From Paracoccaceae bacterium (lineage in GTDB: Bacteria > Pseudomonadota > Alphaproteobacteria > Rhodobacterales > Rhodobacteraceae), in NCBI GenBank assembly GCA_044377735.1, contig JBILYK010000008.1:828-64827 (forward strand): a stretch of 64,000 bases of DNA, read 5' to 3'. A program made the position numbers and the translations under genes. Shown here in pieces: positions 1 through 64,000 of the stretch. The notes beneath the pieces are model-generated. The model was not told the DNA's origin. It did not search any database and was given only the letters and a program-made list of their open reading frames with translations. Within the stretch, counting starts at the first letter, position 1. Each line of letters begins with the position of its first letter.

Positions 1-915
1 CGCGATCTGCGGCAGGCCGCGAATCTGCGCCTCGATCGGGGTGACCTGCGCGCGAAAGCGGACGAGCGATTTGCTTTCGACCTCGTTGCGGTCGACCAGA
101 CGGTAGAAGTCCGATCCGATCACCCGCTTTTTGTTCTTGCGCCCGTTGGCATCGCCGCGGGCGTGTTTCAAGAGATGCAGATCGTCGGATTTGACATGGT
201 GGTGATGCAGACTGGCATGGGCCCATGTGCAGTGCGCGGCCTCGACCGGATAGCCCGATTTGCGTTTGGACATCAGCGCATCGACCGGCATCGGCAGACC
301 TGCCGTGTTGACCACCACCGGCACCCGCTTTTTCCACGGCAGTTTCGGGGTATGCACCCCCATCATCTTGAACCGCTGCGGGCGAAAGAGGGTCTTGAAC
401 CCGACCTGCGCCATAGCCCCCGGCACCGGAACATCGCGTTCGCAGCGGGTGAAGGTTTCCACCACCGACCCGCCGTGCCAGCTTGCGACACTGGCGCTGC
501 CGAAGTGCCGCCATTGGATGGCAATCGCATCAACACCGGGATGAAGCGCGATGAGATCCTCGACCCGGCGCGCGCCGACTTCGATGTTGAGGTATTCATC
601 GGCATCAATGTGCAAGACCCACCCCGCCTGTCGCACCTGCGGCAGGGCAAAGGCCATCTCCAGCGCCTGTTTTTGAATGGTGCCCGCCAGATAGGGGCCG
701 GGGTTGTCGTAATGCTCGACGGGCAGAACGTCCGCCATGGCGTCCAACAGCCGGTCGGTGCCATCTGAACAATCGTTGGTATAGACGATGATGCGGTCGA
801 ACCCCGCCGCCAGATGATGCGCCACCCATTCCACCACAAAGAGCGCCTCATTGCGCATGCAGGCCACGATGACCTTTTCGGCAGCCTTCTCGGTGGGTGT
901 ATCGGGTTTGCGCAT
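1..915 (-). CDS. Glycosyltransferase (GT2/GT92-like, DUF23-type); 3' end lies outside the window
   Basis: Absent from the ORF track because it runs off the left edge. My reverse-complement translation from the ATG at 915-913 stays open for 305 codons down to position 1: MRKPDTPTEKAAEKVIVACMRNEALFVVEWVAHHLAAGFDRIIVYTNDCSDGTDRLL...WVLHIDADEYLNIE...IQWRHFGS. The N-terminal pattern (NE..F..EW..HH...GFD.I.VY.N.S.DGT) and the DxDE motif fit this glycosyltransferase fold. Confidence 0.7.
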   Translation of the reverse strand, partial: MRKPDTPTEKAAEKVIVACMRNEALFVVEWVAHHLAAGFDRIIVYTNDCSDGTDRLLDAMADVLPVEHYDNPGPYLAGTIQKQALEMAFALPQVRQAGWVLHIDADEYLNIEVGARRVEDLIALHPGVDAIAIQWRHFGSASVASWHGGSVVETFTRCERDVPVPGAMAQVGFKTLFRPQRFKMMGVHTPKLPWKKRVPVVVNTAGLPMPVDALMSKRKSGYPVEAAHCTWAHASLHHHHVKSDDLHLLKHARGDANGRKNKKRVIGSDFYRLVDRNEVESKSLVRFRAQVTPIEAQIRGLPQIA

Positions 916-1010
916 GTGTGAAACGGACAGATTGAAAAGGAATTTGACGAAAACTATTCACCATTTTGCGCCAAACCGCCACGACATTTCACAGCTTGGG
1001 TAAATTGCGC

Positions 1011-1441
1011 GGAGGGCCTGTAAGCCGGATTCTGTCCCGGGGCCCCGGCTTGCACCGCTGCCCCTTGGATGACCATTCCTCTGCCGCACCCGTTACCGGG
1101 GCGGTCAAGCTGCCAACCCGGACCTTTGGGCTGAAGTGTCCCTGTGGAGGTCTCTGACCGCCCGAAGGCATGTGGCCAGACCTTTCCACGCAAGGTCCCT
1201 ATTCGGCATTGCTCCGGGTGGGGCTTGCCATACCGTTCTTGTTGCCAAGACCGTGGTGGGCTCTTACCCCACCGTTTCACCCTCACCATGGATCCGCCGA
1301 ACGCAATTGCCCGGCACCATGGCAGACTTTTCTCTGTGGCGCTTTCCCTGGGGTTACCCCCGCCGGGCGTTACCCGGCACCCTTCCTTCATGGAGTCCGG
1401 ACTTTCCTCGAGGTTTGCACCCCGCGGTCATCCAGCCCTCC
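1011..1441 (-). ncRNA. rnpB: RNase P RNA, bacterial type A
   Basis: The reverse complement reads GGAGGGCTGGATGACCGCGGGGTGCAAACCTCGAGGAAAGTCCGGACTCCATGAAGGAAGGGTGCCGGGTAACGCCCGG...GGTGAAACGGTGGGGTAAGAGCCCACC...GGGACAGAATCCGGCTTACAGGCCCTCC. Both universal P4 strands are present (GAGGAAAGUCCGG and ACAGAAUCCGGCUUA). The 5' GGAGGGC and 3' GCCCTCC ends pair as P1. Track ORFs over this region are artefacts. Confidence 0.93.
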
Positions 1442-1558
1442 GCGCAAGGGCCAGATACGGGCAAAGGGGCCGCTCATCAAGCCCTGAAGGGCATTCTTCG
1501 CTTGCGCTGCGACAACAGGGGCAATTGCGGCAGGGCGGACGTTGGGCAAAGCTGCACT

Positions 1559-2029
1559 ATGGACCCCGATCTTGTCGCCCCCCGCGCCCGCCTGGCCTAT
1601 TACGACCGCCAGAGCTTGACCCTGCCCCAGCCAATGACCCCGCTGGAGGTCTGGCGGCGGATGATGGCGCGGCCTTTGCCGCTGATCGGGTTGGCCTTTG
1701 CCATCCGCGATGCCATTGCCGCGCGGTTTGGTGTGAAACGGATCAGCGGGTTTTCTGGCCAAGCGGTTGCTGATGTTCAGGCAGGCGACAAACTGGATTT
1801 CTTTCTGGTCGAAAGGATCACCCCCACAGCCCTGACCCTGACCGAGCGTGACCGCCATCTGGATGTGATGATTTCGGTCACGGTGGCGGGCTGTGATCTG
1901 GCGATCACCGCATCTGTCATCACCCACAACACCTTTGGCCGCGCCTATATGCTGCCCGTAGCCCCGGCGCATAAGCTGATCGTCTGGGCCATGCTGCGGC
2001 GGCTGCGGCGGGATCTGGGCAGGGTCTGA
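1559..2029 (+). CDS. DUF2867-like protein
   Basis: This is the C-terminal 156 codons of track ORF 1136-2029, starting at the first ATG after rnpB. MDPDLVAPRARLAYYDRQSL...LAFAIRDAIAARFGVKRISGF...DFFLVERITPTALTLTERDRHLD resembles DUF2867 as I remember it. The 5' part of the track ORF overlaps rnpB and is not coding. Confidence 0.5.
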   Translation: MDPDLVAPRARLAYYDRQSLTLPQPMTPLEVWRRMMARPLPLIGLAFAIRDAIAARFGVKRISGFSGQAVADVQAGDKLDFFLVERITPTALTLTERDRHLDVMISVTVAGCDLAITASVITHNTFGRAYMLPVAPAHKLIVWAMLRRLRRDLGRV

Positions 2030-2057
2030 AAGGGCACGCCCCGGCCCGGTGGCGGAT

Positions 2058-2091
2058 GCCTCCGGCGGGAGTATTTCAAAAGGCGCAAATC
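2058..2091 (+). repeat. 34-nt conserved box, copy 1
   Basis: GCCTCCGGCGGGAGTATTTCAAAAGGCGCAAATC lies in the convergent gap between the DUF2867-like gene and ampD. It abuts the ampD stop codon. Confidence 0.85.
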
Positions 2092-2743
2092 ATAGAGGGG
2101 TGGCCATGGCGCGGGCGAGGATGTCGGCGGTGGCGCGGTCGTCTGGGGTTTCCGCGCCTGTGGCCCAAGGCCGGAAGCGCAGGCGAAAGGCAGCAAGGCG
2201 GGCCATGTCAGGGGCGTCGGGATAGCCGATGCGGGTCAGACTGCCTGACAGGGGCGCATCAGGGTTTCCCCGGCCCTCGGGCCAGACCGAAAGACCCTGC
2301 AGCGCAAGGCGGCGCCAATCGAACCGCGCGCCAGGGTCGGATTTTCGCGTGGGCGCCATATCGGAATGGCCAATGACCCGGTGAGGAGCAATGGCCCAGC
2401 GCACCATGATCTTTTGGAGCAACGCCTCCAGTGCCGCCATCTGCGGCTCGGAGAAGGGTTGGCTGCCATCATTGGCCAGTTCGATGCCGATGGAATGGCT
2501 GTTGATATCCTCAAGTCCGGCCCAATGGCCCGCACCGGCGTGCCAGGCGCGGTGGCGTTCATCAACCAAGGCTTCGACTGCGCCTGTCTCGGAAATCAGC
2601 CAATGGGCGGAGACCTCGGCAGCGGGGTCGCAGAGCCGTGCGCGGGCGGCCTCGCAGGAAAGCGCCGTGTAATGGATCACCACCAGCGACGGTGAAACGC
2701 CCTGCCGCCGCTCACCGAAATTCGGCGAGGGGAAAGAGGTCAT
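2090..2743 (-). CDS. ampD: N-acetylmuramoyl-L-alanine amidase, AmpD type
   Basis: 217 aa. The amidase_2 signature is present: VVIHYTA...EVSAHWLI...HRAWHAGAG.W...NSHSIGIE...IGHSDMAPTRKSDPGARFDW. Its ATG overlaps the stop of the upstream lipoprotein gene (ATGA). Confidence 0.85.
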   Translation of the reverse strand: MTSFPSPNFGERRQGVSPSLVVIHYTALSCEAARARLCDPAAEVSAHWLISETGAVEALVDERHRAWHAGAGHWAGLEDINSHSIGIELANDGSQPFSEPQMAALEALLQKIMVRWAIAPHRVIGHSDMAPTRKSDPGARFDWRRLALQGLSVWPEGRGNPDAPLSGSLTRIGYPDAPDMARLAAFRLRFRPWATGAETPDDRATADILARAMATPL

Positions 2744-3567
2744 TGCAGGGCAGTGCGGAAGGGGGATGGGTCCCAGCTGCAGGCATAGCCGTCGCCGTCA
2801 GGGTCGAGGCCCCGGCGGTCGCGTTCGGGGCCACCGGCGGCCAAGAAGGCCTCTTGCGCCTGATCGGCCGAGGTGAATTGCCGGCAGGCCGCGTCGGCGC
2901 TTTGCAAGCGCAGCTTGCCGCGCTTGTACATCTGAGCGCCGACCGGATGGTTGGTGGACAGCGCAAAGGCCACAATCGGCGCGCCACCGACATCGCCCGT
3001 GCGTTGCGGCAGCACGGTAGGCTGATCCACCTGATACTGCGCGCGGTTGCGCTCGATCCGGGCCTTGTCGCTTTCAATGGATTCGCGGGCGCTGACGGCT
3101 TCGAAGTCGTTTTCATCCGAGATCGACGGATTGATATTCGCCATCTCGCCGCTTTCTTCCTTGATCGTCAGCGGCGCATTGCCGCGCGGGCGCTGGCCGT
3201 TGGCGTCGAGCGTCACAGATGCCATCTGTTCGGGCGCAAGGGTCGAGGCCATGGGAACGGTCGGGGCCGAACCGATCACCGCACCTGTCAGCGGAACATC
3301 CGTGCCGCCAGCGGAGGCAACTCCGGTCGCACGGTCAATCGCGGCAGAGGCGGTGGCGGGCGAGAACCCTGCGCTGGGGGCTATGGCCGTGGCGGTTCCC
3401 ATCGGATCAAGCGGGGCGGTGGGCATTACCGTTTCGGCGTTGCGCACGTAAGAATTATAATCGCTGAACCCCACACCAGAGGTGGAATCCGGCACCGGGG
3501 GGGAACAGGCTGCAAGTCCAAGACCTGCGGCAACAAACAGAAGAACGCGCATGGTATATGCCTTCAT
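2740..3567 (-). CDS. Lipoprotein with C-terminal Excalibur calcium-binding motif
   Basis: Track ORF 2740-3642 trimmed to MKAYTMRVLLFVAAGLGLAAC, which has a lipobox (LAAC). An alternative ATG is at 3552. The C-terminus CRQFTSADQAQEAFLAAGGPERDRRGLDPDGDGYACSWD fits the Excalibur DxDxDGxxC motif. Confidence 0.7.
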   Translation of the reverse strand: MKAYTMRVLLFVAAGLGLAACSPPVPDSTSGVGFSDYNSYVRNAETVMPTAPLDPMGTATAIAPSAGFSPATASAAIDRATGVASAGGTDVPLTGAVIGSAPTVPMASTLAPEQMASVTLDANGQRPRGNAPLTIKEESGEMANINPSISDENDFEAVSARESIESDKARIERNRAQYQVDQPTVLPQRTGDVGGAPIVAFALSTNHPVGAQMYKRGKLRLQSADAACRQFTSADQAQEAFLAAGGPERDRRGLDPDGDGYACSWDPSPFRTALQ

Positions 3568-3589
3568 GGGAAGAACGCTTTGCCGCCCA

Positions 3590-5086
3590 TTACCACCATT
3601 TTTCCGGCTTGGAAACAAAGCCCGCAGCGCGCTCCAGCACATAGGCGTGATTGAGCAAGGCCCCCTCTTCCCAAGGCCGACCGATCAGTTGCAGGCCCAA
3701 GGGCAGGCCCTTGGCATCGACCCCGACCGGGACGGCCACACCGGGCAGGCCCGCAAGGTTCACCGTGATGGTGAACACATCGTTGAGATACATCTCGACC
3801 GGATCCTTGCTGCCCATTTCGCCCAGACCAAAGGCGCTGGACGGGGTGGTGGGGGTGAGGATGCAATCGATCCCGGCGGCAAAGGCCTGTTCGAAGTCGC
3901 GCTTGATCAGGGCGCGCACCTTGCGGGCGCGGTTGTAATAGGCATCATAGAACCCTGCCGACAGCACATAGGTGCCCACCATGATGCGGCGCTGAACCTC
4001 GGGGCCAAAGCCCTCGGCGCGGGTTTTTTCATACATCTCGGTGATGCCATCGCCTGCCGCCAGTTTGGCGCGATGGCCATAGCGCACCCCGTCATAGCGC
4101 GCGAGGTTCGACGAGGCTTCGGCAGGTGCGATCACGTAATAGGCGGGCAGCGCGTATTTCGTATGCGGCAACGAGATATCGACAATCTCGGCACCCGCAT
4201 CGCGCAGCATGTCAATGCCCTTTTGCCACAGGGCATCAATCTCGGCAGGTATCCCGTCCAGACGGTATTCGCGCGGAATGCCGATCTTTTTGCCGCGAAT
4301 GTCGCCGGTTAGCGCAGCCTCAAAATCCGGCACCGGGATATCGGCCGAGGTCGAGTCCTTGGCGTCATGGCCTGCCATTGCGCCAAGGAAAATCGCCGCA
4401 TCGCGCACCGTTTTGGTCATCGGCCCGGCCTGATCGAGGGACGAGGCAAAGGCGACAATACCCCAGCGCGAGACCCGGCCATAGGTCGGCTTGATGCCCA
4501 CAATCCCGGTAAAGGCCGCAGGCTGGCGGATCGATCCGCCGGTGTCGGTGCCGGTTGCCGCAAGGCAGAGGTCCGCCGCCACAGCCGCCGCCGAGCCGCC
4601 CGAAGACCCGCCCGGCGTCAACTGCCGGTCGTCAATCTTCCACGGGCTGACCGAGGGGCCATAGCACGAGGATTCGTTGGACGAGCCCATGGCAAACTCG
4701 TCCATGTTCAGCTTGCCCAGCATCACCGCGCCCGCATCAAAGAGCTTGGCGGTGACAGTGGATTCATATTCGGGCTTAAAGCCCTTAAGCACGTTCGAGG
4801 CGGCCTGCGATGGCACGCCCTTGGTGCAAAAGAGGTCCTTGATGCCCAAGGGTATGCCGCACATCGAAGGCGACTGCGATCCAGCCTCCTTGTCGGCTTT
4901 CAGCCGCGCGTCGGCGGCGCGGGCCTGTTCCAGCGCGATCTCGGGGGTCTTGTGCACAAAAGCGTTCAGCGCGTCGCCCGCGTCCATCGCCGTGAGACAC
5001 GACATCGTCAGATCTACCGCCGTGATCTCGCCCTTGCGCAGCGCATCGCGGGCGGCCTCGATGGTCCAGCTGTTTGGGGTGGTCAT
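3590..5086 (-). CDS. gatA: Glu/Asp-tRNA amidotransferase subunit A
   Basis: Carries the amidase signature [13 protein letters not shown] and [13 protein letters not shown] trimmed it to [20 protein letters not shown], whose ATG lies 4 nt after the gatC stop. Confidence 0.95.
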
Positions 5087-5090
5087 CGGC

Positions 5091-5378
5091 TTACTCCACA
5101 ACCTTCGGGACGGCGAAGAACCCTTCGCGGGCATCGGGTGCATTCTTCAGGACCTGCGCCTGAATATTGCCGTCGGTCACCACATCGGCCCGGCGCTTCA
5201 GCCGCATCGGCGTGACCGAGGTCATCGGCTCGATCCCGTCGACGTTGACCTCGTTCAACTGCTCCATGAGGCCCAAAATCCCCGACAATTCGCGGGCCAG
5301 ATCCGGCAGAGCCGCCTCTTCCACCCGGATCCGGGCCAGCTTGGCCACCTTGCGGGCGGTATCAATGTCGATCGACAT
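5091..5378 (-). CDS. gatC: Glu/Asp-tRNA amidotransferase subunit C
   Basis: 95 aa. [48 protein letters not shown] is a typical GatC sequence, and the gene sits immediately upstream of gatA. Confidence 0.9.
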
Positions 5379-5590
5379 GGGAAACCTCGTGGAGTGTTTC
5401 GCCCCGTTTAGCCCCCCGCCTCTTTGGCTGCAAGGCTTTGGGTGGGGTTTCCTGATGGGGGACCGTGGCCAAGGCTTTGGTCCGCATCAGATTGGGCGGC
5501 GGCGTAATCGGCGGCGAAGGTTCGGTTTTGGCGAAAGCCGAAACTGCACTAGATTGGTTTTATGGGTTCGCAGCCATTCAGGGGACGATC

Positions 5591-6283
5591 ATGCAGATCA
5601 TTTGGCTTGGCCATTCCAGCTTTCGCATCGAGATCGAAAAGGCGGTTCTTCTGATCGACCCCTGGCTGACCGGCAACCCGATGTTCCCCGCGCCGCGCCG
5701 GGCCGAGGCGATTGCCGGGGCCACGCATATTCTGGTGACCCATGGCCACAGCGACCATGCGACCGATGCGGCGGCGTTGGCGAAAGAGCTGAACATCCCG
5801 GTGGTCGGTATCTATGACCTGACGGGCTGGCTTGCCACCCAGCATGGCATTGACAGCATCGGGTTTAACAAGGGCGGCACGGTCCGCTTGGGCGGGGCGG
5901 CTGTGACCATGGTCAATGCCAGTCATTCTTCGTCCATTTCCACCGCCGATGGCCCGCGCTATGCGGGCGCCGAGGTGGGGTTCATGATCGCGGGCGACGG
6001 CCACACGATCTATGTCTCGGGCGATACTGACATCATGGCCGATATGGGCTGGATGGGCGATCTGCACAAACCCGACATCGGCATTCTGGCGGCAGGCGGG
6101 CATTACACCATGGACATGGCCCGCGCCGCCTATGCGGCCAAGACCTACTTTGATTTCAAGATCATCATCCCCTGCCACTACCGCACCTTCCCGGCATTGG
6201 AGCAATCAGCCAAGGTGCTGGCCGATGCCCTGCCCGGCGTGCGGGTGATTGAACCGCAGGTGCTGGACCCGATCCGGCTTTAG
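5591..6283 (+). CDS. UPF0173 metal-dependent hydrolase (metallo-beta-lactamase fold)
   Basis: MQIIWLGHSSFRIE...LLIDPWLTGNP...HILVTHGHSDH. The track ORF was trimmed to this ATG. Confidence 0.85.
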   Translation: MQIIWLGHSSFRIEIEKAVLLIDPWLTGNPMFPAPRRAEAIAGATHILVTHGHSDHATDAAALAKELNIPVVGIYDLTGWLATQHGIDSIGFNKGGTVRLGGAAVTMVNASHSSSISTADGPRYAGAEVGFMIAGDGHTIYVSGDTDIMADMGWMGDLHKPDIGILAAGGHYTMDMARAAYAAKTYFDFKIIIPCHYRTFPALEQSAKVLADALPGVRVIEPQVLDPIRL

Positions 6284-6738
6284 CGCCGCTCGGCGAAAAA
6301 CGCCTTCAAAAGCGCCTCCGCCTCGAGCGCGCCGATCCCGTCATAAACCTCGGGCACGTGATGGCACTGAGGGTGCGTAAACACCCGCGCGCCCACGGCC
6401 ACCCCACCCGATTTCGGATCAGCCGCGCCGTAGTAGAGCCGCCCCACGCGTGCCGCCGAAATGGCAGCGGCGCACATCGGACAGGGCTCCAGCGTCACAT
6501 ATAGGTCAGCCTCGCCCAACCGCTCGCTGCCCAAGGCCGCACAGGCGGCGCGGATCGCCAATATCTCGGCATGGGCGGTCGGGTCGGTGAACTCGCGCGT
6601 CCGGTTGCCCGCCCGCGCCACCACGGCCCCGCCGATCACCACGCAGGCCCCCACCGGCACCTCACCGCGTGCGCCCGCCGCCCGCGCCTCGTCCAGTGCG
6701 ACGGCCATGAAACTTTGAAACCCGCGTTGCTCTTTCAT
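6280..6738 (-). CDS. tadA: tRNA-specific adenosine deaminase
   Basis: 152 aa with the CDA zinc motifs HAEILAIR and PCPMCAAAI. Confidence 0.9.
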   Translation of the reverse strand: MKEQRGFQSFMAVALDEARAAGARGEVPVGACVVIGGAVVARAGNRTREFTDPTAHAEILAIRAACAALGSERLGEADLYVTLEPCPMCAAAISAARVGRLYYGAADPKSGGVAVGARVFTHPQCHHVPEVYDGIGALEAEALLKAFFAERR

Positions 6739-6757
6739 CTTGGCTCAAATACTCTCG
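6731..6757 (-). repeat. Related GAGTATTTG..CCAAGATGAAAG box carrying the tadA start codon
   Basis: The reverse complement reads GAGAGTATTTGAGCCAAGATGAAAGA and is preceded by the hairpin CCGGGGG-7 nt-CCCCCGG (6763-6783). The bhcB start context is similar (TTGCCAAGATGAAAGG at 30281-30296). Confidence 0.4.
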
Positions 6758-6814
6758 GGGGTCCGGGGGTGGAAAACCCCCGGGGCTGGCCACCCCGCGC
6801 CAAGGATGAACGTC

Positions 6815-8203
6815 ATGGCCGGAAAAGAAAAGCCCACCCCGCAGGGGACTGCCCCCGCTGGCGACCGCATTGCCAAGGTCCTGTCGCGCCGGGGCGTTGC
6901 TTCGCGGCGCGAGGCAGAGCGGCTGATCGAGGCGGGTGAGGTGACGGTGAATGGCAAGATCATCACCTCGCCGGCGCTGAATGTGACCGATGCCGATCTC
7001 ATCACCATTTCCGGCCACCCGCTGCCCCGGCTCGAACCTGCACGGCTGTGGCTGTACTACAAGCCCGACGGGCTGGTCACCTCGGCCTCGGACGAAAAGG
7101 GCCGTGAGACGGTGTTTGACCAGCTGCCCGAGGAACTGCCCCGCGTCATGTCGGTGGGGCGGCTGGATTTGAATTCCGAGGGCCTGCTTCTCCTGACCAA
7201 TGATGGTGAGTTGAAGCGGCGGCTGGAACTGCCGTCAACCGGCTGGCTGCGCAAATACCGCGTGCGGGTGAATGGCAACCCGACGGACCCGGATTTGGAG
7301 CCCCTGCGTAAAGGCATCACCGTGGAAGGTGAGCGGTTCCAGCCGATGGCTGTGGTGCTTGACCGCCATCAAGGCGCCAATGCCTGGCTCACCGTCGGTC
7401 TGCGCGAAGGCAAGAACCGCGAAATCCGCCGTGCGATGTCGGCGATCAACCTGACCGTGAACCGGCTGATCCGTGTCAGCTATGGCCCGTTCCGGCTGGG
7501 CGAGTTGAAGCCCGGCGAGGTGGAAGAGGTGCGCACCAAGGTCTTGCGCGAGCAGTTGGGCGAAGGCGGCGGGCAGGACGCGCCCGATCCGATTGCCCGC
7601 AAACCGCGCAATGCTGCCGCCACCGCCGCAGGGCGCAGCCGCCCCGGCGACGGCGTGCGCGCCTTGGCGCGCGCTTGGGATGATGCCGCAGGCGAAGGCC
7701 GAGCGATGACCGAGGGGCCGAAACCCCCGGCGCGGCGCGTCACCACCACCTCGCGCGCCACCTCGTTGGACGATGATGACCGCACCACCCGCAGCCCACG
7801 CGGCGCGGTACTTTCGGGCAAACCGCGCAGGAGCGCCGCCCCCCGCCACGCGGCAGGTGCCGCCCCTGACCGCACACCGCGCAGCTTCAGCACCGCCAAA
7901 CCCGGCCCCAAATCCACCGCCCCACGCCCACGCCGCGATGAGGCAACCTCGGATCGTCCGGCCAAGCCTTTTGCAAGGGCTGAAAAATCAGATCGGGATA
8001 CCGATCGCGGCCCAGAGCGCGGCCCAGAGCGCAATCGTGGGCCAAAGGCGGCCAGCGCAAGACCAGCCAACACCAGACCCGGCGCCGCCAAACCCCCCAG
8101 CGCCAAACCCGGAGCCCCCAAGATCGCCGGACCCAAAATCGCCGGGCCCAAAATCGCCGGACCGCGCGGGCCAAAGCCGCCAAGCCGCCCGCGCAAAGTC
8201 TAA
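6815..8203 (+). CDS. rluB: 23S rRNA pseudouridine synthase, RluB/RsuA family, with long basic tail
   Basis: Has an S4 domain (RIAKVLSRRGVASRREAERLIEAGEVTVNG) and a catalytic core (GRLDLNSEGLLLLTNDG). A tail of about 230 aa is rich in Arg, Pro and Lys. I chose the ATG at 6815 because AAGGA lies 8 nt upstream. The ATG at 6806 is also possible. Confidence 0.85.
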   Translation: MAGKEKPTPQGTAPAGDRIAKVLSRRGVASRREAERLIEAGEVTVNGKIITSPALNVTDADLITISGHPLPRLEPARLWLYYKPDGLVTSASDEKGRETVFDQLPEELPRVMSVGRLDLNSEGLLLLTNDGELKRRLELPSTGWLRKYRVRVNGNPTDPDLEPLRKGITVEGERFQPMAVVLDRHQGANAWLTVGLREGKNREIRRAMSAINLTVNRLIRVSYGPFRLGELKPGEVEEVRTKVLREQLGEGGGQDAPDPIARKPRNAAATAAGRSRPGDGVRALARAWDDAAGEGRAMTEGPKPPARRVTTTSRATSLDDDDRTTRSPRGAVLSGKPRRSAAPRHAAGAAPDRTPRSFSTAKPGPKSTAPRPRRDEATSDRPAKPFARAEKSDRDTDRGPERGPERNRGPKAASARPANTRPGAAKPPSAKPGAPKIAGPKIAGPKIAGPRGPKPPSRPRKV

Positions 8204-8465
8204 GGGCGGGCACATCAAGGGGGAAGAAACCCGGCGATTTCCCGCTTGGGACACTGGCACCATGGCGGGGCTTTGCCTATAGTTCCGCCCGACCGCCAGG
8301 CGTTTTGGCCTAAATTGGTCTGTTATTCCCGTCTTGTTGCAACATCCGCGACGGGGCGCAGCTTTGATTTCAAAGGGCTTTTCAGATGTCGCCAACCGCG
8401 CACCGATCCCTGTTTTTCTATCTTCTTCTGGCTCTTGTCGCCTATGTGGCCTTTGGCGGGGGCGT

Positions 8466-9347
8466 ATGATGGCCCAGCGTTTCGGCGGAAAGTTCAGCCC
8501 CACCCCGCAAGACAGCCCAACCAAGACACAGCCCGCGCCCGCTGCCTCACGCGATCAGCGCCGCTCGGGGCTTTTGGGGGTGGCGGCACTCGCCTTCCTG
8601 ATCCCCGCCTTCTGGGGTGATCCGCGCCAGCTGGTGCTGTCCTTGGCCGCAGGTGGCGTCCTTTTGGCGGCCGCGTGGACCACCCGCGAAGGCGTCCGCG
8701 CCGCCGAGGCCCATGCCGCCCGCAAAGTCGCCCGCCGCCCCGCCCTGCCGCGCAAGATCCTTGGCGCGGTCCTGACAGGGGCGGCTCTCTTCCTTGGCGG
8801 TTTGGCCCAGCACCCTGCGGGGACCACCGAGGCCACCCTTTTGAACCCCATGATTTTTGCCATCACCGGCGCTGCGCTTCACCTCATCGCCTTTGGCCTT
8901 GATCCGCTGCGCGACAAGGGTGCGGCCGGGATCGACAGTTTCCAGACCGACCGTGTCGCCCGCGCCGTGGACGAGGCCGAGGCGCATCTTGCCGCCATGA
9001 AAGACGCCATCCTGCGCGCGCGCGATCGCCAGTTGGAGACCCGCGTCGCCCGCTTTGCCGACACTGCGCGGCAACTTTTCCGCACGGTCGAGGCGGATCC
9101 CCGCGATTTGACAGCAGCGCGCAAGTTCCTGTCGGTCTATCTTCTGGGCGCGCGCGATGCGACCGTGAAATTCGCCGATCTTTACGCCCAAAACCGCAGC
9201 ACGCAGGCCCGCGCCGATTATGAGGCGCTGCTGGATGATCTGGAAACCACCTTTGCCAACCGCACAACGGCCCTTTTGGCCAGTGGCCACACCGATCTTG
9301 ATGTTGAAATCTCGGTCCTGCGCGACCGGCTGAAATATGAAACCTGA
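8466..9347 (+). CDS. XpaC-like membrane protein (5-bromo-4-chloroindolyl phosphate hydrolysis family)
   Basis: Trimmed to MMAQRF. It has several hydrophobic helices followed by a helical domain: DEAEAHLAAMKDAILRARD...RKFLSVYLLGARDATVKFADLY...LDVEISVLRDRL. That domain matches my memory of XpaC/PF10112. It lies directly upstream of a TelA gene, as in B. subtilis xpaC-yaaN. Confidence 0.7.
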   Translation: MMAQRFGGKFSPTPQDSPTKTQPAPAASRDQRRSGLLGVAALAFLIPAFWGDPRQLVLSLAAGGVLLAAAWTTREGVRAAEAHAARKVARRPALPRKILGAVLTGAALFLGGLAQHPAGTTEATLLNPMIFAITGAALHLIAFGLDPLRDKGAAGIDSFQTDRVARAVDEAEAHLAAMKDAILRARDRQLETRVARFADTARQLFRTVEADPRDLTAARKFLSVYLLGARDATVKFADLYAQNRSTQARADYEALLDDLETTFANRTTALLASGHTDLDVEISVLRDRLKYET

Positions 9348-9385
9348 CCCTTTCGCACCCCCCCTTTTTATTCAGTGAGAATGCC

Positions 9386-10570
9386 ATGACCCAATCCGTT
9401 CAATCCGCCGCTGCCGCCACCTTTGCCGAGGTTGAAAAGATCGCCGCCGTGATCCTTCCCGAACCCGGCACAGCGATTGTCGCCCTGACCGAAGCCGCGC
9501 CCGATCAGGCCGCCGCCATCCGCACCCGAATGGCCGAGTTGGACCTCACGAACACCCAGTCGATCATCGGCTTTGGCTCGGCCGCCCAGTCGGAGTTGCA
9601 GGTCATCAGCCAAGAAATGCTCTCGGGCGTGAAAAACAAGGACGTGGGACCAGCGGGTGACAGCTTGCGCGATATCGTCACCACCCTGCGCGGCTTTTCC
9701 GTGTCGGAGCTTGACGTGCGGCGCGAAACCAAATGGTGGGAGCGGCTGATGGGCCGCGCGGCCCCCTTTGCCAAATTCATCGCCCGCTTTGAAGAGGTGC
9801 AGGGCCAGATCGACAAGATTACCAACACCCTTTTGTCCCATGAACACACCTTGCTGAAGGATGTGAAATCGCTGGATATCCTTTATGAAAAAACCCTGAC
9901 CTTCTATGACGAGTTGGCGCTTTATATCGCTGCGGGCGAGGCCAAGCTGGCCGAGGTGGACGCCAAGGACATCCCCGCCAAAGAGGCCGCCGTTGCCGCC
10001 GCCCCCGAGGCCGATCAGGTGAAACTGGCGCAAGAGCTGCGCGACCTGCGCGCCGCGCGCGATGATCTGGAGCGCCGGGTGCATGACCTGCGTCTGACGC
10101 GGCAAGTCACCATGCAATCGCTGCCCTCTATTCGCCTTGTGCAAGAAAACGACAAAAGCCTGATAACAAAGATCAACTCTACCCTCGTCAACACCGTGCC
10201 CTTGTGGGAAACTCAGCTGGCGCAGGCCGTCACGATTGAGCGCAGCAAAGAGGCGGCAGTCGCAATCCGCGAGGCAAATGACTTGACCAATGACCTTCTG
10301 ACCTCGAACGCGGAAAACCTGCGTGAGACCAACCGCATCGTGCGCACCGAGATGGAGCGCGGGGTCTTTGATATCGAGGCAGTGAAACAGGCCAATGCCT
10401 CGTTGATCGCCACGATCGAAGAAAGCCTGTCGATTGCCGATGAAGGCAAGGCGCGCCGGGCCGCAGCTGAGGTTGAACTGGTCAAGATGGAGCATGATCT
10501 GCGTGACACCCTGTCGGCCGCGCGGGCGCGCGGCACCGGCACCGGTGCCACCATCGGCGGAGCGGTCTGA
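9386..10570 (+). CDS. telA: Toxic anion resistance protein, TelA/YaaN family
   Basis: 394 aa, all-helical and acidic. Its length and segments such as FEEVQGQIDKITNTLLSHEHTLLKDVKSLDILYEK and NSTLVNTVPLWETQLAQAV fit the TelA family. Confidence 0.85.
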   Translation: MTQSVQSAAAATFAEVEKIAAVILPEPGTAIVALTEAAPDQAAAIRTRMAELDLTNTQSIIGFGSAAQSELQVISQEMLSGVKNKDVGPAGDSLRDIVTTLRGFSVSELDVRRETKWWERLMGRAAPFAKFIARFEEVQGQIDKITNTLLSHEHTLLKDVKSLDILYEKTLTFYDELALYIAAGEAKLAEVDAKDIPAKEAAVAAAPEADQVKLAQELRDLRAARDDLERRVHDLRLTRQVTMQSLPSIRLVQENDKSLITKINSTLVNTVPLWETQLAQAVTIERSKEAAVAIREANDLTNDLLTSNAENLRETNRIVRTEMERGVFDIEAVKQANASLIATIEESLSIADEGKARRAAAEVELVKMEHDLRDTLSAARARGTGTGATIGGAV

Positions 10571-10574
10571 CCGG

Positions 10575-11540
10575 ATGGCGCAACGGGGGCCAAAATCGGG
10601 AGCAGGACGGGCAGGGATCATCGCCTTGGCCGCCGTCCTGCTGGCCGGTTGCGCCGCCCCCGGCGGCAGCACACGCACCGTGCAAACCTCGCCGCCCGCA
10701 TCGGAACTGAGCCCGGTTGCACAGACCCCTGAAACGCCCGAAAGTGCGGCCGCCCGCGCCTATTACGCGCAAGTCCAGCAGTCGCTGTTGTCAAACGGCC
10801 TGATGCGCACCGATGGCGGTGGCCCTGACACCCCCTATACCGACCGGATGCTGGCCGAAACCTTCGTCCAAATTGCGCTTTATGATGAATATGTTCCCGG
10901 CACGGGTGGGCGCACCATCTCGGGCCAAGCCGCCACCTTGCGTCGCTGGGAAGGTCCAGTGCGGGTAGGGTTGCAGTTCGGCCCCTCGGTCAGCGCCGAC
11001 AAACGCGCGACCGACACTGCGCGCGTCTCGTCCTATCTGGCGCGTCTGTCGCAGGTGACCGGCCACCCGATCCGGCTCGATTCCGGCAATCCGAATTTCC
11101 ACCTCTATATCGTCTCGGAACGCGAACGCCGCGCGCTGGGTCCGGCGCTGCAGGCGGCACTCCCCGGCATTGGGGCCAACGATGTGGCCGGGATCACCCA
11201 GATGCCACGCTCGACCTATTGCGCGGTTCTGGCCCAGTCGCGAGGTCAAGGCGGGGTCTACAGCCGGGCCTTCGCCGTGGTACGGGCCGAACACCCCGAC
11301 CTGTTGCGCCTGTCCTGCCTGAATGAGGAAATCGCCCAGGGTCTGGGCCTGCCGAATGACAGCCCGCGCGCGCGCCCGTCGATCTTTAACGATGACGAGG
11401 AATTCGCGCTGTTGACCGGGATGGACGAGGACATGCTGCGCCTGCTGTACAACCCCGCCCTCAAACCCGGCATGACCGAAGAAGAGGTGCGCCCGATCTT
11501 GCGCGATCTGGCAGCCGAACTGCTGGGCGGAGAGAGTTGA
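10575..11540 (+). CDS. Putative lipoprotein, DUF2927-like
   Basis: The ATG lies 4 nt after the telA stop. The signal/lipobox is IIALAAVLLAGC. The conserved-looking C-terminal block is CLNEEIAQGLGLPNDSPRARPSIFNDDEEFALLT. The family assignment is from memory. Confidence 0.6.
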   Translation: MAQRGPKSGAGRAGIIALAAVLLAGCAAPGGSTRTVQTSPPASELSPVAQTPETPESAAARAYYAQVQQSLLSNGLMRTDGGGPDTPYTDRMLAETFVQIALYDEYVPGTGGRTISGQAATLRRWEGPVRVGLQFGPSVSADKRATDTARVSSYLARLSQVTGHPIRLDSGNPNFHLYIVSERERRALGPALQAALPGIGANDVAGITQMPRSTYCAVLAQSRGQGGVYSRAFAVVRAEHPDLLRLSCLNEEIAQGLGLPNDSPRARPSIFNDDEEFALLTGMDEDMLRLLYNPALKPGMTEEEVRPILRDLAAELLGGES

Positions 11541-11754
11541 CGGCGCGGCCGCAGACCTTCCCGGCGGTGGCCGGGATGATACCCGGGTCCTAACCCGCTT
11601 GCCGCAGCCCTGCGCGGGGGCCTGACCCAAGGGGGCAAACCGGGGGAATTTCCCCCCAGCCCATCCCGGCAAAAGGGCTTCAAACCGCGGTCACAACCGT
11701 TATGGTGGTCCTTATTGGGGCGTCACGCCCACCCGAGCTTGAAAGGCTGCCGCC

Positions 11755-12846
11755 ATGGTCTTCGATTTCCTCAAAGGCGAATTTATTGACGTCATCTCTT
11801 GGCTGGATGACACGCGCGACACGATGGTCTGGCGCTTTGAACGCCGGGGCCAAGCGATCAAATACGGCGCCAAGCTGACCGTGCGCGAAGGCCAGGCGGC
11901 GGTGTTCGTGCATGAAGGCCAGTTGGCCGATGTCTTTGGCCCCGGCCTATACATGTTGGAAACCAACAACATGCCGGTGATGACAACCTTGCAGCACTGG
12001 GACCACGGCTTTGACAGCCCCTTCAAGTCTGAGGTCTATTTCGTCAACACCACCCGGTTCAATGACAACAAATGGGGCACCAAGAACCCGATCATGGCGC
12101 GCGACCCGGAGTTTGGGCCGGTGCGCCTGCGCGCTTTTGGCACCTATTCGATGCGGGTTGCTGATCCGGGCAAGTTCCTGACCGAGATCGTCGGCACCGA
12201 TGGTGAGTTTACTGCCGATGAAATCAGCTTTCAGATCCGCAATGTGATCTTGCAAGAGGTCTCTCAGGTGCTGGCCAAATCCGGCATCCCGGTTCTCGAC
12301 ATGGCCGCCAATACTGCCGATCTGGGGCGCATCGTCACCGGGGCGATTGGGCCGAAGATCGCGGACTACGGCCTGTCGATCCCCGAGTTTTACATTGAAA
12401 ACATCAGCCTGCCCGAAGAGGTGGAAAAGGTGCTGGACAAGCGCACCTCGATCGGGATTGCGGGCGATCTGAATACATACATGCAGTTCAACGCCGCAGA
12501 GGGCATGGCGAACCCGGCCTCAGGCGCGGGTGCCATGATGGGCGCAGGCATGGCGGCCGGGATGGGGGCCGCGATGGCGCAGCAGGTCGGCCCTTGGGGT
12601 GCGGCCCCCACCGCTGCCGCTGCCCCACCGCCGCCGCCGCCCGCCGCAAAGGCCTGGCATGTCGCGGTGAACGGCGAAACCAAAGGCCCCTTCACCGAGG
12701 CTGATCTTGCCGCCATGGCCGCCGCAGGCAGCCTGACCCGCGGCTCGCATGTCTGGACTGCGGGGCAAGACGGCTGGAAAGCCGCCGCCGACACCGGCTT
12801 GGCGCGGCTTTTCTCGCAGGTTCCCCCGCCGCCGCCCGCAGGCTGA
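11755..12846 (+). CDS. SPFH/Band-7 protein, YdjI-like, with C-terminal GYF_2 (DUF4339) domain
   Basis: MVFDFLKGEFIDVISW...REGQAAVFVHEGQLADVFGPGLY...FYIENISLPEEVEKVLDKRT is the YdjI/COG4260-type SPFH pattern. After a Pro/Ala linker comes WHVAVNGETKGPFTEADLAAMAAAGSLTRGSHVWTAGQDGWKAA, which fits GYF_2. Confidence 0.8.
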   Translation: MVFDFLKGEFIDVISWLDDTRDTMVWRFERRGQAIKYGAKLTVREGQAAVFVHEGQLADVFGPGLYMLETNNMPVMTTLQHWDHGFDSPFKSEVYFVNTTRFNDNKWGTKNPIMARDPEFGPVRLRAFGTYSMRVADPGKFLTEIVGTDGEFTADEISFQIRNVILQEVSQVLAKSGIPVLDMAANTADLGRIVTGAIGPKIADYGLSIPEFYIENISLPEEVEKVLDKRTSIGIAGDLNTYMQFNAAEGMANPASGAGAMMGAGMAAGMGAAMAQQVGPWGAAPTAAAAPPPPPPAAKAWHVAVNGETKGPFTEADLAAMAAAGSLTRGSHVWTAGQDGWKAAADTGLARLFSQVPPPPPAG

Positions 12847-12849
12847 CGC

Positions 12850-14010
12850 ATGTCGGGTGCAAATTCTGTCACCGAGGCGCATCGCTATCCTTGCGAGCAA
12901 TGCGGAGCTGACCTGCGCTTTCAACCGGGCCAGACGCAGCTTGTCTGCGACCACTGCGGCCACACCCAAGCGATCAGTGCCGCGCCGCCGCGCCAAAAGG
13001 CGCAGGCCTTTGGCGAAATCCCCCTTGCGCGCGGGCTGGCCAAAGATGTGCCCGACGAGATCAGCGAAGAGGTCCGGTCCACCACCTGCCCCAACTGCGC
13101 CGCCGTGGTCGAATTTCAGGGCGCCAGCCATGCCACCGAATGCCCGTTCTGCGCCACCCCTGTCGTGGTGGACACCGGCCTGCGCCGCCATATCAAGCCG
13201 CAGGCGCTGGTGCCCTTTGCGCTGACCGAAGGTCAAGCGCGCGAGGCGCTGACGGGCTGGCTTGGGTCACTCTGGTTCGCGCCGAACCAGCTGTTGGACT
13301 ACACCCGCAAGGGCCGCGCCATGGCCGGGATTTACGTGCCATTCTGGACCTTTGATGCCGCCACCGCCAGCCGCTACACCGGCCAGCGCGGCGAGTATTA
13401 CTACGAAACCCGCACTGTGACGGTGAACGTCAACGGTCGCCGCGAACAGCGCCAGGAACAGGTACGCCACACCCGCTGGCATCGCGTCTCCGGCCAAGTG
13501 GCGCGGGATTTTGACGATCTGTTGGTCATGGCCTCCTCCAGCCTGCCCGAACGGCTGGGCAATGACCTGACCCCTTGGGATCTGACGCAGCTTGAACCCT
13601 ATTCCCCCGATTTCCTCGCCGGATTTCAGGCCGAAGGCTATACCATCGCCTTGGCCGACGGCCACCAAACCGCCCGCGACCGGATGGCCCACGTGATCGA
13701 AGGCGATGTGCGCCGCGACATCGGCGGCGATGCGCAGCAGATCAGCAGCATCGACACCCGCCACAGCGACGAGACGTTCAAGCATATCCTGCTGCCGATC
13801 TGGACAGCGGCCTATAAATACAGCGGCAAAAGCTATCGCTTCGTCGTCAACGGCCAGACCGGCGAGGTGCAGGGGGAACGCCCCTACAGCTGGTGGAAGA
13901 TCGGCTTTGCCGTCTTGGCCGTGGTGGTGGTCGCCGGGGTGGCGCTGGTGCTGTCCGACCCGGCGGCCTTTGGCATCAACCCCAACGATCTGCCCGATTG
14001 GCTGAACTGA
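12850..14010 (+). CDS. Double zinc-ribbon membrane protein (YdjG-like partner of SPFH protein)
   Basis: The ATG lies 4 nt after the SPFH stop. There are two CxxC...CxxC ribbons (CEQCGADL...CDHCGH and CPNCAAVV...CPFCAT). A conserved core follows (YVPFWTFD...LLPIWTAAYKYSGKSYRFVVNGQTGEVQGERPYSWWK), then a C-terminal TM helix. Confidence 0.65.
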   Translation: MSGANSVTEAHRYPCEQCGADLRFQPGQTQLVCDHCGHTQAISAAPPRQKAQAFGEIPLARGLAKDVPDEISEEVRSTTCPNCAAVVEFQGASHATECPFCATPVVVDTGLRRHIKPQALVPFALTEGQAREALTGWLGSLWFAPNQLLDYTRKGRAMAGIYVPFWTFDAATASRYTGQRGEYYYETRTVTVNVNGRREQRQEQVRHTRWHRVSGQVARDFDDLLVMASSSLPERLGNDLTPWDLTQLEPYSPDFLAGFQAEGYTIALADGHQTARDRMAHVIEGDVRRDIGGDAQQISSIDTRHSDETFKHILLPIWTAAYKYSGKSYRFVVNGQTGEVQGERPYSWWKIGFAVLAVVVVAGVALVLSDPAAFGINPNDLPDWLN

Positions 14011-14089
14011 CGGCCCGTGCATCGAGCCTGCGGCACGCGTCGCTTGCGCGGACCTCGCGAGGAGCGCCGCAGGCGACGACGAGCGGCGG

Positions 14090-14118
14090 TTGACATCGCC
14101 GCCCCCCCGCGCGATAGC
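14090..14118 (+). promoter_or_regulatory. Candidate sigma70-type promoter for purC
   Basis: TTGACA (14090-14095), a 17-nt spacer, then GATAGC (14113-14118), about 27 nt upstream of the purC ATG. This is a pattern match only. Confidence 0.25.
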
Positions 14119-14144
14119 CGCGCCATCCCTGTCCGGAGGCCTTG

Positions 14145-15104
14145 ATGCGCGTTCTTGACCACGCCCGCATTCCCGAATTGCCGAACCCCTATTTCGGCAA
14201 GGTGCGCGATTGCTATGACCTGCCCGCGACCGCCACCGAACCGGCCCGGCGCATCCTGATCTCGTCCGACCGCATCTCGGCCTTTGACCGTATTCTCGCC
14301 GCCATCCCCTACAAGGGCCAAGTGCTCACCCAATTGGCGCGCTGGTGGTTTGACCGCACCGCCGACATCTGCCCCAACCATGTGCTGGCCTACCCCGACC
14401 CCAATGTCGTGATCGGCAAGCATGTCACCATCCTGCCGGTCGAAGTGGTGGTGCGCGGCTATCTGGCCGGAACCACCTCCACCTCGGTGCTGACGCAGTA
14501 TAAGGCCGGGGTGCGCCACATGTATGGCCACACGCTGCCCGACGGGTTGCGCGACAACCAAGTGCTGCCCGCCGCCATCATCACCCCCACCTCCAAGGCC
14601 TTTGACGGCGGCCATGATGAGCCGCTGACGGCGGATGAGATCGTGGCGCAAGGTCTTTTGACCGCCGCCCAATGGGCGGAGGTTTCGGCCAAGGCGCTGG
14701 CGCTGTTCGCACGTGGCCAGAAAATGGCGGCAGAGCGGGGGTTGATCTTGGTCGATACCAAATACGAATTCGGCACTGACCCCAACGGCACCATTGTGAT
14801 CGCCGACGAAATCCACACCCCCGACAGCAGCCGCTACTGGATCGCCTCGGGCTATCAGGCCGCGTTTGAGGCCGGAACCCGCCCGCCCTCGTTCGACAAA
14901 GACGTGATTCGGTCTTGGGTCGGCGCGCGCTGCGATCCTTACAAGGATCCGATCCCCGAGATTCCTTCCGAGATGATTGAGAAAACCTCGCGCGTCTACA
15001 TCGACGCCTATGAGCAGATCACCGGCGAAGCCTTTGTGCCTGACGTGACCGGCGAGACGCCTTTGGCGCGGGTGCGGGGCAATCTCGCGCCTTGGTTTAC
15101 TTGA
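14145..15104 (+). CDS. purC: SAICAR synthetase (long, ADE1-like form)
   Basis: GKVRDCYDL...[25 protein letters not shown]...VRGYLAG. GGAGG lies 5 nt upstream of the ATG at 14145. The track ORF starts at a TTG one codon earlier. Confidence 0.9.
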
Positions 15105-15164
15105 TATGTTTGCGCTAACATTGCCAGGTCCGCTATGGTGCCACCGCATCCACGGGGGACCGAC

Positions 15165-16088
15165 ATGATTCTCAGCTGCGGCGAAGCCCTGATCGACATG
15201 CTGCCACGCACCGCCACCAGCGGCGAGGCGGCCTTTGCCCCCTATGCCGGGGGGGCGGTGTTCAACACCGCCATCGCGCTGGGGCGTCTTGGCGCGCCTT
15301 CGGCCTTTTTCTCGGGCATCTCGACCGACATGCTGGGCGAGATTCTGGCCGAGACGCTGACCGCCTCCAAGGTCGACACCCGCCATCTCGCGCGGTCGAA
15401 CCGCCCCACCACCGTGGCCTTTGTCAAACTGGTGGACGGTCAGGCGACCTATGCGTTTTACGATGAGAACACCGCCGGACTGATGCTGACCGAGACCGAC
15501 CTGCCCGATCTGCCCGCCGAGGTGGGCACGCTGTTTTTCGGTGGGATTTCCCTCGTCAACGACCCCGCCGCCAGCACCTATGCCGCCCTTCAGGCCCGCG
15601 AATCTGCGACCCGCGTGACGATGATCGACCCCAACATCCGCCCCGGTTTCATCGCAGGCAAAGAAGCCCCCTACCGCGCCCGGATCGAAGCCATGATCGC
15701 GCGGGCTGATATCGTGAAGCTGTCGGATGAAGACCTGCACTGGCTGTTGGGCGCGGGCGAGGTTGAGGCGCTGGCGCGCCAGATTCTGTCCAAGGGGCCC
15801 AAGGTGGTGTTCATCACCGAAGGAGCCGCAGGGGCCCGCGCCATCACCGCCACCCAAAACCGGTTTATAGCTGCCCAAAAGGTCACCGTCGCCGACACCG
15901 TCGGCGCGGGCGATACCTTTAACGCGGGCGCGCTCGCGTCCTTGCACGACGCTGGTGCCTTGACCAAAGCCCGCCTTGCCGCCCTGACCGACGCCGAACT
16001 TGACGCGGCGCTTTCCCTTGGCACCCGCGCCGCCGCGATCACGGTCAGCCGCCCCGGTGCCAACCCACCCTGGAGGCATGAGCTGTGA
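15165..16088 (+). CDS. PfkB-family sugar kinase (fructokinase-like)
   Basis: [14 protein letters not shown]...[15 protein letters not shown]...[12 protein letters not shown]. These are the PfkB N- and C-terminal signatures. Confidence 0.85.
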
Positions 16089-16528
16089 GAGCTGTCCTGC
16101 AACGCGTCACCCGCGCTTCTGTTTCGGTCGAGGGGGCAATCGTGGGCGAAATCGGCCCCGGCCTGATGATCCTTGTCTGCGCCATGCAGGGCGACACTGA
16201 GGCGCAGGCCGACAGGTTGGCGGCCAAGATCGCCAAGCTGCGGATTTTCAAGGACGATCAGGGCAAGATGAACCTCTCGGTCAAAGACGCAGGCAATGCC
16301 GCGCTGATCGTCAGCCAGTTCACCCTTGCCGCCGATCTGCGCGGCAACCGCCCCGGCTTTAGCCCCGCCGCTGCCCCGGATGAGGGCAAGCGGCTTTATG
16401 AGCATTTCTGCACCCGCATCGCTGCTGAAGGCATCGCGGTGCAAAACGGCATCTTTGGGGCCGATATGGATGTGTCACTGGTCAATCAGGGGCCGGTGAC
16501 GATCTGGCTGGATACCGATCAGCTATAG
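16085..16528 (+). CDS. dtd: D-aminoacyl-tRNA deacylase
   Basis: 147 aa: [17 protein letters not shown]...[14 protein letters not shown]...SQFTL. The GTG start overlaps the kinase stop (GTGA). Confidence 0.95.
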
Positions 16529-16570
16529 CCCCCCTCCCCAGCCCTCCCCCACATAGGGGGGAGGGAGGCG
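16529..16570 (+). repeat. GC-rich palindromic element, copy 1 (forward)
   Basis: CCCCCCTCCCCAGCCCTCCCCCACATAGGGGGGAGGGAGGCG. The core hairpin is CCCTCCCCC/GGGGGAGGG. It begins 1 nt after the dtd stop. Confidence 0.85.
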
Positions 16571-16661
16571 CAAGTCTTTCACCCGCAAATCTCGTCAACT
16601 CTCCCCAGACATGACCGAGGGAGTGCATGGCTTCCAGACGCAGCCCCGGCGTCAAACCTCT

Positions 16662-16704
16662 CGCCTCCCCTCCCCCCCGTGGGGAGGGGATGGGGGTGGG
16701 GGCC
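16662..16704 (-). repeat. GC-rich palindromic element, copy 2 (reverse)
   Basis: CGCCTCCCCTCCCCCCCGTGGGGAGGGGATGGGGGTGGGGGCC. Together with copy 1 it brackets the convergent junction between dtd and the acyl-CoA synthetase gene. Confidence 0.85.
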
Positions 16705-16722
16705 GAACCAGCCCCCCACGTC

Positions 16723-18615
16723 TTACCCCATCCGCTCCCAAGCGGGCGGGAACTGGCCCAAGACCGCTGCCAGCGCCGCATCCTCGACCGCCCCGGTGGT
16801 GGCGATCCGCGCCACCAACCCGCGTTTCTTGTCCTCGGCCACCTCGGCCACATGGGCGGCAAGCCCGGCTTCGGCCAAAGCCGCGTCATAGACCCGCACA
16901 ATTGCACGCCGCCGAAGATCGGGTTTGAACACCTTGCCCACAGCGGTTTTCGGCAATTCGGCCAAAACCTCGACATGTTTGGGAACCGCCGCGCGCTCAT
17001 GGATATGCTGTGCGGCATAATCCATCAACTCGGCCTGCGTGACCGATGCGCCCTTGACCAGTTCGACATAGGCGCAAGGCACCTCGCCTGCATGGGCATC
17101 GGGCTGGCCAATGGCGCCGACAAAGGCCACCGCCTCATGTCTGATCAGCGCCTCTTCGATGATCGCGGGGTCAATGTTGTGCCCGCCCCGGATGATCAGA
17201 TCCTTGGCCCGGCCGGTGATGTACAGATAGCCATCGCCGTCCAGCCGCCCCAGATCGCCGGTGCGCAGATACTTATCACCCGCGTAAAGGTCTCGGTTCT
17301 TGGCCGCCTCGGTATAGGTGTTGCCGGCAAAGACGCCTGGGTTAGAGACGCAAATCTCGCCGATCTCATCCACCGCACAATCGCGCAGGCCCCCCGCGCC
17401 ATCAGAGGCCAGAATCTTCACCTCGCAATAGGGGAACGGCAAGCCGACGGATCCGATCTTCTTGTTCCCATCAGGCGGGTTGATCGACACCAGACAGGTG
17501 CATTCGGTCAGGCCATAGCCTTCGACGATCTGCACCCCGGTGGCCTTTTCAAAGCGGTTGAAAAGATCAATCGGCAAGGGAGCAGACCCCGAAAACGCCC
17601 CGCGCAGGGTGGTGATATCGGCATCAACCGGGCGCTGCATCAGCGCCGAAAGCGCGGTCGGCACCGTGACCATATAGGTCACCTTCCAATGCGCGACGAG
17701 TTTCCAGAAATTGTCGAACACCCCTTCGCCACGATAGCCCTGCGGGGTGGGAAACACCACATGCGCGCCCGCGGCGATCATCGACATCAAGATCGGATAG
17801 GCGGCAAAGACGTGAAACAGCGGCAGGGGGCAGATCACGATATCGCTGGGCCGGAACAACAGTTGCTCCCCCAGCCAACCGTTGTAGATCATCCCCGACA
17901 CCTTGTGCTGGGCCACCTTGGGCATGCCCGTGGTGCCGCCCGTGTGGAACAAGGCCGCCACGCGGTCGGTGGTGCCATCCTTGAAGGTCAGCCGATCTGC
18001 CGGGTGGCGCGCGCATTCCGCGTTGAAATCTTTGACATTCGCGGTGTGCCTGACGGGGTTTTTCGGACGGATCAGCGGCACGATCAACCGCTTGACGCCG
18101 CCAAGATAGCGCAAGAGATCCACCTCCAGAACCGTCTTGACGGACGGGGCATGTTTCACCGCCTCGGCCACCTTTTGCGCCAGATCGGTTTTCGGGAAGG
18201 CCCGCACCGTGACCACCACCTTGGCTTTGGTCTCGCGCAGGATGGCTGAGATCTGATCAGCCGTGAGCAGCGGGTTGATCGGGTTCACCACCCCGGCCAC
18301 CGACCCGCCCAAAAGCGTGACCGCCGTCTCGACCGTGTTGGGCATGACATAGGCCACCACGTCGCCCTCACCGACCCCAAGACTGCGAAAGAGATTGGCC
18401 GCCTGCGTGACCCGGCCATGCAGATCGGCCCATGTCAGGGTTTCCGACTTTGATCCCGGCGTCGACAACAGTTGATAAGACAGCGCCGGGCGCTTGCCAT
18501 GGGCATCCTTGGTGCGGCTGAGAAACGCATACATCGATCGTGGCTGATCACGATCCTCCCACGCCGCCTCGGCCTCAATCGCCTTTAGATCGGCACGCGA
18601 TGCAAATGATCCCAT
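16723..18615 (-). CDS. AMP-forming acyl-CoA synthetase
   Basis: AMP-binding motifs FHTGGTTGMPK and GDLGRLDGDGYLYITGRAKDLIIRGG are present. The start is set at MGSFASRADLKAIEAE. ATGs at 18639 and 18696 are also possible. Confidence 0.85.
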   Translation of the reverse strand: MGSFASRADLKAIEAEAAWEDRDQPRSMYAFLSRTKDAHGKRPALSYQLLSTPGSKSETLTWADLHGRVTQAANLFRSLGVGEGDVVAYVMPNTVETAVTLLGGSVAGVVNPINPLLTADQISAILRETKAKVVVTVRAFPKTDLAQKVAEAVKHAPSVKTVLEVDLLRYLGGVKRLIVPLIRPKNPVRHTANVKDFNAECARHPADRLTFKDGTTDRVAALFHTGGTTGMPKVAQHKVSGMIYNGWLGEQLLFRPSDIVICPLPLFHVFAAYPILMSMIAAGAHVVFPTPQGYRGEGVFDNFWKLVAHWKVTYMVTVPTALSALMQRPVDADITTLRGAFSGSAPLPIDLFNRFEKATGVQIVEGYGLTECTCLVSINPPDGNKKIGSVGLPFPYCEVKILASDGAGGLRDCAVDEIGEICVSNPGVFAGNTYTEAAKNRDLYAGDKYLRTGDLGRLDGDGYLYITGRAKDLIIRGGHNIDPAIIEEALIRHEAVAFVGAIGQPDAHAGEVPCAYVELVKGASVTQAELMDYAAQHIHERAAVPKHVEVLAELPKTAVGKVFKPDLRRRAIVRVYDAALAEAGLAAHVAEVAEDKKRGLVARIATTGAVEDAALAAVLGQFPPAWERMG

Positions 18616-18723
18616 GATTTTGTCCCCCCGAGCCCGCATCACAGTGCGGGTCTGTTCCCCGAGGACAATCTTGCGGGGGATTGTGGCATTTGCCAAGGAA
18701 AAGCGCAGGAACGTGCCGTGGCG

Positions 18724-20499
18724 TCAGGCCGCGCCATCGGTGAATTGCAACTTGGCCAGCCGGGCATAAAGCCCGCCCTCGGCGACCAGATCATCATGGC
18801 GGCCCATGGCCACAACGCGGCCCTCGTCAAAGACCACGATCCGGTCAGCCTTTTTCACTGTGGCGAGGCGATGCGCTACCACCAGAACCGTTCGGCCCTC
18901 AGACAGGCGGTCCACCGCCTCTTGCACCGCACGCTCACTTTCGGCGTCCAAGGCACTGGTGGCCTCGTCCAAAAGAAGCACACGGGCATCGCGCAGGATC
19001 GCGCGGGCAATCGCGATGCGCTGCTTTTGCCCGCCCGACAGCATCACGCCCCGCTCACCCAGCCAGGTGTCATAGCCCTGCGGCAAGGCAGCAATGAACT
19101 CATGCGCCGCCGCGGCCTGTGCCGCCTCGCGCACCTCGGCATCGCTGGCAGCGGGGCGGCCAAAGCGGATATTGTCCATCGCAGAGGCGGCAAAGATCAC
19201 CGGATCCTGCGGCACCAGCGCCATATAGGCGCGGAAATCCTCGCGGCGCAGATCGGCCAAGGGCACGCCATCCAGCCGGATCACCCCCGATTGCGGATCA
19301 TAAAACCGCATCAACAGCTGCAAAACTGTCGACTTGCCCGCCCCCGAAGGGCCGACCAAAGCCACCGTCTCGCCGGGCGCAACCGACAGGCTGATCCCGT
19401 TCAATGCGCGATAATCCGGACGCGAGGGGTAGTGAAACACCACATCCTCCAGCGCAATCGCGCCCTGCACCGGCTCTGCCAGCACCTTGGGCTCCAACGG
19501 ATCATGCACCGGATCCTCGGCCTGAATGATCTCGACCAGACGTTCAGTCGCCCCTGCGGCCCGCTGCAATTCGCCCCAGAGTTCTGACAAAGACCCCACG
19601 GCACCGGCCACCAAAACGGCATAGATGACGAACTGCACCAACTCGCCCGCCGTCATCACCCCGTTGCGCACATCGCGCGCACCCAGCCACAAGACACCGA
19701 CAACTCCAGCAAAGACCAGAAAGATCACGATCACCGTCAGCAGCGCCCGCGTCGCGATGCGCTCTTTGGCCGACAGGAAGGATTGCTCGGTCACCTCGCC
19801 AAACTCGGCCTTGGTGCCCGCCTCATGGGTGAAACTTTGCACCGTCTGCACCGCGCCCAAAGCCTCGGTCGCCTTGCCCGAGGAATTGGCGATCCAATCC
19901 TGGTTTTCACGGCTTAGCCGCCGCAACCGCCGCCCCAGCACAATGATCGGCACCACGATCACCGGCACCAGCAAAAGCACATAGCCCGCCAGCTTGGCCG
20001 AGGTCAGCGCCAAAAGCGCCATGCCCCCCACCAGCGTCAGCACATTGCGCAAGGCGACCGAGACGGACGATCCGATCACCGACAGGATCAGCGTCGTATC
20101 CGTGGTGATGCGGCTGACGATCTCGCCCGTCATAATACGCTCAAACCACGCCGGGCTCATGCCCAGCACCTTGTCAAAGACCGCGCGGCGGATGTCGGCC
20201 ACCACACGCTCACCCAACCGGGTGACAAAGTAATACCGCACCCCGGTGCCCAACGCCAAAAGCGCCGAAATCAGCAAGAATGCCCCAAAATAGGTGTCCA
20301 AAAGCGTCATGTCGCCTGCGCCAAAGCTGTCGACCACCCGGCGCACCGCCATAGGCAAAACCAGACTGACGCTCGAAGTCAGAAACAGCGTCACCGAGGC
20401 CAGAACCACCAGCGACCGATAGGGCCGAACAAAGGGCCACAGCGCCGTCAGCGCCCCCACCCGTTTCGACTTTGCCCGCTCTTCGACTGCCTCGGCCAT
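18724..20499 (-). CDS. ABC transporter, fused permease/ATPase (MsbA/ABCB type)
   Basis: Six-TM N-terminal half. Walker A is GPSGAGKST, the signature motif is LSGGQKQR and Walker B is LLLDEATSALD. Trimmed to MAEAVEERAKSKRV. Confidence 0.9.
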   Translation of the reverse strand: MAEAVEERAKSKRVGALTALWPFVRPYRSLVVLASVTLFLTSSVSLVLPMAVRRVVDSFGAGDMTLLDTYFGAFLLISALLALGTGVRYYFVTRLGERVVADIRRAVFDKVLGMSPAWFERIMTGEIVSRITTDTTLILSVIGSSVSVALRNVLTLVGGMALLALTSAKLAGYVLLLVPVIVVPIIVLGRRLRRLSRENQDWIANSSGKATEALGAVQTVQSFTHEAGTKAEFGEVTEQSFLSAKERIATRALLTVIVIFLVFAGVVGVLWLGARDVRNGVMTAGELVQFVIYAVLVAGAVGSLSELWGELQRAAGATERLVEIIQAEDPVHDPLEPKVLAEPVQGAIALEDVVFHYPSRPDYRALNGISLSVAPGETVALVGPSGAGKSTVLQLLMRFYDPQSGVIRLDGVPLADLRREDFRAYMALVPQDPVIFAASAMDNIRFGRPAASDAEVREAAQAAAAHEFIAALPQGYDTWLGERGVMLSGGQKQRIAIARAILRDARVLLLDEATSALDAESERAVQEAVDRLSEGRTVLVVAHRLATVKKADRIVVFDEGRVVAMGRHDDLVAEGGLYARLAKLQFTDGAA

Positions 20500-20664
20500 G
20501 TATATCACCCGTCTTGTACCCTTTGCATCTATTCCCAAGGGACCACACCTGCAAGCCAAGTCCTGCAAGTGTGGAAGGCGGCCCCTCCAGGGCGCGGCGC
20601 CACACTGCGCCCCCCTTTTCCCCGCCGCTACCGCATGCAAGGTTACCCCCAAAGGGAGATCGCC

Positions 20665-21501
20665 ATGACCCAGTTCTTCACCGCATCAGATGGCGCCCGC
20701 CTGGCCTATGACGATCAGGGCGCGGGCCTGCCGCTTTTGTGCCTGCCGGGCCTGACGCGGACCATGGCGGATTTTGACTATCTGATCCCGCATCTGCCAC
20801 CCCTGCGCCTGATCCGCATGGAGTACAGGGGCCGTGGGGCCAGCCAATGGACAGGGGCGGCCAGCTATACCGTGCCGCAAGAGGGCAAGGATGCGCTGGA
20901 GCTTCTGGACCATCTGGGCCTGCCCAAAGCTGCCATCCTTGGCACCTCGCGCGGGGGGCTGATCGGGATGCTTTTGGCCGCCGTGGCGCATGACAGGCTT
21001 TTGGGCCTTTGCCTGAACGATGTCGGCCCCGAGATTCACCGCCCGGGGCTGGAGCGGATTTTCGACTATGTGGGCCGCAACCCCGCTGCCAAGACCCATG
21101 CCGATCTGGCCGGCCGCCTGCCACGCAACATGCCGGGCTTTGCCAATGTGCCGCAAAGCCGCTGGCTGGAAGAGGCGGTCAAGCACTACACCCAAACCCC
21201 GGACGGCCTGCAGATCACCTATGACCCCGCCCTGCGTGACGCCTTTCTGGCCGCCTTCGAAGGCCCCCCGGTGGACCTTTGGCCGCTCTGGGACGCCACA
21301 ACCGGCCTGCCCGTCGTGCTGATCCGGGGCGCGAATTCCGACCTTTTGTCACAGGCTTGCGCCGACGAGATGCGCCGCCGTCGCCCCGACATGATCTTCG
21401 CCTCGGTCCCCGACCGCGCCCATATCCCGTTTCTGGATGAACCCGAATCTCTCGCCGCACTCCGCGCCTTTGTGGCCGCCGTGGAAGGGGCCACACCATG
21501 A
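20665..21501 (+). CDS. Alpha/beta hydrolase
   Basis: MTQFFTASDGARLAYDDQGAG.PLLCLPG...LGTSRGG (GxSxG). AAGGGAG lies upstream of the ATG. Confidence 0.8.
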   Translation: MTQFFTASDGARLAYDDQGAGLPLLCLPGLTRTMADFDYLIPHLPPLRLIRMEYRGRGASQWTGAASYTVPQEGKDALELLDHLGLPKAAILGTSRGGLIGMLLAAVAHDRLLGLCLNDVGPEIHRPGLERIFDYVGRNPAAKTHADLAGRLPRNMPGFANVPQSRWLEEAVKHYTQTPDGLQITYDPALRDAFLAAFEGPPVDLWPLWDATTGLPVVLIRGANSDLLSQACADEMRRRRPDMIFASVPDRAHIPFLDEPESLAALRAFVAAVEGATP

Positions 21502-22463
21502 CCTCCCTCGCCCTCATCGATGCCGCCGCCACCCGCCTTGACGGCCACGCCCGCCTGACCCCACTGCTGAACGCCCCGCTTCTGGACCGCATCGCCGGAC
21601 GCCGGGTCTTTGTCAAAGCCGAATGCCTGCAATGGACCGGCAGCTTCAAGTTTCGCGGCGGCTGGTCGGCGGTCTCGGCCCTGCCACCCGGCACCACGGG
21701 CGTCATGGCCTATTCCTCAGGCAACCATGCCCAAGGGGTTGCGCTGGCCGCCAGTCGCCACGGGTTGGACTGCGTCATCCTGATGCCCGCCGATGCCCCC
21801 GCCGTAAAGATCGCCAACACCCGCGCCTATGGGGCCGAGGTGGTGCTTTATGACCGCGCGACCGAAGACCGCGACGCCATCGGGGCAAGCCTTGCCGCCG
21901 CGCGCGGGCTGGCCTTGGTCAAACCCTTTGACGATGCGCAAGTCATCGCGGGCCAAGGCACCGTGGGCCTTGAAATCGCCCGCCAAGCCGCCGAGGCCAG
22001 GATCAACACGGCCACCGTCCTCACCTGTTGCGGCGGCGGCGGGCTGACCGCTGGGATTGCCCTCGCGCTCGAGGCTCGCGCGCCGCACCTGCCCGTGCGC
22101 CCCTGCGAACCGGCGGGCTTTGACGACACCGCCCGCTCGCTGATCTCGGGGAAACGCGAGCGCAACGCCGCCGCCACAGGCTCGATCTGCGATGCCATCG
22201 TCACCCCCAGCCCCGGCGAGATCACCTTTCCCATCCTGCACCGCCTCTGCGGCCCGGGCCTTGTCGTCACCGATGACGAAGCCTGCCGCGCCGTGGCGCT
22301 GGCCTTTCACCACCTGCGGATCGTCTTGGAACCGGGCGGCGCGGTGGCGCTTGCCGCCGCCCTTTTCCACACAGACCTGCCCGACACCGTGATCTGCACC
22401 GCCTCGGGCGGCAATGTGGATCCAGGGCTTTTCACCGACATCCTCACCCGGTTTGGGGCCTGA
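21498..22463 (+). CDS. PLP-dependent threonine/serine dehydratase family protein
   Basis: GSFKFRGG (PLP lysine) and SSGNHAQG are present. ATGA overlap with the upstream hydrolase gene. Confidence 0.85.
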   Translation: MTSLALIDAAATRLDGHARLTPLLNAPLLDRIAGRRVFVKAECLQWTGSFKFRGGWSAVSALPPGTTGVMAYSSGNHAQGVALAASRHGLDCVILMPADAPAVKIANTRAYGAEVVLYDRATEDRDAIGASLAAARGLALVKPFDDAQVIAGQGTVGLEIARQAAEARINTATVLTCCGGGGLTAGIALALEARAPHLPVRPCEPAGFDDTARSLISGKRERNAAATGSICDAIVTPSPGEITFPILHRLCGPGLVVTDDEACRAVALAFHHLRIVLEPGGAVALAAALFHTDLPDTVICTASGGNVDPGLFTDILTRFGA

Positions 22464-22466
22464 CCT

Positions 22467-23255
22467 ATGCCGTTGATCTATCTGCAAGATATCCGCCTCA
22501 ACACCGTGGTCGAAGGCCCTGCCGATGCCCCGCCCTTGCTGTTTTGCCATGCGCTTGGCACCGATCTGACGCTGTGGGACGCCATCATTCCCGCCCTGTC
22601 CCCCCGCTTTCGCTGCATCCGCTATGACGCGCGCGGGCATGGAACATCAGACGTCCCCGCCCCGCCCTACACGATGGGCGCGCTGATCCGCGATGCCGAG
22701 CGCGTTCTTGACCATTTCGCCGCGCGCGATGCGGTGGTCATCGGCTCATCCATGGGCGGGCTGGTGGCCCAAGGGCTGGCAACCAAGCGGCTTGACCTTG
22801 TGCGCGCCATGGTTCTGGCCAACACGGCGGCCAAAATCGGCGGGTCCACCCTGTGGGACGCCCGGATTGCCGAGGTGGCCGCCCATGGCCTTGCCGCCTA
22901 TGCCCCCGGCGCGATGGAGCGGATCTTTGGCCGGGGTTGGCGCGACACACCTGAAATGCCCCGCATCCGCGCCAGTCTGGAGGCAACCAATCCCCAAGGT
23001 TGGATCGGGTCCGCCCATGCCATCGCGGGGGCGGATTTCTACACCACCACCGCCGCCCTCACCCTGCCCAGCCTTGTGATCGCCGGGGCCAATGATGGCA
23101 CCACCCCGCCCGATCTGGTGCGCGAAACCGCCGAGCTGATCCGCGGCCATGACTGGGCGCTGATGCGCGGGGTGGGCCATTTGCCGATGGTGGAAAAGCC
23201 CGCCGAATTCACGGCCCTCTTGGACAGATTCCTGACCCGTATCGGCCATGGCTGA
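22467..23255 (+). CDS. Alpha/beta hydrolase (3-oxoadipate enol-lactonase-like)
   Basis: LLFCHALGTDLTLWD...GSSMGG...GHLPMVEKP. The start is 3 nt after the previous stop. Confidence 0.75.
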   Translation: MPLIYLQDIRLNTVVEGPADAPPLLFCHALGTDLTLWDAIIPALSPRFRCIRYDARGHGTSDVPAPPYTMGALIRDAERVLDHFAARDAVVIGSSMGGLVAQGLATKRLDLVRAMVLANTAAKIGGSTLWDARIAEVAAHGLAAYAPGAMERIFGRGWRDTPEMPRIRASLEATNPQGWIGSAHAIAGADFYTTTAALTLPSLVIAGANDGTTPPDLVRETAELIRGHDWALMRGVGHLPMVEKPAEFTALLDRFLTRIGHG

Positions 23256-23285
23256 GTGTCGCAATCCCCACCCTCGACCAGATGG

Positions 23286-23325
23286 CGTTCCCTCCCCCTC
23301 GTGGGGAGGGCAAGGGTGGGGGGCC
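23286..23325 (-). repeat. GC-rich palindromic element, copy 3 (reverse, solo)
   Basis: CGTTCCCTCCCCCTCGTGGGGAGGGCAAGGGTGGGGGGCC, located between two co-directional hydrolase genes. Confidence 0.8.
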
Positions 23326-23339
23326 GCCAGAAAAGCGCG

Positions 23340-24032
23340 ATGACCGAACTCCTGCTCATCCACGGCTCATGCTTTGGCGCCTGGGCGTGGGAGGCGCTCA
23401 TCCCCGCGCTGGCGCGTCACGGCCACCACGCCCGCGCCCTCGACCTGCCCGGTCGCGGCGGCGGCGCGACAACCCTCGCCGCCCAAGCCTGCACGATTGA
23501 GGATGCGCTGACCGCCCCGACGATCCTTGTCGGCCATTCCGCCGGTGGCTTTCCCATCACCGCCGCCGCCTCAACGCAGATCGCGGGTCGCATCTACCTT
23601 GCCGCCTATATCCCGGCCCCCGGCCAATCCGTGGCCAGCTTGCGCCGCGCCGGGCCCTCGCAGCCGATGAAAGGTGCCTTCCAGATCACCCCTGACCGCA
23701 GCGCCTATCGCTTCGACCCCGACCGCTGCCATGATCTTTTCTTCCACGACTGCCCCGATCCGGGCCAAGCCACCGCACGCCTTTGTGCCGAACCCATCGC
23801 CCCGCAGGAAACCCCGCTCTCCCGCGGCCCCACCCGGCCCGCCGCCGCCATCATCTGCACCGAGGACCGCGCCATCCCCCCCGACTGGCAGCGCGCCATG
23901 GCCAAGGGGCTGCCGCAACGTGACCTTGCGTCAGGTCATTGCCCGTTCCTCTCCATGCCCGAAGCCTTGGCCGCGACCCTCAGCCTTCTGATCCACCAGA
24001 TCGAAAATCCGACACAATCTGTCGCGCCCTGA
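23340..24032 (+). CDS. Alpha/beta hydrolase (methylesterase-like)
   Basis: MTELLLIHGSCFGAWAWEALIPALARHGH...LVGHSAGG. The track ORF was trimmed because its 5' part is the palindromic repeat. Confidence 0.75.
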   Translation: MTELLLIHGSCFGAWAWEALIPALARHGHHARALDLPGRGGGATTLAAQACTIEDALTAPTILVGHSAGGFPITAAASTQIAGRIYLAAYIPAPGQSVASLRRAGPSQPMKGAFQITPDRSAYRFDPDRCHDLFFHDCPDPGQATARLCAEPIAPQETPLSRGPTRPAAAIICTEDRAIPPDWQRAMAKGLPQRDLASGHCPFLSMPEALAATLSLLIHQIENPTQSVAP

Positions 24033-24086
24033 CTTGCCGGGCAGTTCCCAAAAGGCCAGCCTGTCCGTCAAATCGGAGGATGCCCC

Positions 24087-25331
24087 ATGAAACTGCGTGA
24101 TCTTGAGATTTTCGTCGTCGCCCCACCCGCGCCGGGCTGGGGCGGGCGCTATTGGATTTTTACCAAGGTCACCACCGACAACGGCATCGTCGGCTATGGC
24201 GAATGCTATGCCTCGACCGTCGGGCCAAAGGCCATGCGCGCGGTAATCGAAGATGTGTTCGAACGCCACATGATGGGTGAAAGCCCTGAAAACATTGAAC
24301 TGATGTATCGCCGGGTGTATTCCTCGGGCTTCACCCAACGGCCTGATCCCACCGTCATGGGCGCCTTCGCGGGCCTTGAAATCGCCTGCTGGGACATCTT
24401 GGGCAAGGCGCGCAACCGTCCGGTCTGGGCGCTTCTGGGCGGCAAGATCAACCAGAAGATCCGCAGCTATACCTACCTTTACCCCCAGCCGGGCGAGGAT
24501 GCCGCCGAATTCTGGGTCAATGCCGACATGACGGCGCAGGCCGCCGCGCGCTATGTGGACATGGGCTTTACCGCCGTCAAGTTTGACCCCGCCGGCCCCT
24601 ATACCATTCGCGGCGGGCATGAGCCTGCGATGTCCGACATCACCCGCTCGGTCGAGTTCTGCCGCAAGATCCGCGAAGCGGTGGGCGACCGCGCCGACCT
24701 TCTTTTTGGCACCCACGGCCAGTTCACCACCCCCGGCGCGATCCGCATGGGCCGCGAGTTGGAGCCCTACAATCCACTATGGTATGAAGAGCCGATCCCG
24801 CCGGATAACCTTTTGGAATTCGCCGAGGTGGCGCGCCAAGTCCGCATCCCGCTTGCCACCGGCGAGCGTCTGACCACCAAGGCCGAGTTTGGCACACTGT
24901 TGCGCGCCGGTGGGGTGAAAATCCTGCAGCCCGCCTTGGGCCGTCTGGGCGGCATAATGGAGGCGAAAAAGGTCGCCGCCATTGCCGAGATCTTCAACGC
25001 CGAAATGGCCCCACATCTTTATGCAGGCCCCGTGGAATGGGCGGCCAACGTGCATTTCGCGGCCTCTATCCCGAACCTCTTGATCGCGGAAACCATTGAG
25101 ACCGGGGGGGAATTCCACCTGAAGCTTATCAAGAACTCGATCAAATGGGAGGATGGCTACATCATTCCGCCAGAAGGCCCCGGTCTGGGCATCGACTTCG
25201 ACGAAGACCTCGCCCGCGCCCATGCCTATACCGGATCGGGCCTGCATCTGCAGATGCAAGAAGCCCCTTGCGACTATCGCCACGGCAACCGCTTTGAAGG
25301 CGGCGCGCCGGCGGACAATCCGGGGAAATAG
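24087..25331 (+). CDS. Enolase-superfamily enzyme (mandelate racemase/muconate lactonizing family, acid-sugar dehydratase-like)
   Basis: MKLRDLEIFVV...TDNGIVGYGEC...AVKFDP...WYEEPIPP...ATGERL. GGAGGA precedes the ATG. Confidence 0.85.
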   Translation: MKLRDLEIFVVAPPAPGWGGRYWIFTKVTTDNGIVGYGECYASTVGPKAMRAVIEDVFERHMMGESPENIELMYRRVYSSGFTQRPDPTVMGAFAGLEIACWDILGKARNRPVWALLGGKINQKIRSYTYLYPQPGEDAAEFWVNADMTAQAAARYVDMGFTAVKFDPAGPYTIRGGHEPAMSDITRSVEFCRKIREAVGDRADLLFGTHGQFTTPGAIRMGRELEPYNPLWYEEPIPPDNLLEFAEVARQVRIPLATGERLTTKAEFGTLLRAGGVKILQPALGRLGGIMEAKKVAAIAEIFNAEMAPHLYAGPVEWAANVHFAASIPNLLIAETIETGGEFHLKLIKNSIKWEDGYIIPPEGPGLGIDFDEDLARAHAYTGSGLHLQMQEAPCDYRHGNRFEGGAPADNPGK

Positions 25332-25340
25332 GGCCAGCCG

Positions 25341-25381
25341 CCCCCCACCCCCATCCCCTCCCCACAAGGGGGAGGGGGGCC
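25341..25381 (+). repeat. GC-rich palindromic element, copy 4 (forward)
   Basis: CCCCCCACCCCCATCCCCTCCCCACAAGGGGGAGGGGGGCC. Confidence 0.85.
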
Positions 25382-25439
25382 GGCAGCACGGCCAATGATC
25401 CGATCTGGCAGGCCGAAGAACAGACGCTGTGACACCTCA

Positions 25440-25483
25440 CGCCTCCCCTCCCCCTCGTGGGGAGGGGCTGGGGGTGGGGGGCC
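25440..25483 (-). repeat. GC-rich palindromic element, copy 5 (reverse)
   Basis: CGCCTCCCCTCCCCCTCGTGGGGAGGGGCTGGGGGTGGGGGGCC. It pairs with copy 4 across a convergent gene junction. Confidence 0.85.
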
Positions 25484-25489
25484 CTTAGA

Positions 25490-27073
25490 TCAACCCCAAA
25501 CCCCAATCAGCACATTCCGCGTCACCTGCTCCACAGGCCGCTCTTGCGCGATCAACCCGGCCACCCACTCACAGGACGCGGCGTTGAACACCACCCCGCG
25601 CCCCCGCTGATAGACCGCCATACAGCCGTTGCCCCGGCTCGCGATCCCCAGCGTTTCGGCATCAATTCGGCCATAGACCTTCTGCGCCACCTCTTCGGCG
25701 TCCAGCGTGCCGATGAAGGGATCTGCATCCTGCGGCCCGGTGGAATGGGCCAGCGTGGTCGCGGGCGACAGGCCCACAATCGTCAACTCCCCCTGCAGCC
25801 CCGTGCCCTCGGCGGCAAAGGGCAGCCCGTGGGTTATGGTGTAATCGATCCCGTCCACCTCATAGCCAAAGATCTTGGACGCAGCCCCCAAGACATCGCC
25901 ATAGCCAAGGCCCGTGCCCGCCATCGCCCAATGATCGGGCCGATAAACCGCAAACCCGCCCGACCCATGGGCGGCACAGCGGCTCCACCCGGCATAAACG
26001 CCCATGCTGCCCGTCAAACCCATCGTCGCCACCGCCGGGCGGCCCACCTGCGGATGGTCCCAATAGCTCGTCAACCGGTTCGTTCCCGCCATCGGGTCGG
26101 CGACCTCGGCGATGGATTTGAAACAGCTCTGCGTCAACAGGTCCTCTGACAGCCGGGTTTGCCAAAAGAAATTCCCACCAAACCGCGCAAGCTCTCCGCC
26201 CGTGTCGAGCCAAGCGTCCAGCGTGTCGCGCATCTCCCACGACCAGTATTCGTCATGCCCCACGATCAGCGCACGGGCATAGCCGGCCAGCGCCTGCGGA
26301 TCACGGTGCAGATCGTGTTGGGTCAGATACTCCAGCGCGATCCCCTGCCCCTCGCACCACAGGGCAAAGGGCCGCTCAAACGCTGCCCAGCCGGATGAGG
26401 CGTATTTCTTCGAAATCCCCTTGGCTCGGGCATAATCCATATGCGGATAGCGGGGCTTGGACAACAAGGGAGAGGCATGCGGGATGCGTGGCGCATCCGC
26501 AGGCCAGGCCACGAACCCGGTGGCCCAAGGCCGCAACAGGCTGACATGGGGGGCGAAATCGCCGCCCTCTGGTCCGGTCAGCCCCTGATAATGGTTCGAC
26601 CCGCCCCAATCATTATAGGCGCACCACGTGCCCGTCGCCAAAACCATGGCGATCTTGGCCACAGGCTTCGCCGCCCGCAGCACGAACAGATGCTGCGATT
26701 GGTGGCCGGGAATGGTCAGGGTCACGGTGTAGACCCCGCTTTGCCAATCCTCCGGGATCACCATCTCAAAGGCCAAGGGCCAGTCGCAGCCCGTCACCGA
26801 GCTCGCGGCAGGCGTCTTGGCAAAGCTTGTGGCAATCACCGTCTCCAAGACCGTTTCTGCCACAACCCCATCGCGGGCAATCACCAGCCGCGCCTGCACC
26901 GCGCTGGACATGGCATGCAACGTCAGCCGCTCGCCGGGGGCATAGGACAGCCCACCGGTATAGCCCCAAACCTGCGCGCGGGTGGGATCATCTGAGGCCA
27001 CCTCATAGTAATGCCCCGTGACCGGGTCGCCATCATCATAGGGGCCCGCGGTGAAAAACCCTTGCAGCGCCAT
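25490..27073 (-). CDS. N,N-dimethylformamidase large-subunit-like protein
   Basis: Trimmed to MALQGFFTAGPYDD. The block ATGTWCAYNDWGGSNHYQG and the overall length resemble the DMFase beta-subunit family as I recall it. Its ATG overlaps the gap-like stop (ATGA). Confidence 0.6.
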   Translation of the reverse strand: MALQGFFTAGPYDDGDPVTGHYYEVASDDPTRAQVWGYTGGLSYAPGERLTLHAMSSAVQARLVIARDGVVAETVLETVIATSFAKTPAASSVTGCDWPLAFEMVIPEDWQSGVYTVTLTIPGHQSQHLFVLRAAKPVAKIAMVLATGTWCAYNDWGGSNHYQGLTGPEGGDFAPHVSLLRPWATGFVAWPADAPRIPHASPLLSKPRYPHMDYARAKGISKKYASSGWAAFERPFALWCEGQGIALEYLTQHDLHRDPQALAGYARALIVGHDEYWSWEMRDTLDAWLDTGGELARFGGNFFWQTRLSEDLLTQSCFKSIAEVADPMAGTNRLTSYWDHPQVGRPAVATMGLTGSMGVYAGWSRCAAHGSGGFAVYRPDHWAMAGTGLGYGDVLGAASKIFGYEVDGIDYTITHGLPFAAEGTGLQGELTIVGLSPATTLAHSTGPQDADPFIGTLDAEEVAQKVYGRIDAETLGIASRGNGCMAVYQRGRGVVFNAASCEWVAGLIAQERPVEQVTRNVLIGVWG

Positions 27074-28047
27074 CACCGCGCCCCCATGCGCAGGGCGACA
27101 TCCAGCATGCGGTTGGAAAAGCCCCATTCATTGTCATACCAGCCAAAGACCCGCAGCAGGCCGCCCTTGGTCACCCGCGTTTCGGGCAGCGCCATGATGA
27201 TGCTTTCCGGCCGCGCCCGCAGATCGGATGACACAAGCGCCTTGGTGGTGGCACCAATCACCCCACCCGCGCGGGCGAGAGCCGCATTCACCGCCTCGGC
27301 CGTGGCAGGCCGTTCAGTCATCACCGCCAGATCCACCGCCGAGACCGATGCCGTCGGCACCCGCACCGCCGACCCCTCAATCCGCCCGGCAATCTGCGGC
27401 AACACGGTGTCCAACAACCGCTGCGCGCTGGTCGTCGTCGGCACCATCGACAGGGCGGCAGCACGCGAGCGCGAGAAATCAGCCGCCGGGGCGTCTACCG
27501 TGGGCTGGCTGCCGGTGTAGCAGTGAATGGTGGTCATCGACCCGGTGACAATGCCCCAATGTTCATGGATCAGCCGCGCCAGTGGGGCCAGCGCGTTGGT
27601 GGTGCAGGACGCGTTCGACACGATGGGCTGATCGGTCAAGGCCGCCTCATTGGCCCCCAGAACCACCGTCAGATCAGCGGCGTTGGAGGGACCGGAGATC
27701 AGGATCCGCCGTGCGCCCGCCTGCAACCCGCGCGCAGCCACCGCACGGGCATCAGCGCGCCCTGTGCATTCCATCACCACATCCACACCCGATAAATCCA
27801 GCGTGGAAATATCCGGCGTGCGGTGCAGGGGAATGGCGCGGCCATTCACCACCAAGGCACCGTTTTCCAGCGCGACCGTGCCATGCCAAGGACCAAAGAC
27901 GCTGTCGAATTCAAAGAGATAGGCGCACATCTCGGGCGCTGCGATGTCATTGATCCCGGCGATCTGCACACCCGGCGCCGCCCCCAGCGCCCATGCCCGC
28001 AGAACCGAGCGACCGATGCGCCCAAAGCCGTTGATAAAGACATTCAT
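27073..28047 (-). CDS. Glyceraldehyde-3-phosphate dehydrogenase family protein (divergent paralogue)
   Basis: NGFGRIGR, SNASCTTN and WYDNEWG are present. The ATG at 28047 (MNVFINGFG) has GGGAGA 6 nt upstream. The track ORF begins two codons earlier at a TTG. Confidence 0.85.
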   Translation of the reverse strand: MNVFINGFGRIGRSVLRAWALGAAPGVQIAGINDIAAPEMCAYLFEFDSVFGPWHGTVALENGALVVNGRAIPLHRTPDISTLDLSGVDVVMECTGRADARAVAARGLQAGARRILISGPSNAADLTVVLGANEAALTDQPIVSNASCTTNALAPLARLIHEHWGIVTGSMTTIHCYTGSQPTVDAPAADFSRSRAAALSMVPTTTSAQRLLDTVLPQIAGRIEGSAVRVPTASVSAVDLAVMTERPATAEAVNAALARAGGVIGATTKALVSSDLRARPESIIMALPETRVTKGGLLRVFGWYDNEWGFSNRMLDVALRMGAR

Positions 28048-28119
28048 CGCCAATCTCCCACAGGTGCGCGCAGATCATCACGGGCTGGGCAGGCTTGCAA
28101 CCATGGCCCAAGAATTTGG

Positions 28120-28938
28120 TCAAACTGGACGTATCCCGCCCGTCGCCTCGGTCACCTGATCGGCGGCGGCGCGCACCATCGTGCCGATGCACGGCGCATC
28201 CTCCAACCCCATGCGAAACGCAGGGCCTGAGACGGAAAGCCCCGCCACAGGCGCGCCATAGGCGTTGAAGATGGGTGCGGCGACACAGCGCATGCCGAGG
28301 GCGCGTTCCTGATCGTCAATCGCAAAGCCCCGCGCGCGGGTTTCGGCCAGATCGGCCTGCAACGCCCCTAAGGTCGTCAGCGAAAACTCCGTGAACCGCT
28401 CTAACCCCCGCCGGGTGACAAGGCCCGCCAGCTTGGCCGGATCATACCACGCCATCAGGGCCTTGCCGATGCCCGAGACATGCATCGGCCCCTTGGTGCC
28501 GGGCGGAAAAAAGGCGCGGATCGCCTGATGGGTTTCGACCTGCGCCAAGAACAGCACCTCATCGCCCACCTCGACCCCAAGGTTAGCCGTCTCGCCGGTG
28601 TCGCGCATCAGCCCCTCCATCGGCGCACGGGCACGCTCAACCACCTTGGTGCGGCGCAGAAAGGCCGAGCCTACCCGGAACGCCCCACCCCCGATGTGCC
28701 AAAGCTGGCCGGGGTCTTCCACCTCGACCATCCCGCGCCCCTGCAGCGTGACCAGCGCCCGGTACACTGTCGCCACCGCCTGATCGGATTTCGCCGCAAG
28801 ATCCGACAGCGTCAGGCCGGAATGGGCGGCCAGAATCTCCAAAAGCCCCAGCGCGCGGTCCAGCGCCTGAATGGTGTTCTGATCGGTCTTGTCGTGAAAC
28901 GATTTCGGGCGGCCCCGAGGTTTGGCCAGATCGGTCAT
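28120..28938 (-). CDS. bhcR: IclR-family regulator of the beta-hydroxyaspartate cycle
   Basis: Trimmed to MTDLAKPRGRPKS. It has an IclR HTH (ALDRALGLLEILA...LTLSDLAAKSD.AVATVYRAL.TL) and an effector domain. It is divergent from bhcABCD. Confidence 0.8.
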   Translation of the reverse strand: MTDLAKPRGRPKSFHDKTDQNTIQALDRALGLLEILAAHSGLTLSDLAAKSDQAVATVYRALVTLQGRGMVEVEDPGQLWHIGGGAFRVGSAFLRRTKVVERARAPMEGLMRDTGETANLGVEVGDEVLFLAQVETHQAIRAFFPPGTKGPMHVSGIGKALMAWYDPAKLAGLVTRRGLERFTEFSLTTLGALQADLAETRARGFAIDDQERALGMRCVAAPIFNAYGAPVAGLSVSGPAFRMGLEDAPCIGTMVRAAADQVTEATGGIRPV

Positions 28939-28975
28939 GGCGGTGAAAAACCTTTGTGCACTGATTTCCCGACAC

Positions 28976-29026
28976 TTTATCACATTTTCATCTAGTGAAA
29001 AATCATTTCGAAAAAATTGTGATCGC
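28976..29026. promoter_or_regulatory. Nested dyad symmetry in the bhcR/bhcA divergent promoter region (candidate BhcR operator)
   Basis: In an AT-rich stretch, ATCACA (28979-28984) and TGTGAT (29018-29023) flank the inner near-palindrome TTTCATCTAGTGAAA (28986-29000). Confidence 0.35.
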
Positions 29027-29070
29027 GCAGCGTGGCGGCTAATCTTGGCACAACCCACAGGGAGTCGCCC

Positions 29071-30246
29071 ATGTCCGCCCAGAACCCGGTTTTCATTCCT
29101 GGCCCGACCAATATGCCCGAAGCGCTGCGCAAAGCCTGCGATATCGCCACGCTTGACCACCGCTCGCCCGCCTTTGGGCGGATGTTCCACCCGGCGGTCG
29201 CAGGGGTGAAGCGGGTCTTGAACATGGCAGCGGGTGAGGTGTTTTTGCTGCCCTCAACCGGAACGGGGGGCTGGGAGGCTGCGATCTCCAACACGCTGTC
29301 GCCCGCAGATACCGTGTTGGCGGCGCGCTTCGGCATGTTTTCGCACCGTTGGATCGACATGTGCCAACGCCACGGGCTGACGGTGGAGGTTTTGGAAACC
29401 CCATGGGGCGAAGGCGCGCCGCTGGCGCGGATCGAGGCCGCGCTGCGGGCCGACAAGGACCATGCGATCAAAGTGGTCTTGGCCACCCATAATGAAACCG
29501 CAACCGGGGTGCGGTCGGACATCGCGGGCATTCGCGCCGCGATGGATGGCGCACACCATCCGGCGCTGCTGTTTGTCGATGGGGTGTCCTCCATCGCGTC
29601 GATGCCCTTCGAGTTTGAGGCATGGGGCGTCGATATTGCCGTGGCGGGCAGCCAGAAGGGGTTCATGCTGCCCGCGGGCCTTGCCATCTTGGGCGTCAGC
29701 CCAAAGGCACTGGCGGCGATGGACAGCGCCCGCCTGCCACGCTGCTTTTTCGATCTGGCCGACCAGATCCGCTCCAATGCAACCGGCGGCTTTCCCTATA
29801 CCCCGCCGGTCGGGCTGATCGCCGGTCTCGCGCGCAGCATCGAGATGCTGGAGGATGAGGGGCTCGAGGCGGTCTATGCCCGCCATCACCGTCTGGCCGA
29901 AGGCGTGCGCCGGGCCGTGGCGGGCTGGGACATGCGCCCCTGTGCCAAAAGCCCCGATCTTTACTCCGACACCATCACCGCCGTTGTGGTGCCCGAGGGC
30001 TGCAACGGCACCGATCTGGTGCAGCTGGCAGCGTCAAAATACGGCGTCGCCTTTGGCGTGGGTTTGGGCGAGGTGGCGGGCAAGGTGTTCCGCATCGGCC
30101 ATCTGGGGATGCTGAGCGATGTGATGATGCTGGCGGGCCTTGCCACGGCGGAAATGTGCATGGCCGATCTGGGCTGGCCCGTGCGGTTGGGGTCCGGCGT
30201 GGCGGCGGCGCAGGAGTATTACCGCGCCACGGCCAAGCTGGCGTAG
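29071..30246 (+). CDS. bhcA: Aspartate-glyoxylate aminotransferase (class V)
   Basis: MSAQNPVFIPGPTNMPE...GSQKGFMLPAGL (PLP lysine). AGGGAG lies upstream. It is the first gene of the four-gene cluster. Confidence 0.85.
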   Translation: MSAQNPVFIPGPTNMPEALRKACDIATLDHRSPAFGRMFHPAVAGVKRVLNMAAGEVFLLPSTGTGGWEAAISNTLSPADTVLAARFGMFSHRWIDMCQRHGLTVEVLETPWGEGAPLARIEAALRADKDHAIKVVLATHNETATGVRSDIAGIRAAMDGAHHPALLFVDGVSSIASMPFEFEAWGVDIAVAGSQKGFMLPAGLAILGVSPKALAAMDSARLPRCFFDLADQIRSNATGGFPYTPPVGLIAGLARSIEMLEDEGLEAVYARHHRLAEGVRRAVAGWDMRPCAKSPDLYSDTITAVVVPEGCNGTDLVQLAASKYGVAFGVGLGEVAGKVFRIGHLGMLSDVMMLAGLATAEMCMADLGWPVRLGSGVAAAQEYYRATAKLA

Positions 30247-30287
30247 CGGTCAGGTCAGACGCGGGGGCCAGCCCCCTCTTTGCCAAG

Positions 30288-31256
30288 ATGAAAGGATCGG
30301 TCGTGGATATTCCAACATTTGAGGATGCCGTGGCGGCGCGGGGGCGAATTGCGCCACATGTGCACGAAACACCTGTGATGACATCAAGGTTCTTGAACGA
30401 TCTGATCGGGGCTGAGTTGTTTTTCAAATGTGAGAACTTTCAACGTGCCGGGGCCTTCAAGGCGCGCGGGGCGTCGAATGCGGTGTTTGGCTTGACCGAG
30501 CCGCAGGCCGCGCGCGGCGTGGCGACCCATTCCAGCGGCAATCATGGCACCTGTCTGAGCTATGCCGCCGGGCGGCGCGGGATTGCGTGTACCGTCGTCA
30601 TGCCGCACAGCGCGCCACAGGCCAAGAAAGATGCCGTGCGCGGCTATGGCGGGCGCGTGGTGGAATGCGAACCGTCGACCAGCAGTCGCGAGGCGGTGTT
30701 TGCGCAAGTGCTGGCCGAGACGGGGGCGGAGTTCGTGCATCCCTACAATGACCCACGGGTGATTGCCGGGCAGGCCACATGTGCGATGGAGTTCATCGAA
30801 CAGGTGCCGGGGCTGGAGGCGATCATGGCCCCGATTGGCGGCGGCGGGTTGATTTCGGGCACGTGTCTTGCGCTGTCACATCTGGCGCCGGACATCGCGA
30901 TTTATGCCGCAGAACCGGCCCAGGCCGATGATGCCGCGCGGTCCTTGGCGGCGGGCCATATCATTGCCGATGACGCGCCCGTGACGGTGGCCGATGGGCT
31001 GAAGGTGCCGTTGAAAGAGCTGACATGGCATTTCGTGCGTGCCCATGTCCGCGACATTCTGACCGCCGAGGAGGATGAGATCATCGCCGCGATGAAGCTG
31101 ACTTGGGCGCGGATGAAGCTGGTGATGGAGCCGTCTTGCGCCGTGCCCTTGGCGGCCATCGTGAAGAACCGCGCCCGGTTTCAGGGCAAGCGGGTGGGTG
31201 TGGTGTTGACCGGGGGCAATGTCGATCTGGATCGGTTGCCGTGGATGAAAGGGTAA
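30288..31256 (+). CDS. bhcB: beta-Hydroxyaspartate dehydratase (serine/threonine dehydratase fold)
   Basis: FKCENFQRAGAFKARGA...HSSGNHG. Its position in the cluster supports the call. Confidence 0.85.
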   Translation: MKGSVVDIPTFEDAVAARGRIAPHVHETPVMTSRFLNDLIGAELFFKCENFQRAGAFKARGASNAVFGLTEPQAARGVATHSSGNHGTCLSYAAGRRGIACTVVMPHSAPQAKKDAVRGYGGRVVECEPSTSSREAVFAQVLAETGAEFVHPYNDPRVIAGQATCAMEFIEQVPGLEAIMAPIGGGGLISGTCLALSHLAPDIAIYAAEPAQADDAARSLAAGHIIADDAPVTVADGLKVPLKELTWHFVRAHVRDILTAEEDEIIAAMKLTWARMKLVMEPSCAVPLAAIVKNRARFQGKRVGVVLTGGNVDLDRLPWMKG

Positions 31257-31260
31257 TGCG

Positions 31261-32424
31261 ATGAACACAGTAACGTCTTTCGAGGGGCTTGAGGTTGGCT
31301 ATGACATCCCTGCCCTGCCCGGCATGGCCGAGGCCGAGATCCAGACCCCGTGTCTGGTGCTCGATCTGGACGCGCTGGAACGCAACATCACCAAGATGGG
31401 CGCGATTGCCGCCCAGATGGGCGTGCGCCACCGGGTGCATGGCAAGATGCACAAATCGGTCGATGTGGCCTTGTTGCAAGAGCGGTTGGGCGGGGCCTGT
31501 GGGGTCTGCTGCCAGAAGGTCAGCGAGGCAGAGGTCTTTGCGCGCGGCGGTATCAAGGATGTGCTGGTCTCCAATCAGGTACGCGACCCGATGAAGATCG
31601 ACCGTCTGGCGCGTATCCCAAAGCTCGGGGCGCGTGTGATTGTCTGTGTTGATGATCCCGCCAATGTCGCGGATCTTTCGGCAGCGGCGCTGCGCCATGG
31701 CACGACGATCGAGGTGCTGGTGGAAATCGACTGTGGCGCAGGGCGCTGTGGGGTGAAAACCACGCCCGAAGTGGTGGCGATTGCCCAAGGCGTGGCGGCG
31801 GCCGCGGGGCTGCGCTTTGCCGGGATCCAAGCCTATCAGGGCGCGATGCAGCACATGGAGCTTTACACCGACCGCAAGGCCAAGATCGAGATCGCGGTGG
31901 CGCAAGTGGCGGCTGCTGTCGCCGGGCTGAAGACGGTGGGGCTGGCCTGTGACATCGTCGGCGGCGGGGGCACCGGGTCTTACCATTTCGAAGGCACGTC
32001 AGGCGTTTACAATGAATTGCAGTGCGGGTCTTACGCCTTTATGGATGCCGATTATGGCCGGATCCTGGACAAGGACGGCCAGCGGATCGATCAGGGCGAA
32101 TGGGAAAACGCGCTTTTTCTGCTGACCTCGGTGATGAGCCACGCCAAGCCCGACAAGGCGATTGTCGATGCCGGGCTGAAGGCACAATCGGTGGATTCTG
32201 GCCTGCCGGTGGTCTTTGGCCGCTTGGATGTGCGCTATGTCAAATGTTCCGATGAACATGGTGTGATTGATGACCCGATGGGTGTGTTGCAGGTGAATGA
32301 CAAGTTACGGCTGGTGCCGGGCCATTGTGACCCCACCTGCAACATCCATGACTGGTATGTCGGCCTGCGCGGCGGGTTGGTCGAGGCGGTCTGGCCGGTG
32401 TCAGCCCGTGGCAAGGCCTATTAG
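31261..32424 (+). CDS. bhcC: beta-Hydroxyaspartate aldolase (alanine-racemase-N / D-threonine aldolase-like)
   Basis: 387 aa: TPCLVLDLDALERNI...HGKMHKS...HCDPTCN. Its position in the cluster supports the call. Confidence 0.85.
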   Translation: MNTVTSFEGLEVGYDIPALPGMAEAEIQTPCLVLDLDALERNITKMGAIAAQMGVRHRVHGKMHKSVDVALLQERLGGACGVCCQKVSEAEVFARGGIKDVLVSNQVRDPMKIDRLARIPKLGARVIVCVDDPANVADLSAAALRHGTTIEVLVEIDCGAGRCGVKTTPEVVAIAQGVAAAAGLRFAGIQAYQGAMQHMELYTDRKAKIEIAVAQVAAAVAGLKTVGLACDIVGGGGTGSYHFEGTSGVYNELQCGSYAFMDADYGRILDKDGQRIDQGEWENALFLLTSVMSHAKPDKAIVDAGLKAQSVDSGLPVVFGRLDVRYVKCSDEHGVIDDPMGVLQVNDKLRLVPGHCDPTCNIHDWYVGLRGGLVEAVWPVSARGKAY

Positions 32425-32538
32425 AGCGGATCGCATTCAATCTAATTCAGATTGGATGCGATCCAAGACGGGCAAGCCGTTGGGACTGTTGCGTATCGCG
32501 TTTGATCGGCCGAACCCAATCAAACGCGATACGCTCTA
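32422..32538. repeat. MITE-like double-palindrome element between bhcC and bhcD
   Basis: Palindrome 1 is at 32428-32464: GGATCGCATTCAATCT-aattc-AGATTGGATGCGATCC, 16 bp with one G-T pair. Palindrome 2 is at 32491-32534: GCGTATCGCGTTTGAT-12 nt-ATCAAACGCGATACGC, a perfect 16 bp. The outer ends GAGCG...CGCTC are each flanked by TA. Confidence 0.6.
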
Positions 32539-32573
32539 AAGCCATGAACCGGCGGGGGTGCGGCCCTGTCGAA

Positions 32574-32607
32574 GCCTCCGGCGGGAGTATTTGGAAAGGC
32601 GCAAATC
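32574..32607 (+). repeat. 34-nt conserved box, copy 2 (forms the bhcD 5' leader)
   Basis: GCCTCCGGCGGGAGTATTTGGAAAGGCGCAAATC is 32/34 identical to 2058-2091. It ends 1 nt before the bhcD ATG (a single C at 32608 intervenes). Confidence 0.85.
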
Positions 32608-32608
32608 C

Positions 32609-33568
32609 ATGTTGAGTGTTCCTGAGGCGTTGATTGCACAGTTGGTGACGGCACAGGACGCCTTTGGCGCGGTCACAGCCTGTCTGGTGGCGGCGGCCCG
32701 CGGTGAGGCTGAGAATTTCCCCGTGGTGCGCCAAGCTTTGGGCGAGGGGCGGCAGTATGGGTTCAAATCCGGGGTCGACCGGGCGGCGGGTCGGATGGGC
32801 GTCAAGGCGGGGGGGTATTTCCCTGGAAATGCTGCGCGGGGCCTGATCAACCATCAGTCCAGCGTATTTTTGTTTGACCCCGACAGCGGGCGACCTGTGG
32901 CCATGGTGGGGGGCAATCTTTTGACCGCGCTGCGGACGGCAGCGGCGGCGGCGATTTCCATTGACCGGTTGGCGCGGCCGGATGCGCGGGTTTTGGGGAT
33001 TGTGGGGGCCGGGCATCAGGCCGGGTTTCAGCTGCGCGCAGCCGCCGGTGTTCGGCCTTGGGAGCGGGTGATCGGCTGGAACCTGCACCCCGAGAGGCTG
33101 CCGCGTCTGGGGGCCATTGCCGCCGAGTTGGGCCTGCCTTTTGAGGTTGTGGATCTGCCGCAGATGGTGGAGGCGGATGCGATTATCACCATCACCTCTT
33201 CGCCCCGTGCCAGCCTGATGGCCGCCCATGTGCGCCCCGGCACGCATCTGGCCTGCATGGGCACCGACACCAAAGGCAAGCAGGAGGTGGAGCCTGCCTT
33301 GGTGGCCCGCGCGCGGCTTTTCACCGATGAGGTGGCGCAAGCGGTCAGCATTGGTGAGGCCCAGCACGCGGTGGCAGCGGGGTTGGTTGACCCAGGCAAC
33401 ATCATGACCTTGGGTGCGGTTCTGGCCGGGCTGGCGCCGGGGCGGCAATCAGACGCGGAGATCACGCTTTATGACGGCACCGGGGTGGCCTTGCAGGATC
33501 TGGCAGTGGCGGCCCTGGCCGTGGCGCGGGCTGAAGAGCGTGGCCTTGGCGTGAGGGTCGAGGTCTAA
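32609..33568 (+). CDS. bhcD: Iminosuccinate reductase (ornithine cyclodeaminase/mu-crystallin family)
   Basis: Trimmed to [13 protein letters not shown]. The Rossmann motif [10 protein letters not shown] is present. It is the last gene of the cluster. Confidence 0.85.
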
Positions 33569-33626
33569 GGCCAATCGGCCCATTCTGGGATGGACGTGCG
33601 CGGCCCTGCGCGGTAATTTCGGGGTC

Positions 33627-34397
33627 ATGCCGCGCTATGCCCTGAAAATCGAATACCATGGTGCCCCTTTCGCGGGCTGGCAGCGCCAGTCCCAAGGGCT
33701 GGCCTCGGTGCAAGGCGCGGTGGAGGCGGCCTTGGCCAGGCTGGAGCCGCGCGCCCACACCATCGCCGCCGCAGGGCGCACCGATGCGGGCGTGCATGCC
33801 ACGGGTCAGGTTGCCACGCTGGATATGGAGCGCGATTGGGATCCCTTTCGCCTGATGGAGGCATTGAACCACCATCTGCGCCCCGAGCCCGTGGCCATTC
33901 TGGCCGCCGCGCGGGTGGAAGATGACTTTCACGCCCGGTTTTCGGCCCTTGAACGGCGCTATCTGTTCCGGCTCATCCAGCGCCGCGCGCCCCTTACCCA
34001 TGACGCGCAACTGGCGTGGCGGGTGCAAAACTCCCTTGATCTGGACGCCATGCGTGCAGGGGCTTCGCATCTGATCGGCCTGCAGGATTTCACCACCTTC
34101 CGATCCACGATGTGTCAGGCCAAAAGCCCGGTGAAATCACTCGATGAGATCACGATCACCGAAGCGCCCTATCCGGGGGGGCGCGAAATCCGCTTCACGC
34201 TGCGCGCCCGGAGTTTTCTGCACAATCAGGTGCGCTCCATCGTCGGCACGCTGGAACGCGTGGGTGCGGCAAGCTGGCAGCCCGAAGACGTCAAGACCGC
34301 GCTTGATGCAAAAGACCGGGCCGCCTGCGGCCCGGTCTGTCCGCCCGACGGGCTGTATCTGACAGGGGTTGGCTACCGGGCCGATCCGTTTGGTTGA
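33627..34397 (+). CDS. truA: tRNA pseudouridine38-40 synthase
   Basis: [21 protein letters not shown]...[10 protein letters not shown]. Confidence 0.93.
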
Positions 34398-34424
34398 GCG
34401 GGGATTTCCCCCACCAAACCACAT

Positions 34425-34466
34425 CCCCCCGCCCCCAGCCCCTCCCCACGGGGGGGAGGGGAGGCG
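34425..34466 (+). repeat. GC-rich palindromic element, copy 6 (forward)
   Basis: CCCCCCGCCCCCAGCCCCTCCCCACGGGGGGGAGGGGAGGCG. Confidence 0.85.
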
Positions 34467-34512
34467 ACGGGGCGACACGCGGCGACACCGGGCGCGCGGG
34501 TGCAGGACTTGC

Positions 34513-34546
34513 GGCCCCCTCCCCCTCATCGGGAGGGAGGGGGGCC
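34513..34546. repeat. GC-rich palindromic element, copy 7 (core hairpin only)
   Basis: GGCCCCCTCCCCCTCATCGGGAGGGAGGGGGGCC. It pairs with copy 6 across the convergent truA/nhaA junction. Confidence 0.7.
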
Positions 34547-34550
34547 TTGA

Positions 34551-35813
34551 TCAATCCTCGCGGCGTTCAACCTTCAACAGCCGTCCCATCACGATGGCGA
34601 TCGCCGCCGCCCCGAACGAGAACACCGCCCCCATCTTGGCCGCCTCTTGGGCCGCCCCCGCCGGGAAGGCGACGGTGGTGACAAACAAGGCCACGGTAAA
34701 GCCGATGGCCGCGACACAGCCCAAGACCCACAGATCGCGCATCTTCATCCCCGAAGGCAGGTCAAAGCCCATCTTCACTGCAAGCATCCCCATCAGGAAA
34801 ATGCCCACCGGCTTGCCAATGATCAGCCCGCCCAGAACCATCCACGTCGGCTCGCCAAAGGCGGAAAACACCACACCCGCGTTCAGAAGGCCAAAGAAGA
34901 ACAGCATCACCTCGACAAAGTATTTCAGGCGATGCTCGATCCAGTTCAGAAGGTCGGTCAGATGCGCCTCGGCCTCGGCAAAGATGCCATAGGGACGGTC
35001 GGCATGCGGGATGGTCGGCACGATGGGCAGAAGGCCCAAGGCCGGGTGAATCCCCGCATTGTGGAACCCATACCACGAGATCGCGCCTGCAATCGCATAG
35101 GGCCAGAAGCTGGCCTTTTGCCGCATCCAGGTCGAGTTCGGACGATCCTGCTTGCCGCGATCAAGATAGCGCGGCAGCCAGTTGGCCAGCCCATAGACCG
35201 CAACCGCCGCCGCCAGCGACATCAAAAGCCAAGCGGGTTGCAGATCCCCCGTAGGATAAAAGATCGCCAGAATGATCATGCCACCCGCGTCATCGGCAAT
35301 GGCCAACAACAGCAAGAATGGAATGGCCGGATGGCCCGCACCAAAGATGATGCGGCCAACCAGATACGAAAACGCAATATCGGTGGCGGTCGGGATGGCC
35401 CAGCCTTGCGCATACTGGTCAAAAACCCCCAGCATGGCACCGATCAAGAGATAGACCGCCGCCGGGCCAATCATCCCGCCCGCGGTGGCGATCAGCGGCG
35501 TAACCGCCTTTTTCCCCCGCAATTCCCCGTCTTTCAGGATGATGCCTTCCCAAACCTCTTTGGCGGCAATGGCAAAGAAGAACGCCATGCAGACATCGTT
35601 GATCAGGAAATGCAGCGTCAGCGTGCGATGCACCTCGCCGCCCACCTCATGCGCATGCCCTATGGGCGCATGATCCCAAAGCACGAAATGCACCAGATGC
35701 TGGTAGCTTTCGTTATGGGTATTTGCCCAGATCAGCGCCAAAACCGCGCCCGTCAACAACAACAACGAATATGTCGATATGACACTCCAGACTTTATACA
35801 TTCCCAGTCCCAT
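34551..35813 (-). CDS. nhaA: Na+/H+ antiporter NhaA
   Basis: The NhaA pattern includes LLLAIADDAGGMIILAIFY (E. coli has AIIDDLGAIIIIALFY). The start is either ATG 35813 (MGLGMYKVW) or ATG 35801. Confidence 0.9.
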   Translation of the reverse strand: MGLGMYKVWSVISTYSLLLLTGAVLALIWANTHNESYQHLVHFVLWDHAPIGHAHEVGGEVHRTLTLHFLINDVCMAFFFAIAAKEVWEGIILKDGELRGKKAVTPLIATAGGMIGPAAVYLLIGAMLGVFDQYAQGWAIPTATDIAFSYLVGRIIFGAGHPAIPFLLLLAIADDAGGMIILAIFYPTGDLQPAWLLMSLAAAVAVYGLANWLPRYLDRGKQDRPNSTWMRQKASFWPYAIAGAISWYGFHNAGIHPALGLLPIVPTIPHADRPYGIFAEAEAHLTDLLNWIEHRLKYFVEVMLFFFGLLNAGVVFSAFGEPTWMVLGGLIIGKPVGIFLMGMLAVKMGFDLPSGMKMRDLWVLGCVAAIGFTVALFVTTVAFPAGAAQEAAKMGAVFSFGAAAIAIVMGRLLKVERRED

Positions 35814-35832
35814 CGTTTGTTTTGGTAATTTT

Positions 35833-35864
35833 TCAAATTGAAAACACTGGTTTTTCACAAGTGT
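35833..35864 (-). terminator. Candidate intrinsic terminator of the acetate-locus operon
   Basis: On the minus strand: ACACTTG-tgaaaaa-CCAGTGT (6 of 7 pairs) followed by TTTTCAATTTG. It lies about 35 nt after the sensor-exonuclease stop, and the same region must hold the nhaA promoter. Confidence 0.45.
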
Positions 35865-35896
35865 CAAGCCAACGAAGAAAGACCCCGCATCATCCG

Positions 35897-37969
35897 TCAG
35901 TTCAGGTCCTTCAACAGCCGCCCATGTTTGCGCACCTCGGCCAGAACATCGCCAAAAAGGGCAAGGCCCCTGCCTTGGAGCATCGGCATCAGCTTCAGGA
36001 AGGCATCCGCTGTGGCCACAGTGTCGCCAATGGCGGTGTGGCGGTCGGCCTCGGGAATGGTGATGCCCAAACGATGCGTCAGCGCATCAAGGCTGTGGGT
36101 TTCGTGCTGGCCATAGATCACCGCCGACAAAAGCACCGTGTCCAACACCGGATGGTCAAAGGCCAGCCCCAAAGCGGCCTCACGCCGACGCAGGAACTGC
36201 ATGTCAAACGGCGCGTTATGGGCGATCAGTACCGCGCCTTCGGCAAATTTGTGGAACCGGCGCAAGGCATCGTCCACTTCGGGGGCATCAGCCACCATCG
36301 CTTCGGTGATGCCATGCACTTCGGTCGACGACAGCGGGATCGACCGGCGTGGATTGACCAGCGTGTCAAACACCTCGCCCTCCACGCGGCGGCCATTGAT
36401 GATGCGCACGGCGGCGATCTGCACGATCTCATCGCCCTGCTGCGGCAATAGCCCGGTGGTTTCGGTGTCAAAGGCCACATAGGTCAGGTTTTGCAGGGCC
36501 GTCTCGGCCACCTTGTCGGTGCGGGCACGCGACAAAAGGTCAAAGTCATAAACCACGGTGCGGATGACCGGCTTGGGCCGCGCCGTCGCGCGGCGCGCCT
36601 GCCGGATGGGCAGGCACAAAGACTGCCGCCCGCCCGCCACAGGCTCGGGCCAAAGCTCGGTCGCATGGCTCGCCAGCACAGACCGGCAGGCAATCTCGGA
36701 CACCATCGGGTCCAGCGGTTCGTCCAGCCAAACGTCCAGCGCGCCGATGCTGACCGGACCCCCGGTCCAACTCAGGCGGATCATCGCGCCGCTGTCCTCT
36801 TCGTCGATGCTCAGCGCCAAGGCATTGGCCTGAAGGTCATCTCGCAGATGCAGCGCGAGACCATCCAACAGCGAGATGATCTCGAACCCATTAGCGCGCA
36901 GCAGAATGTCGGCGGCCTTGGACGTCAGGGCCACGCCCTCGGCCTCCAGCCGCGCCTTCAGCCCATCAGCCAAATCCGAGGCGCGGGCCTGCGTCAGCCC
37001 GCCGCCCTCTATCCGGCCCTCGTCATGCCGCCGGGCAAGCTCGGTGACCGCCCGCGACAGCGCCGCCACCTCTTGGCGCAGCGCGCTGTCCATCGCGGCG
37101 GGCAGCGCCTCGCCGGCTGGGACAACTTCCATCAAGGTGGACAGGTTCGCCGCCGGACGGCGCAGACGGTCAAACACCTCGGCCAACAAAGCCTCGCGCC
37201 GGGCATGGGCGGTCAGATCGGCCGTCACATCGCGCAGTGTCAGCACATAGCCGGGGGCCGAGCCCTGCCCGCCCGGCGTCAGACGCATCCGCGCCGCCAA
37301 AACCCGCGCGCCGGTGGCGGTGGTACACAAAAGATCCGTCGCCGCATCCGCATCGCCCGTGGCAATCAACCGGTCATGGGCATGGCGAATGGGGCCTTCG
37401 CGCAGATAATCAAACAACCGTCGGTCCAGACCGGGGGATACCCCCGCCGCCATCAGATCAACGGCCGGTGTGTTGTAAAACGCCAGCGTATGATCGCCAG
37501 ACACCAGCAAGACCCCGACCGGCACATCCGAAAGCAGCGTCTCCAGCCGGGATTTCTCTTGCGACAACCGCTGCGTCTCGCGCATCACCGATTCCGCCAG
37601 CGCCGAACGGGTTTCGGTCAACCGCCGCGCAGCGGCTGTCGCGGCCGGGGCCAGATCGCCCAGATGGCGCGCAATCGCCACATCCATCTCGGATGTCACA
37701 TCCGAATGCGCCCGCGCGCGCAACGCGCCGGACAAGATATCAATCGGCTTGGCGACATGGGTGTCGAACAAGAACCAGACCCACGCCACCAACAGCAGCG
37801 CGACAAACCCCGCCACCACCCCAGCCTGCACAAAGCCGGGCAGCACCTCGGGCGTGCCAAGACGTTGGTAGCCCAGCGCCAGTCCCATGCCCATGGCCAC
37901 CACCACGCCCAGCCCAAGGGCGGCAAAGAACAGAAAAACCCTGACGCGCAGCGAAAGGCGGACGAGCAT
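35897..37969 (-). CDS. Membrane sensor protein: 2 TM + HAMP-like + PAS-like + degenerate HisKA/HATPase-like region + DnaQ-type 3'-5' exonuclease
   Basis: 690 aa. The exonuclease motifs are YVAFDTETTGL (Exo I), LIAHNAPFDMQFL (Exo II) and HTAIGDTVATADAF (Exo III, DEDDh). N-terminal hydrophobic helices are followed by PIDILSGALRA. See the findings for the pseudo-kinase reading. Confidence 0.8.
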   Translation of the reverse strand: MLVRLSLRVRVFLFFAALGLGVVVAMGMGLALGYQRLGTPEVLPGFVQAGVVAGFVALLLVAWVWFLFDTHVAKPIDILSGALRARAHSDVTSEMDVAIARHLGDLAPAATAAARRLTETRSALAESVMRETQRLSQEKSRLETLLSDVPVGVLLVSGDHTLAFYNTPAVDLMAAGVSPGLDRRLFDYLREGPIRHAHDRLIATGDADAATDLLCTTATGARVLAARMRLTPGGQGSAPGYVLTLRDVTADLTAHARREALLAEVFDRLRRPAANLSTLMEVVPAGEALPAAMDSALRQEVAALSRAVTELARRHDEGRIEGGGLTQARASDLADGLKARLEAEGVALTSKAADILLRANGFEIISLLDGLALHLRDDLQANALALSIDEEDSGAMIRLSWTGGPVSIGALDVWLDEPLDPMVSEIACRSVLASHATELWPEPVAGGRQSLCLPIRQARRATARPKPVIRTVVYDFDLLSRARTDKVAETALQNLTYVAFDTETTGLLPQQGDEIVQIAAVRIINGRRVEGEVFDTLVNPRRSIPLSSTEVHGITEAMVADAPEVDDALRRFHKFAEGAVLIAHNAPFDMQFLRRREAALGLAFDHPVLDTVLLSAVIYGQHETHSLDALTHRLGITIPEADRHTAIGDTVATADAFLKLMPMLQGRGLALFGDVLAEVRKHGRLLKDLN

Positions 37970-37970
37970 C

Positions 37971-38360
37971 TTAAGCCCCCGCGTCCAGAAGCCTGCGCAC
38001 TTCCTCCCGCAACTCTTTCAACTCGAACGGCTTGGTGATGAACCCATCGGCGCCAAGCGCCAGACCTTTGCGCCGCTCAATCGCCGACCCGCGCGCGGTC
38101 ATCATCAGGATCTTCACATCGGCAAGATTGGGATCCAGCCGCACACCTTGACAGATCTCATAACCCGAAGCGCCGGGCAGCATCACATCCAAAAGCACCA
38201 GATCAGGATGCGTGGCGCGAATACGCGGCAGCGCCTCGGCCCCATCGGCGACGCGCGAATGGTCATAGCCTTCGCGGGTCATCAGAAAGTCCAACGCCAA
38301 GGCGATGTTGTCCTCGTCTTCCACAACAAGGACACTGTGTCTGCGTTTGGTATCGGCCAT
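37971..38360 (-). CDS. Stand-alone response-regulator receiver domain
   Basis: 129 aa: VLVVEDEDNIA...PDLVLLDVMLPGASG...ILMMTARG...GADGFITKPF. The stop lies 1 nt before the sensor-exonuclease ATG. Confidence 0.9.
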   Translation of the reverse strand: MADTKRRHSVLVVEDEDNIALALDFLMTREGYDHSRVADGAEALPRIRATHPDLVLLDVMLPGASGYEICQGVRLDPNLADVKILMMTARGSAIERRKGLALGADGFITKPFELKELREEVRRLLDAGA

Positions 38361-38375
38361 CTCAGCCCTCCCGGT

Positions 38376-38894
38376 CTAGCCCCTGAGGCAAGCCGCCTCG
38401 TGCAATTCATCCCCAGCCACTGCGGTGACCCAAGCCCCCCCGGTCACAACACCCGCCTCATCAATCTTCATCCCGTCGACAATTGGTGTCTGGCGGTTCT
38501 CGGCACAGTCAAACACGATCAACGCGCTTTGCGGGTTCTTCCAGCGCGCAAAGCCAAAAACGGGCGCGGTCACCAATGTGTCCACCTGCGGATGGCGGGC
38601 CAGCTTGTTGGTATCCAGCGCCGAAAAGCTGGTTGTGATTGGCACCAGATAGGTCCAGGGCCGCAAAGGGGTGCTGGCAGCCTCGGCATTGGCCACCACA
38701 AAACCGGGCGGCAAAGCGGCGCTGACGCGGTTGAACCAGTCATATTCCAGCCAGACCGTTGCGCCAATCAGGCCCACCCCGGCGCTGACCGAGATCAGCC
38801 ATTTTGGCGCAGACGGCACCCAACGCCGAAACGCCCAAGCCATCAGGCCAAAGACCGCAGCGACAAGCAAGGATCCGATCAGTTCAAGTGCCAT
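38376..38894 (-). CDS. Hypothetical membrane protein (2 TM + ~110-aa extracytoplasmic domain)
   Basis: 172 aa. MALELIGSLLVAAVFGLMAWAF...WLISVSAGVGLIGATVWL is followed by a soluble domain containing two Cys. It is packed with 15-nt gaps between the DUF294 and receiver genes. I recognise no family. Confidence 0.6.
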   Translation of the reverse strand: MALELIGSLLVAAVFGLMAWAFRRWVPSAPKWLISVSAGVGLIGATVWLEYDWFNRVSAALPPGFVVANAEAASTPLRPWTYLVPITTSFSALDTNKLARHPQVDTLVTAPVFGFARWKNPQSALIVFDCAENRQTPIVDGMKIDEAGVVTGGAWVTAVAGDELHEAACLRG

Positions 38895-38909
38895 GGTTTT
38901 CGTCAGTCC

Positions 38910-40733
38910 TTAACATCTTGCGCCACGGGTGGACCCGATGGCGGATTGCATGGTGCGCACGACGACAAAGGCGTCGCGCAGGTGGCTGCGTTCGAAATCC
39001 GACAGATCCGAAGGCGCAATGAAATTGTCCGGCTTGTGCCCCGCCTTGACCCGGCGCAACTGATGCTGCAGCCGGGTTTCGGCGATCAGATCATAAGCCT
39101 CCAGCAAGTCGCGCGCGCCCGAGGCTGAAATCACCCCCGCCTCGGCCGCCGCCTCCAGCCGCGCGCGGGTGTTCACCGCCGGCAACTGGCCGATCAGCGC
39201 ATACACCCGCCCCAGATCGGTCACCGGCACCACGCCATTGTGCTTGAGATCAATGGTGTTCTTGTGCTCACCCGACCGGATGGTGGCAAAGCTGCGCAAC
39301 AGCCCCAAAGGCGGGGTGTGTTTCAGACTGTTGCCAATCATATGCGCCACGAAGATCGAGTTTTTCGCCGCCATCTCCAGCGTGTCAGCCTGCAGATCGG
39401 TGAAGAGGCTGGCCTTGCCGCCGATCGGGCGCAGGTCGAACATCACGCTCGCCAACATCTGCGCCATCGGATCGGGCGTGGTGATCCATTTGCCAAAATA
39501 CCCCCGCCAGACCGACTGGCGTTGGCACCAGTGCGGATTGGTCGCCATCATGTCGCCGGGGCAATAGAAATAGCCACACGCGTCCAGCCCATCGGAAACC
39601 CGCCGCGCGAGTTCGGCGAAATAGGCCATATCGGCATCCTTGGCGGCATCGTCGATGATCAGGCAATTGTCCTGATCCGACACGCCCGTCTGTTCCTGCC
39701 GCCCTTGGCTGCCACAGGCGGCCCAAAGATAGGGCACCGGTGCCGGGCCAAGCTCTGCTTCGGCAAAGGCCAACAGCCGCCGGGTGACGGTGTCGGCCAC
39801 ATCGGTGATCAGCCGCGTCACCACCTCATGCGCATGATTGCCCCCGACCAGTTGCACCAAAAGGCGCGGGATGCGGGCGGTGGCCGCCACCAACTCTTCA
39901 ACCGTCTGGGCCGTGGCCGCATCGCGCACCAACAGCGCCGAGGACACCGCCTGAAACCGGGTCAGGTCGGTCTGGGTGATCATCCCCACCAACTTGCCCG
40001 CTTCCACCACCGGCAAATGGCCGATGCGGTGCTCGATCATGATGTGCAAAATGTCCGACCCCAGACTGTCGGGCGTCAGCACCAAAGGATCATGCGCCAT
40101 GACGGCGCTGACCGGGCTTGCCGGATCAATCCCTTCGGCCAACACCTTGTTGGTGAAATCACGGGCCGTGACAATGCCCTGCAACTGCCCATCGGTGGCA
40201 ACGGCTAGGCAAGAGATATGGGCGTCACGCATGATCTGGGCAGCGGCGCGAATGGTGGTCTGCGGCGTCACCGCCACGGGCGGGCGCGAAATCAGATCAC
40301 CCACCTTGCGGGTTGAAATATCGGCTTCGCGGGATTCTTGGCTGCGGCCACGGTGAAAGAACCGCTCAAAGGCCGGGTAGCTGGCGATCAGGCGGCGGAA
40401 CTCCACCCCCGGCAGCATCAAGACGGTGCTGGCATCGGTGGTGCGCGCGGTGGTCACCGCGACCCCGTCCCGCATCAACCCGCGTTCGCCCAAGGAATTG
40501 CGCGGCCCAAGGATCGAGACGAGAACCCCCGAAGGGTCCATCACCTCGACCGCGCCTCGCATCACAAGGAACAAACCTTCCATCGGATCGCCTGCGGTGT
40601 AGATCACCTGATCGGCGGCCAAATTTCTGCGGCGGAAGGAAGTGGCGACTCGCGCCAACTCGTCCTGCGGCAGACTGTCGTAGGGGTGGACCGTTTCCAG
40701 AAATCCGATGATGGAGGAGACGTCGTCGCTCAT
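38910..40733 (-). CDS. cNMP-binding + CBS-pair + DUF294 nucleotidyltransferase protein
   Basis: Trimmed to MSDDVSSIIGFLE. It has a cNMP-binding domain (IYTAGDPMEGLFLVMRGAVEV), two CBS motifs, the pol-beta NTase motif ACGSQGRQEQTGVSDQDN and a DUF294_C-like tail. Confidence 0.85.
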   Translation of the reverse strand: MSDDVSSIIGFLETVHPYDSLPQDELARVATSFRRRNLAADQVIYTAGDPMEGLFLVMRGAVEVMDPSGVLVSILGPRNSLGERGLMRDGVAVTTARTTDASTVLMLPGVEFRRLIASYPAFERFFHRGRSQESREADISTRKVGDLISRPPVAVTPQTTIRAAAQIMRDAHISCLAVATDGQLQGIVTARDFTNKVLAEGIDPASPVSAVMAHDPLVLTPDSLGSDILHIMIEHRIGHLPVVEAGKLVGMITQTDLTRFQAVSSALLVRDAATAQTVEELVAATARIPRLLVQLVGGNHAHEVVTRLITDVADTVTRRLLAFAEAELGPAPVPYLWAACGSQGRQEQTGVSDQDNCLIIDDAAKDADMAYFAELARRVSDGLDACGYFYCPGDMMATNPHWCQRQSVWRGYFGKWITTPDPMAQMLASVMFDLRPIGGKASLFTDLQADTLEMAAKNSIFVAHMIGNSLKHTPPLGLLRSFATIRSGEHKNTIDLKHNGVVPVTDLGRVYALIGQLPAVNTRARLEAAAEAGVISASGARDLLEAYDLIAETRLQHQLRRVKAGHKPDNFIAPSDLSDFERSHLRDAFVVVRTMQSAIGSTRGARC

Positions 40734-40791
40734 CGTTGGGGTCCTTGCGGGGGTGCGCCCCCGGGGAGAAGTCCCCGGAGGCGCGAGAGGC

Positions 40792-42744
40792 TTAGTGCGA
40801 CTGAGCCTTGCCAGCGCCCGCAGGCACACGGATCGACTGGATCAGATCCTGCACGTCCTTCGGCGGAGCTTTGGTCATCATCGACACGATATAGGCCGTG
40901 GCGACGTTCAAAAGCGCACCGATCGGACCGAATGCCGCCGGAGAGATGCCGAACCAGTGGGCATCAGGCGTGTTCGGAAGCCAGTTGGTGCCTGGTACGA
41001 AGAACCAGCCCAGGTACATGAAGATGTAGACCGAGGTCGCAACCAGACCGACGATCATCCCTGCAATCGCCCCTTCTTTGGTGACGAAGGTCGAGAAGAT
41101 CCCCATCATCAGAACCGGGAAGATCGTCGCAGCAGCCAGACCAAAGGCCAAGGCCACCACCTGCGCGGCAAAGCCGGGCGGGTTCAGACCAAGCCAGGTC
41201 GCGAGCACAATGGCGAAAGCCATCGAGATACGCGCGGCCAGAAGTTCGCCCTTTTCGCTGATGTTCGGGTTTAAGGCACCCTTGATCAGGTCATGGCTGA
41301 TGGCGGAAGAGATCGCCAACAGAAGGCCCGCAGCGGTCGACAGCGCGGCGGCAAGACCACCGGCGGCGACAAGTGCGATAACCCAGCCGGGCAGAGCAGC
41401 GATTTCAGGGTTCGCAAGAACCATGATGTCGTTGTTCACGGTGGTCAGTTCGTTGCCGACAATGCCCTGTTCAGCCAGGGTTTTGCCGCCAATGCCGTTG
41501 GCCGGATCGGCCAAAGCGGCGTCAACTGCAGCCTGAGCCTCGACAATCGCGGCTTCCAGCGGTGCCTTGTCGGCATCGGCGGCAGCATCGGCCAAGGCCT
41601 TGTTCGCAGCACCCAGCGCCTTGTTGGCGTCAGCCACCGGCTTCTTCTCGTTGAAGTACTGGATCATGCCGTCGCCGTTCTTGTCGGCGAATGACAGAAG
41701 ACCCGTCTTTTCCCAGTTCCGGATCCAAGCGAGATCCGGGTTGCTGTCGATCTCGGCGATCGAAAGCGCGGGCTTCGAGAAGGTTTCGCCATCAATGGCG
41801 CCCGGCCAGAAGGTGGTGGTGATGTTCAGACGCGCCATCGAACCCACAGCCGGAGCCACGGTGTACAGCAGTGCGATGAACACCAGTGCCCAGCCAGCCG
41901 ACGAACGCGCGTCAGCCACTTTCGGCACGGTGAAGAAGCGGATGATGACGTGCGGCAGACCTGCCGTACCAATCATCAGCGACATGGTGATGAGGAACAT
42001 GTTGAGCATGTTCGTCGTGTCAGCGGTGTAGGCGGCAAAGCCCAGATCCGTCACCACTTGGTCAAGCTTGTCCAAGAAGTAAACGTCGCCACCGGTCGGC
42101 GCATATGACCCGATGAAGCCCAACTGTGGCAGGAAATGCCCCGTCAGGTTCAGCGAGATAAAGATCGCCGGGATGGTGTAGGCGATGATCAGCACGATGT
42201 ACTGCGCCACCTGGGTATAGGTGATGCCCTTCATGCCGCCGAACACGGCATAAGCGAACACGACGGCCGAACCGATCAACAGACCGGTCGTGGTCGACAC
42301 TTCCAAGAAGCGTGCAAAGGTCACGCCCACGCCCACCATCTGCCCGATCACATAGGTGATCGAGATGACAAGAAGGCAAACCACAGCCACCATACGGGCC
42401 GAGGTCGAGTAGAAGCGGTCGCCCACGAATTCCGGCACGGTGAACTTGCCGAATTTGCGCAGATAGGGGGCAAGCAGCAGTGCAAGCAGCACATAGCCGC
42501 CGGTCCAGCCCATCAGGAAGACCGAGTTGTTATAGCCCCCGAAGGCGATCAGACCTGCCATCGAGATAAAGGACGCTGCCGACATCCAGTCAGCCGCAGT
42601 CGCCATGCCGTTGACCACCGGGCCAACGCCCTGGCCTGCAGCATAGAATTCAGCCGTCGAACTGGCGCGAGCCCAGAACGCGATACCGAAGTAAAGCGCG
42701 AAGGACGCACCGATGACGAGAAGGTTGAGTGTAAACTGATCCAT
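40792..42744 (-). CDS. Sodium:solute symporter, VC_2705/ActP-like large subunit (acetate permease type)
   Basis: 650 aa from the SSS family (FYAAGQGVGPVVNGMATAADWMSAASFI...). It sits immediately downstream of a DUF4212 small-subunit gene and carries a hydrophilic insert of about 145 aa. Confidence 0.9.
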   Translation of the reverse strand: MDQFTLNLLVIGASFALYFGIAFWARASSTAEFYAAGQGVGPVVNGMATAADWMSAASFISMAGLIAFGGYNNSVFLMGWTGGYVLLALLLAPYLRKFGKFTVPEFVGDRFYSTSARMVAVVCLLVISITYVIGQMVGVGVTFARFLEVSTTTGLLIGSAVVFAYAVFGGMKGITYTQVAQYIVLIIAYTIPAIFISLNLTGHFLPQLGFIGSYAPTGGDVYFLDKLDQVVTDLGFAAYTADTTNMLNMFLITMSLMIGTAGLPHVIIRFFTVPKVADARSSAGWALVFIALLYTVAPAVGSMARLNITTTFWPGAIDGETFSKPALSIAEIDSNPDLAWIRNWEKTGLLSFADKNGDGMIQYFNEKKPVADANKALGAANKALADAAADADKAPLEAAIVEAQAAVDAALADPANGIGGKTLAEQGIVGNELTTVNNDIMVLANPEIAALPGWVIALVAAGGLAAALSTAAGLLLAISSAISHDLIKGALNPNISEKGELLAARISMAFAIVLATWLGLNPPGFAAQVVALAFGLAAATIFPVLMMGIFSTFVTKEGAIAGMIVGLVATSVYIFMYLGWFFVPGTNWLPNTPDAHWFGISPAAFGPIGALLNVATAYIVSMMTKAPPKDVQDLIQSIRVPAGAGKAQSH

Positions 42745-42759
42745 CAGTCCCGGTTCCCT

Positions 42760-43017
42760 TTATTCTTCCACGCCATGGGCGCGGTCGATCCCGTTCATCA
42801 CCTTCGCGTAGACGAAGATGAGGATCAGGAACACATAGATCGATCCGTTCTGAGCGAACCAGAACCCGATATCGGCGCCGCCGACGTGGATTCCGGACAG
42901 CGCAGGACGAAGCAGGATGCCCAGCCCGAACGAGCAAGCGAACCAGATCACCATCGAAATAGCGATGACCCGAATATTCGCTGCCCAGTAAGCGCCGGCA
43001 GATGACTTGTCCGCCAT
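42760..43017 (-). CDS. DUF4212 small subunit of solute:sodium symporter
   Basis: Trimmed to an 85-aa protein, MADKSSAGAYWAANIRVIAISMVIWFACSFGLGILL...WFAQNGSIYVFLILIFVYA. It has two TM helices and the typical position before the large subunit. Confidence 0.85.
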   Translation of the reverse strand: MADKSSAGAYWAANIRVIAISMVIWFACSFGLGILLRPALSGIHVGGADIGFWFAQNGSIYVFLILIFVYAKVMNGIDRAHGVEE

Positions 43018-43087
43018 GAGTGTCTCTCCCTGGTTGGTTTCTAAGCTGCACTGCAGCCCCGGGGGATCCGGGGCAACAGGCCTTTTC

Positions 43088-43759
43088 TCAAGCCGCCACT
43101 TGCCCGACGACGGACCCAAGCGCCGTGCGGATTTCTGCGATGGGACCCATCGCGTCAATCTTGTGCAAAACACCTTTGCCCGCGTAATAGGCAATCAGCG
43201 GCGCCGTCTGGGCGTGATAGGCTTTCAGCCGCTCGCGCACAGTTTCGGCATTGTCGTCGGCCCGACGCTTCATGTCGGTGCCGCCGCATTTGTCACAAAC
43301 CCCCGCTTTCGCGGGCAGTTTGAATTGGTCATGATAGCCTTCACCGCATGTGGCGCAGGTGTAGCGGCCCGAGATGCGGCCCACCATGGCCTCGTCATCG
43401 ACCTCAAGGCTGATCACGGCAGTGACGCGCTGGCCATTGTCGGCCAACAGCCCGTCAAGCGACGCGGCCTGCCCATCGGTGCGCGGAAAGCCATCCAGGA
43501 TGATGCCTTTGGCCACATCGGGCTGGGCCATACGGTCTTTCAGAATGGCCAGCACGATGTCATCGCTGACAAGCTGACCCGCCTCCATCACCGCCTTCGC
43601 CCGCTTGCCCGCGTCCGAGCCCGCGGCCACAGCGGCGCGCAGCATGTCGCCGGTCGACAACTGCACCAGACCGAAATCCTCTTCCAGCATGCGCGCTTGC
43701 GTGCCTTTGCCGGCCCCCGGGGGGCCAAGCAAGATCAGAACCGTGGAATTGCTCGCCAT
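43088..43759 (-). CDS. adk: Adenylate kinase (Cys4 zinc-lid form)
   Basis: GPPGAGKGTQ, and lid CATCGEGYH...CDKCGG. The ATG lies 6 nt after the acs stop. Confidence 0.93.
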   Translation of the reverse strand: MASNSTVLILLGPPGAGKGTQARMLEEDFGLVQLSTGDMLRAAVAAGSDAGKRAKAVMEAGQLVSDDIVLAILKDRMAQPDVAKGIILDGFPRTDGQAASLDGLLADNGQRVTAVISLEVDDEAMVGRISGRYTCATCGEGYHDQFKLPAKAGVCDKCGGTDMKRRADDNAETVRERLKAYHAQTAPLIAYYAGKGVLHKIDAMGPIAEIRTALGSVVGQVAA

Positions 43760-43765
43760 GGGCCC

Positions 43766-45730
43766 TTAACCCTTGTTCATGCGGTTGGCGATCAGATCTT
43801 CCACCACCGAAGGATCGGCCAGTGTCGAGGTGTCGCCCAAGCTGCCAAAGTCATTCTCGGCAATCTTGCGCAGGATACGGCGCATGATCTTGCCCGAACG
43901 GGTCTTCGGCAGGCCGGGGGCCCACTGGATCAGGTCAGGCTTGGCAATCGGGCCGATTTCGGTGCGCACCCACGCCTCCAGCTCTTTGCGCAGGGCGTCC
44001 GTCGGCTCGACCCCGTTCATCAAGGTGACATAGGCATAGATGCCTTGACCCTTGATGTCGTGGGGGTAACCCACAACCGCGCTTTCGGCGACCTGCGGAT
44101 GCGCAACCAGCGCGGATTCTACTTCGGCGGTGCCCATGCGATGACCAGACACGTTGATCACGTCATCGACGCGCCCGGTGATCCAGTAATAGCCATCTGC
44201 ATCGCGGCGGCAGCCGTCCCCGGTGAAATAATAGCCCGGATACTGGCTGAAATAAGCCTCTTCAAACCGCGCATGATCGCCCCACAGGGTGCGCATCTGG
44301 CCCGGCCAGCTGTCCGCAATGCACAAGACGCCATCGGTTTCGATTTTGTCCTGCACCTTGGCGGTGGCCGGATCCAGCACGACGGGGGTGACACCAAAGA
44401 ACGGCTTGGTGGCAGACCCCGGCTTTTGCGGAATGGCACCCGGCAAGGGGGTGATCAGGTGGCCGCCGGTTTCGGTTTGCCAGAAGGTGTCAACGATCGG
44501 GCATTTCCCTTTGCCGACATGGGTGTTGTACCAGTTCCATGCCTCGGGGTTGATCGGCTCGCCCACCGAACCCAGAAGCTTCAGGCTCGACAGGTCGTGC
44601 TTGTTCACCCAGTCCGCACCCATGCCCATCAGGCTGCGGATCGCGGTCGGCGCGGTGTAGAACTGGTTGACCTTGTGCTTGGCGCAAACTTCCCAGAAGC
44701 GGCCCGCATCCGGATAGGTCGGCACGCCTTCGAACATGATCGTGGTCGCACCATTGGCCAAGGGGCCATAGACGATATAGCTGTGCCCGGTGACCCAACC
44801 CACATCGGCGGTGCACCAAAACACATCGCCCTCTTGGTAATCAAAGGTCATCTGATGCGTCATCGACGCATAGACCAGATAGCCGCCGCTCGTGTGAACC
44901 ACACCCTTCGGCTTGCCGGTGGAACCCGAGGTGTAAAGGATGAACAGCGGATCTTCCGCGCCCATTTCGACATAAGGGCAATAGGGCTTGGCCGCCGCCA
45001 TCTCGGCCTTGACGTCCACGTCGCGGCCTTCGGTCCAGCTGGTCTGATCGCCGGTGTGCTTGACCACAAGGCATTTCACCCGGTCGTTGCAATGCATCAA
45101 GGCCTGATCGGCGTTGGCCTTCAGAGCCGTTTTCTTGCCACCGCGCGGCGCGAAATCGGCGGTGATCACCAGCTTGGCTTCCGAGTCATTGATGCGGTTG
45201 GCCAAAGCGTCAGGCGAAAAGCCTGCGAAGACGATCGAATGAATGGCCCCAATCCGGGCGCAGGCCAGCATGGCATAGGCGGCCTCGGGGATCATCGGCA
45301 AATAGATCACCACCCGGTCGCCGCGCTGCACGCCCTGCGCCTTCAGCACATTGGCCATGCGGCAGGTCTGCTCCAACAACTGGGCATAGGTGATGTGCTG
45401 GGCGGGCGTTGCGGGGCTGTCCGGCTCCCAGATGATCGCGGTCTGGTTGGCGCGCGCGACCATATGGCGGTCAATGCAATTGGCCGACACGTTCAGCGTG
45501 CCATCCTCATACCACTTGATCGACACCTTCCCAAGGTCGAAATTGGCATCCTTGATCTTGGTGTAATCCTTGATCCAATCGATGCGCTTGCCCTGCTCGG
45601 CCCAAAAGGCTTCGGGATCCGCGACGGACGCCGCATACATCGTGGCATAGCTTTCGGCGGTCACATGCGCCTTCGCGATGAACTCTTTCGACGCCGAATA
45701 CACACCCGTTGTCTGACCGGTTTCTGCCAT
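43766..45730 (-). CDS. acs: Acetyl-CoA synthetase
   Basis: Trimmed to [17 protein letters not shown], with GGAGGAGG upstream. Motifs include [18 protein letters not shown] and [11 protein letters not shown]. Confidence 0.95.
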
Positions 45731-45874
45731 TGGATCCTCCTCCAGTTTGAACAGCATGATCTCGCCATCCGCACGGTCCGCGCCAAGAACGCGGATCCCC
45801 CCGTAAATGCGATCATAACGGAAGTGTAAAAGAAGTGCTAACTCTAATTGCAATATGGATTTTCCTGTAAATTC

Positions 45875-45896
45875 GTTGACAGATAATGCAGTCAAC
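45875..45896. promoter_or_regulatory. Inverted repeat in the AT-rich acs upstream region
   Basis: GTTGAC-agataatgca-GTCAAC lies within an unusually AT-rich 110 bp (about 45820-45930). A further GCAGTTGAC is at 45932-45940, and TGTAAATT occurs twice (45867, 45899). Confidence 0.3.
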
Positions 45897-46088
45897 TATG
45901 TAAATTTTCCGAAAAGTGATTGAGAAATGACGCAGTTGACCGCGCCATGATCGGCGGAAACCGGCGCAAGGTCAGTTTGTCGCAGGGGGTCATCTTGAAA
46001 ACCGGCCTTGCAATGATAGCGCAAGCATCCTTGGGCCTGCGCCAAAGCCATGCCGCAGTGCAACATCTATGTATGCAAACGATTCGAC

Positions 46089-47753
46089 TCAGACCTTGGG
46101 GGCCACGCCCAGCGCGGCCGGAACGGCGGCAAGATCGGCCACGAACAAAACCTGATCGCCCCGCACCCCCGCCTGATGCAACACCCGCCGCACCTCGGCA
46201 CTGGCGCCCGAAATCACCAGCCGCCCCTCTTTGCGCGCCATCTTGCGCGCCAAAAGCGCAAAGGAATAGGCCCCCGAACTGTCGATCAACGGCACGGCGG
46301 CAAAATCCACCACCAGCGCGCGCGGCCGCTCAGACACCTGATCCAAGACCGACCCCAGCCGCGCCGCCGCGCCAAAGAACCATGGGCCGTTCAGGTGATA
46401 CACCACCACATCGGTGTCACCATCCCGGTCCAGATCCATCTCGGGCAGGGGCAGGCGGCTTTCGGCAATCGTCGTGCCCGCCGACATGCGGTTGATAAAC
46501 ACCAACCCCGCCAGCGCGAACCCCACCACAATGCCCTCGGTCAGGTCCCGAAACACCACCAGCCCAAAGGTCGCCAAAAGCACCACCGCATCCGCCCGCG
46601 AATGGCGCGCCAGATGCCACAGCTCTTCCTTCTCGGCCATGTTCCACGCCACCACGGCCAAAACCCCGGCCAAGGCGGCCAAGGGGATGAACCCGGCCAA
46701 AGGTGCGGCCACCAGCATGAAGGCCAGCACAAACACCGCATGCAGCATCCCCGACACCGGCCCGCGTGACCCGGCGCGCACATTGGTGGCCGTGCGCGCG
46801 ATGGTGCCGGTCACGCAGAACCCACCGAACAAGGGCGTCACCACATTGGCCACCCCTTGCGCCATCAATTCCGCATTGGGGCGGTGACGGCGGCCCGACA
46901 TCCCATCGGCCACCACCGCCGACAACAGGCTTTCAATCGCACCAAGCAGCGTGAACGACAGCGCCCAAGGCAGCGCCGCCTGCACAGCCGCCAGCCCGAA
47001 ATCAGGCAAAGCAGGCGCAGGCGGGCTGCGCGGCAACTCGCCAAAGCGGCTGTAAATCGTCTCCACCGGCAGGCCCAGCACCGCCACCACCACCGAGGCC
47101 AAAGCCACTGCAATCAACAGGTTCGGCGCCCGTGGTGCCCAGCGCTTGACCCCGACAATCAGCGCCACCGTGCCCGCCGCGACCATCAGCGCCGCCGGGT
47201 TCAGACTGCCCCGCGCCGCCCACAACGCCTCAACCTTGTGCAAAATCTCGGCAGGCTCTGCGCCGGGCAGGGTCAGACCCAGAAGGTCCTTGATCTGGCT
47301 GGCAAAGATGATGACCGCGATGCCTGCCGTGAACCCCACCGTCACCGGATAGGGAATGAACCGCACATAAGACCCCGCGCGCAACGCCGCCAACACCGCC
47401 AGAAACACCCCCGACATCAGCGTGGCCAGCAAAAGCCCCTCAACCCCAATCTGCGCCACGCAGGCCGAGACCAGCACAATGAACGCCCCCGCAGGCCCCC
47501 CGACCTGATACCGCGACCCGCCAAGGGCCGATACGATGAACCCGCCGATGATCGTGGTGAACAGCCCCCGTTCCGGGCTGACGCCGCTCGCAATCGCAAT
47601 CGCCATCGACAAGGGCAGCGCCACAATCGCCACCGTCAACCCCGCCAGCGCATCGGCGCGCAGATCAGCGGGCCGATAGCCCTCGCGCAGCGTGGTCACA
47701 AGCTTGGGCAGAAACTCCGAAGGGCTGTGGGCAGGCGTTGGATTAAGGGCCAT
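46089..47753 (-). CDS. SulP-family anion transporter with C-terminal STAS domain
   Basis: 554 aa: DALAGLTVAIVALPLSMAIAIASG... The C-terminal part, VVVYHLNGPWFFGAA...LVVDFAAVPLIDSSG, is a STAS domain. Confidence 0.9.
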   Translation of the reverse strand: MALNPTPAHSPSEFLPKLVTTLREGYRPADLRADALAGLTVAIVALPLSMAIAIASGVSPERGLFTTIIGGFIVSALGGSRYQVGGPAGAFIVLVSACVAQIGVEGLLLATLMSGVFLAVLAALRAGSYVRFIPYPVTVGFTAGIAVIIFASQIKDLLGLTLPGAEPAEILHKVEALWAARGSLNPAALMVAAGTVALIVGVKRWAPRAPNLLIAVALASVVVAVLGLPVETIYSRFGELPRSPPAPALPDFGLAAVQAALPWALSFTLLGAIESLLSAVVADGMSGRRHRPNAELMAQGVANVVTPLFGGFCVTGTIARTATNVRAGSRGPVSGMLHAVFVLAFMLVAAPLAGFIPLAALAGVLAVVAWNMAEKEELWHLARHSRADAVVLLATFGLVVFRDLTEGIVVGFALAGLVFINRMSAGTTIAESRLPLPEMDLDRDGDTDVVVYHLNGPWFFGAAARLGSVLDQVSERPRALVVDFAAVPLIDSSGAYSFALLARKMARKEGRLVISGASAEVRRVLHQAGVRGDQVLFVADLAAVPAALGVAPKV

Positions 47754-47867
47754 GCGGTCGGCAATCTGATATAAAGGGCGGAATGCCGGAAATCATGGCA
47801 GGCGGGATCAAATACGATTAACAAACGCCCCTGATCCGCGCCTGTCAATACATTCGCCTCTCATTAT

Positions 47868-47897
47868 ATACGCCCATCAATAGATACGCCCATCAAT
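47868..47897. promoter_or_regulatory. Tandem 14-bp direct repeat in the divergent SulP / PNPOx-like promoter region
   Basis: ATACGCCCATCAAT ag ATACGCCCATCAAT, with a 16-bp period. It ends 19 nt before the ATG at 47917. Confidence 0.35.
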
Positions 47898-47916
47898 CAC
47901 CCGCTCAGGTTCTCGC

Positions 47917-48408
47917 ATGTCCAACCCCCGCCGCCCCGATCCGGTTCAGCCCGCCGATGACGCCGCCCGCCAATTGGCGCGCGCGCTGATGGCGGCCAAC
48001 CATGCCGCGCTGGCCACGCTTGACCCCACTGGTGCCCCCGCGATCAGCCGCGTCGCCTTTGGCCTGTGCCCCAACGGCCTCCCCCTCACGCTGATCTCGT
48101 CCCTCGCGGCGCATTTCGCCCAGCTTCAGGACGATCCGCGCTGTTCGCTGATGGTCGGAGAGGTGGGAGCCAGGGGCGACCCGCTCACCCATCCCCGCCT
48201 GATGATCCGCGCCCATGCCGCCTTTGTCGCCGCTGACGCGCCCGACCGCCCCGCCTTGCGCGCCCATTGGTTAAAGGGCCACCCGAAGGCAGCCCTCTAC
48301 ATCGACTTTGCCGATTTCGCCTTTGTGCGGCTCACCCCCGAAAGTGCGCTTCTGAACGGCGGCTTTGGCCGTGCCTTCCGCCTCTCGCCTGAGGATCTGC
48401 GCGCTTAA
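47917..48408 (+). CDS. Pyridoxamine 5'-phosphate oxidase-fold protein (HugZ-like)
   Basis: 163 aa: LARALMAANHAALATLDPTGAPAISRVAFG...DPRCSLMVGE...YIDFADFAFVRL. This fits the split-barrel FMN-binding family. Confidence 0.7.
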   Translation: MSNPRRPDPVQPADDAARQLARALMAANHAALATLDPTGAPAISRVAFGLCPNGLPLTLISSLAAHFAQLQDDPRCSLMVGEVGARGDPLTHPRLMIRAHAAFVAADAPDRPALRAHWLKGHPKAALYIDFADFAFVRLTPESALLNGGFGRAFRLSPEDLRA

Positions 48409-48417
48409 AGCGGCCCG

Positions 48418-50706
48418 CTAAAGCGGATTATCACCGCGCACCTTGACCATCGCCTTGCCACGCACCGCCGAGGGCCAGCGCAGATGCACCAGCCGGTCGC
48501 CCGCGCCTTGCTCGACCTCGACATAGGGCTGCACCCATTGCACCGTGCCCCCGGCATTGCGCGCCGGGCCTTCCAGAACATGGCTTTCCACATTGCGCGC
48601 CCGCGCCCCAAAGGGCAGATAATCGCCCCCATCCACCACCCAGGTCTCGGCGGCGGTGTTTTGCGTGTGCTCCACCAAAATCGGGCTGACCGTGGCCTGC
48701 GTGATGCCGTTGAAGGTGTTGTTGGCAAAGATCAGATTGCGATAGTTGCCGGTGTTCAGCGTGGCATGCGTGGTGTCGACCATCTCTACCCGGTCAATCG
48801 CGCCGGTGCTGTTGCGAAACACATTGCCCGTCACCGACAGACCCGCAATCGAATGGCCGCTGCCCTTGGGGGCCAGCACCAAGAACCGAAACGCAGAGCT
48901 GGTGTTGGAACACAAAAACAAATTGCCGGTGATCGTCAGCCCGCCAAAAGTATATCCCGATGAGAAACTGGGCACCTGATCGCGCTCATTCGACACTTCG
49001 ATAAAGCAGTTGTCGATGTAATTGCCCACCACAAAGCCCCGCACATTGCGCGTACAAAACACCAACCCCGCCCGACGCAGACCCAAAGGCTCTTCATCCT
49101 CGGAAAACAGGTGATTACCCAGAATGATATGGCTACCCCCGGCCAAGACGCCAAAATGCGCAAAATAGGTCCCGCGGTTGTTGCGGATCTTGGCGTCATT
49201 GGCATTCACGTTAAACCCCACCGTGGTGCGGTTCTGCACGGTCAGCGAAAACTCCCAGCCATTGAACAGGCAGCTTTCAATCACAATGCCCTGACACCCC
49301 TCTTTGATCGAGGTCACACCGCGATCCTTGGGGAAGGAGAACACGCAATCGGTGATGCGAAACAGCTTGCCCGTCAACGGCAACATCACGCCGCTCGCAG
49401 TCTGACCGCAGCTGAATTCAATGTCCGAAATCTCAAACCGGCTCAGCTCGGCAAAGCCGCTGAAATCCAGCATGTAGCGATAGCGCTGAAAGGTGAAGGT
49501 CCGCGTCGCCGCCCCGCCCCACATCGGATCGGTCAATTCGATGGTCGCGGCCGCCACGTTCTTTGACGCGACATAAATCTCGCGCCCCACCCCGGTGCCC
49601 GAAATCCGCGCCCCCACCGGAATGGCGGCGATATTGGCCACCCCGGTCAGCGTTTTGGGATTGGCCGGGTTATAGGTGGCCACCGCCGTGATCGTCTGGG
49701 TGTTCCACGCACTGCCGGGGCTTGCCTGCAACAGCCCATGGGTCAAAACCCGGCGCTGGCCGAAACTCGTCAGACCAGAAAGCGCCGCCACATCAATCGG
49801 CTGCGTCAACTCCACCCGACGCCCCGACAGATCCAACGCCACATGGTCGGTGAAATAGAACAGCGCCTGCAAGGCCTTGCGGAACCCCGCCAATTCACCG
49901 CCAAAGGCCGCCGCATAGGTATCCAGATTGAAATTGCGTGTGCAGGCCAGCCGCTGATCCTCGGGCATCACCACGGTGCCTTCAAACTTCACCGGGTTGT
50001 CAAAGGTGAAATGACTGGCCAGCCGGTAGGTGCCGGGCGACACCACCACCGTCTTGCCCGCCGCCGCCGCATCGGCGGCGTCAAAGGCGGCCCAGTCATT
50101 GGCCACCCCATCGCCCACTGCGCCAAAATCGCGCACATCCACCCAGTCGAACATTTCCGAATGGAAAATCGCCGTGACATCCTCGATCACGATGTCATCA
50201 ATCCGCACAACACCCCCGGTTGGCCCGGTCAGATCCAACCCCATATGGCCGTAAACGGGCGCCGTGCCCCAGACCATATCCACCCCCGTCCGGTTGCCCG
50301 ACGCGATGATCGCACTCACCGTCACCACCTGCCCATAGCCCGTCAGCGCCACACCCGGCCCCTGCTGATTGGCCGCCGACACATTGTTGCCCGCACTGTT
50401 GCCCGCCCAAGCGGCGATCCGCACCGTCGGCAATGGCCCGCTGATCGCCTTGACCCGCGCGGTGACCCGCAGATAAAGCCCCGGCTGAAACGGAATCTGC
50501 TGAAACGACCGCAGTTTTTGCGTTGCGGCCGTCTTTTGCAGCTCCAGACAGCCCTCAAAATCCTGATCTGACGGCACAAAGGCGGCGTTCGGCTGGCCAG
50601 CATAGCTGCCCTGCCCCGCCCGCCCATCCTCGCGCGACCACAGCGCCAGCCCTGCCGAAAACGGCGGCGGCATCAAGACCAGACCTTCGGTAATCGCCTT
50701 GTTCAT
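48418..50706 (-). CDS. Right-handed beta-helix protein with pectate-lyase-3/tailspike-like domain
   Basis: Trimmed to MNKAITEGLVLMPPP (762 aa), with no signal peptide. After a jelly-roll-like N-domain of about 190 aa comes VDVRDFGAVGDGVANDWAAFDAADAAAAGKTVVVSPGTYRL, the hallmark opening of Pectate_lyase_3. Repetitive N/G/T/V-rich beta-helix coils follow. Confidence 0.75.
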   Translation of the reverse strand: MNKAITEGLVLMPPPFSAGLALWSREDGRAGQGSYAGQPNAAFVPSDQDFEGCLELQKTAATQKLRSFQQIPFQPGLYLRVTARVKAISGPLPTVRIAAWAGNSAGNNVSAANQQGPGVALTGYGQVVTVSAIIASGNRTGVDMVWGTAPVYGHMGLDLTGPTGGVVRIDDIVIEDVTAIFHSEMFDWVDVRDFGAVGDGVANDWAAFDAADAAAAGKTVVVSPGTYRLASHFTFDNPVKFEGTVVMPEDQRLACTRNFNLDTYAAAFGGELAGFRKALQALFYFTDHVALDLSGRRVELTQPIDVAALSGLTSFGQRRVLTHGLLQASPGSAWNTQTITAVATYNPANPKTLTGVANIAAIPVGARISGTGVGREIYVASKNVAAATIELTDPMWGGAATRTFTFQRYRYMLDFSGFAELSRFEISDIEFSCGQTASGVMLPLTGKLFRITDCVFSFPKDRGVTSIKEGCQGIVIESCLFNGWEFSLTVQNRTTVGFNVNANDAKIRNNRGTYFAHFGVLAGGSHIILGNHLFSEDEEPLGLRRAGLVFCTRNVRGFVVGNYIDNCFIEVSNERDQVPSFSSGYTFGGLTITGNLFLCSNTSSAFRFLVLAPKGSGHSIAGLSVTGNVFRNSTGAIDRVEMVDTTHATLNTGNYRNLIFANNTFNGITQATVSPILVEHTQNTAAETWVVDGGDYLPFGARARNVESHVLEGPARNAGGTVQWVQPYVEVEQGAGDRLVHLRWPSAVRGKAMVKVRGDNPL

Positions 50707-51185
50707 TCCAAACCTCGTGAAGCTGAGCGCGGGGGCAGGTCCAGCCAAACGCTGACCCGATCGCACAAGACGCTATGCGCAAAGGGTTAACACCCCACAG
50801 CCCCACCGCGCGCTGCCCAACCCAAAGGCCGCGCCCGACGACTGCGCGCTTCGACTGCGCGCTTCCGCCTAAATCCCGCCAGCTGACCCTGATCGCCGGC
50901 CGCGCAGCGGGCAACAATCGCCAAAGCCCCGCACCGATTCGCTTTTTGGCATGGCCGGGCCCGAATCCATCGGCCCTCAGCCCGCCAACCGGCCACCCCC
51001 AGCGCCCAAGTGTTGCCAAATTGACGAAAGCACTGGCTGTATCAGCCCTTCTTCTCTCGCTGCCGCAGCAAGGCAATTGTGTTGAAAATGGCAAGCTGAT
51101 CTACTCAACTCCAAGACGTCTGCAGGCTCTACGGCGTCGCCTCTGCTCTGTCTCACAGACGCCCAACACTCAACTGGAGTTCATT

Positions 51186-51365
51186 ATGAAAAAGATCGCT
51201 CTTGCTGCCATTCTCTCGGTTGCCGCCACCACCGCTTTCGCCGGCGGCGTGGCTGACCCCGCCATGGAACCCGCCGTTATCGAAGCTGGCGCTTCGTCCT
51301 CGGGCGGCATCATCCTCCCGTTGCTCCTGCTGGTGGTTGTTGCCGCTGCCGTGGCATCGAACTGA
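51186..51365 (+). CDS. Small secreted/anchored protein (59 aa)
   Basis: MKKIALAAILSVAATTAFAGG (signal peptide), then VADPAMEPAVIEAGASSSGG, then IILPLLLLVVVAAAVASN (hydrophobic C-terminus). GGAG lies about 9 nt upstream. A clean terminator follows the gene. Confidence 0.6.
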   Translation: MKKIALAAILSVAATTAFAGGVADPAMEPAVIEAGASSSGGIILPLLLLVVVAAAVASN

Positions 51366-51392
51366 TCCTATCCGGGTCACGTCAAGACTGGG

Positions 51393-51422
51393 GCGGCAGG
51401 TTTCCTGCCGCTCTTTTCTTTT
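51393..51422 (+). terminator. Rho-independent terminator
   Basis: GCGGCAGG-ttt-CCTGCCGC (perfect 8-bp stem) followed by TCTTTTCTTTT. Confidence 0.75.
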
Positions 51423-51511
51423 GCGCGAAAGGCCGCCGGTGCGCCTGACCCGGCTTGCGGCCCAGCCCTTGGCACCCCATCTCTAACCTGTCTCAACATA
51501 TAAGGTGCGCC

Positions 51512-52210
51512 ATGGTCAAATCCCTTCTCGACAGCCTTCTGGGCGGCGTCAAAGATCTCACTGCCGGCCAATCCGCAGGCCAGATCGCTGGCAAAGCCCG
51601 CGCCGCATGGCAGGGCCAAACCACCCTGACCAAAGGCGCAGTCGCAGGCGGCCTTCTGGCCGCGCTCCTGTCGGGCAATGCCCGCAAACTGGTTGGCACC
51701 GGTGCAAAAATCGGTGGGGCGGCGCTGATCGGCGGTTTGGCCTTCAAAGCCTACGAGGATTGGAAGCAAGGCAAATCCGTCGCAGACACCCACCCCGACA
51801 CCCCCATCGCCCTGCCCAAACCCCCCGAAGCTTTCCTGCCCAGCGACCAAACCGCCGCCGACGCCCTCTCGCAGCGCCTCTTGCAAGCCATGATCGCCGC
51901 CGCCAAGGCCGATGGTCAGATCACCCCAGCCGAACGCGCCCGCATCACCGACACCCTGCCGCAACTTGGCCTTGGCCCCGAGGCGCAGGATCTGATCACC
52001 GCCGAACTGGACACCCCCCTCGACATCGCCGCCATCGCCGCCCTCGCCCAAGACGAAGAACAGGCGACCGAGATCTACGCCGCCTCGCTTCTGGCGATCG
52101 ACCCGGACGGTGCCGCCGAACAGGGCTATCTCGCCCTGCTGGCCGCCCGCCTGCGCCTTGACCCCGGCCTTGTTGACCACCTCCACGCCCGCGCCCGCAC
52201 CCTGCGCTGA
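51512..52210 (+). CDS. DUF533 / YebE-like (TerB-fold) inner-membrane protein
   Basis: Trimmed to MVKSLLDSLLGG. GGLLAALLSGNARKLVGTGAKIGGAALIGGLAFKAYEDWKQGK parallels E. coli YebE. The C-terminal part (MIAAAKADGQITPAERARI...) is TerB-like. Confidence 0.8.
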   Translation: MVKSLLDSLLGGVKDLTAGQSAGQIAGKARAAWQGQTTLTKGAVAGGLLAALLSGNARKLVGTGAKIGGAALIGGLAFKAYEDWKQGKSVADTHPDTPIALPKPPEAFLPSDQTAADALSQRLLQAMIAAAKADGQITPAERARITDTLPQLGLGPEAQDLITAELDTPLDIAAIAALAQDEEQATEIYAASLLAIDPDGAAEQGYLALLAARLRLDPGLVDHLHARARTLR

Positions 52211-52273
52211 CCGGCCCCCAACAGGCGGGGGCTGTCCATCCCCCCCATCCCCGCCTATTCTCACCGGGCAAGC

Positions 52274-53695
52274 ATGAGGCGCTCCGTGGTTCTCTCTGCC
52301 ATCACCGACGGCATCACCCGCCAGATCGAAGGCGCCATGGCCTCCGTCTCGGGCGCGTTTTTCGAACCCGTTATCCGGCTGGGCGTCACGGGCCTGTCGC
52401 GCTCGGGCAAGACCGTGTTCATCACCGGCCTTGTCGCCAATCTCCTGAACCGAGGCCGCATGCCGCAACTCCGCGCCGCCGCCCGGATCGAGGCGGTCCA
52501 TCTGCAACCGCAACCCGACGTCACCCTGCCGCGCTTTGACTACGAATCCCACCTCGCCGCGATGACCGGGGACGATCCGCGCTGGCCCCAGTCCACCCGC
52601 GCGATCTCGGAACTGCGCCTGTCGTTCCGGCTTGCGCCCTATGGCCTCTTTTCCGGCCTCTCTGGCCCCCGCACCCTGCATCTCGACATCGTTGACTACC
52701 CCGGCGAATGGCTCCTTGATCTCGCCCTTCTCGGCAAATCCTACACCGACTGGTCCGAAGCCACCCTCGACCGCCTCGCCAAACGCCCCGAAGCCGCCGC
52801 CTTCATGGCCCAAGCCCGCGCCGAGGATGGCGGCCTCCGGCTCGACGAACCCCGCGCCCAATCCCTCGCCGCCGCTTTCACCGACTATCTGCACAAGGCC
52901 CGCGCTGCGGGTTGGTCTGACTGCACCCCCGGCCGCTTCCTTTTGCCCGGCGATCTGGCCGGCAGCCCGGTTCTCACCTTCGCCCCCCTGCCCAAACCGG
53001 CCCAAACCCCGCGCAACTGCCTCTGGCGCGAGATGGAACGCCGCTTTGATGCCTATAAATCCCGCGTCGTGCAGCCCTTCTTCCGCTCCCATTTCGCCAA
53101 GCTCGACCGTCAGGTGGTGCTGGCCGATGTCTTGGGTGCCATCCACCAAGGCCCCCAAGCGGTTGAGGACCTGCGCCGCACCATGGCCGAAGTTTTGGCC
53201 GCCTTCCGCCCCGGCACGAACAGCTGGCTCACCAGCCTCTTGGGCGGGCGGCGCGTGGAAAAGATCCTGTTCGCCGCGACCAAGGCCGATCATTTGCACC
53301 ACCTGCAACACCCCGCCCTGACCGCCATCACCGAGGCGCTCCTGCGCGACGCCAAGGCGCGCGCCGATTTCGCCGGGGCCGAAACCGCAGCCCTGTCGCT
53401 GGCCTCGCTGCGCTGCACGGTGGAAGAGATGCTTGACCAAAACGGCACCCCCCTTCCGGCGGTGCGCGGCCGCCTTCTGTCCAGCGGCAAGCAGGCGCTG
53501 ATGTATCCGGGCGAACTTCCCGCCGACCCCGCCCGCATCCTCGCCCCCGCCCGCGACGGCGCGGCACGCTGGCTTGATGCCGATTACGCGCTCATGGCCT
53601 TTGCCCCTGCGCGGAGCCAGCAATCTCCCGGCATGGGCCCGCCCCATATCCGCCTCGACCGCGCCGCCGAATTCCTGATCGGAGACCAGCTGTGA
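52274..53695 (+). CDS. ycjX: YcjX-family stress-associated NTPase (DUF463)
   Basis: IRLGVTGLSRSGKTVFITGLVANLL (Walker A) matches E. coli YcjX (LRLAVTGLSRSGKTAFITSLVNQLL). FAATKADH is also present. Confidence 0.9.
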   Translation: MRRSVVLSAITDGITRQIEGAMASVSGAFFEPVIRLGVTGLSRSGKTVFITGLVANLLNRGRMPQLRAAARIEAVHLQPQPDVTLPRFDYESHLAAMTGDDPRWPQSTRAISELRLSFRLAPYGLFSGLSGPRTLHLDIVDYPGEWLLDLALLGKSYTDWSEATLDRLAKRPEAAAFMAQARAEDGGLRLDEPRAQSLAAAFTDYLHKARAAGWSDCTPGRFLLPGDLAGSPVLTFAPLPKPAQTPRNCLWREMERRFDAYKSRVVQPFFRSHFAKLDRQVVLADVLGAIHQGPQAVEDLRRTMAEVLAAFRPGTNSWLTSLLGGRRVEKILFAATKADHLHHLQHPALTAITEALLRDAKARADFAGAETAALSLASLRCTVEEMLDQNGTPLPAVRGRLLSSGKQALMYPGELPADPARILAPARDGAARWLDADYALMAFAPARSQQSPGMGPPHIRLDRAAEFLIGDQL

Positions 53696-54729
53696 CCGAT
53701 CCCACCCCCACAAAACCCACAACCAACCCCGCGCCCCTCAAACGCCCCAGCCTGATCGAGCTGGACGACGCCCCCGCCGCCGATCCCGGCCATGAGGCCG
53801 AGGTCCCCGAACTTGCCCCAACCGGCCGCGCGATGCAGACCCTCGCCCGCGCGACCACAGGCCGCCCCTCCCCCCTCAACCGCGCCGCCCTTTGGGTGCT
53901 CTCCACCCTTCTGGCCTTCATCCTCTCGGTCGCGGCTTGGGATTTCGTGACTTCCCTTCTCAGCCGCAACACCCTCCTCGGCTGGATTGCCCTCGCCCTC
54001 GTCAGCGCCGCCCTCGCGGTCCTCACCCTTCTGGCGCTGCGCGAAGCCGCCGCCTTCGCCCGCATGGCCCGGATCGACCAGCTGCGCGCTCAGGCCACCC
54101 AGGCCCGCACCACCGCCGATCTCGCCGCCGCCCGCCGCGTCATCACGGCCCTCATCGCGCTTTACCGCTCACGCCCCGAAACCGCCTGGGGCCTCGCACG
54201 CCTGAAGGACCAACAGGCCGAGGTGTTTGACGCAGACGCCCTTCTCAACCTTGCCGAAACCGAACTCATGGCCCCGCTCGACACCGCCGCCTTGGCCGAG
54301 ATCGAAGCCGCCGCGCGCCAAGTGGCCACTGTCACCGCGCTGGTGCCCATGGCGCTGGCCGATGTGGCAACCGCGCTTTTCGTGAACCTCCGCATCATCC
54401 GCCGCCTCGCCCAAATCTACGGCGGGCGCTCCTCAACCCTTGGCAACCTCGCCCTGCTGCGCCGGGTGTTCACCGCCCTTCTCGGCGCAGGGGCCTTGGC
54501 CTTGGCCGATGACCTGATCGGCTCGGTCGCCTCCGGCGGGATCTTGGGCAAACTGTCGCGCCGCTTTGGCGAAGGCGTGATCAACGGCGCGCTCACCGCC
54601 CGTGTGGGCCTGGCCGCGATGGAGGCCTGCCGCCCCCTGCCCTTCACAGCCCTGCCAAAACCCGGCACCACCGCCACGATCAGCCGCGCGCTGGCCGGGT
54701 TCCTCTCCCGCGCCAAAGACCAAAGCTAA
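53692..54729 (+). CDS. ycjF: YcjF-family membrane protein (UPF0283/DUF697)
   Basis: GTGA overlap with ycjX. LVPMALADVATALFVNLRIIRRLAQIYGG...GALTARVGLAAMEACRPLPF parallels E. coli YcjF. Confidence 0.85.
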   Translation: MTDPTPTKPTTNPAPLKRPSLIELDDAPAADPGHEAEVPELAPTGRAMQTLARATTGRPSPLNRAALWVLSTLLAFILSVAAWDFVTSLLSRNTLLGWIALALVSAALAVLTLLALREAAAFARMARIDQLRAQATQARTTADLAAARRVITALIALYRSRPETAWGLARLKDQQAEVFDADALLNLAETELMAPLDTAALAEIEAAARQVATVTALVPMALADVATALFVNLRIIRRLAQIYGGRSSTLGNLALLRRVFTALLGAGALALADDLIGSVASGGILGKLSRRFGEGVINGALTARVGLAAMEACRPLPFTALPKPGTTATISRALAGFLSRAKDQS

Positions 54730-54743
54730 CCATCCCGAACCCG

Positions 54744-54770
54744 CCTTCAATGCGGCCCAAATATCCTCGG
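54744..54770 (-). repeat. Related GAGGATATTTGG box
   Basis: The reverse complement reads CCGAGGATATTTGGGCCGCATTGAAGG, immediately after GC-rich hairpins. Confidence 0.35.
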
Positions 54771-54774
54771 GGGG

Positions 54775-54819
54775 AGAGGCAATTGCCCGCAATTGCCTCT
54801 GGGGGGCAGACAGCCCCCC
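54775..54819. terminator. Twin GC hairpins between convergent ycjF and argE
   Basis: AGAGGCAATTG-cccg-CAATTGCCTCT (11 bp) at 54775-54800 and GGGGGGC-agaca-GCCCCCC (7 bp) at 54801-54819. There is no clear U-tract on the plus strand. The minus-strand read-through reaches ATATTTGG. Confidence 0.45.
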
Positions 54820-54944
54820 TCTGCGAAACCGCGTCACGCCCATGTCCCGACAGATGCCAGACGCAAACCCGACGCAAATCCGACAGATACCAGACGGCGT
54901 TTTTCCCCAAAATCATCGGGTTAAACCACTCAAAGCGGTCCGGC

Positions 54945-56099
54945 TCAAATTCCCGCCTCAAGACGGTCCAACAGCGCCGCCATCATCGCCTCACAGCGCG
55001 CCATCTGCTCGACCGTGACGAACTCATCCGGCTTGTGCCCCTGCGCCATCGACCCCGGCCCGCAGATCACCGTGGGAATGCCCAACCGCGCATCAAAAAG
55101 CCCGCCTTCGGTGCCAAAGGCCACCTTCATCGTGCCATTGGCCCCGGTTAACCCCTTGACGAAATTGACAACCGCCGCATCCGACGGCGTGCCAAGGCCG
55201 GGGTAATCCCACAGCCGCTCGATCGTGATCGCCGCCTCGGGATAATCGTCGCGCAAGGGGGCCACAATCGCCTCCGCCGCTTGTCGCAGCCGGTCAATCA
55301 ACCCCGCCACATCCTCACCCGCGACGGACCGGATCTCAAAGTCGATCACAGCGGTATTCGGCACGATATTGACCTGCACGCCCCCATTCAGCTTGCCGAC
55401 ATGGATCGTTGAATAGGGCACATCATAATCCCCATCTTTCAAGCCCTTAGCCGCCACATCCGCCTGCAAGGCACGCACCATTTGCACGAAATCCGCCGCC
55501 AGATGCAGCGCATTCAGCGCCATCGGCGCCAGCGCCGAATGCCCCTCACGACCCGTGCAAATGGCCCTAAGCGCGACCTTGCCCTTATGCCCCGTCGCCA
55601 CCTGCATGCGCGTGGGTTCCCCCACAATGCAGAACCTCGGGCGCACCGGGGCGGTCTGCAGCATATCCACCAAAGACCGCACCCCCATGCAGCCGATTTC
55701 CTCGTCATACGACAGCGCCAGATGCAGTGGGGTTTTCAGCGGGCGCTTGGCGGCCTGCAGCATCGTGGCAATCGCCACCGCACAAAACCCCTTCATGTCA
55801 GCCGCTCCACGCCCATAGTAGCGGCCATTTTCCTCTGTCAACGCAAAGGGTTGCTTGGTCCAAGCCTGCCCTTCTACCGGCACCACATCGGTGTGGCCTG
55901 ACAACATGACCCCACCCTGACCCTCGGGGCCGACTGTCGCGAAAAGGTTGGCCTTTTGGCCCAAGGGATCGGGGATCAGCACGGCCTCAACCCCAGCATC
56001 GGCCAAAAGATCGCGCACAAACTGCATCAACGCGATGTTCGGCTTTGACGACACCGTGTCAAAGCACATCAGCCGGTCAAAAATCGCGCGCATGTCCAT
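54945..56099 (-). CDS. argE: Acetylornithine deacetylase (M20 peptidase family)
   Basis: 384 aa: LSGHTDVVPVEGQAW...GRGAADMKG. GGGAGG precedes the ATG. Confidence 0.8.
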   Translation of the reverse strand: MDMRAIFDRLMCFDTVSSKPNIALMQFVRDLLADAGVEAVLIPDPLGQKANLFATVGPEGQGGVMLSGHTDVVPVEGQAWTKQPFALTEENGRYYGRGAADMKGFCAVAIATMLQAAKRPLKTPLHLALSYDEEIGCMGVRSLVDMLQTAPVRPRFCIVGEPTRMQVATGHKGKVALRAICTGREGHSALAPMALNALHLAADFVQMVRALQADVAAKGLKDGDYDVPYSTIHVGKLNGGVQVNIVPNTAVIDFEIRSVAGEDVAGLIDRLRQAAEAIVAPLRDDYPEAAITIERLWDYPGLGTPSDAAVVNFVKGLTGANGTMKVAFGTEGGLFDARLGIPTVICGPGSMAQGHKPDEFVTVEQMARCEAMMAALLDRLEAGI

Positions 56100-56189
56100 A
56101 TGGGCCTCCCTCAGACCCCTTGGCTAACGCAGCACCGTCCCGGACAAAAGCCCAAGCCTTGATATTTCGTCGAAAAATCGTCCCTGTGA

Positions 56190-56519
56190 TCAGCCGTTGG
56201 CGTGCATGCGCTCGATGTAGGCGCGCATCTCTTCGGCCTCATGGCGCGCGTCGCGCAAGCCTTCCATCGCGGCGCGAAGCTCCGCTTCGGTCTGGGCGAT
56301 CTGGTTCATCAACTCGGCTTCGCGCTGTTCCAGATACATGATAGCCTGATCACGCACCTCCTCGGCCTCGTGCAGCGATTGCGCCAACCGATCCATCTCG
56401 CCCATGTCACCGCCCGCAACGCGCGTAAAGCGGTGCATCAGCCAATAGGTGAACCACCCCATGGCAAAGGCGGCCAATAAGATAAAGGCCGTGGCGATGA
56501 TGAATTCCGTGCGGTTCAT
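56190..56519 (-). CDS. Small membrane-anchored coiled-coil protein
   Basis: 109 aa. It has an N-terminal TM helix (FIIATAFILLAAFAMGWFTYWLM) and then heptad-rich, acidic helices. The start is 15 nt after the OmpA-family stop. Confidence 0.55.
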   Translation of the reverse strand: MNRTEFIIATAFILLAAFAMGWFTYWLMHRFTRVAGGDMGEMDRLAQSLHEAEEVRDQAIMYLEQREAELMNQIAQTEAELRAAMEGLRDARHEAEEMRAYIERMHANG

Positions 56520-56534
56520 GGGTCTACCTTGGGC

Positions 56535-58541
56535 TTATTGATCGGCATCAGGGCGGCGCTTGGGGCGCCTGGTTTTGTCTTGGGGCGCAACGGAGGGGCT
56601 GGTATCACTCGAGAAATCCGGACCCTCAGCCGCAGAGGCAGCGGCCCCAGCCGCGAGGCTAGGCGCCGCGCCACCACCCGCAGCCTGAACCCCATCGGCC
56701 AGCAACGTGAACTCGATCCGGCGATTGGCCTCGCGCCCCATCTCAGTTTCATCGTCGGCAATCGGGCTGCTTTCGCCATATCCCACAGCCGTCAGCGCCG
56801 ACACATCCACTTGACGCCCCTGCAGCGCCAGCAAGACTGCCTCGGCGCGGGTCTGGCTCAGTGCTCGATTGCCCTCTTCAGAGCCTTGGGCATCGGTATG
56901 GCCACCGATCTCCATCCTGACGCCGCCACAGCGTTCCAGCGCCTTGGCGAGCGCTTCAATAACTTTATTGGCACTTGCATCAATCTCGGCGGACCCCGGC
57001 GGGAACACCACTTCTTGCCGCGCCAGCACGTCATTGACATCGGCAAGGCATTCGCCAGAGGTCGGCAACGAAGCCACTGGGTCCAGCGCCTCATCATAGG
57101 TCACGTCAACCTTGTAGCTTTGACCCTGCCCCAGCTTATCCGACAAGATCTGCGCGATTCGCGCCCGCACCCCTTGCGAGCCGGTGACGCCCGCCACTTC
57201 AACAGTGTCGGCGCGCACCAATAGGCTGCCATGCTCCAACTCAGCCAAGGCCTGCAATCCGGCAAGCACGCGGATCGGCCAGCCATCAGGCAGATCGGCA
57301 TCAAGCCGCGTGGCCTGATAGACATTGGCGCTGCCAAAGGCGGCCTTGGCGAAACTGTCGACCGCGTTGCGCTGCAGGTCGTCAGCCAGACGGCCTCGCA
57401 GTTCCACCCGCCCAGTTTCGGGCGCAAGGGCTGCGGTGAACTCGGCCGGCCCTTGGGTGGCGTTCTCGGCCTTGTCCAACGTCGCACTCAGCGAAAAGAC
57501 CGGCGGCAAATCTGCCTCCAACTCTCCCACCACTCGGTCAAACTCGGCCTGCGACACTGACGCTGCGGCCTGCAAGCTGACATCGGCATCCTTGAAGGTG
57601 ATGGTTGCCGCCTTCAGTGTGGCAACTGCCTTGATTCCCAATTCAGCCGCCTCGGCCCAAGAGGGGCTGGGCACGCCCAGACCGATCACGCAGGTTTGTC
57701 GCCCCACCGTCCCTGCGGCCGTTGCGGCTGCAACAATCCGCATCCGGGCGCGTTCGTTATCGGCAGAACAGGCATCAAAGCGGGGGCCTGCCTCGTCGAT
57801 CAAAAAGCGCAGCGTGAATGGCGTAATCACCGGGCGCGGAGCGGAAATCTCATAGCTGACACGTACGCCCTCGGGCTGTCCCGACGACAGGCTGGTCTCA
57901 AAACTGCGCTTTTGCGCATCCGAGGACGCAATGGCCGTAATCCGAACCGTGGTTGCATCCACTGTGATCTTCGAGCGCGGCAACAGCGCCAGCGCCTTGC
58001 GGGCAAAATCCAGCGCCGGGTCCCACGTCTCGGGCGGGGTATAGGCGGCGGTTTCCAACATGTCTTGCAGTTCGGTGTCGGGCTGCAAGGCCCCGGCTTC
58101 AGCCAAGAGCACCTCTTTGGTTTCACCCTCAGGTAAAAGCCCGATCAACTGAATTCCATCGTCATTGCGCAGGATCTCCAGCGAAAAGCGCGGGGCTTCC
58201 ACGGCCCTCACCGGGGTCACCTCCATCAGGTCCTCAATCCGGGTGGAATCGATTACTGACCCGACAATATTGATCGCCCGGTAGCGCTGTGCCTCAGTGT
58301 CTGCAGTGCCGATGAGTTCCATCTGCAGACCATCGGCGTTGACAGTGGCAAACGTCACCCCTTGCGTCAGCAAAGCTGACCGCACCGCCCGTTCCGACAG
58401 CCGTTCCATCAATAGAACCGCCGCCCAAGCAATGAGCACCGACAAGAAGGTCGCCGCCGCAAAAGCGATCGCCGCTGCCAGAGTCGGCGTCAGTCTTGGG
58501 GAAGGCAGCTTTATCAACGGGGTGGGCCATTCATCATTCAT
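56535..58541 (-). CDS. Large OmpA-family protein (N-terminal TM anchor, repeated BON-like modules, C-terminal OmpA domain)
   Basis: The C-terminus IGGHTDAQGSEEGNRALSQTRAEAV...GYGESSPIADDETEMGREANRRIEF is a canonical OmpA_C peptidoglycan-binding domain. Confidence 0.8.
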   Translation of the reverse strand: MNDEWPTPLIKLPSPRLTPTLAAAIAFAAATFLSVLIAWAAVLLMERLSERAVRSALLTQGVTFATVNADGLQMELIGTADTEAQRYRAINIVGSVIDSTRIEDLMEVTPVRAVEAPRFSLEILRNDDGIQLIGLLPEGETKEVLLAEAGALQPDTELQDMLETAAYTPPETWDPALDFARKALALLPRSKITVDATTVRITAIASSDAQKRSFETSLSSGQPEGVRVSYEISAPRPVITPFTLRFLIDEAGPRFDACSADNERARMRIVAAATAAGTVGRQTCVIGLGVPSPSWAEAAELGIKAVATLKAATITFKDADVSLQAAASVSQAEFDRVVGELEADLPPVFSLSATLDKAENATQGPAEFTAALAPETGRVELRGRLADDLQRNAVDSFAKAAFGSANVYQATRLDADLPDGWPIRVLAGLQALAELEHGSLLVRADTVEVAGVTGSQGVRARIAQILSDKLGQGQSYKVDVTYDEALDPVASLPTSGECLADVNDVLARQEVVFPPGSAEIDASANKVIEALAKALERCGGVRMEIGGHTDAQGSEEGNRALSQTRAEAVLLALQGRQVDVSALTAVGYGESSPIADDETEMGREANRRIEFTLLADGVQAAGGGAAPSLAAGAAASAAEGPDFSSDTSPSVAPQDKTRRPKRRPDADQ

Positions 58542-58582
58542 AAGGACTGCAGATGCTTAGCGGGCGGCGTGGGCGGGATCAA

Positions 58583-59554
58583 TCAAAGGAACGCAGCTGC
58601 GGCAAGAAACAGCGCAAGCGCCAAGCCCGCATCGCGATTGGTCCGAAAGGCGACCATGCAGGACGTTGGGTCCTCCAGATCCAGCCGCCGCATCTGCCAA
58701 GCCAGATGCCAGCCAAAGGCCCAGACCCCGGCCAAGGCCACCAAGGGCGGCCAGATCCCGGTCGCAGGCGTGGTGACAATCGCGGCACTGGCCAGCACCA
58801 TGGTCAAGACGGCAAAGCCCCAGAGCCACCGGCGCGACCGCGCGCCAAACAGCCGCGCGGTTGATTTCACCCCAATCAGCGCGTCATCTTCCTTGTCCTG
58901 ATGGGCATAGATCGTGTCATAATAAAGCGTCCAACTGATCCCGGCGGCATACAGGAACAGCGCGGGCAGGCCGACATGGCCGACATGGGCCGCATAGGCC
59001 AGAACCGCGCCCCAGTTGAAGGCCAAGCCCAAGAACACCTGCGGCCACCACGTGAACCGCTTGGCAAATGGATAGATCACCACCAAAGCAAGCGAGGCAA
59101 TCCCCAGCCCGATTGCCTGCCAGTTATAGCTGAACAGGATCAGCGCCGCGACCAGCGCCTGCGCCACCATCCAGACCAGCGCCGCCCTCACTGTCACCTG
59201 CCCCGAGGGAATCGGCCGCGACCGGGTGCGCATCACCGCCGCGTCAAAATCGCGGTCGGTGATGTCATTCCAAGTGCAACCCGCCCCGCGCATCAGGAAG
59301 GCCCCGATCCCGCAGGACAGCACGATCCACAGATCCCACAGCCGGAAACTGTCAGCCATCGCGGCAAGGGCCACGCCCCAAAGGCAGGGGATATACAAAA
59401 GCCACGTCCCGATGGGCCGATCTGCCCGGCTGAGGCGCAGATAGGGCACCCAAGGGGCTGGCGCAAAGCGGTCCACCCAATTGCCCTTGGGGGCGTCGGC
59501 CACCGGGCCAGCAGGCGGGCTGGCAGCCTCTGGCATTTTCTGCGGCTCGGTCAT
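58583..59554 (-). CDS. ubiA: 4-hydroxybenzoate polyprenyltransferase
   Basis: Trimmed to MTEPQKMPEAAS. The UbiA motif is GAGCTWNDITDRDFD. Confidence 0.9.
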   Translation of the reverse strand: MTEPQKMPEAASPPAGPVADAPKGNWVDRFAPAPWVPYLRLSRADRPIGTWLLYIPCLWGVALAAMADSFRLWDLWIVLSCGIGAFLMRGAGCTWNDITDRDFDAAVMRTRSRPIPSGQVTVRAALVWMVAQALVAALILFSYNWQAIGLGIASLALVVIYPFAKRFTWWPQVFLGLAFNWGAVLAYAAHVGHVGLPALFLYAAGISWTLYYDTIYAHQDKEDDALIGVKSTARLFGARSRRWLWGFAVLTMVLASAAIVTTPATGIWPPLVALAGVWAFGWHLAWQMRRLDLEDPTSCMVAFRTNRDAGLALALFLAAAAFL

Positions 59555-59566
59555 AGGGTCACTTTC

Positions 59567-60292
59567 ATGGAAAAGCCAAAGGTCCGCCTGTATGTAGATC
59601 AGCCCTTGGGCGCGGGGCAAGCCGTGGCCCTTGGGCCAGAGGCTTCGAATTATCTGTTCAACGTGATGCGGCTGGCGCGCGGGGCGCATGTCGCCCTGTT
59701 CAATGGCCAAGACGGCGAATGGCAGGCCGAGGTGGTTGAGGCGGGCAAGCGGCAGGGGATTGCGGTCTGTCAGGCTGAAACCGCGCTACAAATGATGCCG
59801 CCCGACCTGTGGCTGCTCTTCACGCCTGTGAAAAAAGACCGCACCGCCTTTATCGTGGAAAAAGCGGTGGAGCTTGGCGTGGCGCGGCTGATGCCGGTGG
59901 CCACGCGTCACATGAATTCGGAACGCTGGCGGATGGAGAAGCAAACCGCCCATGCCGTTGAAGCCGCCGAGCAGTGCGGCGCCACCTTTGTGCCAAAGGT
60001 GGATGATCTGCAACCGCTGGACCGCGTTCTGTCGCAGTGGCCCGAAGGTCGCACGCTGTATTGGGCGGATGAAACGCTTGCCAAAGGCTCTTTGACGCCT
60101 GCGGCGGTCATCGCTGGCCCTGCGGCCATTTTGATCGGCCCTGAGGGCGGCTTTTCGGAAGAGGAGAAAACCCGCCTGCGTGCGCTGCCCTTCGTGCGGC
60201 CCCTAGCCCTTGGCCCGCGCATCCTGCGGGCCGAGACGGCGGCATTGGCGGCGCTGGTCCTGTGGCAATCCAGCGTGGGGGATTGGCAATGA
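59567..60292 (+). CDS. rsmE: 16S rRNA (uracil1498-N3)-methyltransferase
   Basis: This is the C-terminal 241 codons of track ORF 58901-60292. MEKPKVRLYVDQPL...ILIGPEGGFSEEE...LGPRILRAETAALAAL. The 5' part of the track ORF is antisense to ubiA. Confidence 0.9.
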   Translation: MEKPKVRLYVDQPLGAGQAVALGPEASNYLFNVMRLARGAHVALFNGQDGEWQAEVVEAGKRQGIAVCQAETALQMMPPDLWLLFTPVKKDRTAFIVEKAVELGVARLMPVATRHMNSERWRMEKQTAHAVEAAEQCGATFVPKVDDLQPLDRVLSQWPEGRTLYWADETLAKGSLTPAAVIAGPAAILIGPEGGFSEEEKTRLRALPFVRPLALGPRILRAETAALAALVLWQSSVGDWQ

Positions 60293-60834
60293 TCCGCCCC
60301 GAGGCGCTGGCCGCTTTGCGCCGCTGGCGTGAGGTAATCCTTGCCGCCTGCCTTGCGCTTTTGGGCCTGTGGCTTGCCACCCACGGCGGGCCGATTCCGC
60401 TGAGCGCTGGCCTTGCCCTTATGGCCTTGGCTGCCGCTTGGGCGCTGTCGGGCTGGCGTCGGATGCGCTTTGCGCAAGACATCGCCGCCCCAGGCTTTGT
60501 TGAGGTGATCGAAGGCGAGGTGCGCTATTTCGGGCCCAGCTTTGGCGGCGCGGTCAGCCTGTCTGATCTGACGGAACTGCGCCTGATGACCCTGCGCGGC
60601 CGCCGCCTCTGGCGGTTGAAGCAGCGGGACGGTCAGGCCCTTCTGATCCCGATTGATGCCGCCGGGGCCGAGGCGCTTTTTGATGGCTTCACCACGCTGC
60701 CGGGGCTGGATATGGCCGCTGTGCTGGCCGCGCTTTCTCCAGCCACCCTGTCTGACGGACCCGGCCTTGTCGCCACCAGTCCTGCGGATATGGTTCTTAT
60801 TTGGCATCGCAAAGGCAAGGGTCTGGTCGCCTGA
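60289..60834 (+). CDS. Hypothetical membrane protein
   Basis: ATGA overlap with rsmE. It has two TM helices (ILAACLALLGLWLA, LSAGLALMALAAAWAL) and then a soluble domain. I recognise no family. Confidence 0.55.
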   Translation: MIRPEALAALRRWREVILAACLALLGLWLATHGGPIPLSAGLALMALAAAWALSGWRRMRFAQDIAAPGFVEVIEGEVRYFGPSFGGAVSLSDLTELRLMTLRGRRLWRLKQRDGQALLIPIDAAGAEALFDGFTTLPGLDMAAVLAALSPATLSDGPGLVATSPADMVLIWHRKGKGLVA

Positions 60835-60981
60835 CTGCCACGAAAAGCCGCATCAGGCCCAGCGCAAGCCGTTGGCTTTGCGCACACAGTTGGTGCAAAC
60901 CCTGCCCTGTGCGCCTTGACTTAAGACGCAAAGGACCGCAGGTCTATCCACCTTGACGGCAATGAAGTGAGAGGCCAAGAG

Positions 60982-62328
60982 ATGTCGATTCCCCAGTCCG
61001 GCGGTGGCCTGATCGAGCGGTTTGAGCAGCTTGCCGAATACATGGCATCGGGCTGCAAGCCCAAGGACCAATGGCGTATTGGCACCGAGCACGAGAAATT
61101 CGGCTGGCTCACCGCCACCCGCGCGCCGTTGCCCTATGCGGGGGAGGCGTCGATTTCGACACTGTTTCACCAGCTTGAGTCGCGCTTTGGTTGGACCCCC
61201 CTGCGCGAGGGCGACAATGTTATCGGCCTGACCCGCAACGGTGCCAATATCAGTCTTGAACCCGGCGGGCAGTTTGAACTGTCGGGCGCAGCCTTGCCCG
61301 ACATGCACGCGGTGGCGGCAGAACTGCAGACCCATTTCGATGAGGTGGGCAGCATCGCCACGCCTTTGGGGATCCGGTTTATGGGCATCGGTGCCGCCCC
61401 TGAATGGGGCCATGACACCATGCCCGTCATGCCCAAAGGCCGCTATCGGCTGATGACGGGCTATATGAAGACGGTCGGCACCCACGGCACGCAGATGATG
61501 TATCGTACATCGACGACGCAGGTGAACCTCGACTACGCCTCCGAAGATGACATGGTGAAAAAGCTGCGCGTCTCTTTGGCCCTGCAGCCGGTCGCAACGG
61601 CACTCTTTGCCTCGTCGCCGTTCTTTGACGGCAAACCCAATGGCCACAAATCCTGGCGCAGCCGGATTTGGCGCGATCTGGATGCCACCCGCACCGGCAT
61701 GCTGCCTTGGGCGTTTGAGGAGGGCATGGGCTTTCAGCGCTATGTCGATTGGGTCTTGGACGTGCCGATGTATTTCGTCTACCGCGACGGCGCATACATC
61801 AACGCCCTTGGCCAATCCTTCCGCGATTTCCTGAAGGGCGAGTTGCCCGCCCTGCCGAGGGAAAAGCCCACGCTGTCCGATTGGGCCGACCATATGACGA
61901 CCGTGTTCCCCGAGGCGCGGGTCAAGAAATACATCGAGATGCGGGGGGCGGATTGCGGTGATCAGGCCCATATCAATGCGCTTCCGGCCTTCTGGGTGGG
62001 CCTGATGTATGACCAAACCGCGCTGGATGCCGCATGGGATCTGGTCAAGGGCCTTGATGCCGAAACCCGCGAGGGGTTGCGCGTGGCCGCCTCGGTTTCT
62101 GCCCTGCAGGGCGAGGCGAATGGCGTGAAACTCGCCGATCTGGCCCGCGCGGCCGTGGGGCTGTCGCATGCCGGGTTGGCAGCGCGGGGGCTTGGCGAAG
62201 AGCAGTACCTTGCGCCGCTGATCACTTCGCTCAAGGCCGGGCGCGTGCAGGCCGACCGCTGGCTTGAGCTTTACAACGGTGACTGGGGCGGGGATTTAAG
62301 CCGCATCTATGAGGCAGCGAGCCTGTAA
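60982..62328 (+). CDS. gshA: Glutamate-cysteine ligase, plant/alphaproteobacterial type (GCS2)
   Basis: MSIPQSGGGLIERFE...WRIGTEHEKFGW...RLMTGYM. This is the typical plant-type GSH1 signature. Confidence 0.9.
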   Translation: MSIPQSGGGLIERFEQLAEYMASGCKPKDQWRIGTEHEKFGWLTATRAPLPYAGEASISTLFHQLESRFGWTPLREGDNVIGLTRNGANISLEPGGQFELSGAALPDMHAVAAELQTHFDEVGSIATPLGIRFMGIGAAPEWGHDTMPVMPKGRYRLMTGYMKTVGTHGTQMMYRTSTTQVNLDYASEDDMVKKLRVSLALQPVATALFASSPFFDGKPNGHKSWRSRIWRDLDATRTGMLPWAFEEGMGFQRYVDWVLDVPMYFVYRDGAYINALGQSFRDFLKGELPALPREKPTLSDWADHMTTVFPEARVKKYIEMRGADCGDQAHINALPAFWVGLMYDQTALDAAWDLVKGLDAETREGLRVAASVSALQGEANGVKLADLARAAVGLSHAGLAARGLGEEQYLAPLITSLKAGRVQADRWLELYNGDWGGDLSRIYEAASL

Positions 62329-62362
62329 GCCCACGCCTGGCACAGCCGGGCGGATGGTTCCC

Positions 62363-62971
62363 TTAGCTCTTTTGCCCGATCTTCGGCTCGGTCCCAGCTT
62401 TGATCCGCTGCAGGTTCGGCCAGTGGCGGATATAGACCAGCAGCATCAGGGCGAAGGTCAGGATCAGCAGATCCCCGCGGCTGAACACAAAGCACCACAT
62501 GCCCGACAGCGCCGCCGCGACCAGCGCCGAAAGTGAAGAGATGCGCGTGATGGCCGCGGTCACCGCCCATGTGGCGCAGGCCGCTAGACCAACGGGCCAT
62601 GCCAGCGCGATCAGCGTGCCCAGGAAGGTTGCCACGCCCTTGCCGCCCTTGAAGCCCAGCCAGACCGGGAAGAGATGGCCCAAGAAGGCCATGCCGCCCG
62701 CCACCTGCGCCGCGTCTTCGCCCACGACAAAGCGCGCGATCAAGACCGCAATCGCCCCCTTGCCCGCATCCAGCAAAAGGGTCGCCAGTGCCGCCCCCTT
62801 ATGCCCGGTGCGCAGCACATTGGTCGCGCCAATATTGCCCGACCCAATGGCACGCAAATCGCCCAGGCCCAGCGCGCGGGTGATGACGATGCCAAAGGGC
62901 ACCGACCCCAGCAGATAGCCCAAGACCCCGACAAGGATCAGCAAGACCGGCGATGTGACAATCTCGGGCAT
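62363..62971 (-). CDS. plsY: Glycerol-3-phosphate acyltransferase PlsY
   Basis: [12 protein letters not shown]...[14 protein letters not shown]. Confidence 0.93.
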
Positions 62972-64000
62972 TCAGCGCGCCTCATAAACCTGTTGGCCAG
63001 CGACATAGGTTGCCAGCACCTTACCCTCGAGCCGCGCGCCGTCAAAGGGCGTGTTCTTCGATTTGGACAAAAGCGAAAAGCGGTCGAGCACAAAGGGCGT
63101 GTCAGGGCTAAAGAGCACCAGATCCGCCGGCGCGCCCACCGCCAGCCGCCCCTGTGGCAGGCCAAGACGGCGCGCGGGGTTCAGGGCCAGCGCGCGGAAG
63201 AGCATCGGCAGATCAAGATGCCCCGCATGATAAAGCCGCAACGCCGCCGGGAGCAGCGTTTGCAGCCCAACCGCGCCTGAGGCGGCCTCTTCAAAGGGCA
63301 GGCGTTTGGATTCTTCATCCGCCGGGGTGTGGAAACTGCCGATCACATCGATGACTCCATCAGCCACGGCCTGAACCATCTCAAGCCGATCCTCCTCAGA
63401 CCGCAAGGGCGGGGTGAACTTGAAGAAGGTGCGATAATCGCCCACGTCAAATTCGTTCAGCGTCAGGTGGTGGATGGAAATCCCCGCCGTCACATCCATC
63501 CCCGCCTCTTTGGCACGGGCCAGCGCAGGTAGACTGCGCGCGGTGGTCACCTGATCGACATGCCAACGTGCGCCGGTCATCTCGACCAGTGCCAAATCGC
63601 GGTCCAGCTCAATCCGCTCGGCCATGGGCGACACACCGGGCAGGCCGCGCAACGAGGCGAACTTGCCGCTTGTGGCCGAAGCCCCCGCCGAGAGCCCCGG
63701 CTCCTGCGGATGACCGACAATCAGCGCGCCCAAGGATTTGGCATAGGTCATTGCCCGCAACAGGGACTTGGTGTTTTCCGCCACATGGAACACATCGGAA
63801 AACGCAATCGCGCCTGCATCCAGCAGAAAACCGATCTCGGTCATCTCGCGCCCAGCACGGCCTTTGGTCAGCGCGGCCATGTGGCGGATGCGCACCGGGG
63901 CCTCACCGGCGCGACGGGTAACGAATTCCAGCGTCTCGGGCGTGTCAATCGCCGGGGTGGTGTCGGGGCGGGCGATGATGGTCGTCACGCCCCCCGCCGC
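62972..64000 (-). CDS. pyrC: Dihydroorotase-like protein, probably non-catalytic (PyrC'-type); 5' end outside the window
   Basis: Aligns by eye to class I dihydroorotases (AFSD.., SIHHLTL, FKFTPPLRSEEDR, SKSKNTPFDG), starting around residue 100 of the family. The true start is therefore beyond 64000. Two metal/catalytic positions are substituted (see findings). Confidence 0.8.
   Translation of the reverse strand, partial: AAGGVTTIIARPDTTPAIDTPETLEFVTRRAGEAPVRIRHMAALTKGRAGREMTEIGFLLDAGAIAFSDVFHVAENTKSLLRAMTYAKSLGALIVGHPQEPGLSAGASATSGKFASLRGLPGVSPMAERIELDRDLALVEMTGARWHVDQVTTARSLPALARAKEAGMDVTAGISIHHLTLNEFDVGDYRTFFKFTPPLRSEEDRLEMVQAVADGVIDVIGSFHTPADEESKRLPFEEAASGAVGLQTLLPAALRLYHAGHLDLPMLFRALALNPARRLGLPQGRLAVGAPADLVLFSPDTPFVLDRFSLLSKSKNTPFDGARLEGKVLATYVAGQQVYEAR

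Follow-up and report, generated by a model that had tools for sequence, protein, structure and literature searches.

The window, a 64-kb stretch of DNA from a Paracoccaceae bacterium, carries eight ORFs on the minus strand, separated by spacers of 6, 70, 15, 58, 15, 15, and 1 nt (Table 1). ORF and domain calls bear out the original prediction in gene content, coordinates, and spacing, and the ATG start codons at 45730 (acs) and 40733 (the DUF294 gene) are backed by homologue lengths and by the hairpin occupying 40755-40784. The locus is best explained as an acetate (monocarboxylate) uptake-and-activation operon, and the spacing suggests that all eight genes may be co-transcribed.

Table 1. Features of the locus, in the direction of transcription.
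Feature	Position	Strand	Basis
acs upstream intergenic region	45731..46088	-	Promoter scan; 51 aligned orthologous upstream sequences
acs, acetate--CoA ligase, 654 aa	43766..45730	-	TIGR02188 AcsA equivalog, 1017 bits; Pfam ACAS_N, AMP-binding, AMP-binding_C
adk, adenylate kinase, Cys4 lid, 223 aa, 6 nt after acs	43088..43759	-	NF001380, 266 bits; Pfam ADK, ADK_lid
GC-rich hairpin, 7-bp core, in the 70-nt adk/DUF4212 spacer	43048..43081	-	Fold, -25.4 kcal/mol
DUF4212 small symporter subunit, 85 aa	42760..43017	-	PF13937, TIGR03647
VC_2705-family sodium/solute (monocarboxylate) symporter, 650 aa	40792..42744	-	TIGR03648, 794 bits
13-bp GC hairpin, no T-tract, in the 58-nt symporter/DUF294 spacer	40755..40784	-	-31.7 kcal/mol, z = -3.5
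cNMP-binding, two CBS, DUF294 nucleotidyltransferase and DUF294_C domains, 607 aa (putative writer)	38910..40733	-	Pfam
Membrane protein, 172 aa, two TM helices and beta-rich domain, two invariant Cys	38376..38894	-	AlphaFold model
Receiver-only response regulator, 129 aa	37971..38360	-	PF00072, E 5e-25
Exonuclease protein, aa 1-147: two TM helices, ~5-residue outer loop, then HAMP-like helical region	37529..37969	-	AlphaFold secondary structure; alignments
Exonuclease protein, aa 148-248: PAS domain	37226..37528	-	PAS_4, E 4e-4; modelled beta-sheet 152-247
Exonuclease protein, aa 249-460: degenerate histidine-kinase module, DHp-like two-helix hairpin and CA-like alpha/beta domain	36590..37225	-	Foldseek
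Exonuclease protein, aa 461-690: YDFDLL linker and DEDDh 3'-5' exonuclease domain (putative eraser)	35897..36589	-	RNase_T, E 5e-37

We compared the arrangement with 80 loci from other genomes, 53 of which extend at least 7.9 kb upstream. In 48 of these 53 related loci the seven genes upstream of the exonuclease gene are all kept in the same order and on the same strand, and the gene order of Thioclava, Marivivens, and Aestuarium is identical to that of the window. Conservation of order and strand spans Rhodobacterales, Rhizobiales, Kiloniellales, one gammaproteobacterium, and one betaproteobacterium; gene by gene, acs was found in 50/53 loci, adk in 54/58, the DUF294 gene in 72/73, the 2-TM gene in 74/77, and the receiver gene in 76/79. 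The eight-gene arrangement is far beyond chance, and the phylogenetic co-occurrence with acetate genes that had been proposed as a test of the downstream module is thus seen.

A promoter scan upstream of acs gave a sigma-70-like candidate, TTAGCA-18-TATGAT, at 45812-45841, and TTTACA occurs three times (45899-45904, 45866-45871, and 45825-45830). ATTTACA...TTTACA and the -35/-10-like boxes are conserved in the 51 aligned upstream regions; no CrbR-type GACN4GTC motif lies upstream of acs. The symporter matches the ActP and MctC models more distantly than TIGR03648, and symporter function requires the DUF4212 small subunit (Price et al., 10.1101/072470). Two spacers contain hairpins. At the adk/DUF4212 junction one is present in each of 14 loci printed, with differing stem sequences and a median MFE of -0.40 kcal/mol per nt over 55 loci; at the symporter/DUF294 junction the 14 loci printed likewise have GC-rich hairpins of differing stem sequence, some followed by U-rich tracts, and the median over 60 loci is -0.50 kcal/mol per nt. 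Two hairpins had been predicted in the latter spacer, but we find only the 13-bp one, which is probably an attenuator or mRNA 3'-end stabilizer. The terminal hairpin and T-tract reported earlier are not convincing either, as the region after the stop codon folds no better than shuffled sequences (z = +0.69) and the sole terminator-like match (35962-35977) falls within coding sequence. The operon is best explained as three expression blocks with conserved hairpins between them: acs-adk, the DUF4212 and VC_2705 symporter genes, and a control module of four closely packed genes.

First in this module is the DUF294 protein, whose G341-S342, D353-Q-D355, and D433 are invariant even in a 30%-identical paralogue; the GS...DxD residues, whose absence was to have counted against the original prediction, are therefore present. 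No solved structural relative of this protein was found. It shares with GlnD and GlnE the pol-beta motif GxxGRxE...SDxD, a helical "substrate-binding" domain of the KNTase_C clan (PMC3710099), and control by metabolite-binding domains, but it lacks an integral domain for removing the modification, whether HD or a second nucleotidyltransferase domain. The tie is weak, with E 0.0076 and 0.14; the former, from an hhalign comparison with the E. coli GlnD nucleotidyltransferase, has a probability of 5% and spans the motif.

At the other end of the module, domain searches of the 690-aa exonuclease protein placed RNase_T at aa 498-657 and gave a weak match to PAS, with homologues matching PAS, PAS_9, and PAS_4. 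The DEDDh residues D501, E503, D589, H644, and D649 are invariant (65/65). The TM-HAMP-PAS-exonuclease architecture stands as originally described, but the stretch left blank before the exonuclease domain had not been recognized as a degenerate histidine kinase. Its Foldseek matches are WalK, YF1, VicK, ThkA, and HK853 (E 1e-10 to 1e-7). The H-box is replaced by [D/E]xxRRPxANL, with His at the phospho-acceptor position in 0/65 members and Asp or Glu in 52/65; there is no HATPase_c match in the protein, which also lacks the N, G1, and G2 boxes. We conclude that aa 249-460 are a catalytically dead histidine-kinase module that retains the kinase fold.

This degenerate kinase would explain the receiver gene beside the exonuclease gene. 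Receiver residues E14, D15, D58, T88, and K110 are kept in 76-78 of the 77-78 orthologues that align at the site in question (D58 and K110 in 78/78), and at the sequence level the catalytic residues of nucleotidyltransferase, exonuclease, and receiver are all intact. Only long exonucleases that carry the pseudo-kinase were seen with a receiver gene beside them. The pseudo-kinase module is missing from short (464-479 aa) and intermediate (561-562 aa) exonucleases, and none of the five sampled (Ruegeria, Tateyamaria, Limimaricola, Shinella, and Rhizobium) has a receiver gene beside it. Five long forms (in Ciceribacter, Neorhizobium, Alkalisalibacterium, and loci L072 and L077) also have no adjacent receiver, so that the receiver is either dispensable there or encoded elsewhere; in receiver-less long exonucleases the RRPxANL and WPE motifs are eroded. 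No kinase gene lies in the window, and one is nearby in only 4/81 loci. In P. denitrificans, P. methylovorus, and Cupriavidus an SSF-HisKA-HATPase kinase is encoded immediately upstream of the receiver and long exonuclease, and these kinase-bearing Paracoccus and Cupriavidus loci encode no DNA-binding output.

The remaining member of the module, the 2-TM protein, has a confident predicted fold (AlphaFold pLDDT 93.9), no Pfam or NCBIfam family in searches with nine orthologues, and no PDB fold match below E 0.08. It occurs in all DUF4212-type loci examined of Rhodobacterales and Rhizobiales and is absent from ActP/DUF485-type loci; it is an unnamed family partnered only with DUF4212-type symporters.

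We suggest that the module is best explained as an alphaproteobacterial, membrane-wired form of the DUF294 nucleotidyltransferase/DEDDh exonuclease pair known as PP_0354/PP_0353 in P. putida KT2440 and PA3233/PA3232 in P. aeruginosa, and compared here together with the gammaproteobacterial VC_2705 cassette. The originally stated link of such pairs to acs/actP, including PA3232-PA3235, is confirmed in the literature (PMC9765439, PMC9927547), and the claim of an undescribed system fails for the core pair, already published as an uncharacterized target in the CrbS/R (MxtR/ErdR) regulon. Both forms place a cNMP-2xCBS-nucleotidyltransferase next to a DEDDh exonuclease, both are associated with acs and with a monocarboxylate symporter of the SSS family that has a small subunit, and neither enzyme pair has a known biochemical role, as the original prediction held; a preprint of September 2026 (10.64898/2026.09.07.749794) still names none. 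The PP_0353/PA3232 exonuclease is described only by its RNase_T domain, in contrast to the 2TM-HAMP-PAS and pseudo-kinase regions of the window protein, and PRK07740, the nearest NCBIfam model for a stand-alone protein, spans 244 aa. Transcription of the PP_0354/PP_0353-type pair depends on the DNA-binding CrbR/ErdR, whose motif the window lacks upstream of acs, and the window adds adk and inserts the receiver and 2-TM genes. The four-gene module is a widespread, previously undescribed variant of this known but uncharacterized gene pair.

Two signaling systems offer further comparisons. DivL of Caulobacter is a pseudo-kinase that senses whether the single-domain regulator DivK is phosphorylated (PMC4211667). 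Like the window proteins, this pair combines a PAS-containing kinase fold that has lost its phospho-acceptor His with a receiver-only partner whose phospho-acceptor is intact; but the His position is Tyr in DivL, which retains a CA domain, and Asp or Glu in the window family, and DivL controls another kinase, CckA, whereas the window output would be the covalently fused exonuclease. The likeness is one of general kinase fold, and receiver docking is a prediction from it. CrbS/CbrA/RpuS-type kinases carry an N-terminal sodium:solute-symporter domain, and the Paracoccus and Cupriavidus variants put such an SSF-HisKA-HATPase kinase in the symporter position; the window instead has a plain transporter without a kinase, and a receiver-only partner rather than a DNA-binding regulator.

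We tentatively favor, at somewhat under even chances, a nucleotidyl writer/eraser switch on monocarboxylate uptake that here takes its gating inputs from the membrane and the phospho-receiver. Under the control of its cNMP and CBS (adenylate) domains, the nucleotidyltransferase would attach a nucleotidyl mark that reduces the function or expression of the symporter, and the exonuclease, held in the membrane by its 2TM-HAMP-PAS stalk, would remove it. The dead kinase module would be a docking site reading the phosphorylation state of the adjacent receiver by DivL/DivK-type reverse signaling, the receiver's kinase being encoded elsewhere, and the 2-TM beta-domain protein may couple the sensor to the DUF4212-type transporter. 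We infer these roles, and the mark itself could plausibly be a nucleic-acid 3' end, for example of the transporter mRNA; protein-linked AMP or UMP is slightly less probable, and a free signaling oligonucleotide improbable. We know of no precedent for a DEDDh exonuclease acting on a protein-linked nucleotide, which counts against the switch. Indirect support for a writer/eraser relation comes from P. putida on pyruvate, where deletion of the PP_0353 exonuclease phenocopies loss of the ActP-I transporter and deletion of the PP_0354 nucleotidyltransferase does not (PMC9927547; 10.64898/2026.09.07.749794). Cofitness with the DUF4212 symporter is reported for one member of the pair in Shewanella and P. 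stutzeri (10.1101/072470). On propionate both P. putida deletions reduce growth, a poor fit to simple antagonism of the two enzymes.

The module might instead act purely post-transcriptionally, the nucleotidyltransferase tailing and the exonuclease trimming the 3' end of transporter/acs mRNA at the conserved hairpin that directly precedes the DUF294 gene, such that their balance sets mRNA stability and no protein is modified. The exonuclease domain indeed closely resembles exonucleases that degrade nucleic acids 3'-5' (E 5e-37 for RNase_T and 2.5e-27 for the PolC exonuclease domain 2p1j), stable hairpins are conserved behind the transporter gene in 60 loci, transporters of varied families (VC_2705, ActP, MFS) precede the module, and an effect on expression or mRNA has been a matter of speculation for two groups (10.1101/072470; PMC9927547). 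We nevertheless consider this rather unlikely: the known substrates of GlnD/GlnE-like nucleotidyltransferases that have a KNTase_C-type domain are proteins or small molecules rather than RNA (PMC3710099), the P. putida pair acts in trans on the unlinked actP-I gene, and intergenic GC hairpins are common in GC-rich genomes, with another here at the adk/DUF4212 junction. Quite improbable, in our view, is a second messenger, in which DUF294 would make a linear or cyclic oligonucleotide that the exonuclease degrades as Orn does pGpG, membrane and receiver inputs setting the signal's lifetime. Such a role would suit a pol-beta-fold enzyme with regulatory cNMP and CBS domains paired to a DEDDh nuclease, and the kinase-bearing variant without DNA-binding output implies that the enzymes themselves must be the output; however, the loci examined have no conserved effector or receptor gene, there is no CD-NTase similarity, PADLOC gives generic domain matches only, and the exonuclease is nearer to proofreading domains than to Orn or RNase T.

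It is very unlikely that the kinase-like module phosphorylates or dephosphorylates the adjacent receiver, which would make the pair an ordinary two-component system with an appended exonuclease. The retained fold, the receiver gene 1 nt upstream, and a weak HisKA match in a distant homologue point that way, but none of 65 diverse members has His at the H-box position or adjacent to it, D-R-L-R-R stands in place of the phosphatase motif H-E/D-x-x-T/N, and the HATPase_c match and nucleotide-binding boxes are missing as described above. Many database records name the exonuclease protein "DNA polymerase III subunit epsilon," as though the four downstream genes were unrelated neighbors, with a DNA repair or proofreading paralogue and a receiver from another pathway. 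That reading is effectively refuted by the synteny data, order and strand being conserved in 48/53 genomes and across several orders; the 1-15 nt spacers and the membrane-sensor architecture of the exonuclease protein also speak against it, as does the phenocopy of a transporter mutant by the P. putida exonuclease mutant (PMC9927547).

The eight-gene acetate locus represents a widespread and new form of an already published, uncharacterised system, whose core is a DUF294 nucleotidyltransferase and a DEDDh exonuclease (PP_0354 and PP_0353 in P. putida, PA3233 and PA3232 in P. aeruginosa). Growth on propionate induces PA3232-PA3235 (PMC9765439). In P. putida, PP_0354 (cNMP, two CBS and nucleotidyltransferase domains) and PP_0353 (RNase_T) form an operon bound directly by ErdR; growth on pyruvate was impaired by deletion of PP_0353, as by deletion of actP-I, but not by deletion of PP_0354, while growth on propionate was reduced by either PP_0353 or PP_0354 deletion, and the authors call the function of the pair unclear (PMC9927547; 10.64898/2026.09.07.749794). 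A member of the pair is cofit with a DUF4212 symporter, and Price et al. speculated that symporter expression requires it (10.1101/072470). Neither the fusion of sensor and pseudo-kinase nor the receiver partner nor the 2-TM protein was described in the literature that we searched.

The anatomy of the locus and the co-occurrence of its genes are solid. The original prediction of eight minus-strand open reading frames separated by 6, 70, 15, 58, 15, 15 and 1 nt was confirmed in full; its interpretation, a writer/eraser pair tied to acetate uptake, was supported in part. Family scans identified the acs product as an AcsA equivalog (1017 bits), adk between acs and DUF4212, the DUF4212 small subunit as TIGR03647 and the symporter as a VC_2705 family member (TIGR03648, 794 bits). 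The DUF294 protein carries cNMP_binding, two CBS, DUF294 and DUF294_C domains (Pfam, E 9e-16 to 3e-47), the response regulator is receiver-only, and the 690-aa protein carries an RNase_T/DnaQ domain (aa 498-657, E 5e-37) and a weak PAS match. An SSS-family symporter with its small subunit adjoins DUF294 with acs nearby, keeping synteny; here the RNase_T exonuclease is fused to a sensor, and two genes separate the exonuclease gene from DUF294. The symporter contains an Ala/Asp-rich low-complexity stretch, which appears to be a variable insertion, as the protein has 650 aa compared with 584-594 aa in orthologues and 547 positions in TIGR03648, and tblastn alignments are broken in many loci.

Positions of features in the window, in the 690-aa sensor-exonuclease protein and in related loci
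Feature	Position	Strand
Eight-gene locus, acs to exonuclease	35897-45730	minus
TTTACA repeats	45825-45904	minus
SulP/STAS anion transporter	46089-47753	minus
NhaA	34551-35867	
VC_2705-type symporter	40792-42744	minus
Symporter, Ala/Asp-rich stretch	~aa 365-430	
690-aa protein, two TM helices with ~5-residue outer loop, then long helical HAMP-like stalk (AlphaFold)	N-terminal	
690-aa protein, PAS fold (AlphaFold)	aa 152-247	
690-aa protein, two-helix hairpin (AlphaFold)	aa 249-322	
690-aa protein, alpha/beta domain (AlphaFold)	aa 327-460	
690-aa protein, exonuclease (AlphaFold)	aa 497-689	
RNase P RNA, bacterial class A	1005-1443	minus
~780-aa protein	48418-50766	minus
~780-aa protein	51377-53722	minus
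Acyl-CoA synthetase-like gene and fused ABC transporter	16723-20652	minus
Kinase-bearing module, P. denitrificans PD1222 plasmid 1 (L082)	4843-11743	
Histidine-kinase core, Kiloniellales MAG locus L076	3905-4675	

The sensor part of the exonuclease protein, used as a 6-sequence alignment (a 17-sequence alignment was too divergent) to query species-representative genomes, yielded 80 loci, mostly from Paracoccaceae and including Rhodobacter capsulatus; the closest genome, 'Paracoccaceae bacterium RE-M30', is 90% identical over the sensor region. Tblastn of the window proteins against these loci showed all seven upstream genes, in the same order and strand, in 48 of the 53 that have 7.9 kb or more of upstream sequence. 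Gene by gene, presence was 50/53 for acs, 54/58 for adk, 60/63 for DUF4212, 61/63 for the symporter, 72/73 for DUF294, 74/77 for the 2-TM protein and 76/79 for the receiver. Genes downstream vary between genomes, and the conserved unit therefore ends with the exonuclease gene. The locus is flanked by a SulP/STAS transporter gene upstream and NhaA downstream. SulP/STAS lies directly upstream of acs on the same strand, likewise in at least 23 related loci and next to the Shinella cassette, and an annotated Thioclava chromosome has the identical nine-gene run, SulP included; NhaA is common only to the window and its closest relative.

The 7-bp GC hairpin in the 70-nt spacer is present as described. 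The 58-nt spacer, thought to hold two hairpins, holds one of 13 bp (-31.7 kcal/mol, z = -3.5), and the terminator proposed after the last stop codon was not borne out: nothing convincing lies there (z = +0.69), and the sole terminator-like match is inside the coding region. GC-rich hairpins with differing stem sequences occur at the adk-DUF4212 and symporter-DUF294 junctions in 14 printed loci each, with median folding energies of -0.40 (55 loci) and -0.50 (60 loci) kcal/mol per nt, respectively; the remaining spacers are typically 2-15 nt across loci. Hairpins at two junctions and short spacers elsewhere argue for three expression blocks, and the last four genes are probably translationally coupled and dependent on read-through. 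Neither the 358 nt upstream of acs nor the two internal spacers contain the motif bound by CrbS/R (GACN4GTC or TACN4GTC), and none of the scanned window genes resembles CrbR. Upstream of acs, just before a -35/-10-like promoter, lie three TTTACA repeats spaced by 33 and 41 nt; an alignment of 51 orthologous upstream regions conserves the first two repeats and the promoter boxes. These repeats do not match the CrbR motif and are likely a binding site for some regulator. An Rfam scan gave no match within the locus.

The DUF294 protein retains the catalytic residues expected of the nucleotidyltransferase originally proposed: G341-S342, D353-Q-D355 and D433 do not vary across 10 sequences, one of them a Paracoccus paralogue of 30% identity. 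DUF294 shares the G[SG]...DxD motif and a third carboxylate with GlnD/GlnE-like pol-beta nucleotidyltransferases. Single-sequence hhalign comparison aligned the GxxGRxE...SDxD motif of E. coli GlnD (E 0.0076) and gave E 0.14 for GlnE, both with low probability, in weak agreement with the published grouping of DUF294_C with GlnD/GlnE substrate-binding domains in the same Pfam clan (PMC3710099). Sequence and profile searches for a solved structure of the DUF294 catalytic domain gave only CBS/cNMP domains or spurious designed repeats.

The first 485 residues of the exonuclease protein define a large family (857 clusters at E < 1e-3, 149 at E < 1e-30, in a 50%-identity library) with three architectures: a long form (~650-720 aa) with a middle module between PAS and exonuclease, a short form (~465-500 aa) with the exonuclease directly after PAS, and an intermediate form (~560 aa). 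In an AlphaFold model of the window protein (pLDDT 71.8), Foldseek matched the N-terminal two-thirds to the PAS-histidine kinases WalK, YF1, VicK, ThkA and HK853 (E 1e-10 to 1e-7) and the C-terminus to the PolC, epsilon, DinG and RNase T exonucleases; model and search together reveal the TM-HAMP-PAS-DHp-CA fold of a sensor histidine kinase. The first helix carries an H-box-like motif, [D/E]-x-x-R-R-P-x-A-N-L, yet none of 65 diverse long-type sequences has His at the phospho-acceptor position (E in 37, D in 15, thus D/E in 52/65, and others in 13). The phosphatase-motif T/N position is Arg in the window protein, HATPase_c gave no Pfam match, and the alignment lacks the N, G1, F and G2 boxes, with new conserved features in place (W401, G403, H435, W440 and a YDFDLL linker). 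The DEDDh residues D501, E503, D589, H644 and D649 (Exo I DxE, Exo II D, Exo III Hx4D) are invariant in all 65. Because kinase residues are lost and DEDDh residues invariant, the 690-aa protein is, to judge from its sequence, a membrane sensor whose kinase module is dead and whose exonuclease is live. P0339, a metagenomic protein of 1154 aa comprising sensor, truncated exonuclease, CBS, DUF294 and DUF294_C, was given no weight as a Rosetta-stone fusion: its exonuclease domain is cut short and it occurs once only, on a 5-kb contig, so that mis-assembly or a deletion, and not a true fusion, may account for it.

Among orthologues covering each position, the receiver conserves E14 (77/77), D15 (76/77), D58 (78/78), T/S88 (78/78) and K110 (78/78). 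With its acidic pocket, Asp58, Thr88 and Lys110 conserved, the receiver is by these signatures a working phospho-acceptor. We found no kinase in the window by tblastn with a real SSF-kinase or by Pfam on 20 neighbouring genes, and only 4 of 81 loci have a kinase-core match within 10 kb. P. denitrificans PD1222, P. methylovorus and Cupriavidus necator have the order CBS-DUF294, 81-aa membrane protein, SSF-HisKA-HATPase kinase, receiver, long exonuclease, and these kinase-bearing loci, in which we found no DNA-binding protein, are the strongest hint of a single pathway of kinase, receiver and pseudo-kinase-exonuclease with the enzyme pair as output. In P. denitrificans the SSF-kinase is PDEN_RS25405 and its receiver PDEN_RS25410. 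The kinase-bearing five-gene module (loci L082, L096 and L083) is paralogous; in both Paracoccus species it is directly preceded by an MFS transporter gene, and in Cupriavidus it is followed by acs. In L076, a locus with the 2-TM protein, receiver and long exonuclease, DUF4212 is directly preceded by a histidine-kinase core that shares 40% identity with the Paracoccus SSF-kinase; L076 may be an intermediate between the kinase-bearing and DUF4212-type variants.

Variant loci from annotated plasmid and chromid records
Genomes or loci	Gene order	Exonuclease	Receiver
Marivivens, Aestuarium	window order minus adk	long	present
Paracoccus yeei	ActP/DUF485 in place of DUF4212/VC_2705, 2-TM protein missing	long (646 aa)	present
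Ruegeria sp. TM1040, Tateyamaria, Limimaricola	DUF4212-symporter-DUF294-2TM-exonuclease	short	absent
Shinella, Rhizobium oryzihabitans	DUF4212-symporter-DUF294-2TM-exonuclease	intermediate	absent
Ciceribacter, Neorhizobium, Alkalisalibacterium, loci L072 and L077	four DUF4212-type; L072 divergent	long	absent

Informative variants show that a receiver implies the pseudo-kinase module and that the converse fails: the receiver was seen only beside long forms, and five long forms lack it. We therefore rejected the rule that the pseudo-kinase is present if and only if the receiver is; only the step from receiver to long form holds. In the small sample of long forms without a receiver, erosion is seen in the RRPxANL and WPE motifs.

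The 172-aa 2-TM protein matched a Pfam or NCBIfam family in none of nine diverse orthologues. Its AlphaFold model (pLDDT 93.9) has two TM helices, a six-stranded beta domain and a C-terminal helix, two Cys are invariant, and a fold search returned no solved structure resembling it (best H. influenzae protein E, E 0.08). The loop between the helices is positively charged, from which we infer that the beta domain faces the periplasm. The protein is present in every DUF4212-type locus examined of Rhodobacterales and Rhizobiales, plus one gammaproteobacterium, and absent from ActP/DUF485 and kinase-bearing variants. Since the sensor has almost no periplasmic loop, the 2-TM protein presumably couples the DUF4212 symporter to the sensor.

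The best-supported model, which we hold tentatively at just short of an even chance, is a writer/eraser switch on monocarboxylate uptake, with DUF294 as putative writer and the sensor-exonuclease as putative eraser. The asymmetry of the PP_0353 and PP_0354 deletions on pyruvate fits a writer's mark that is inhibitory and an eraser that relieves it. In this locus the putative eraser is anchored in the membrane and would be gated by HAMP/PAS; the 2-TM protein would pass transporter input to it, and its dead kinase module would read whether the receiver is phosphorylated. DivL/DivK is a precedent for a pseudo-kinase reading a single-domain regulator (PMC4211667); here, receiver and pseudo-kinase module co-occur. 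As to the mark, a nucleic-acid 3' end is favoured by the closeness of the exonuclease to proofreading domains, and a protein-linked nucleotide by the GlnD-like features of the writer.

A more specific and unlikely proposal is a new class of two-component output, in which a receiver-switched, fused DEDDh exonuclease is a de-nucleotidylylase braking acetate uptake. A symporter-type kinase or acetyl phosphate would phosphorylate the stand-alone receiver, which would dock on the dead histidine-kinase module and so switch the fused exonuclease; GlnD-like DUF294 would put AMP or UMP on the monocarboxylate transporter complex, and the exonuclease would remove the nucleotide, giving a fast acetate-uptake brake keyed to adenylate charge. 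If true, the exonuclease would be the first known de-nucleotidylylase with a DEDDh fold. An anti-phage defence system was rejected; PADLOC gave generic DEDDh, receiver and cNMP domain-level matches only.

The DUF294/exonuclease pair is conserved across Proteobacteria, its chemistry is still unexplained after deletion studies, and the P. putida pair is among the genes for which dependence on MxtR/ErdR (CrbS/R), the acetate regulator, is strongest. Three constraints come from the alphaproteobacterial form: the exonuclease acts at the membrane, would be the terminal output of a phospho-relay without a DNA-binding member, and travels with a transporter-specific accessory protein. They single out two pairs of partners open to testing, the receiver and the pseudo-kinase, and the 2-TM protein and the DUF4212 symporter; Rhodobacter capsulatus, Paracoccus denitrificans and Ruegeria sp. 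TM1040 are tractable hosts. Should the writer/eraser model prove right, uptake of short-chain fatty acids would be under a further, new level of regulation, and the histidine-kinase fold would have been put to a new use.

Elsewhere, the RNase P RNA (273 bits) is the only Rfam match in the window, which has no tRNA genes. Of the two ~780-aa proteins, one shows no more than a short pectate-lyase-like match and the other falls in no Pfam family. A fused ABC transporter, comprising transmembrane and ATPase parts, has as its neighbour a second AMP-binding gene of the acyl-CoA synthetase-like kind.
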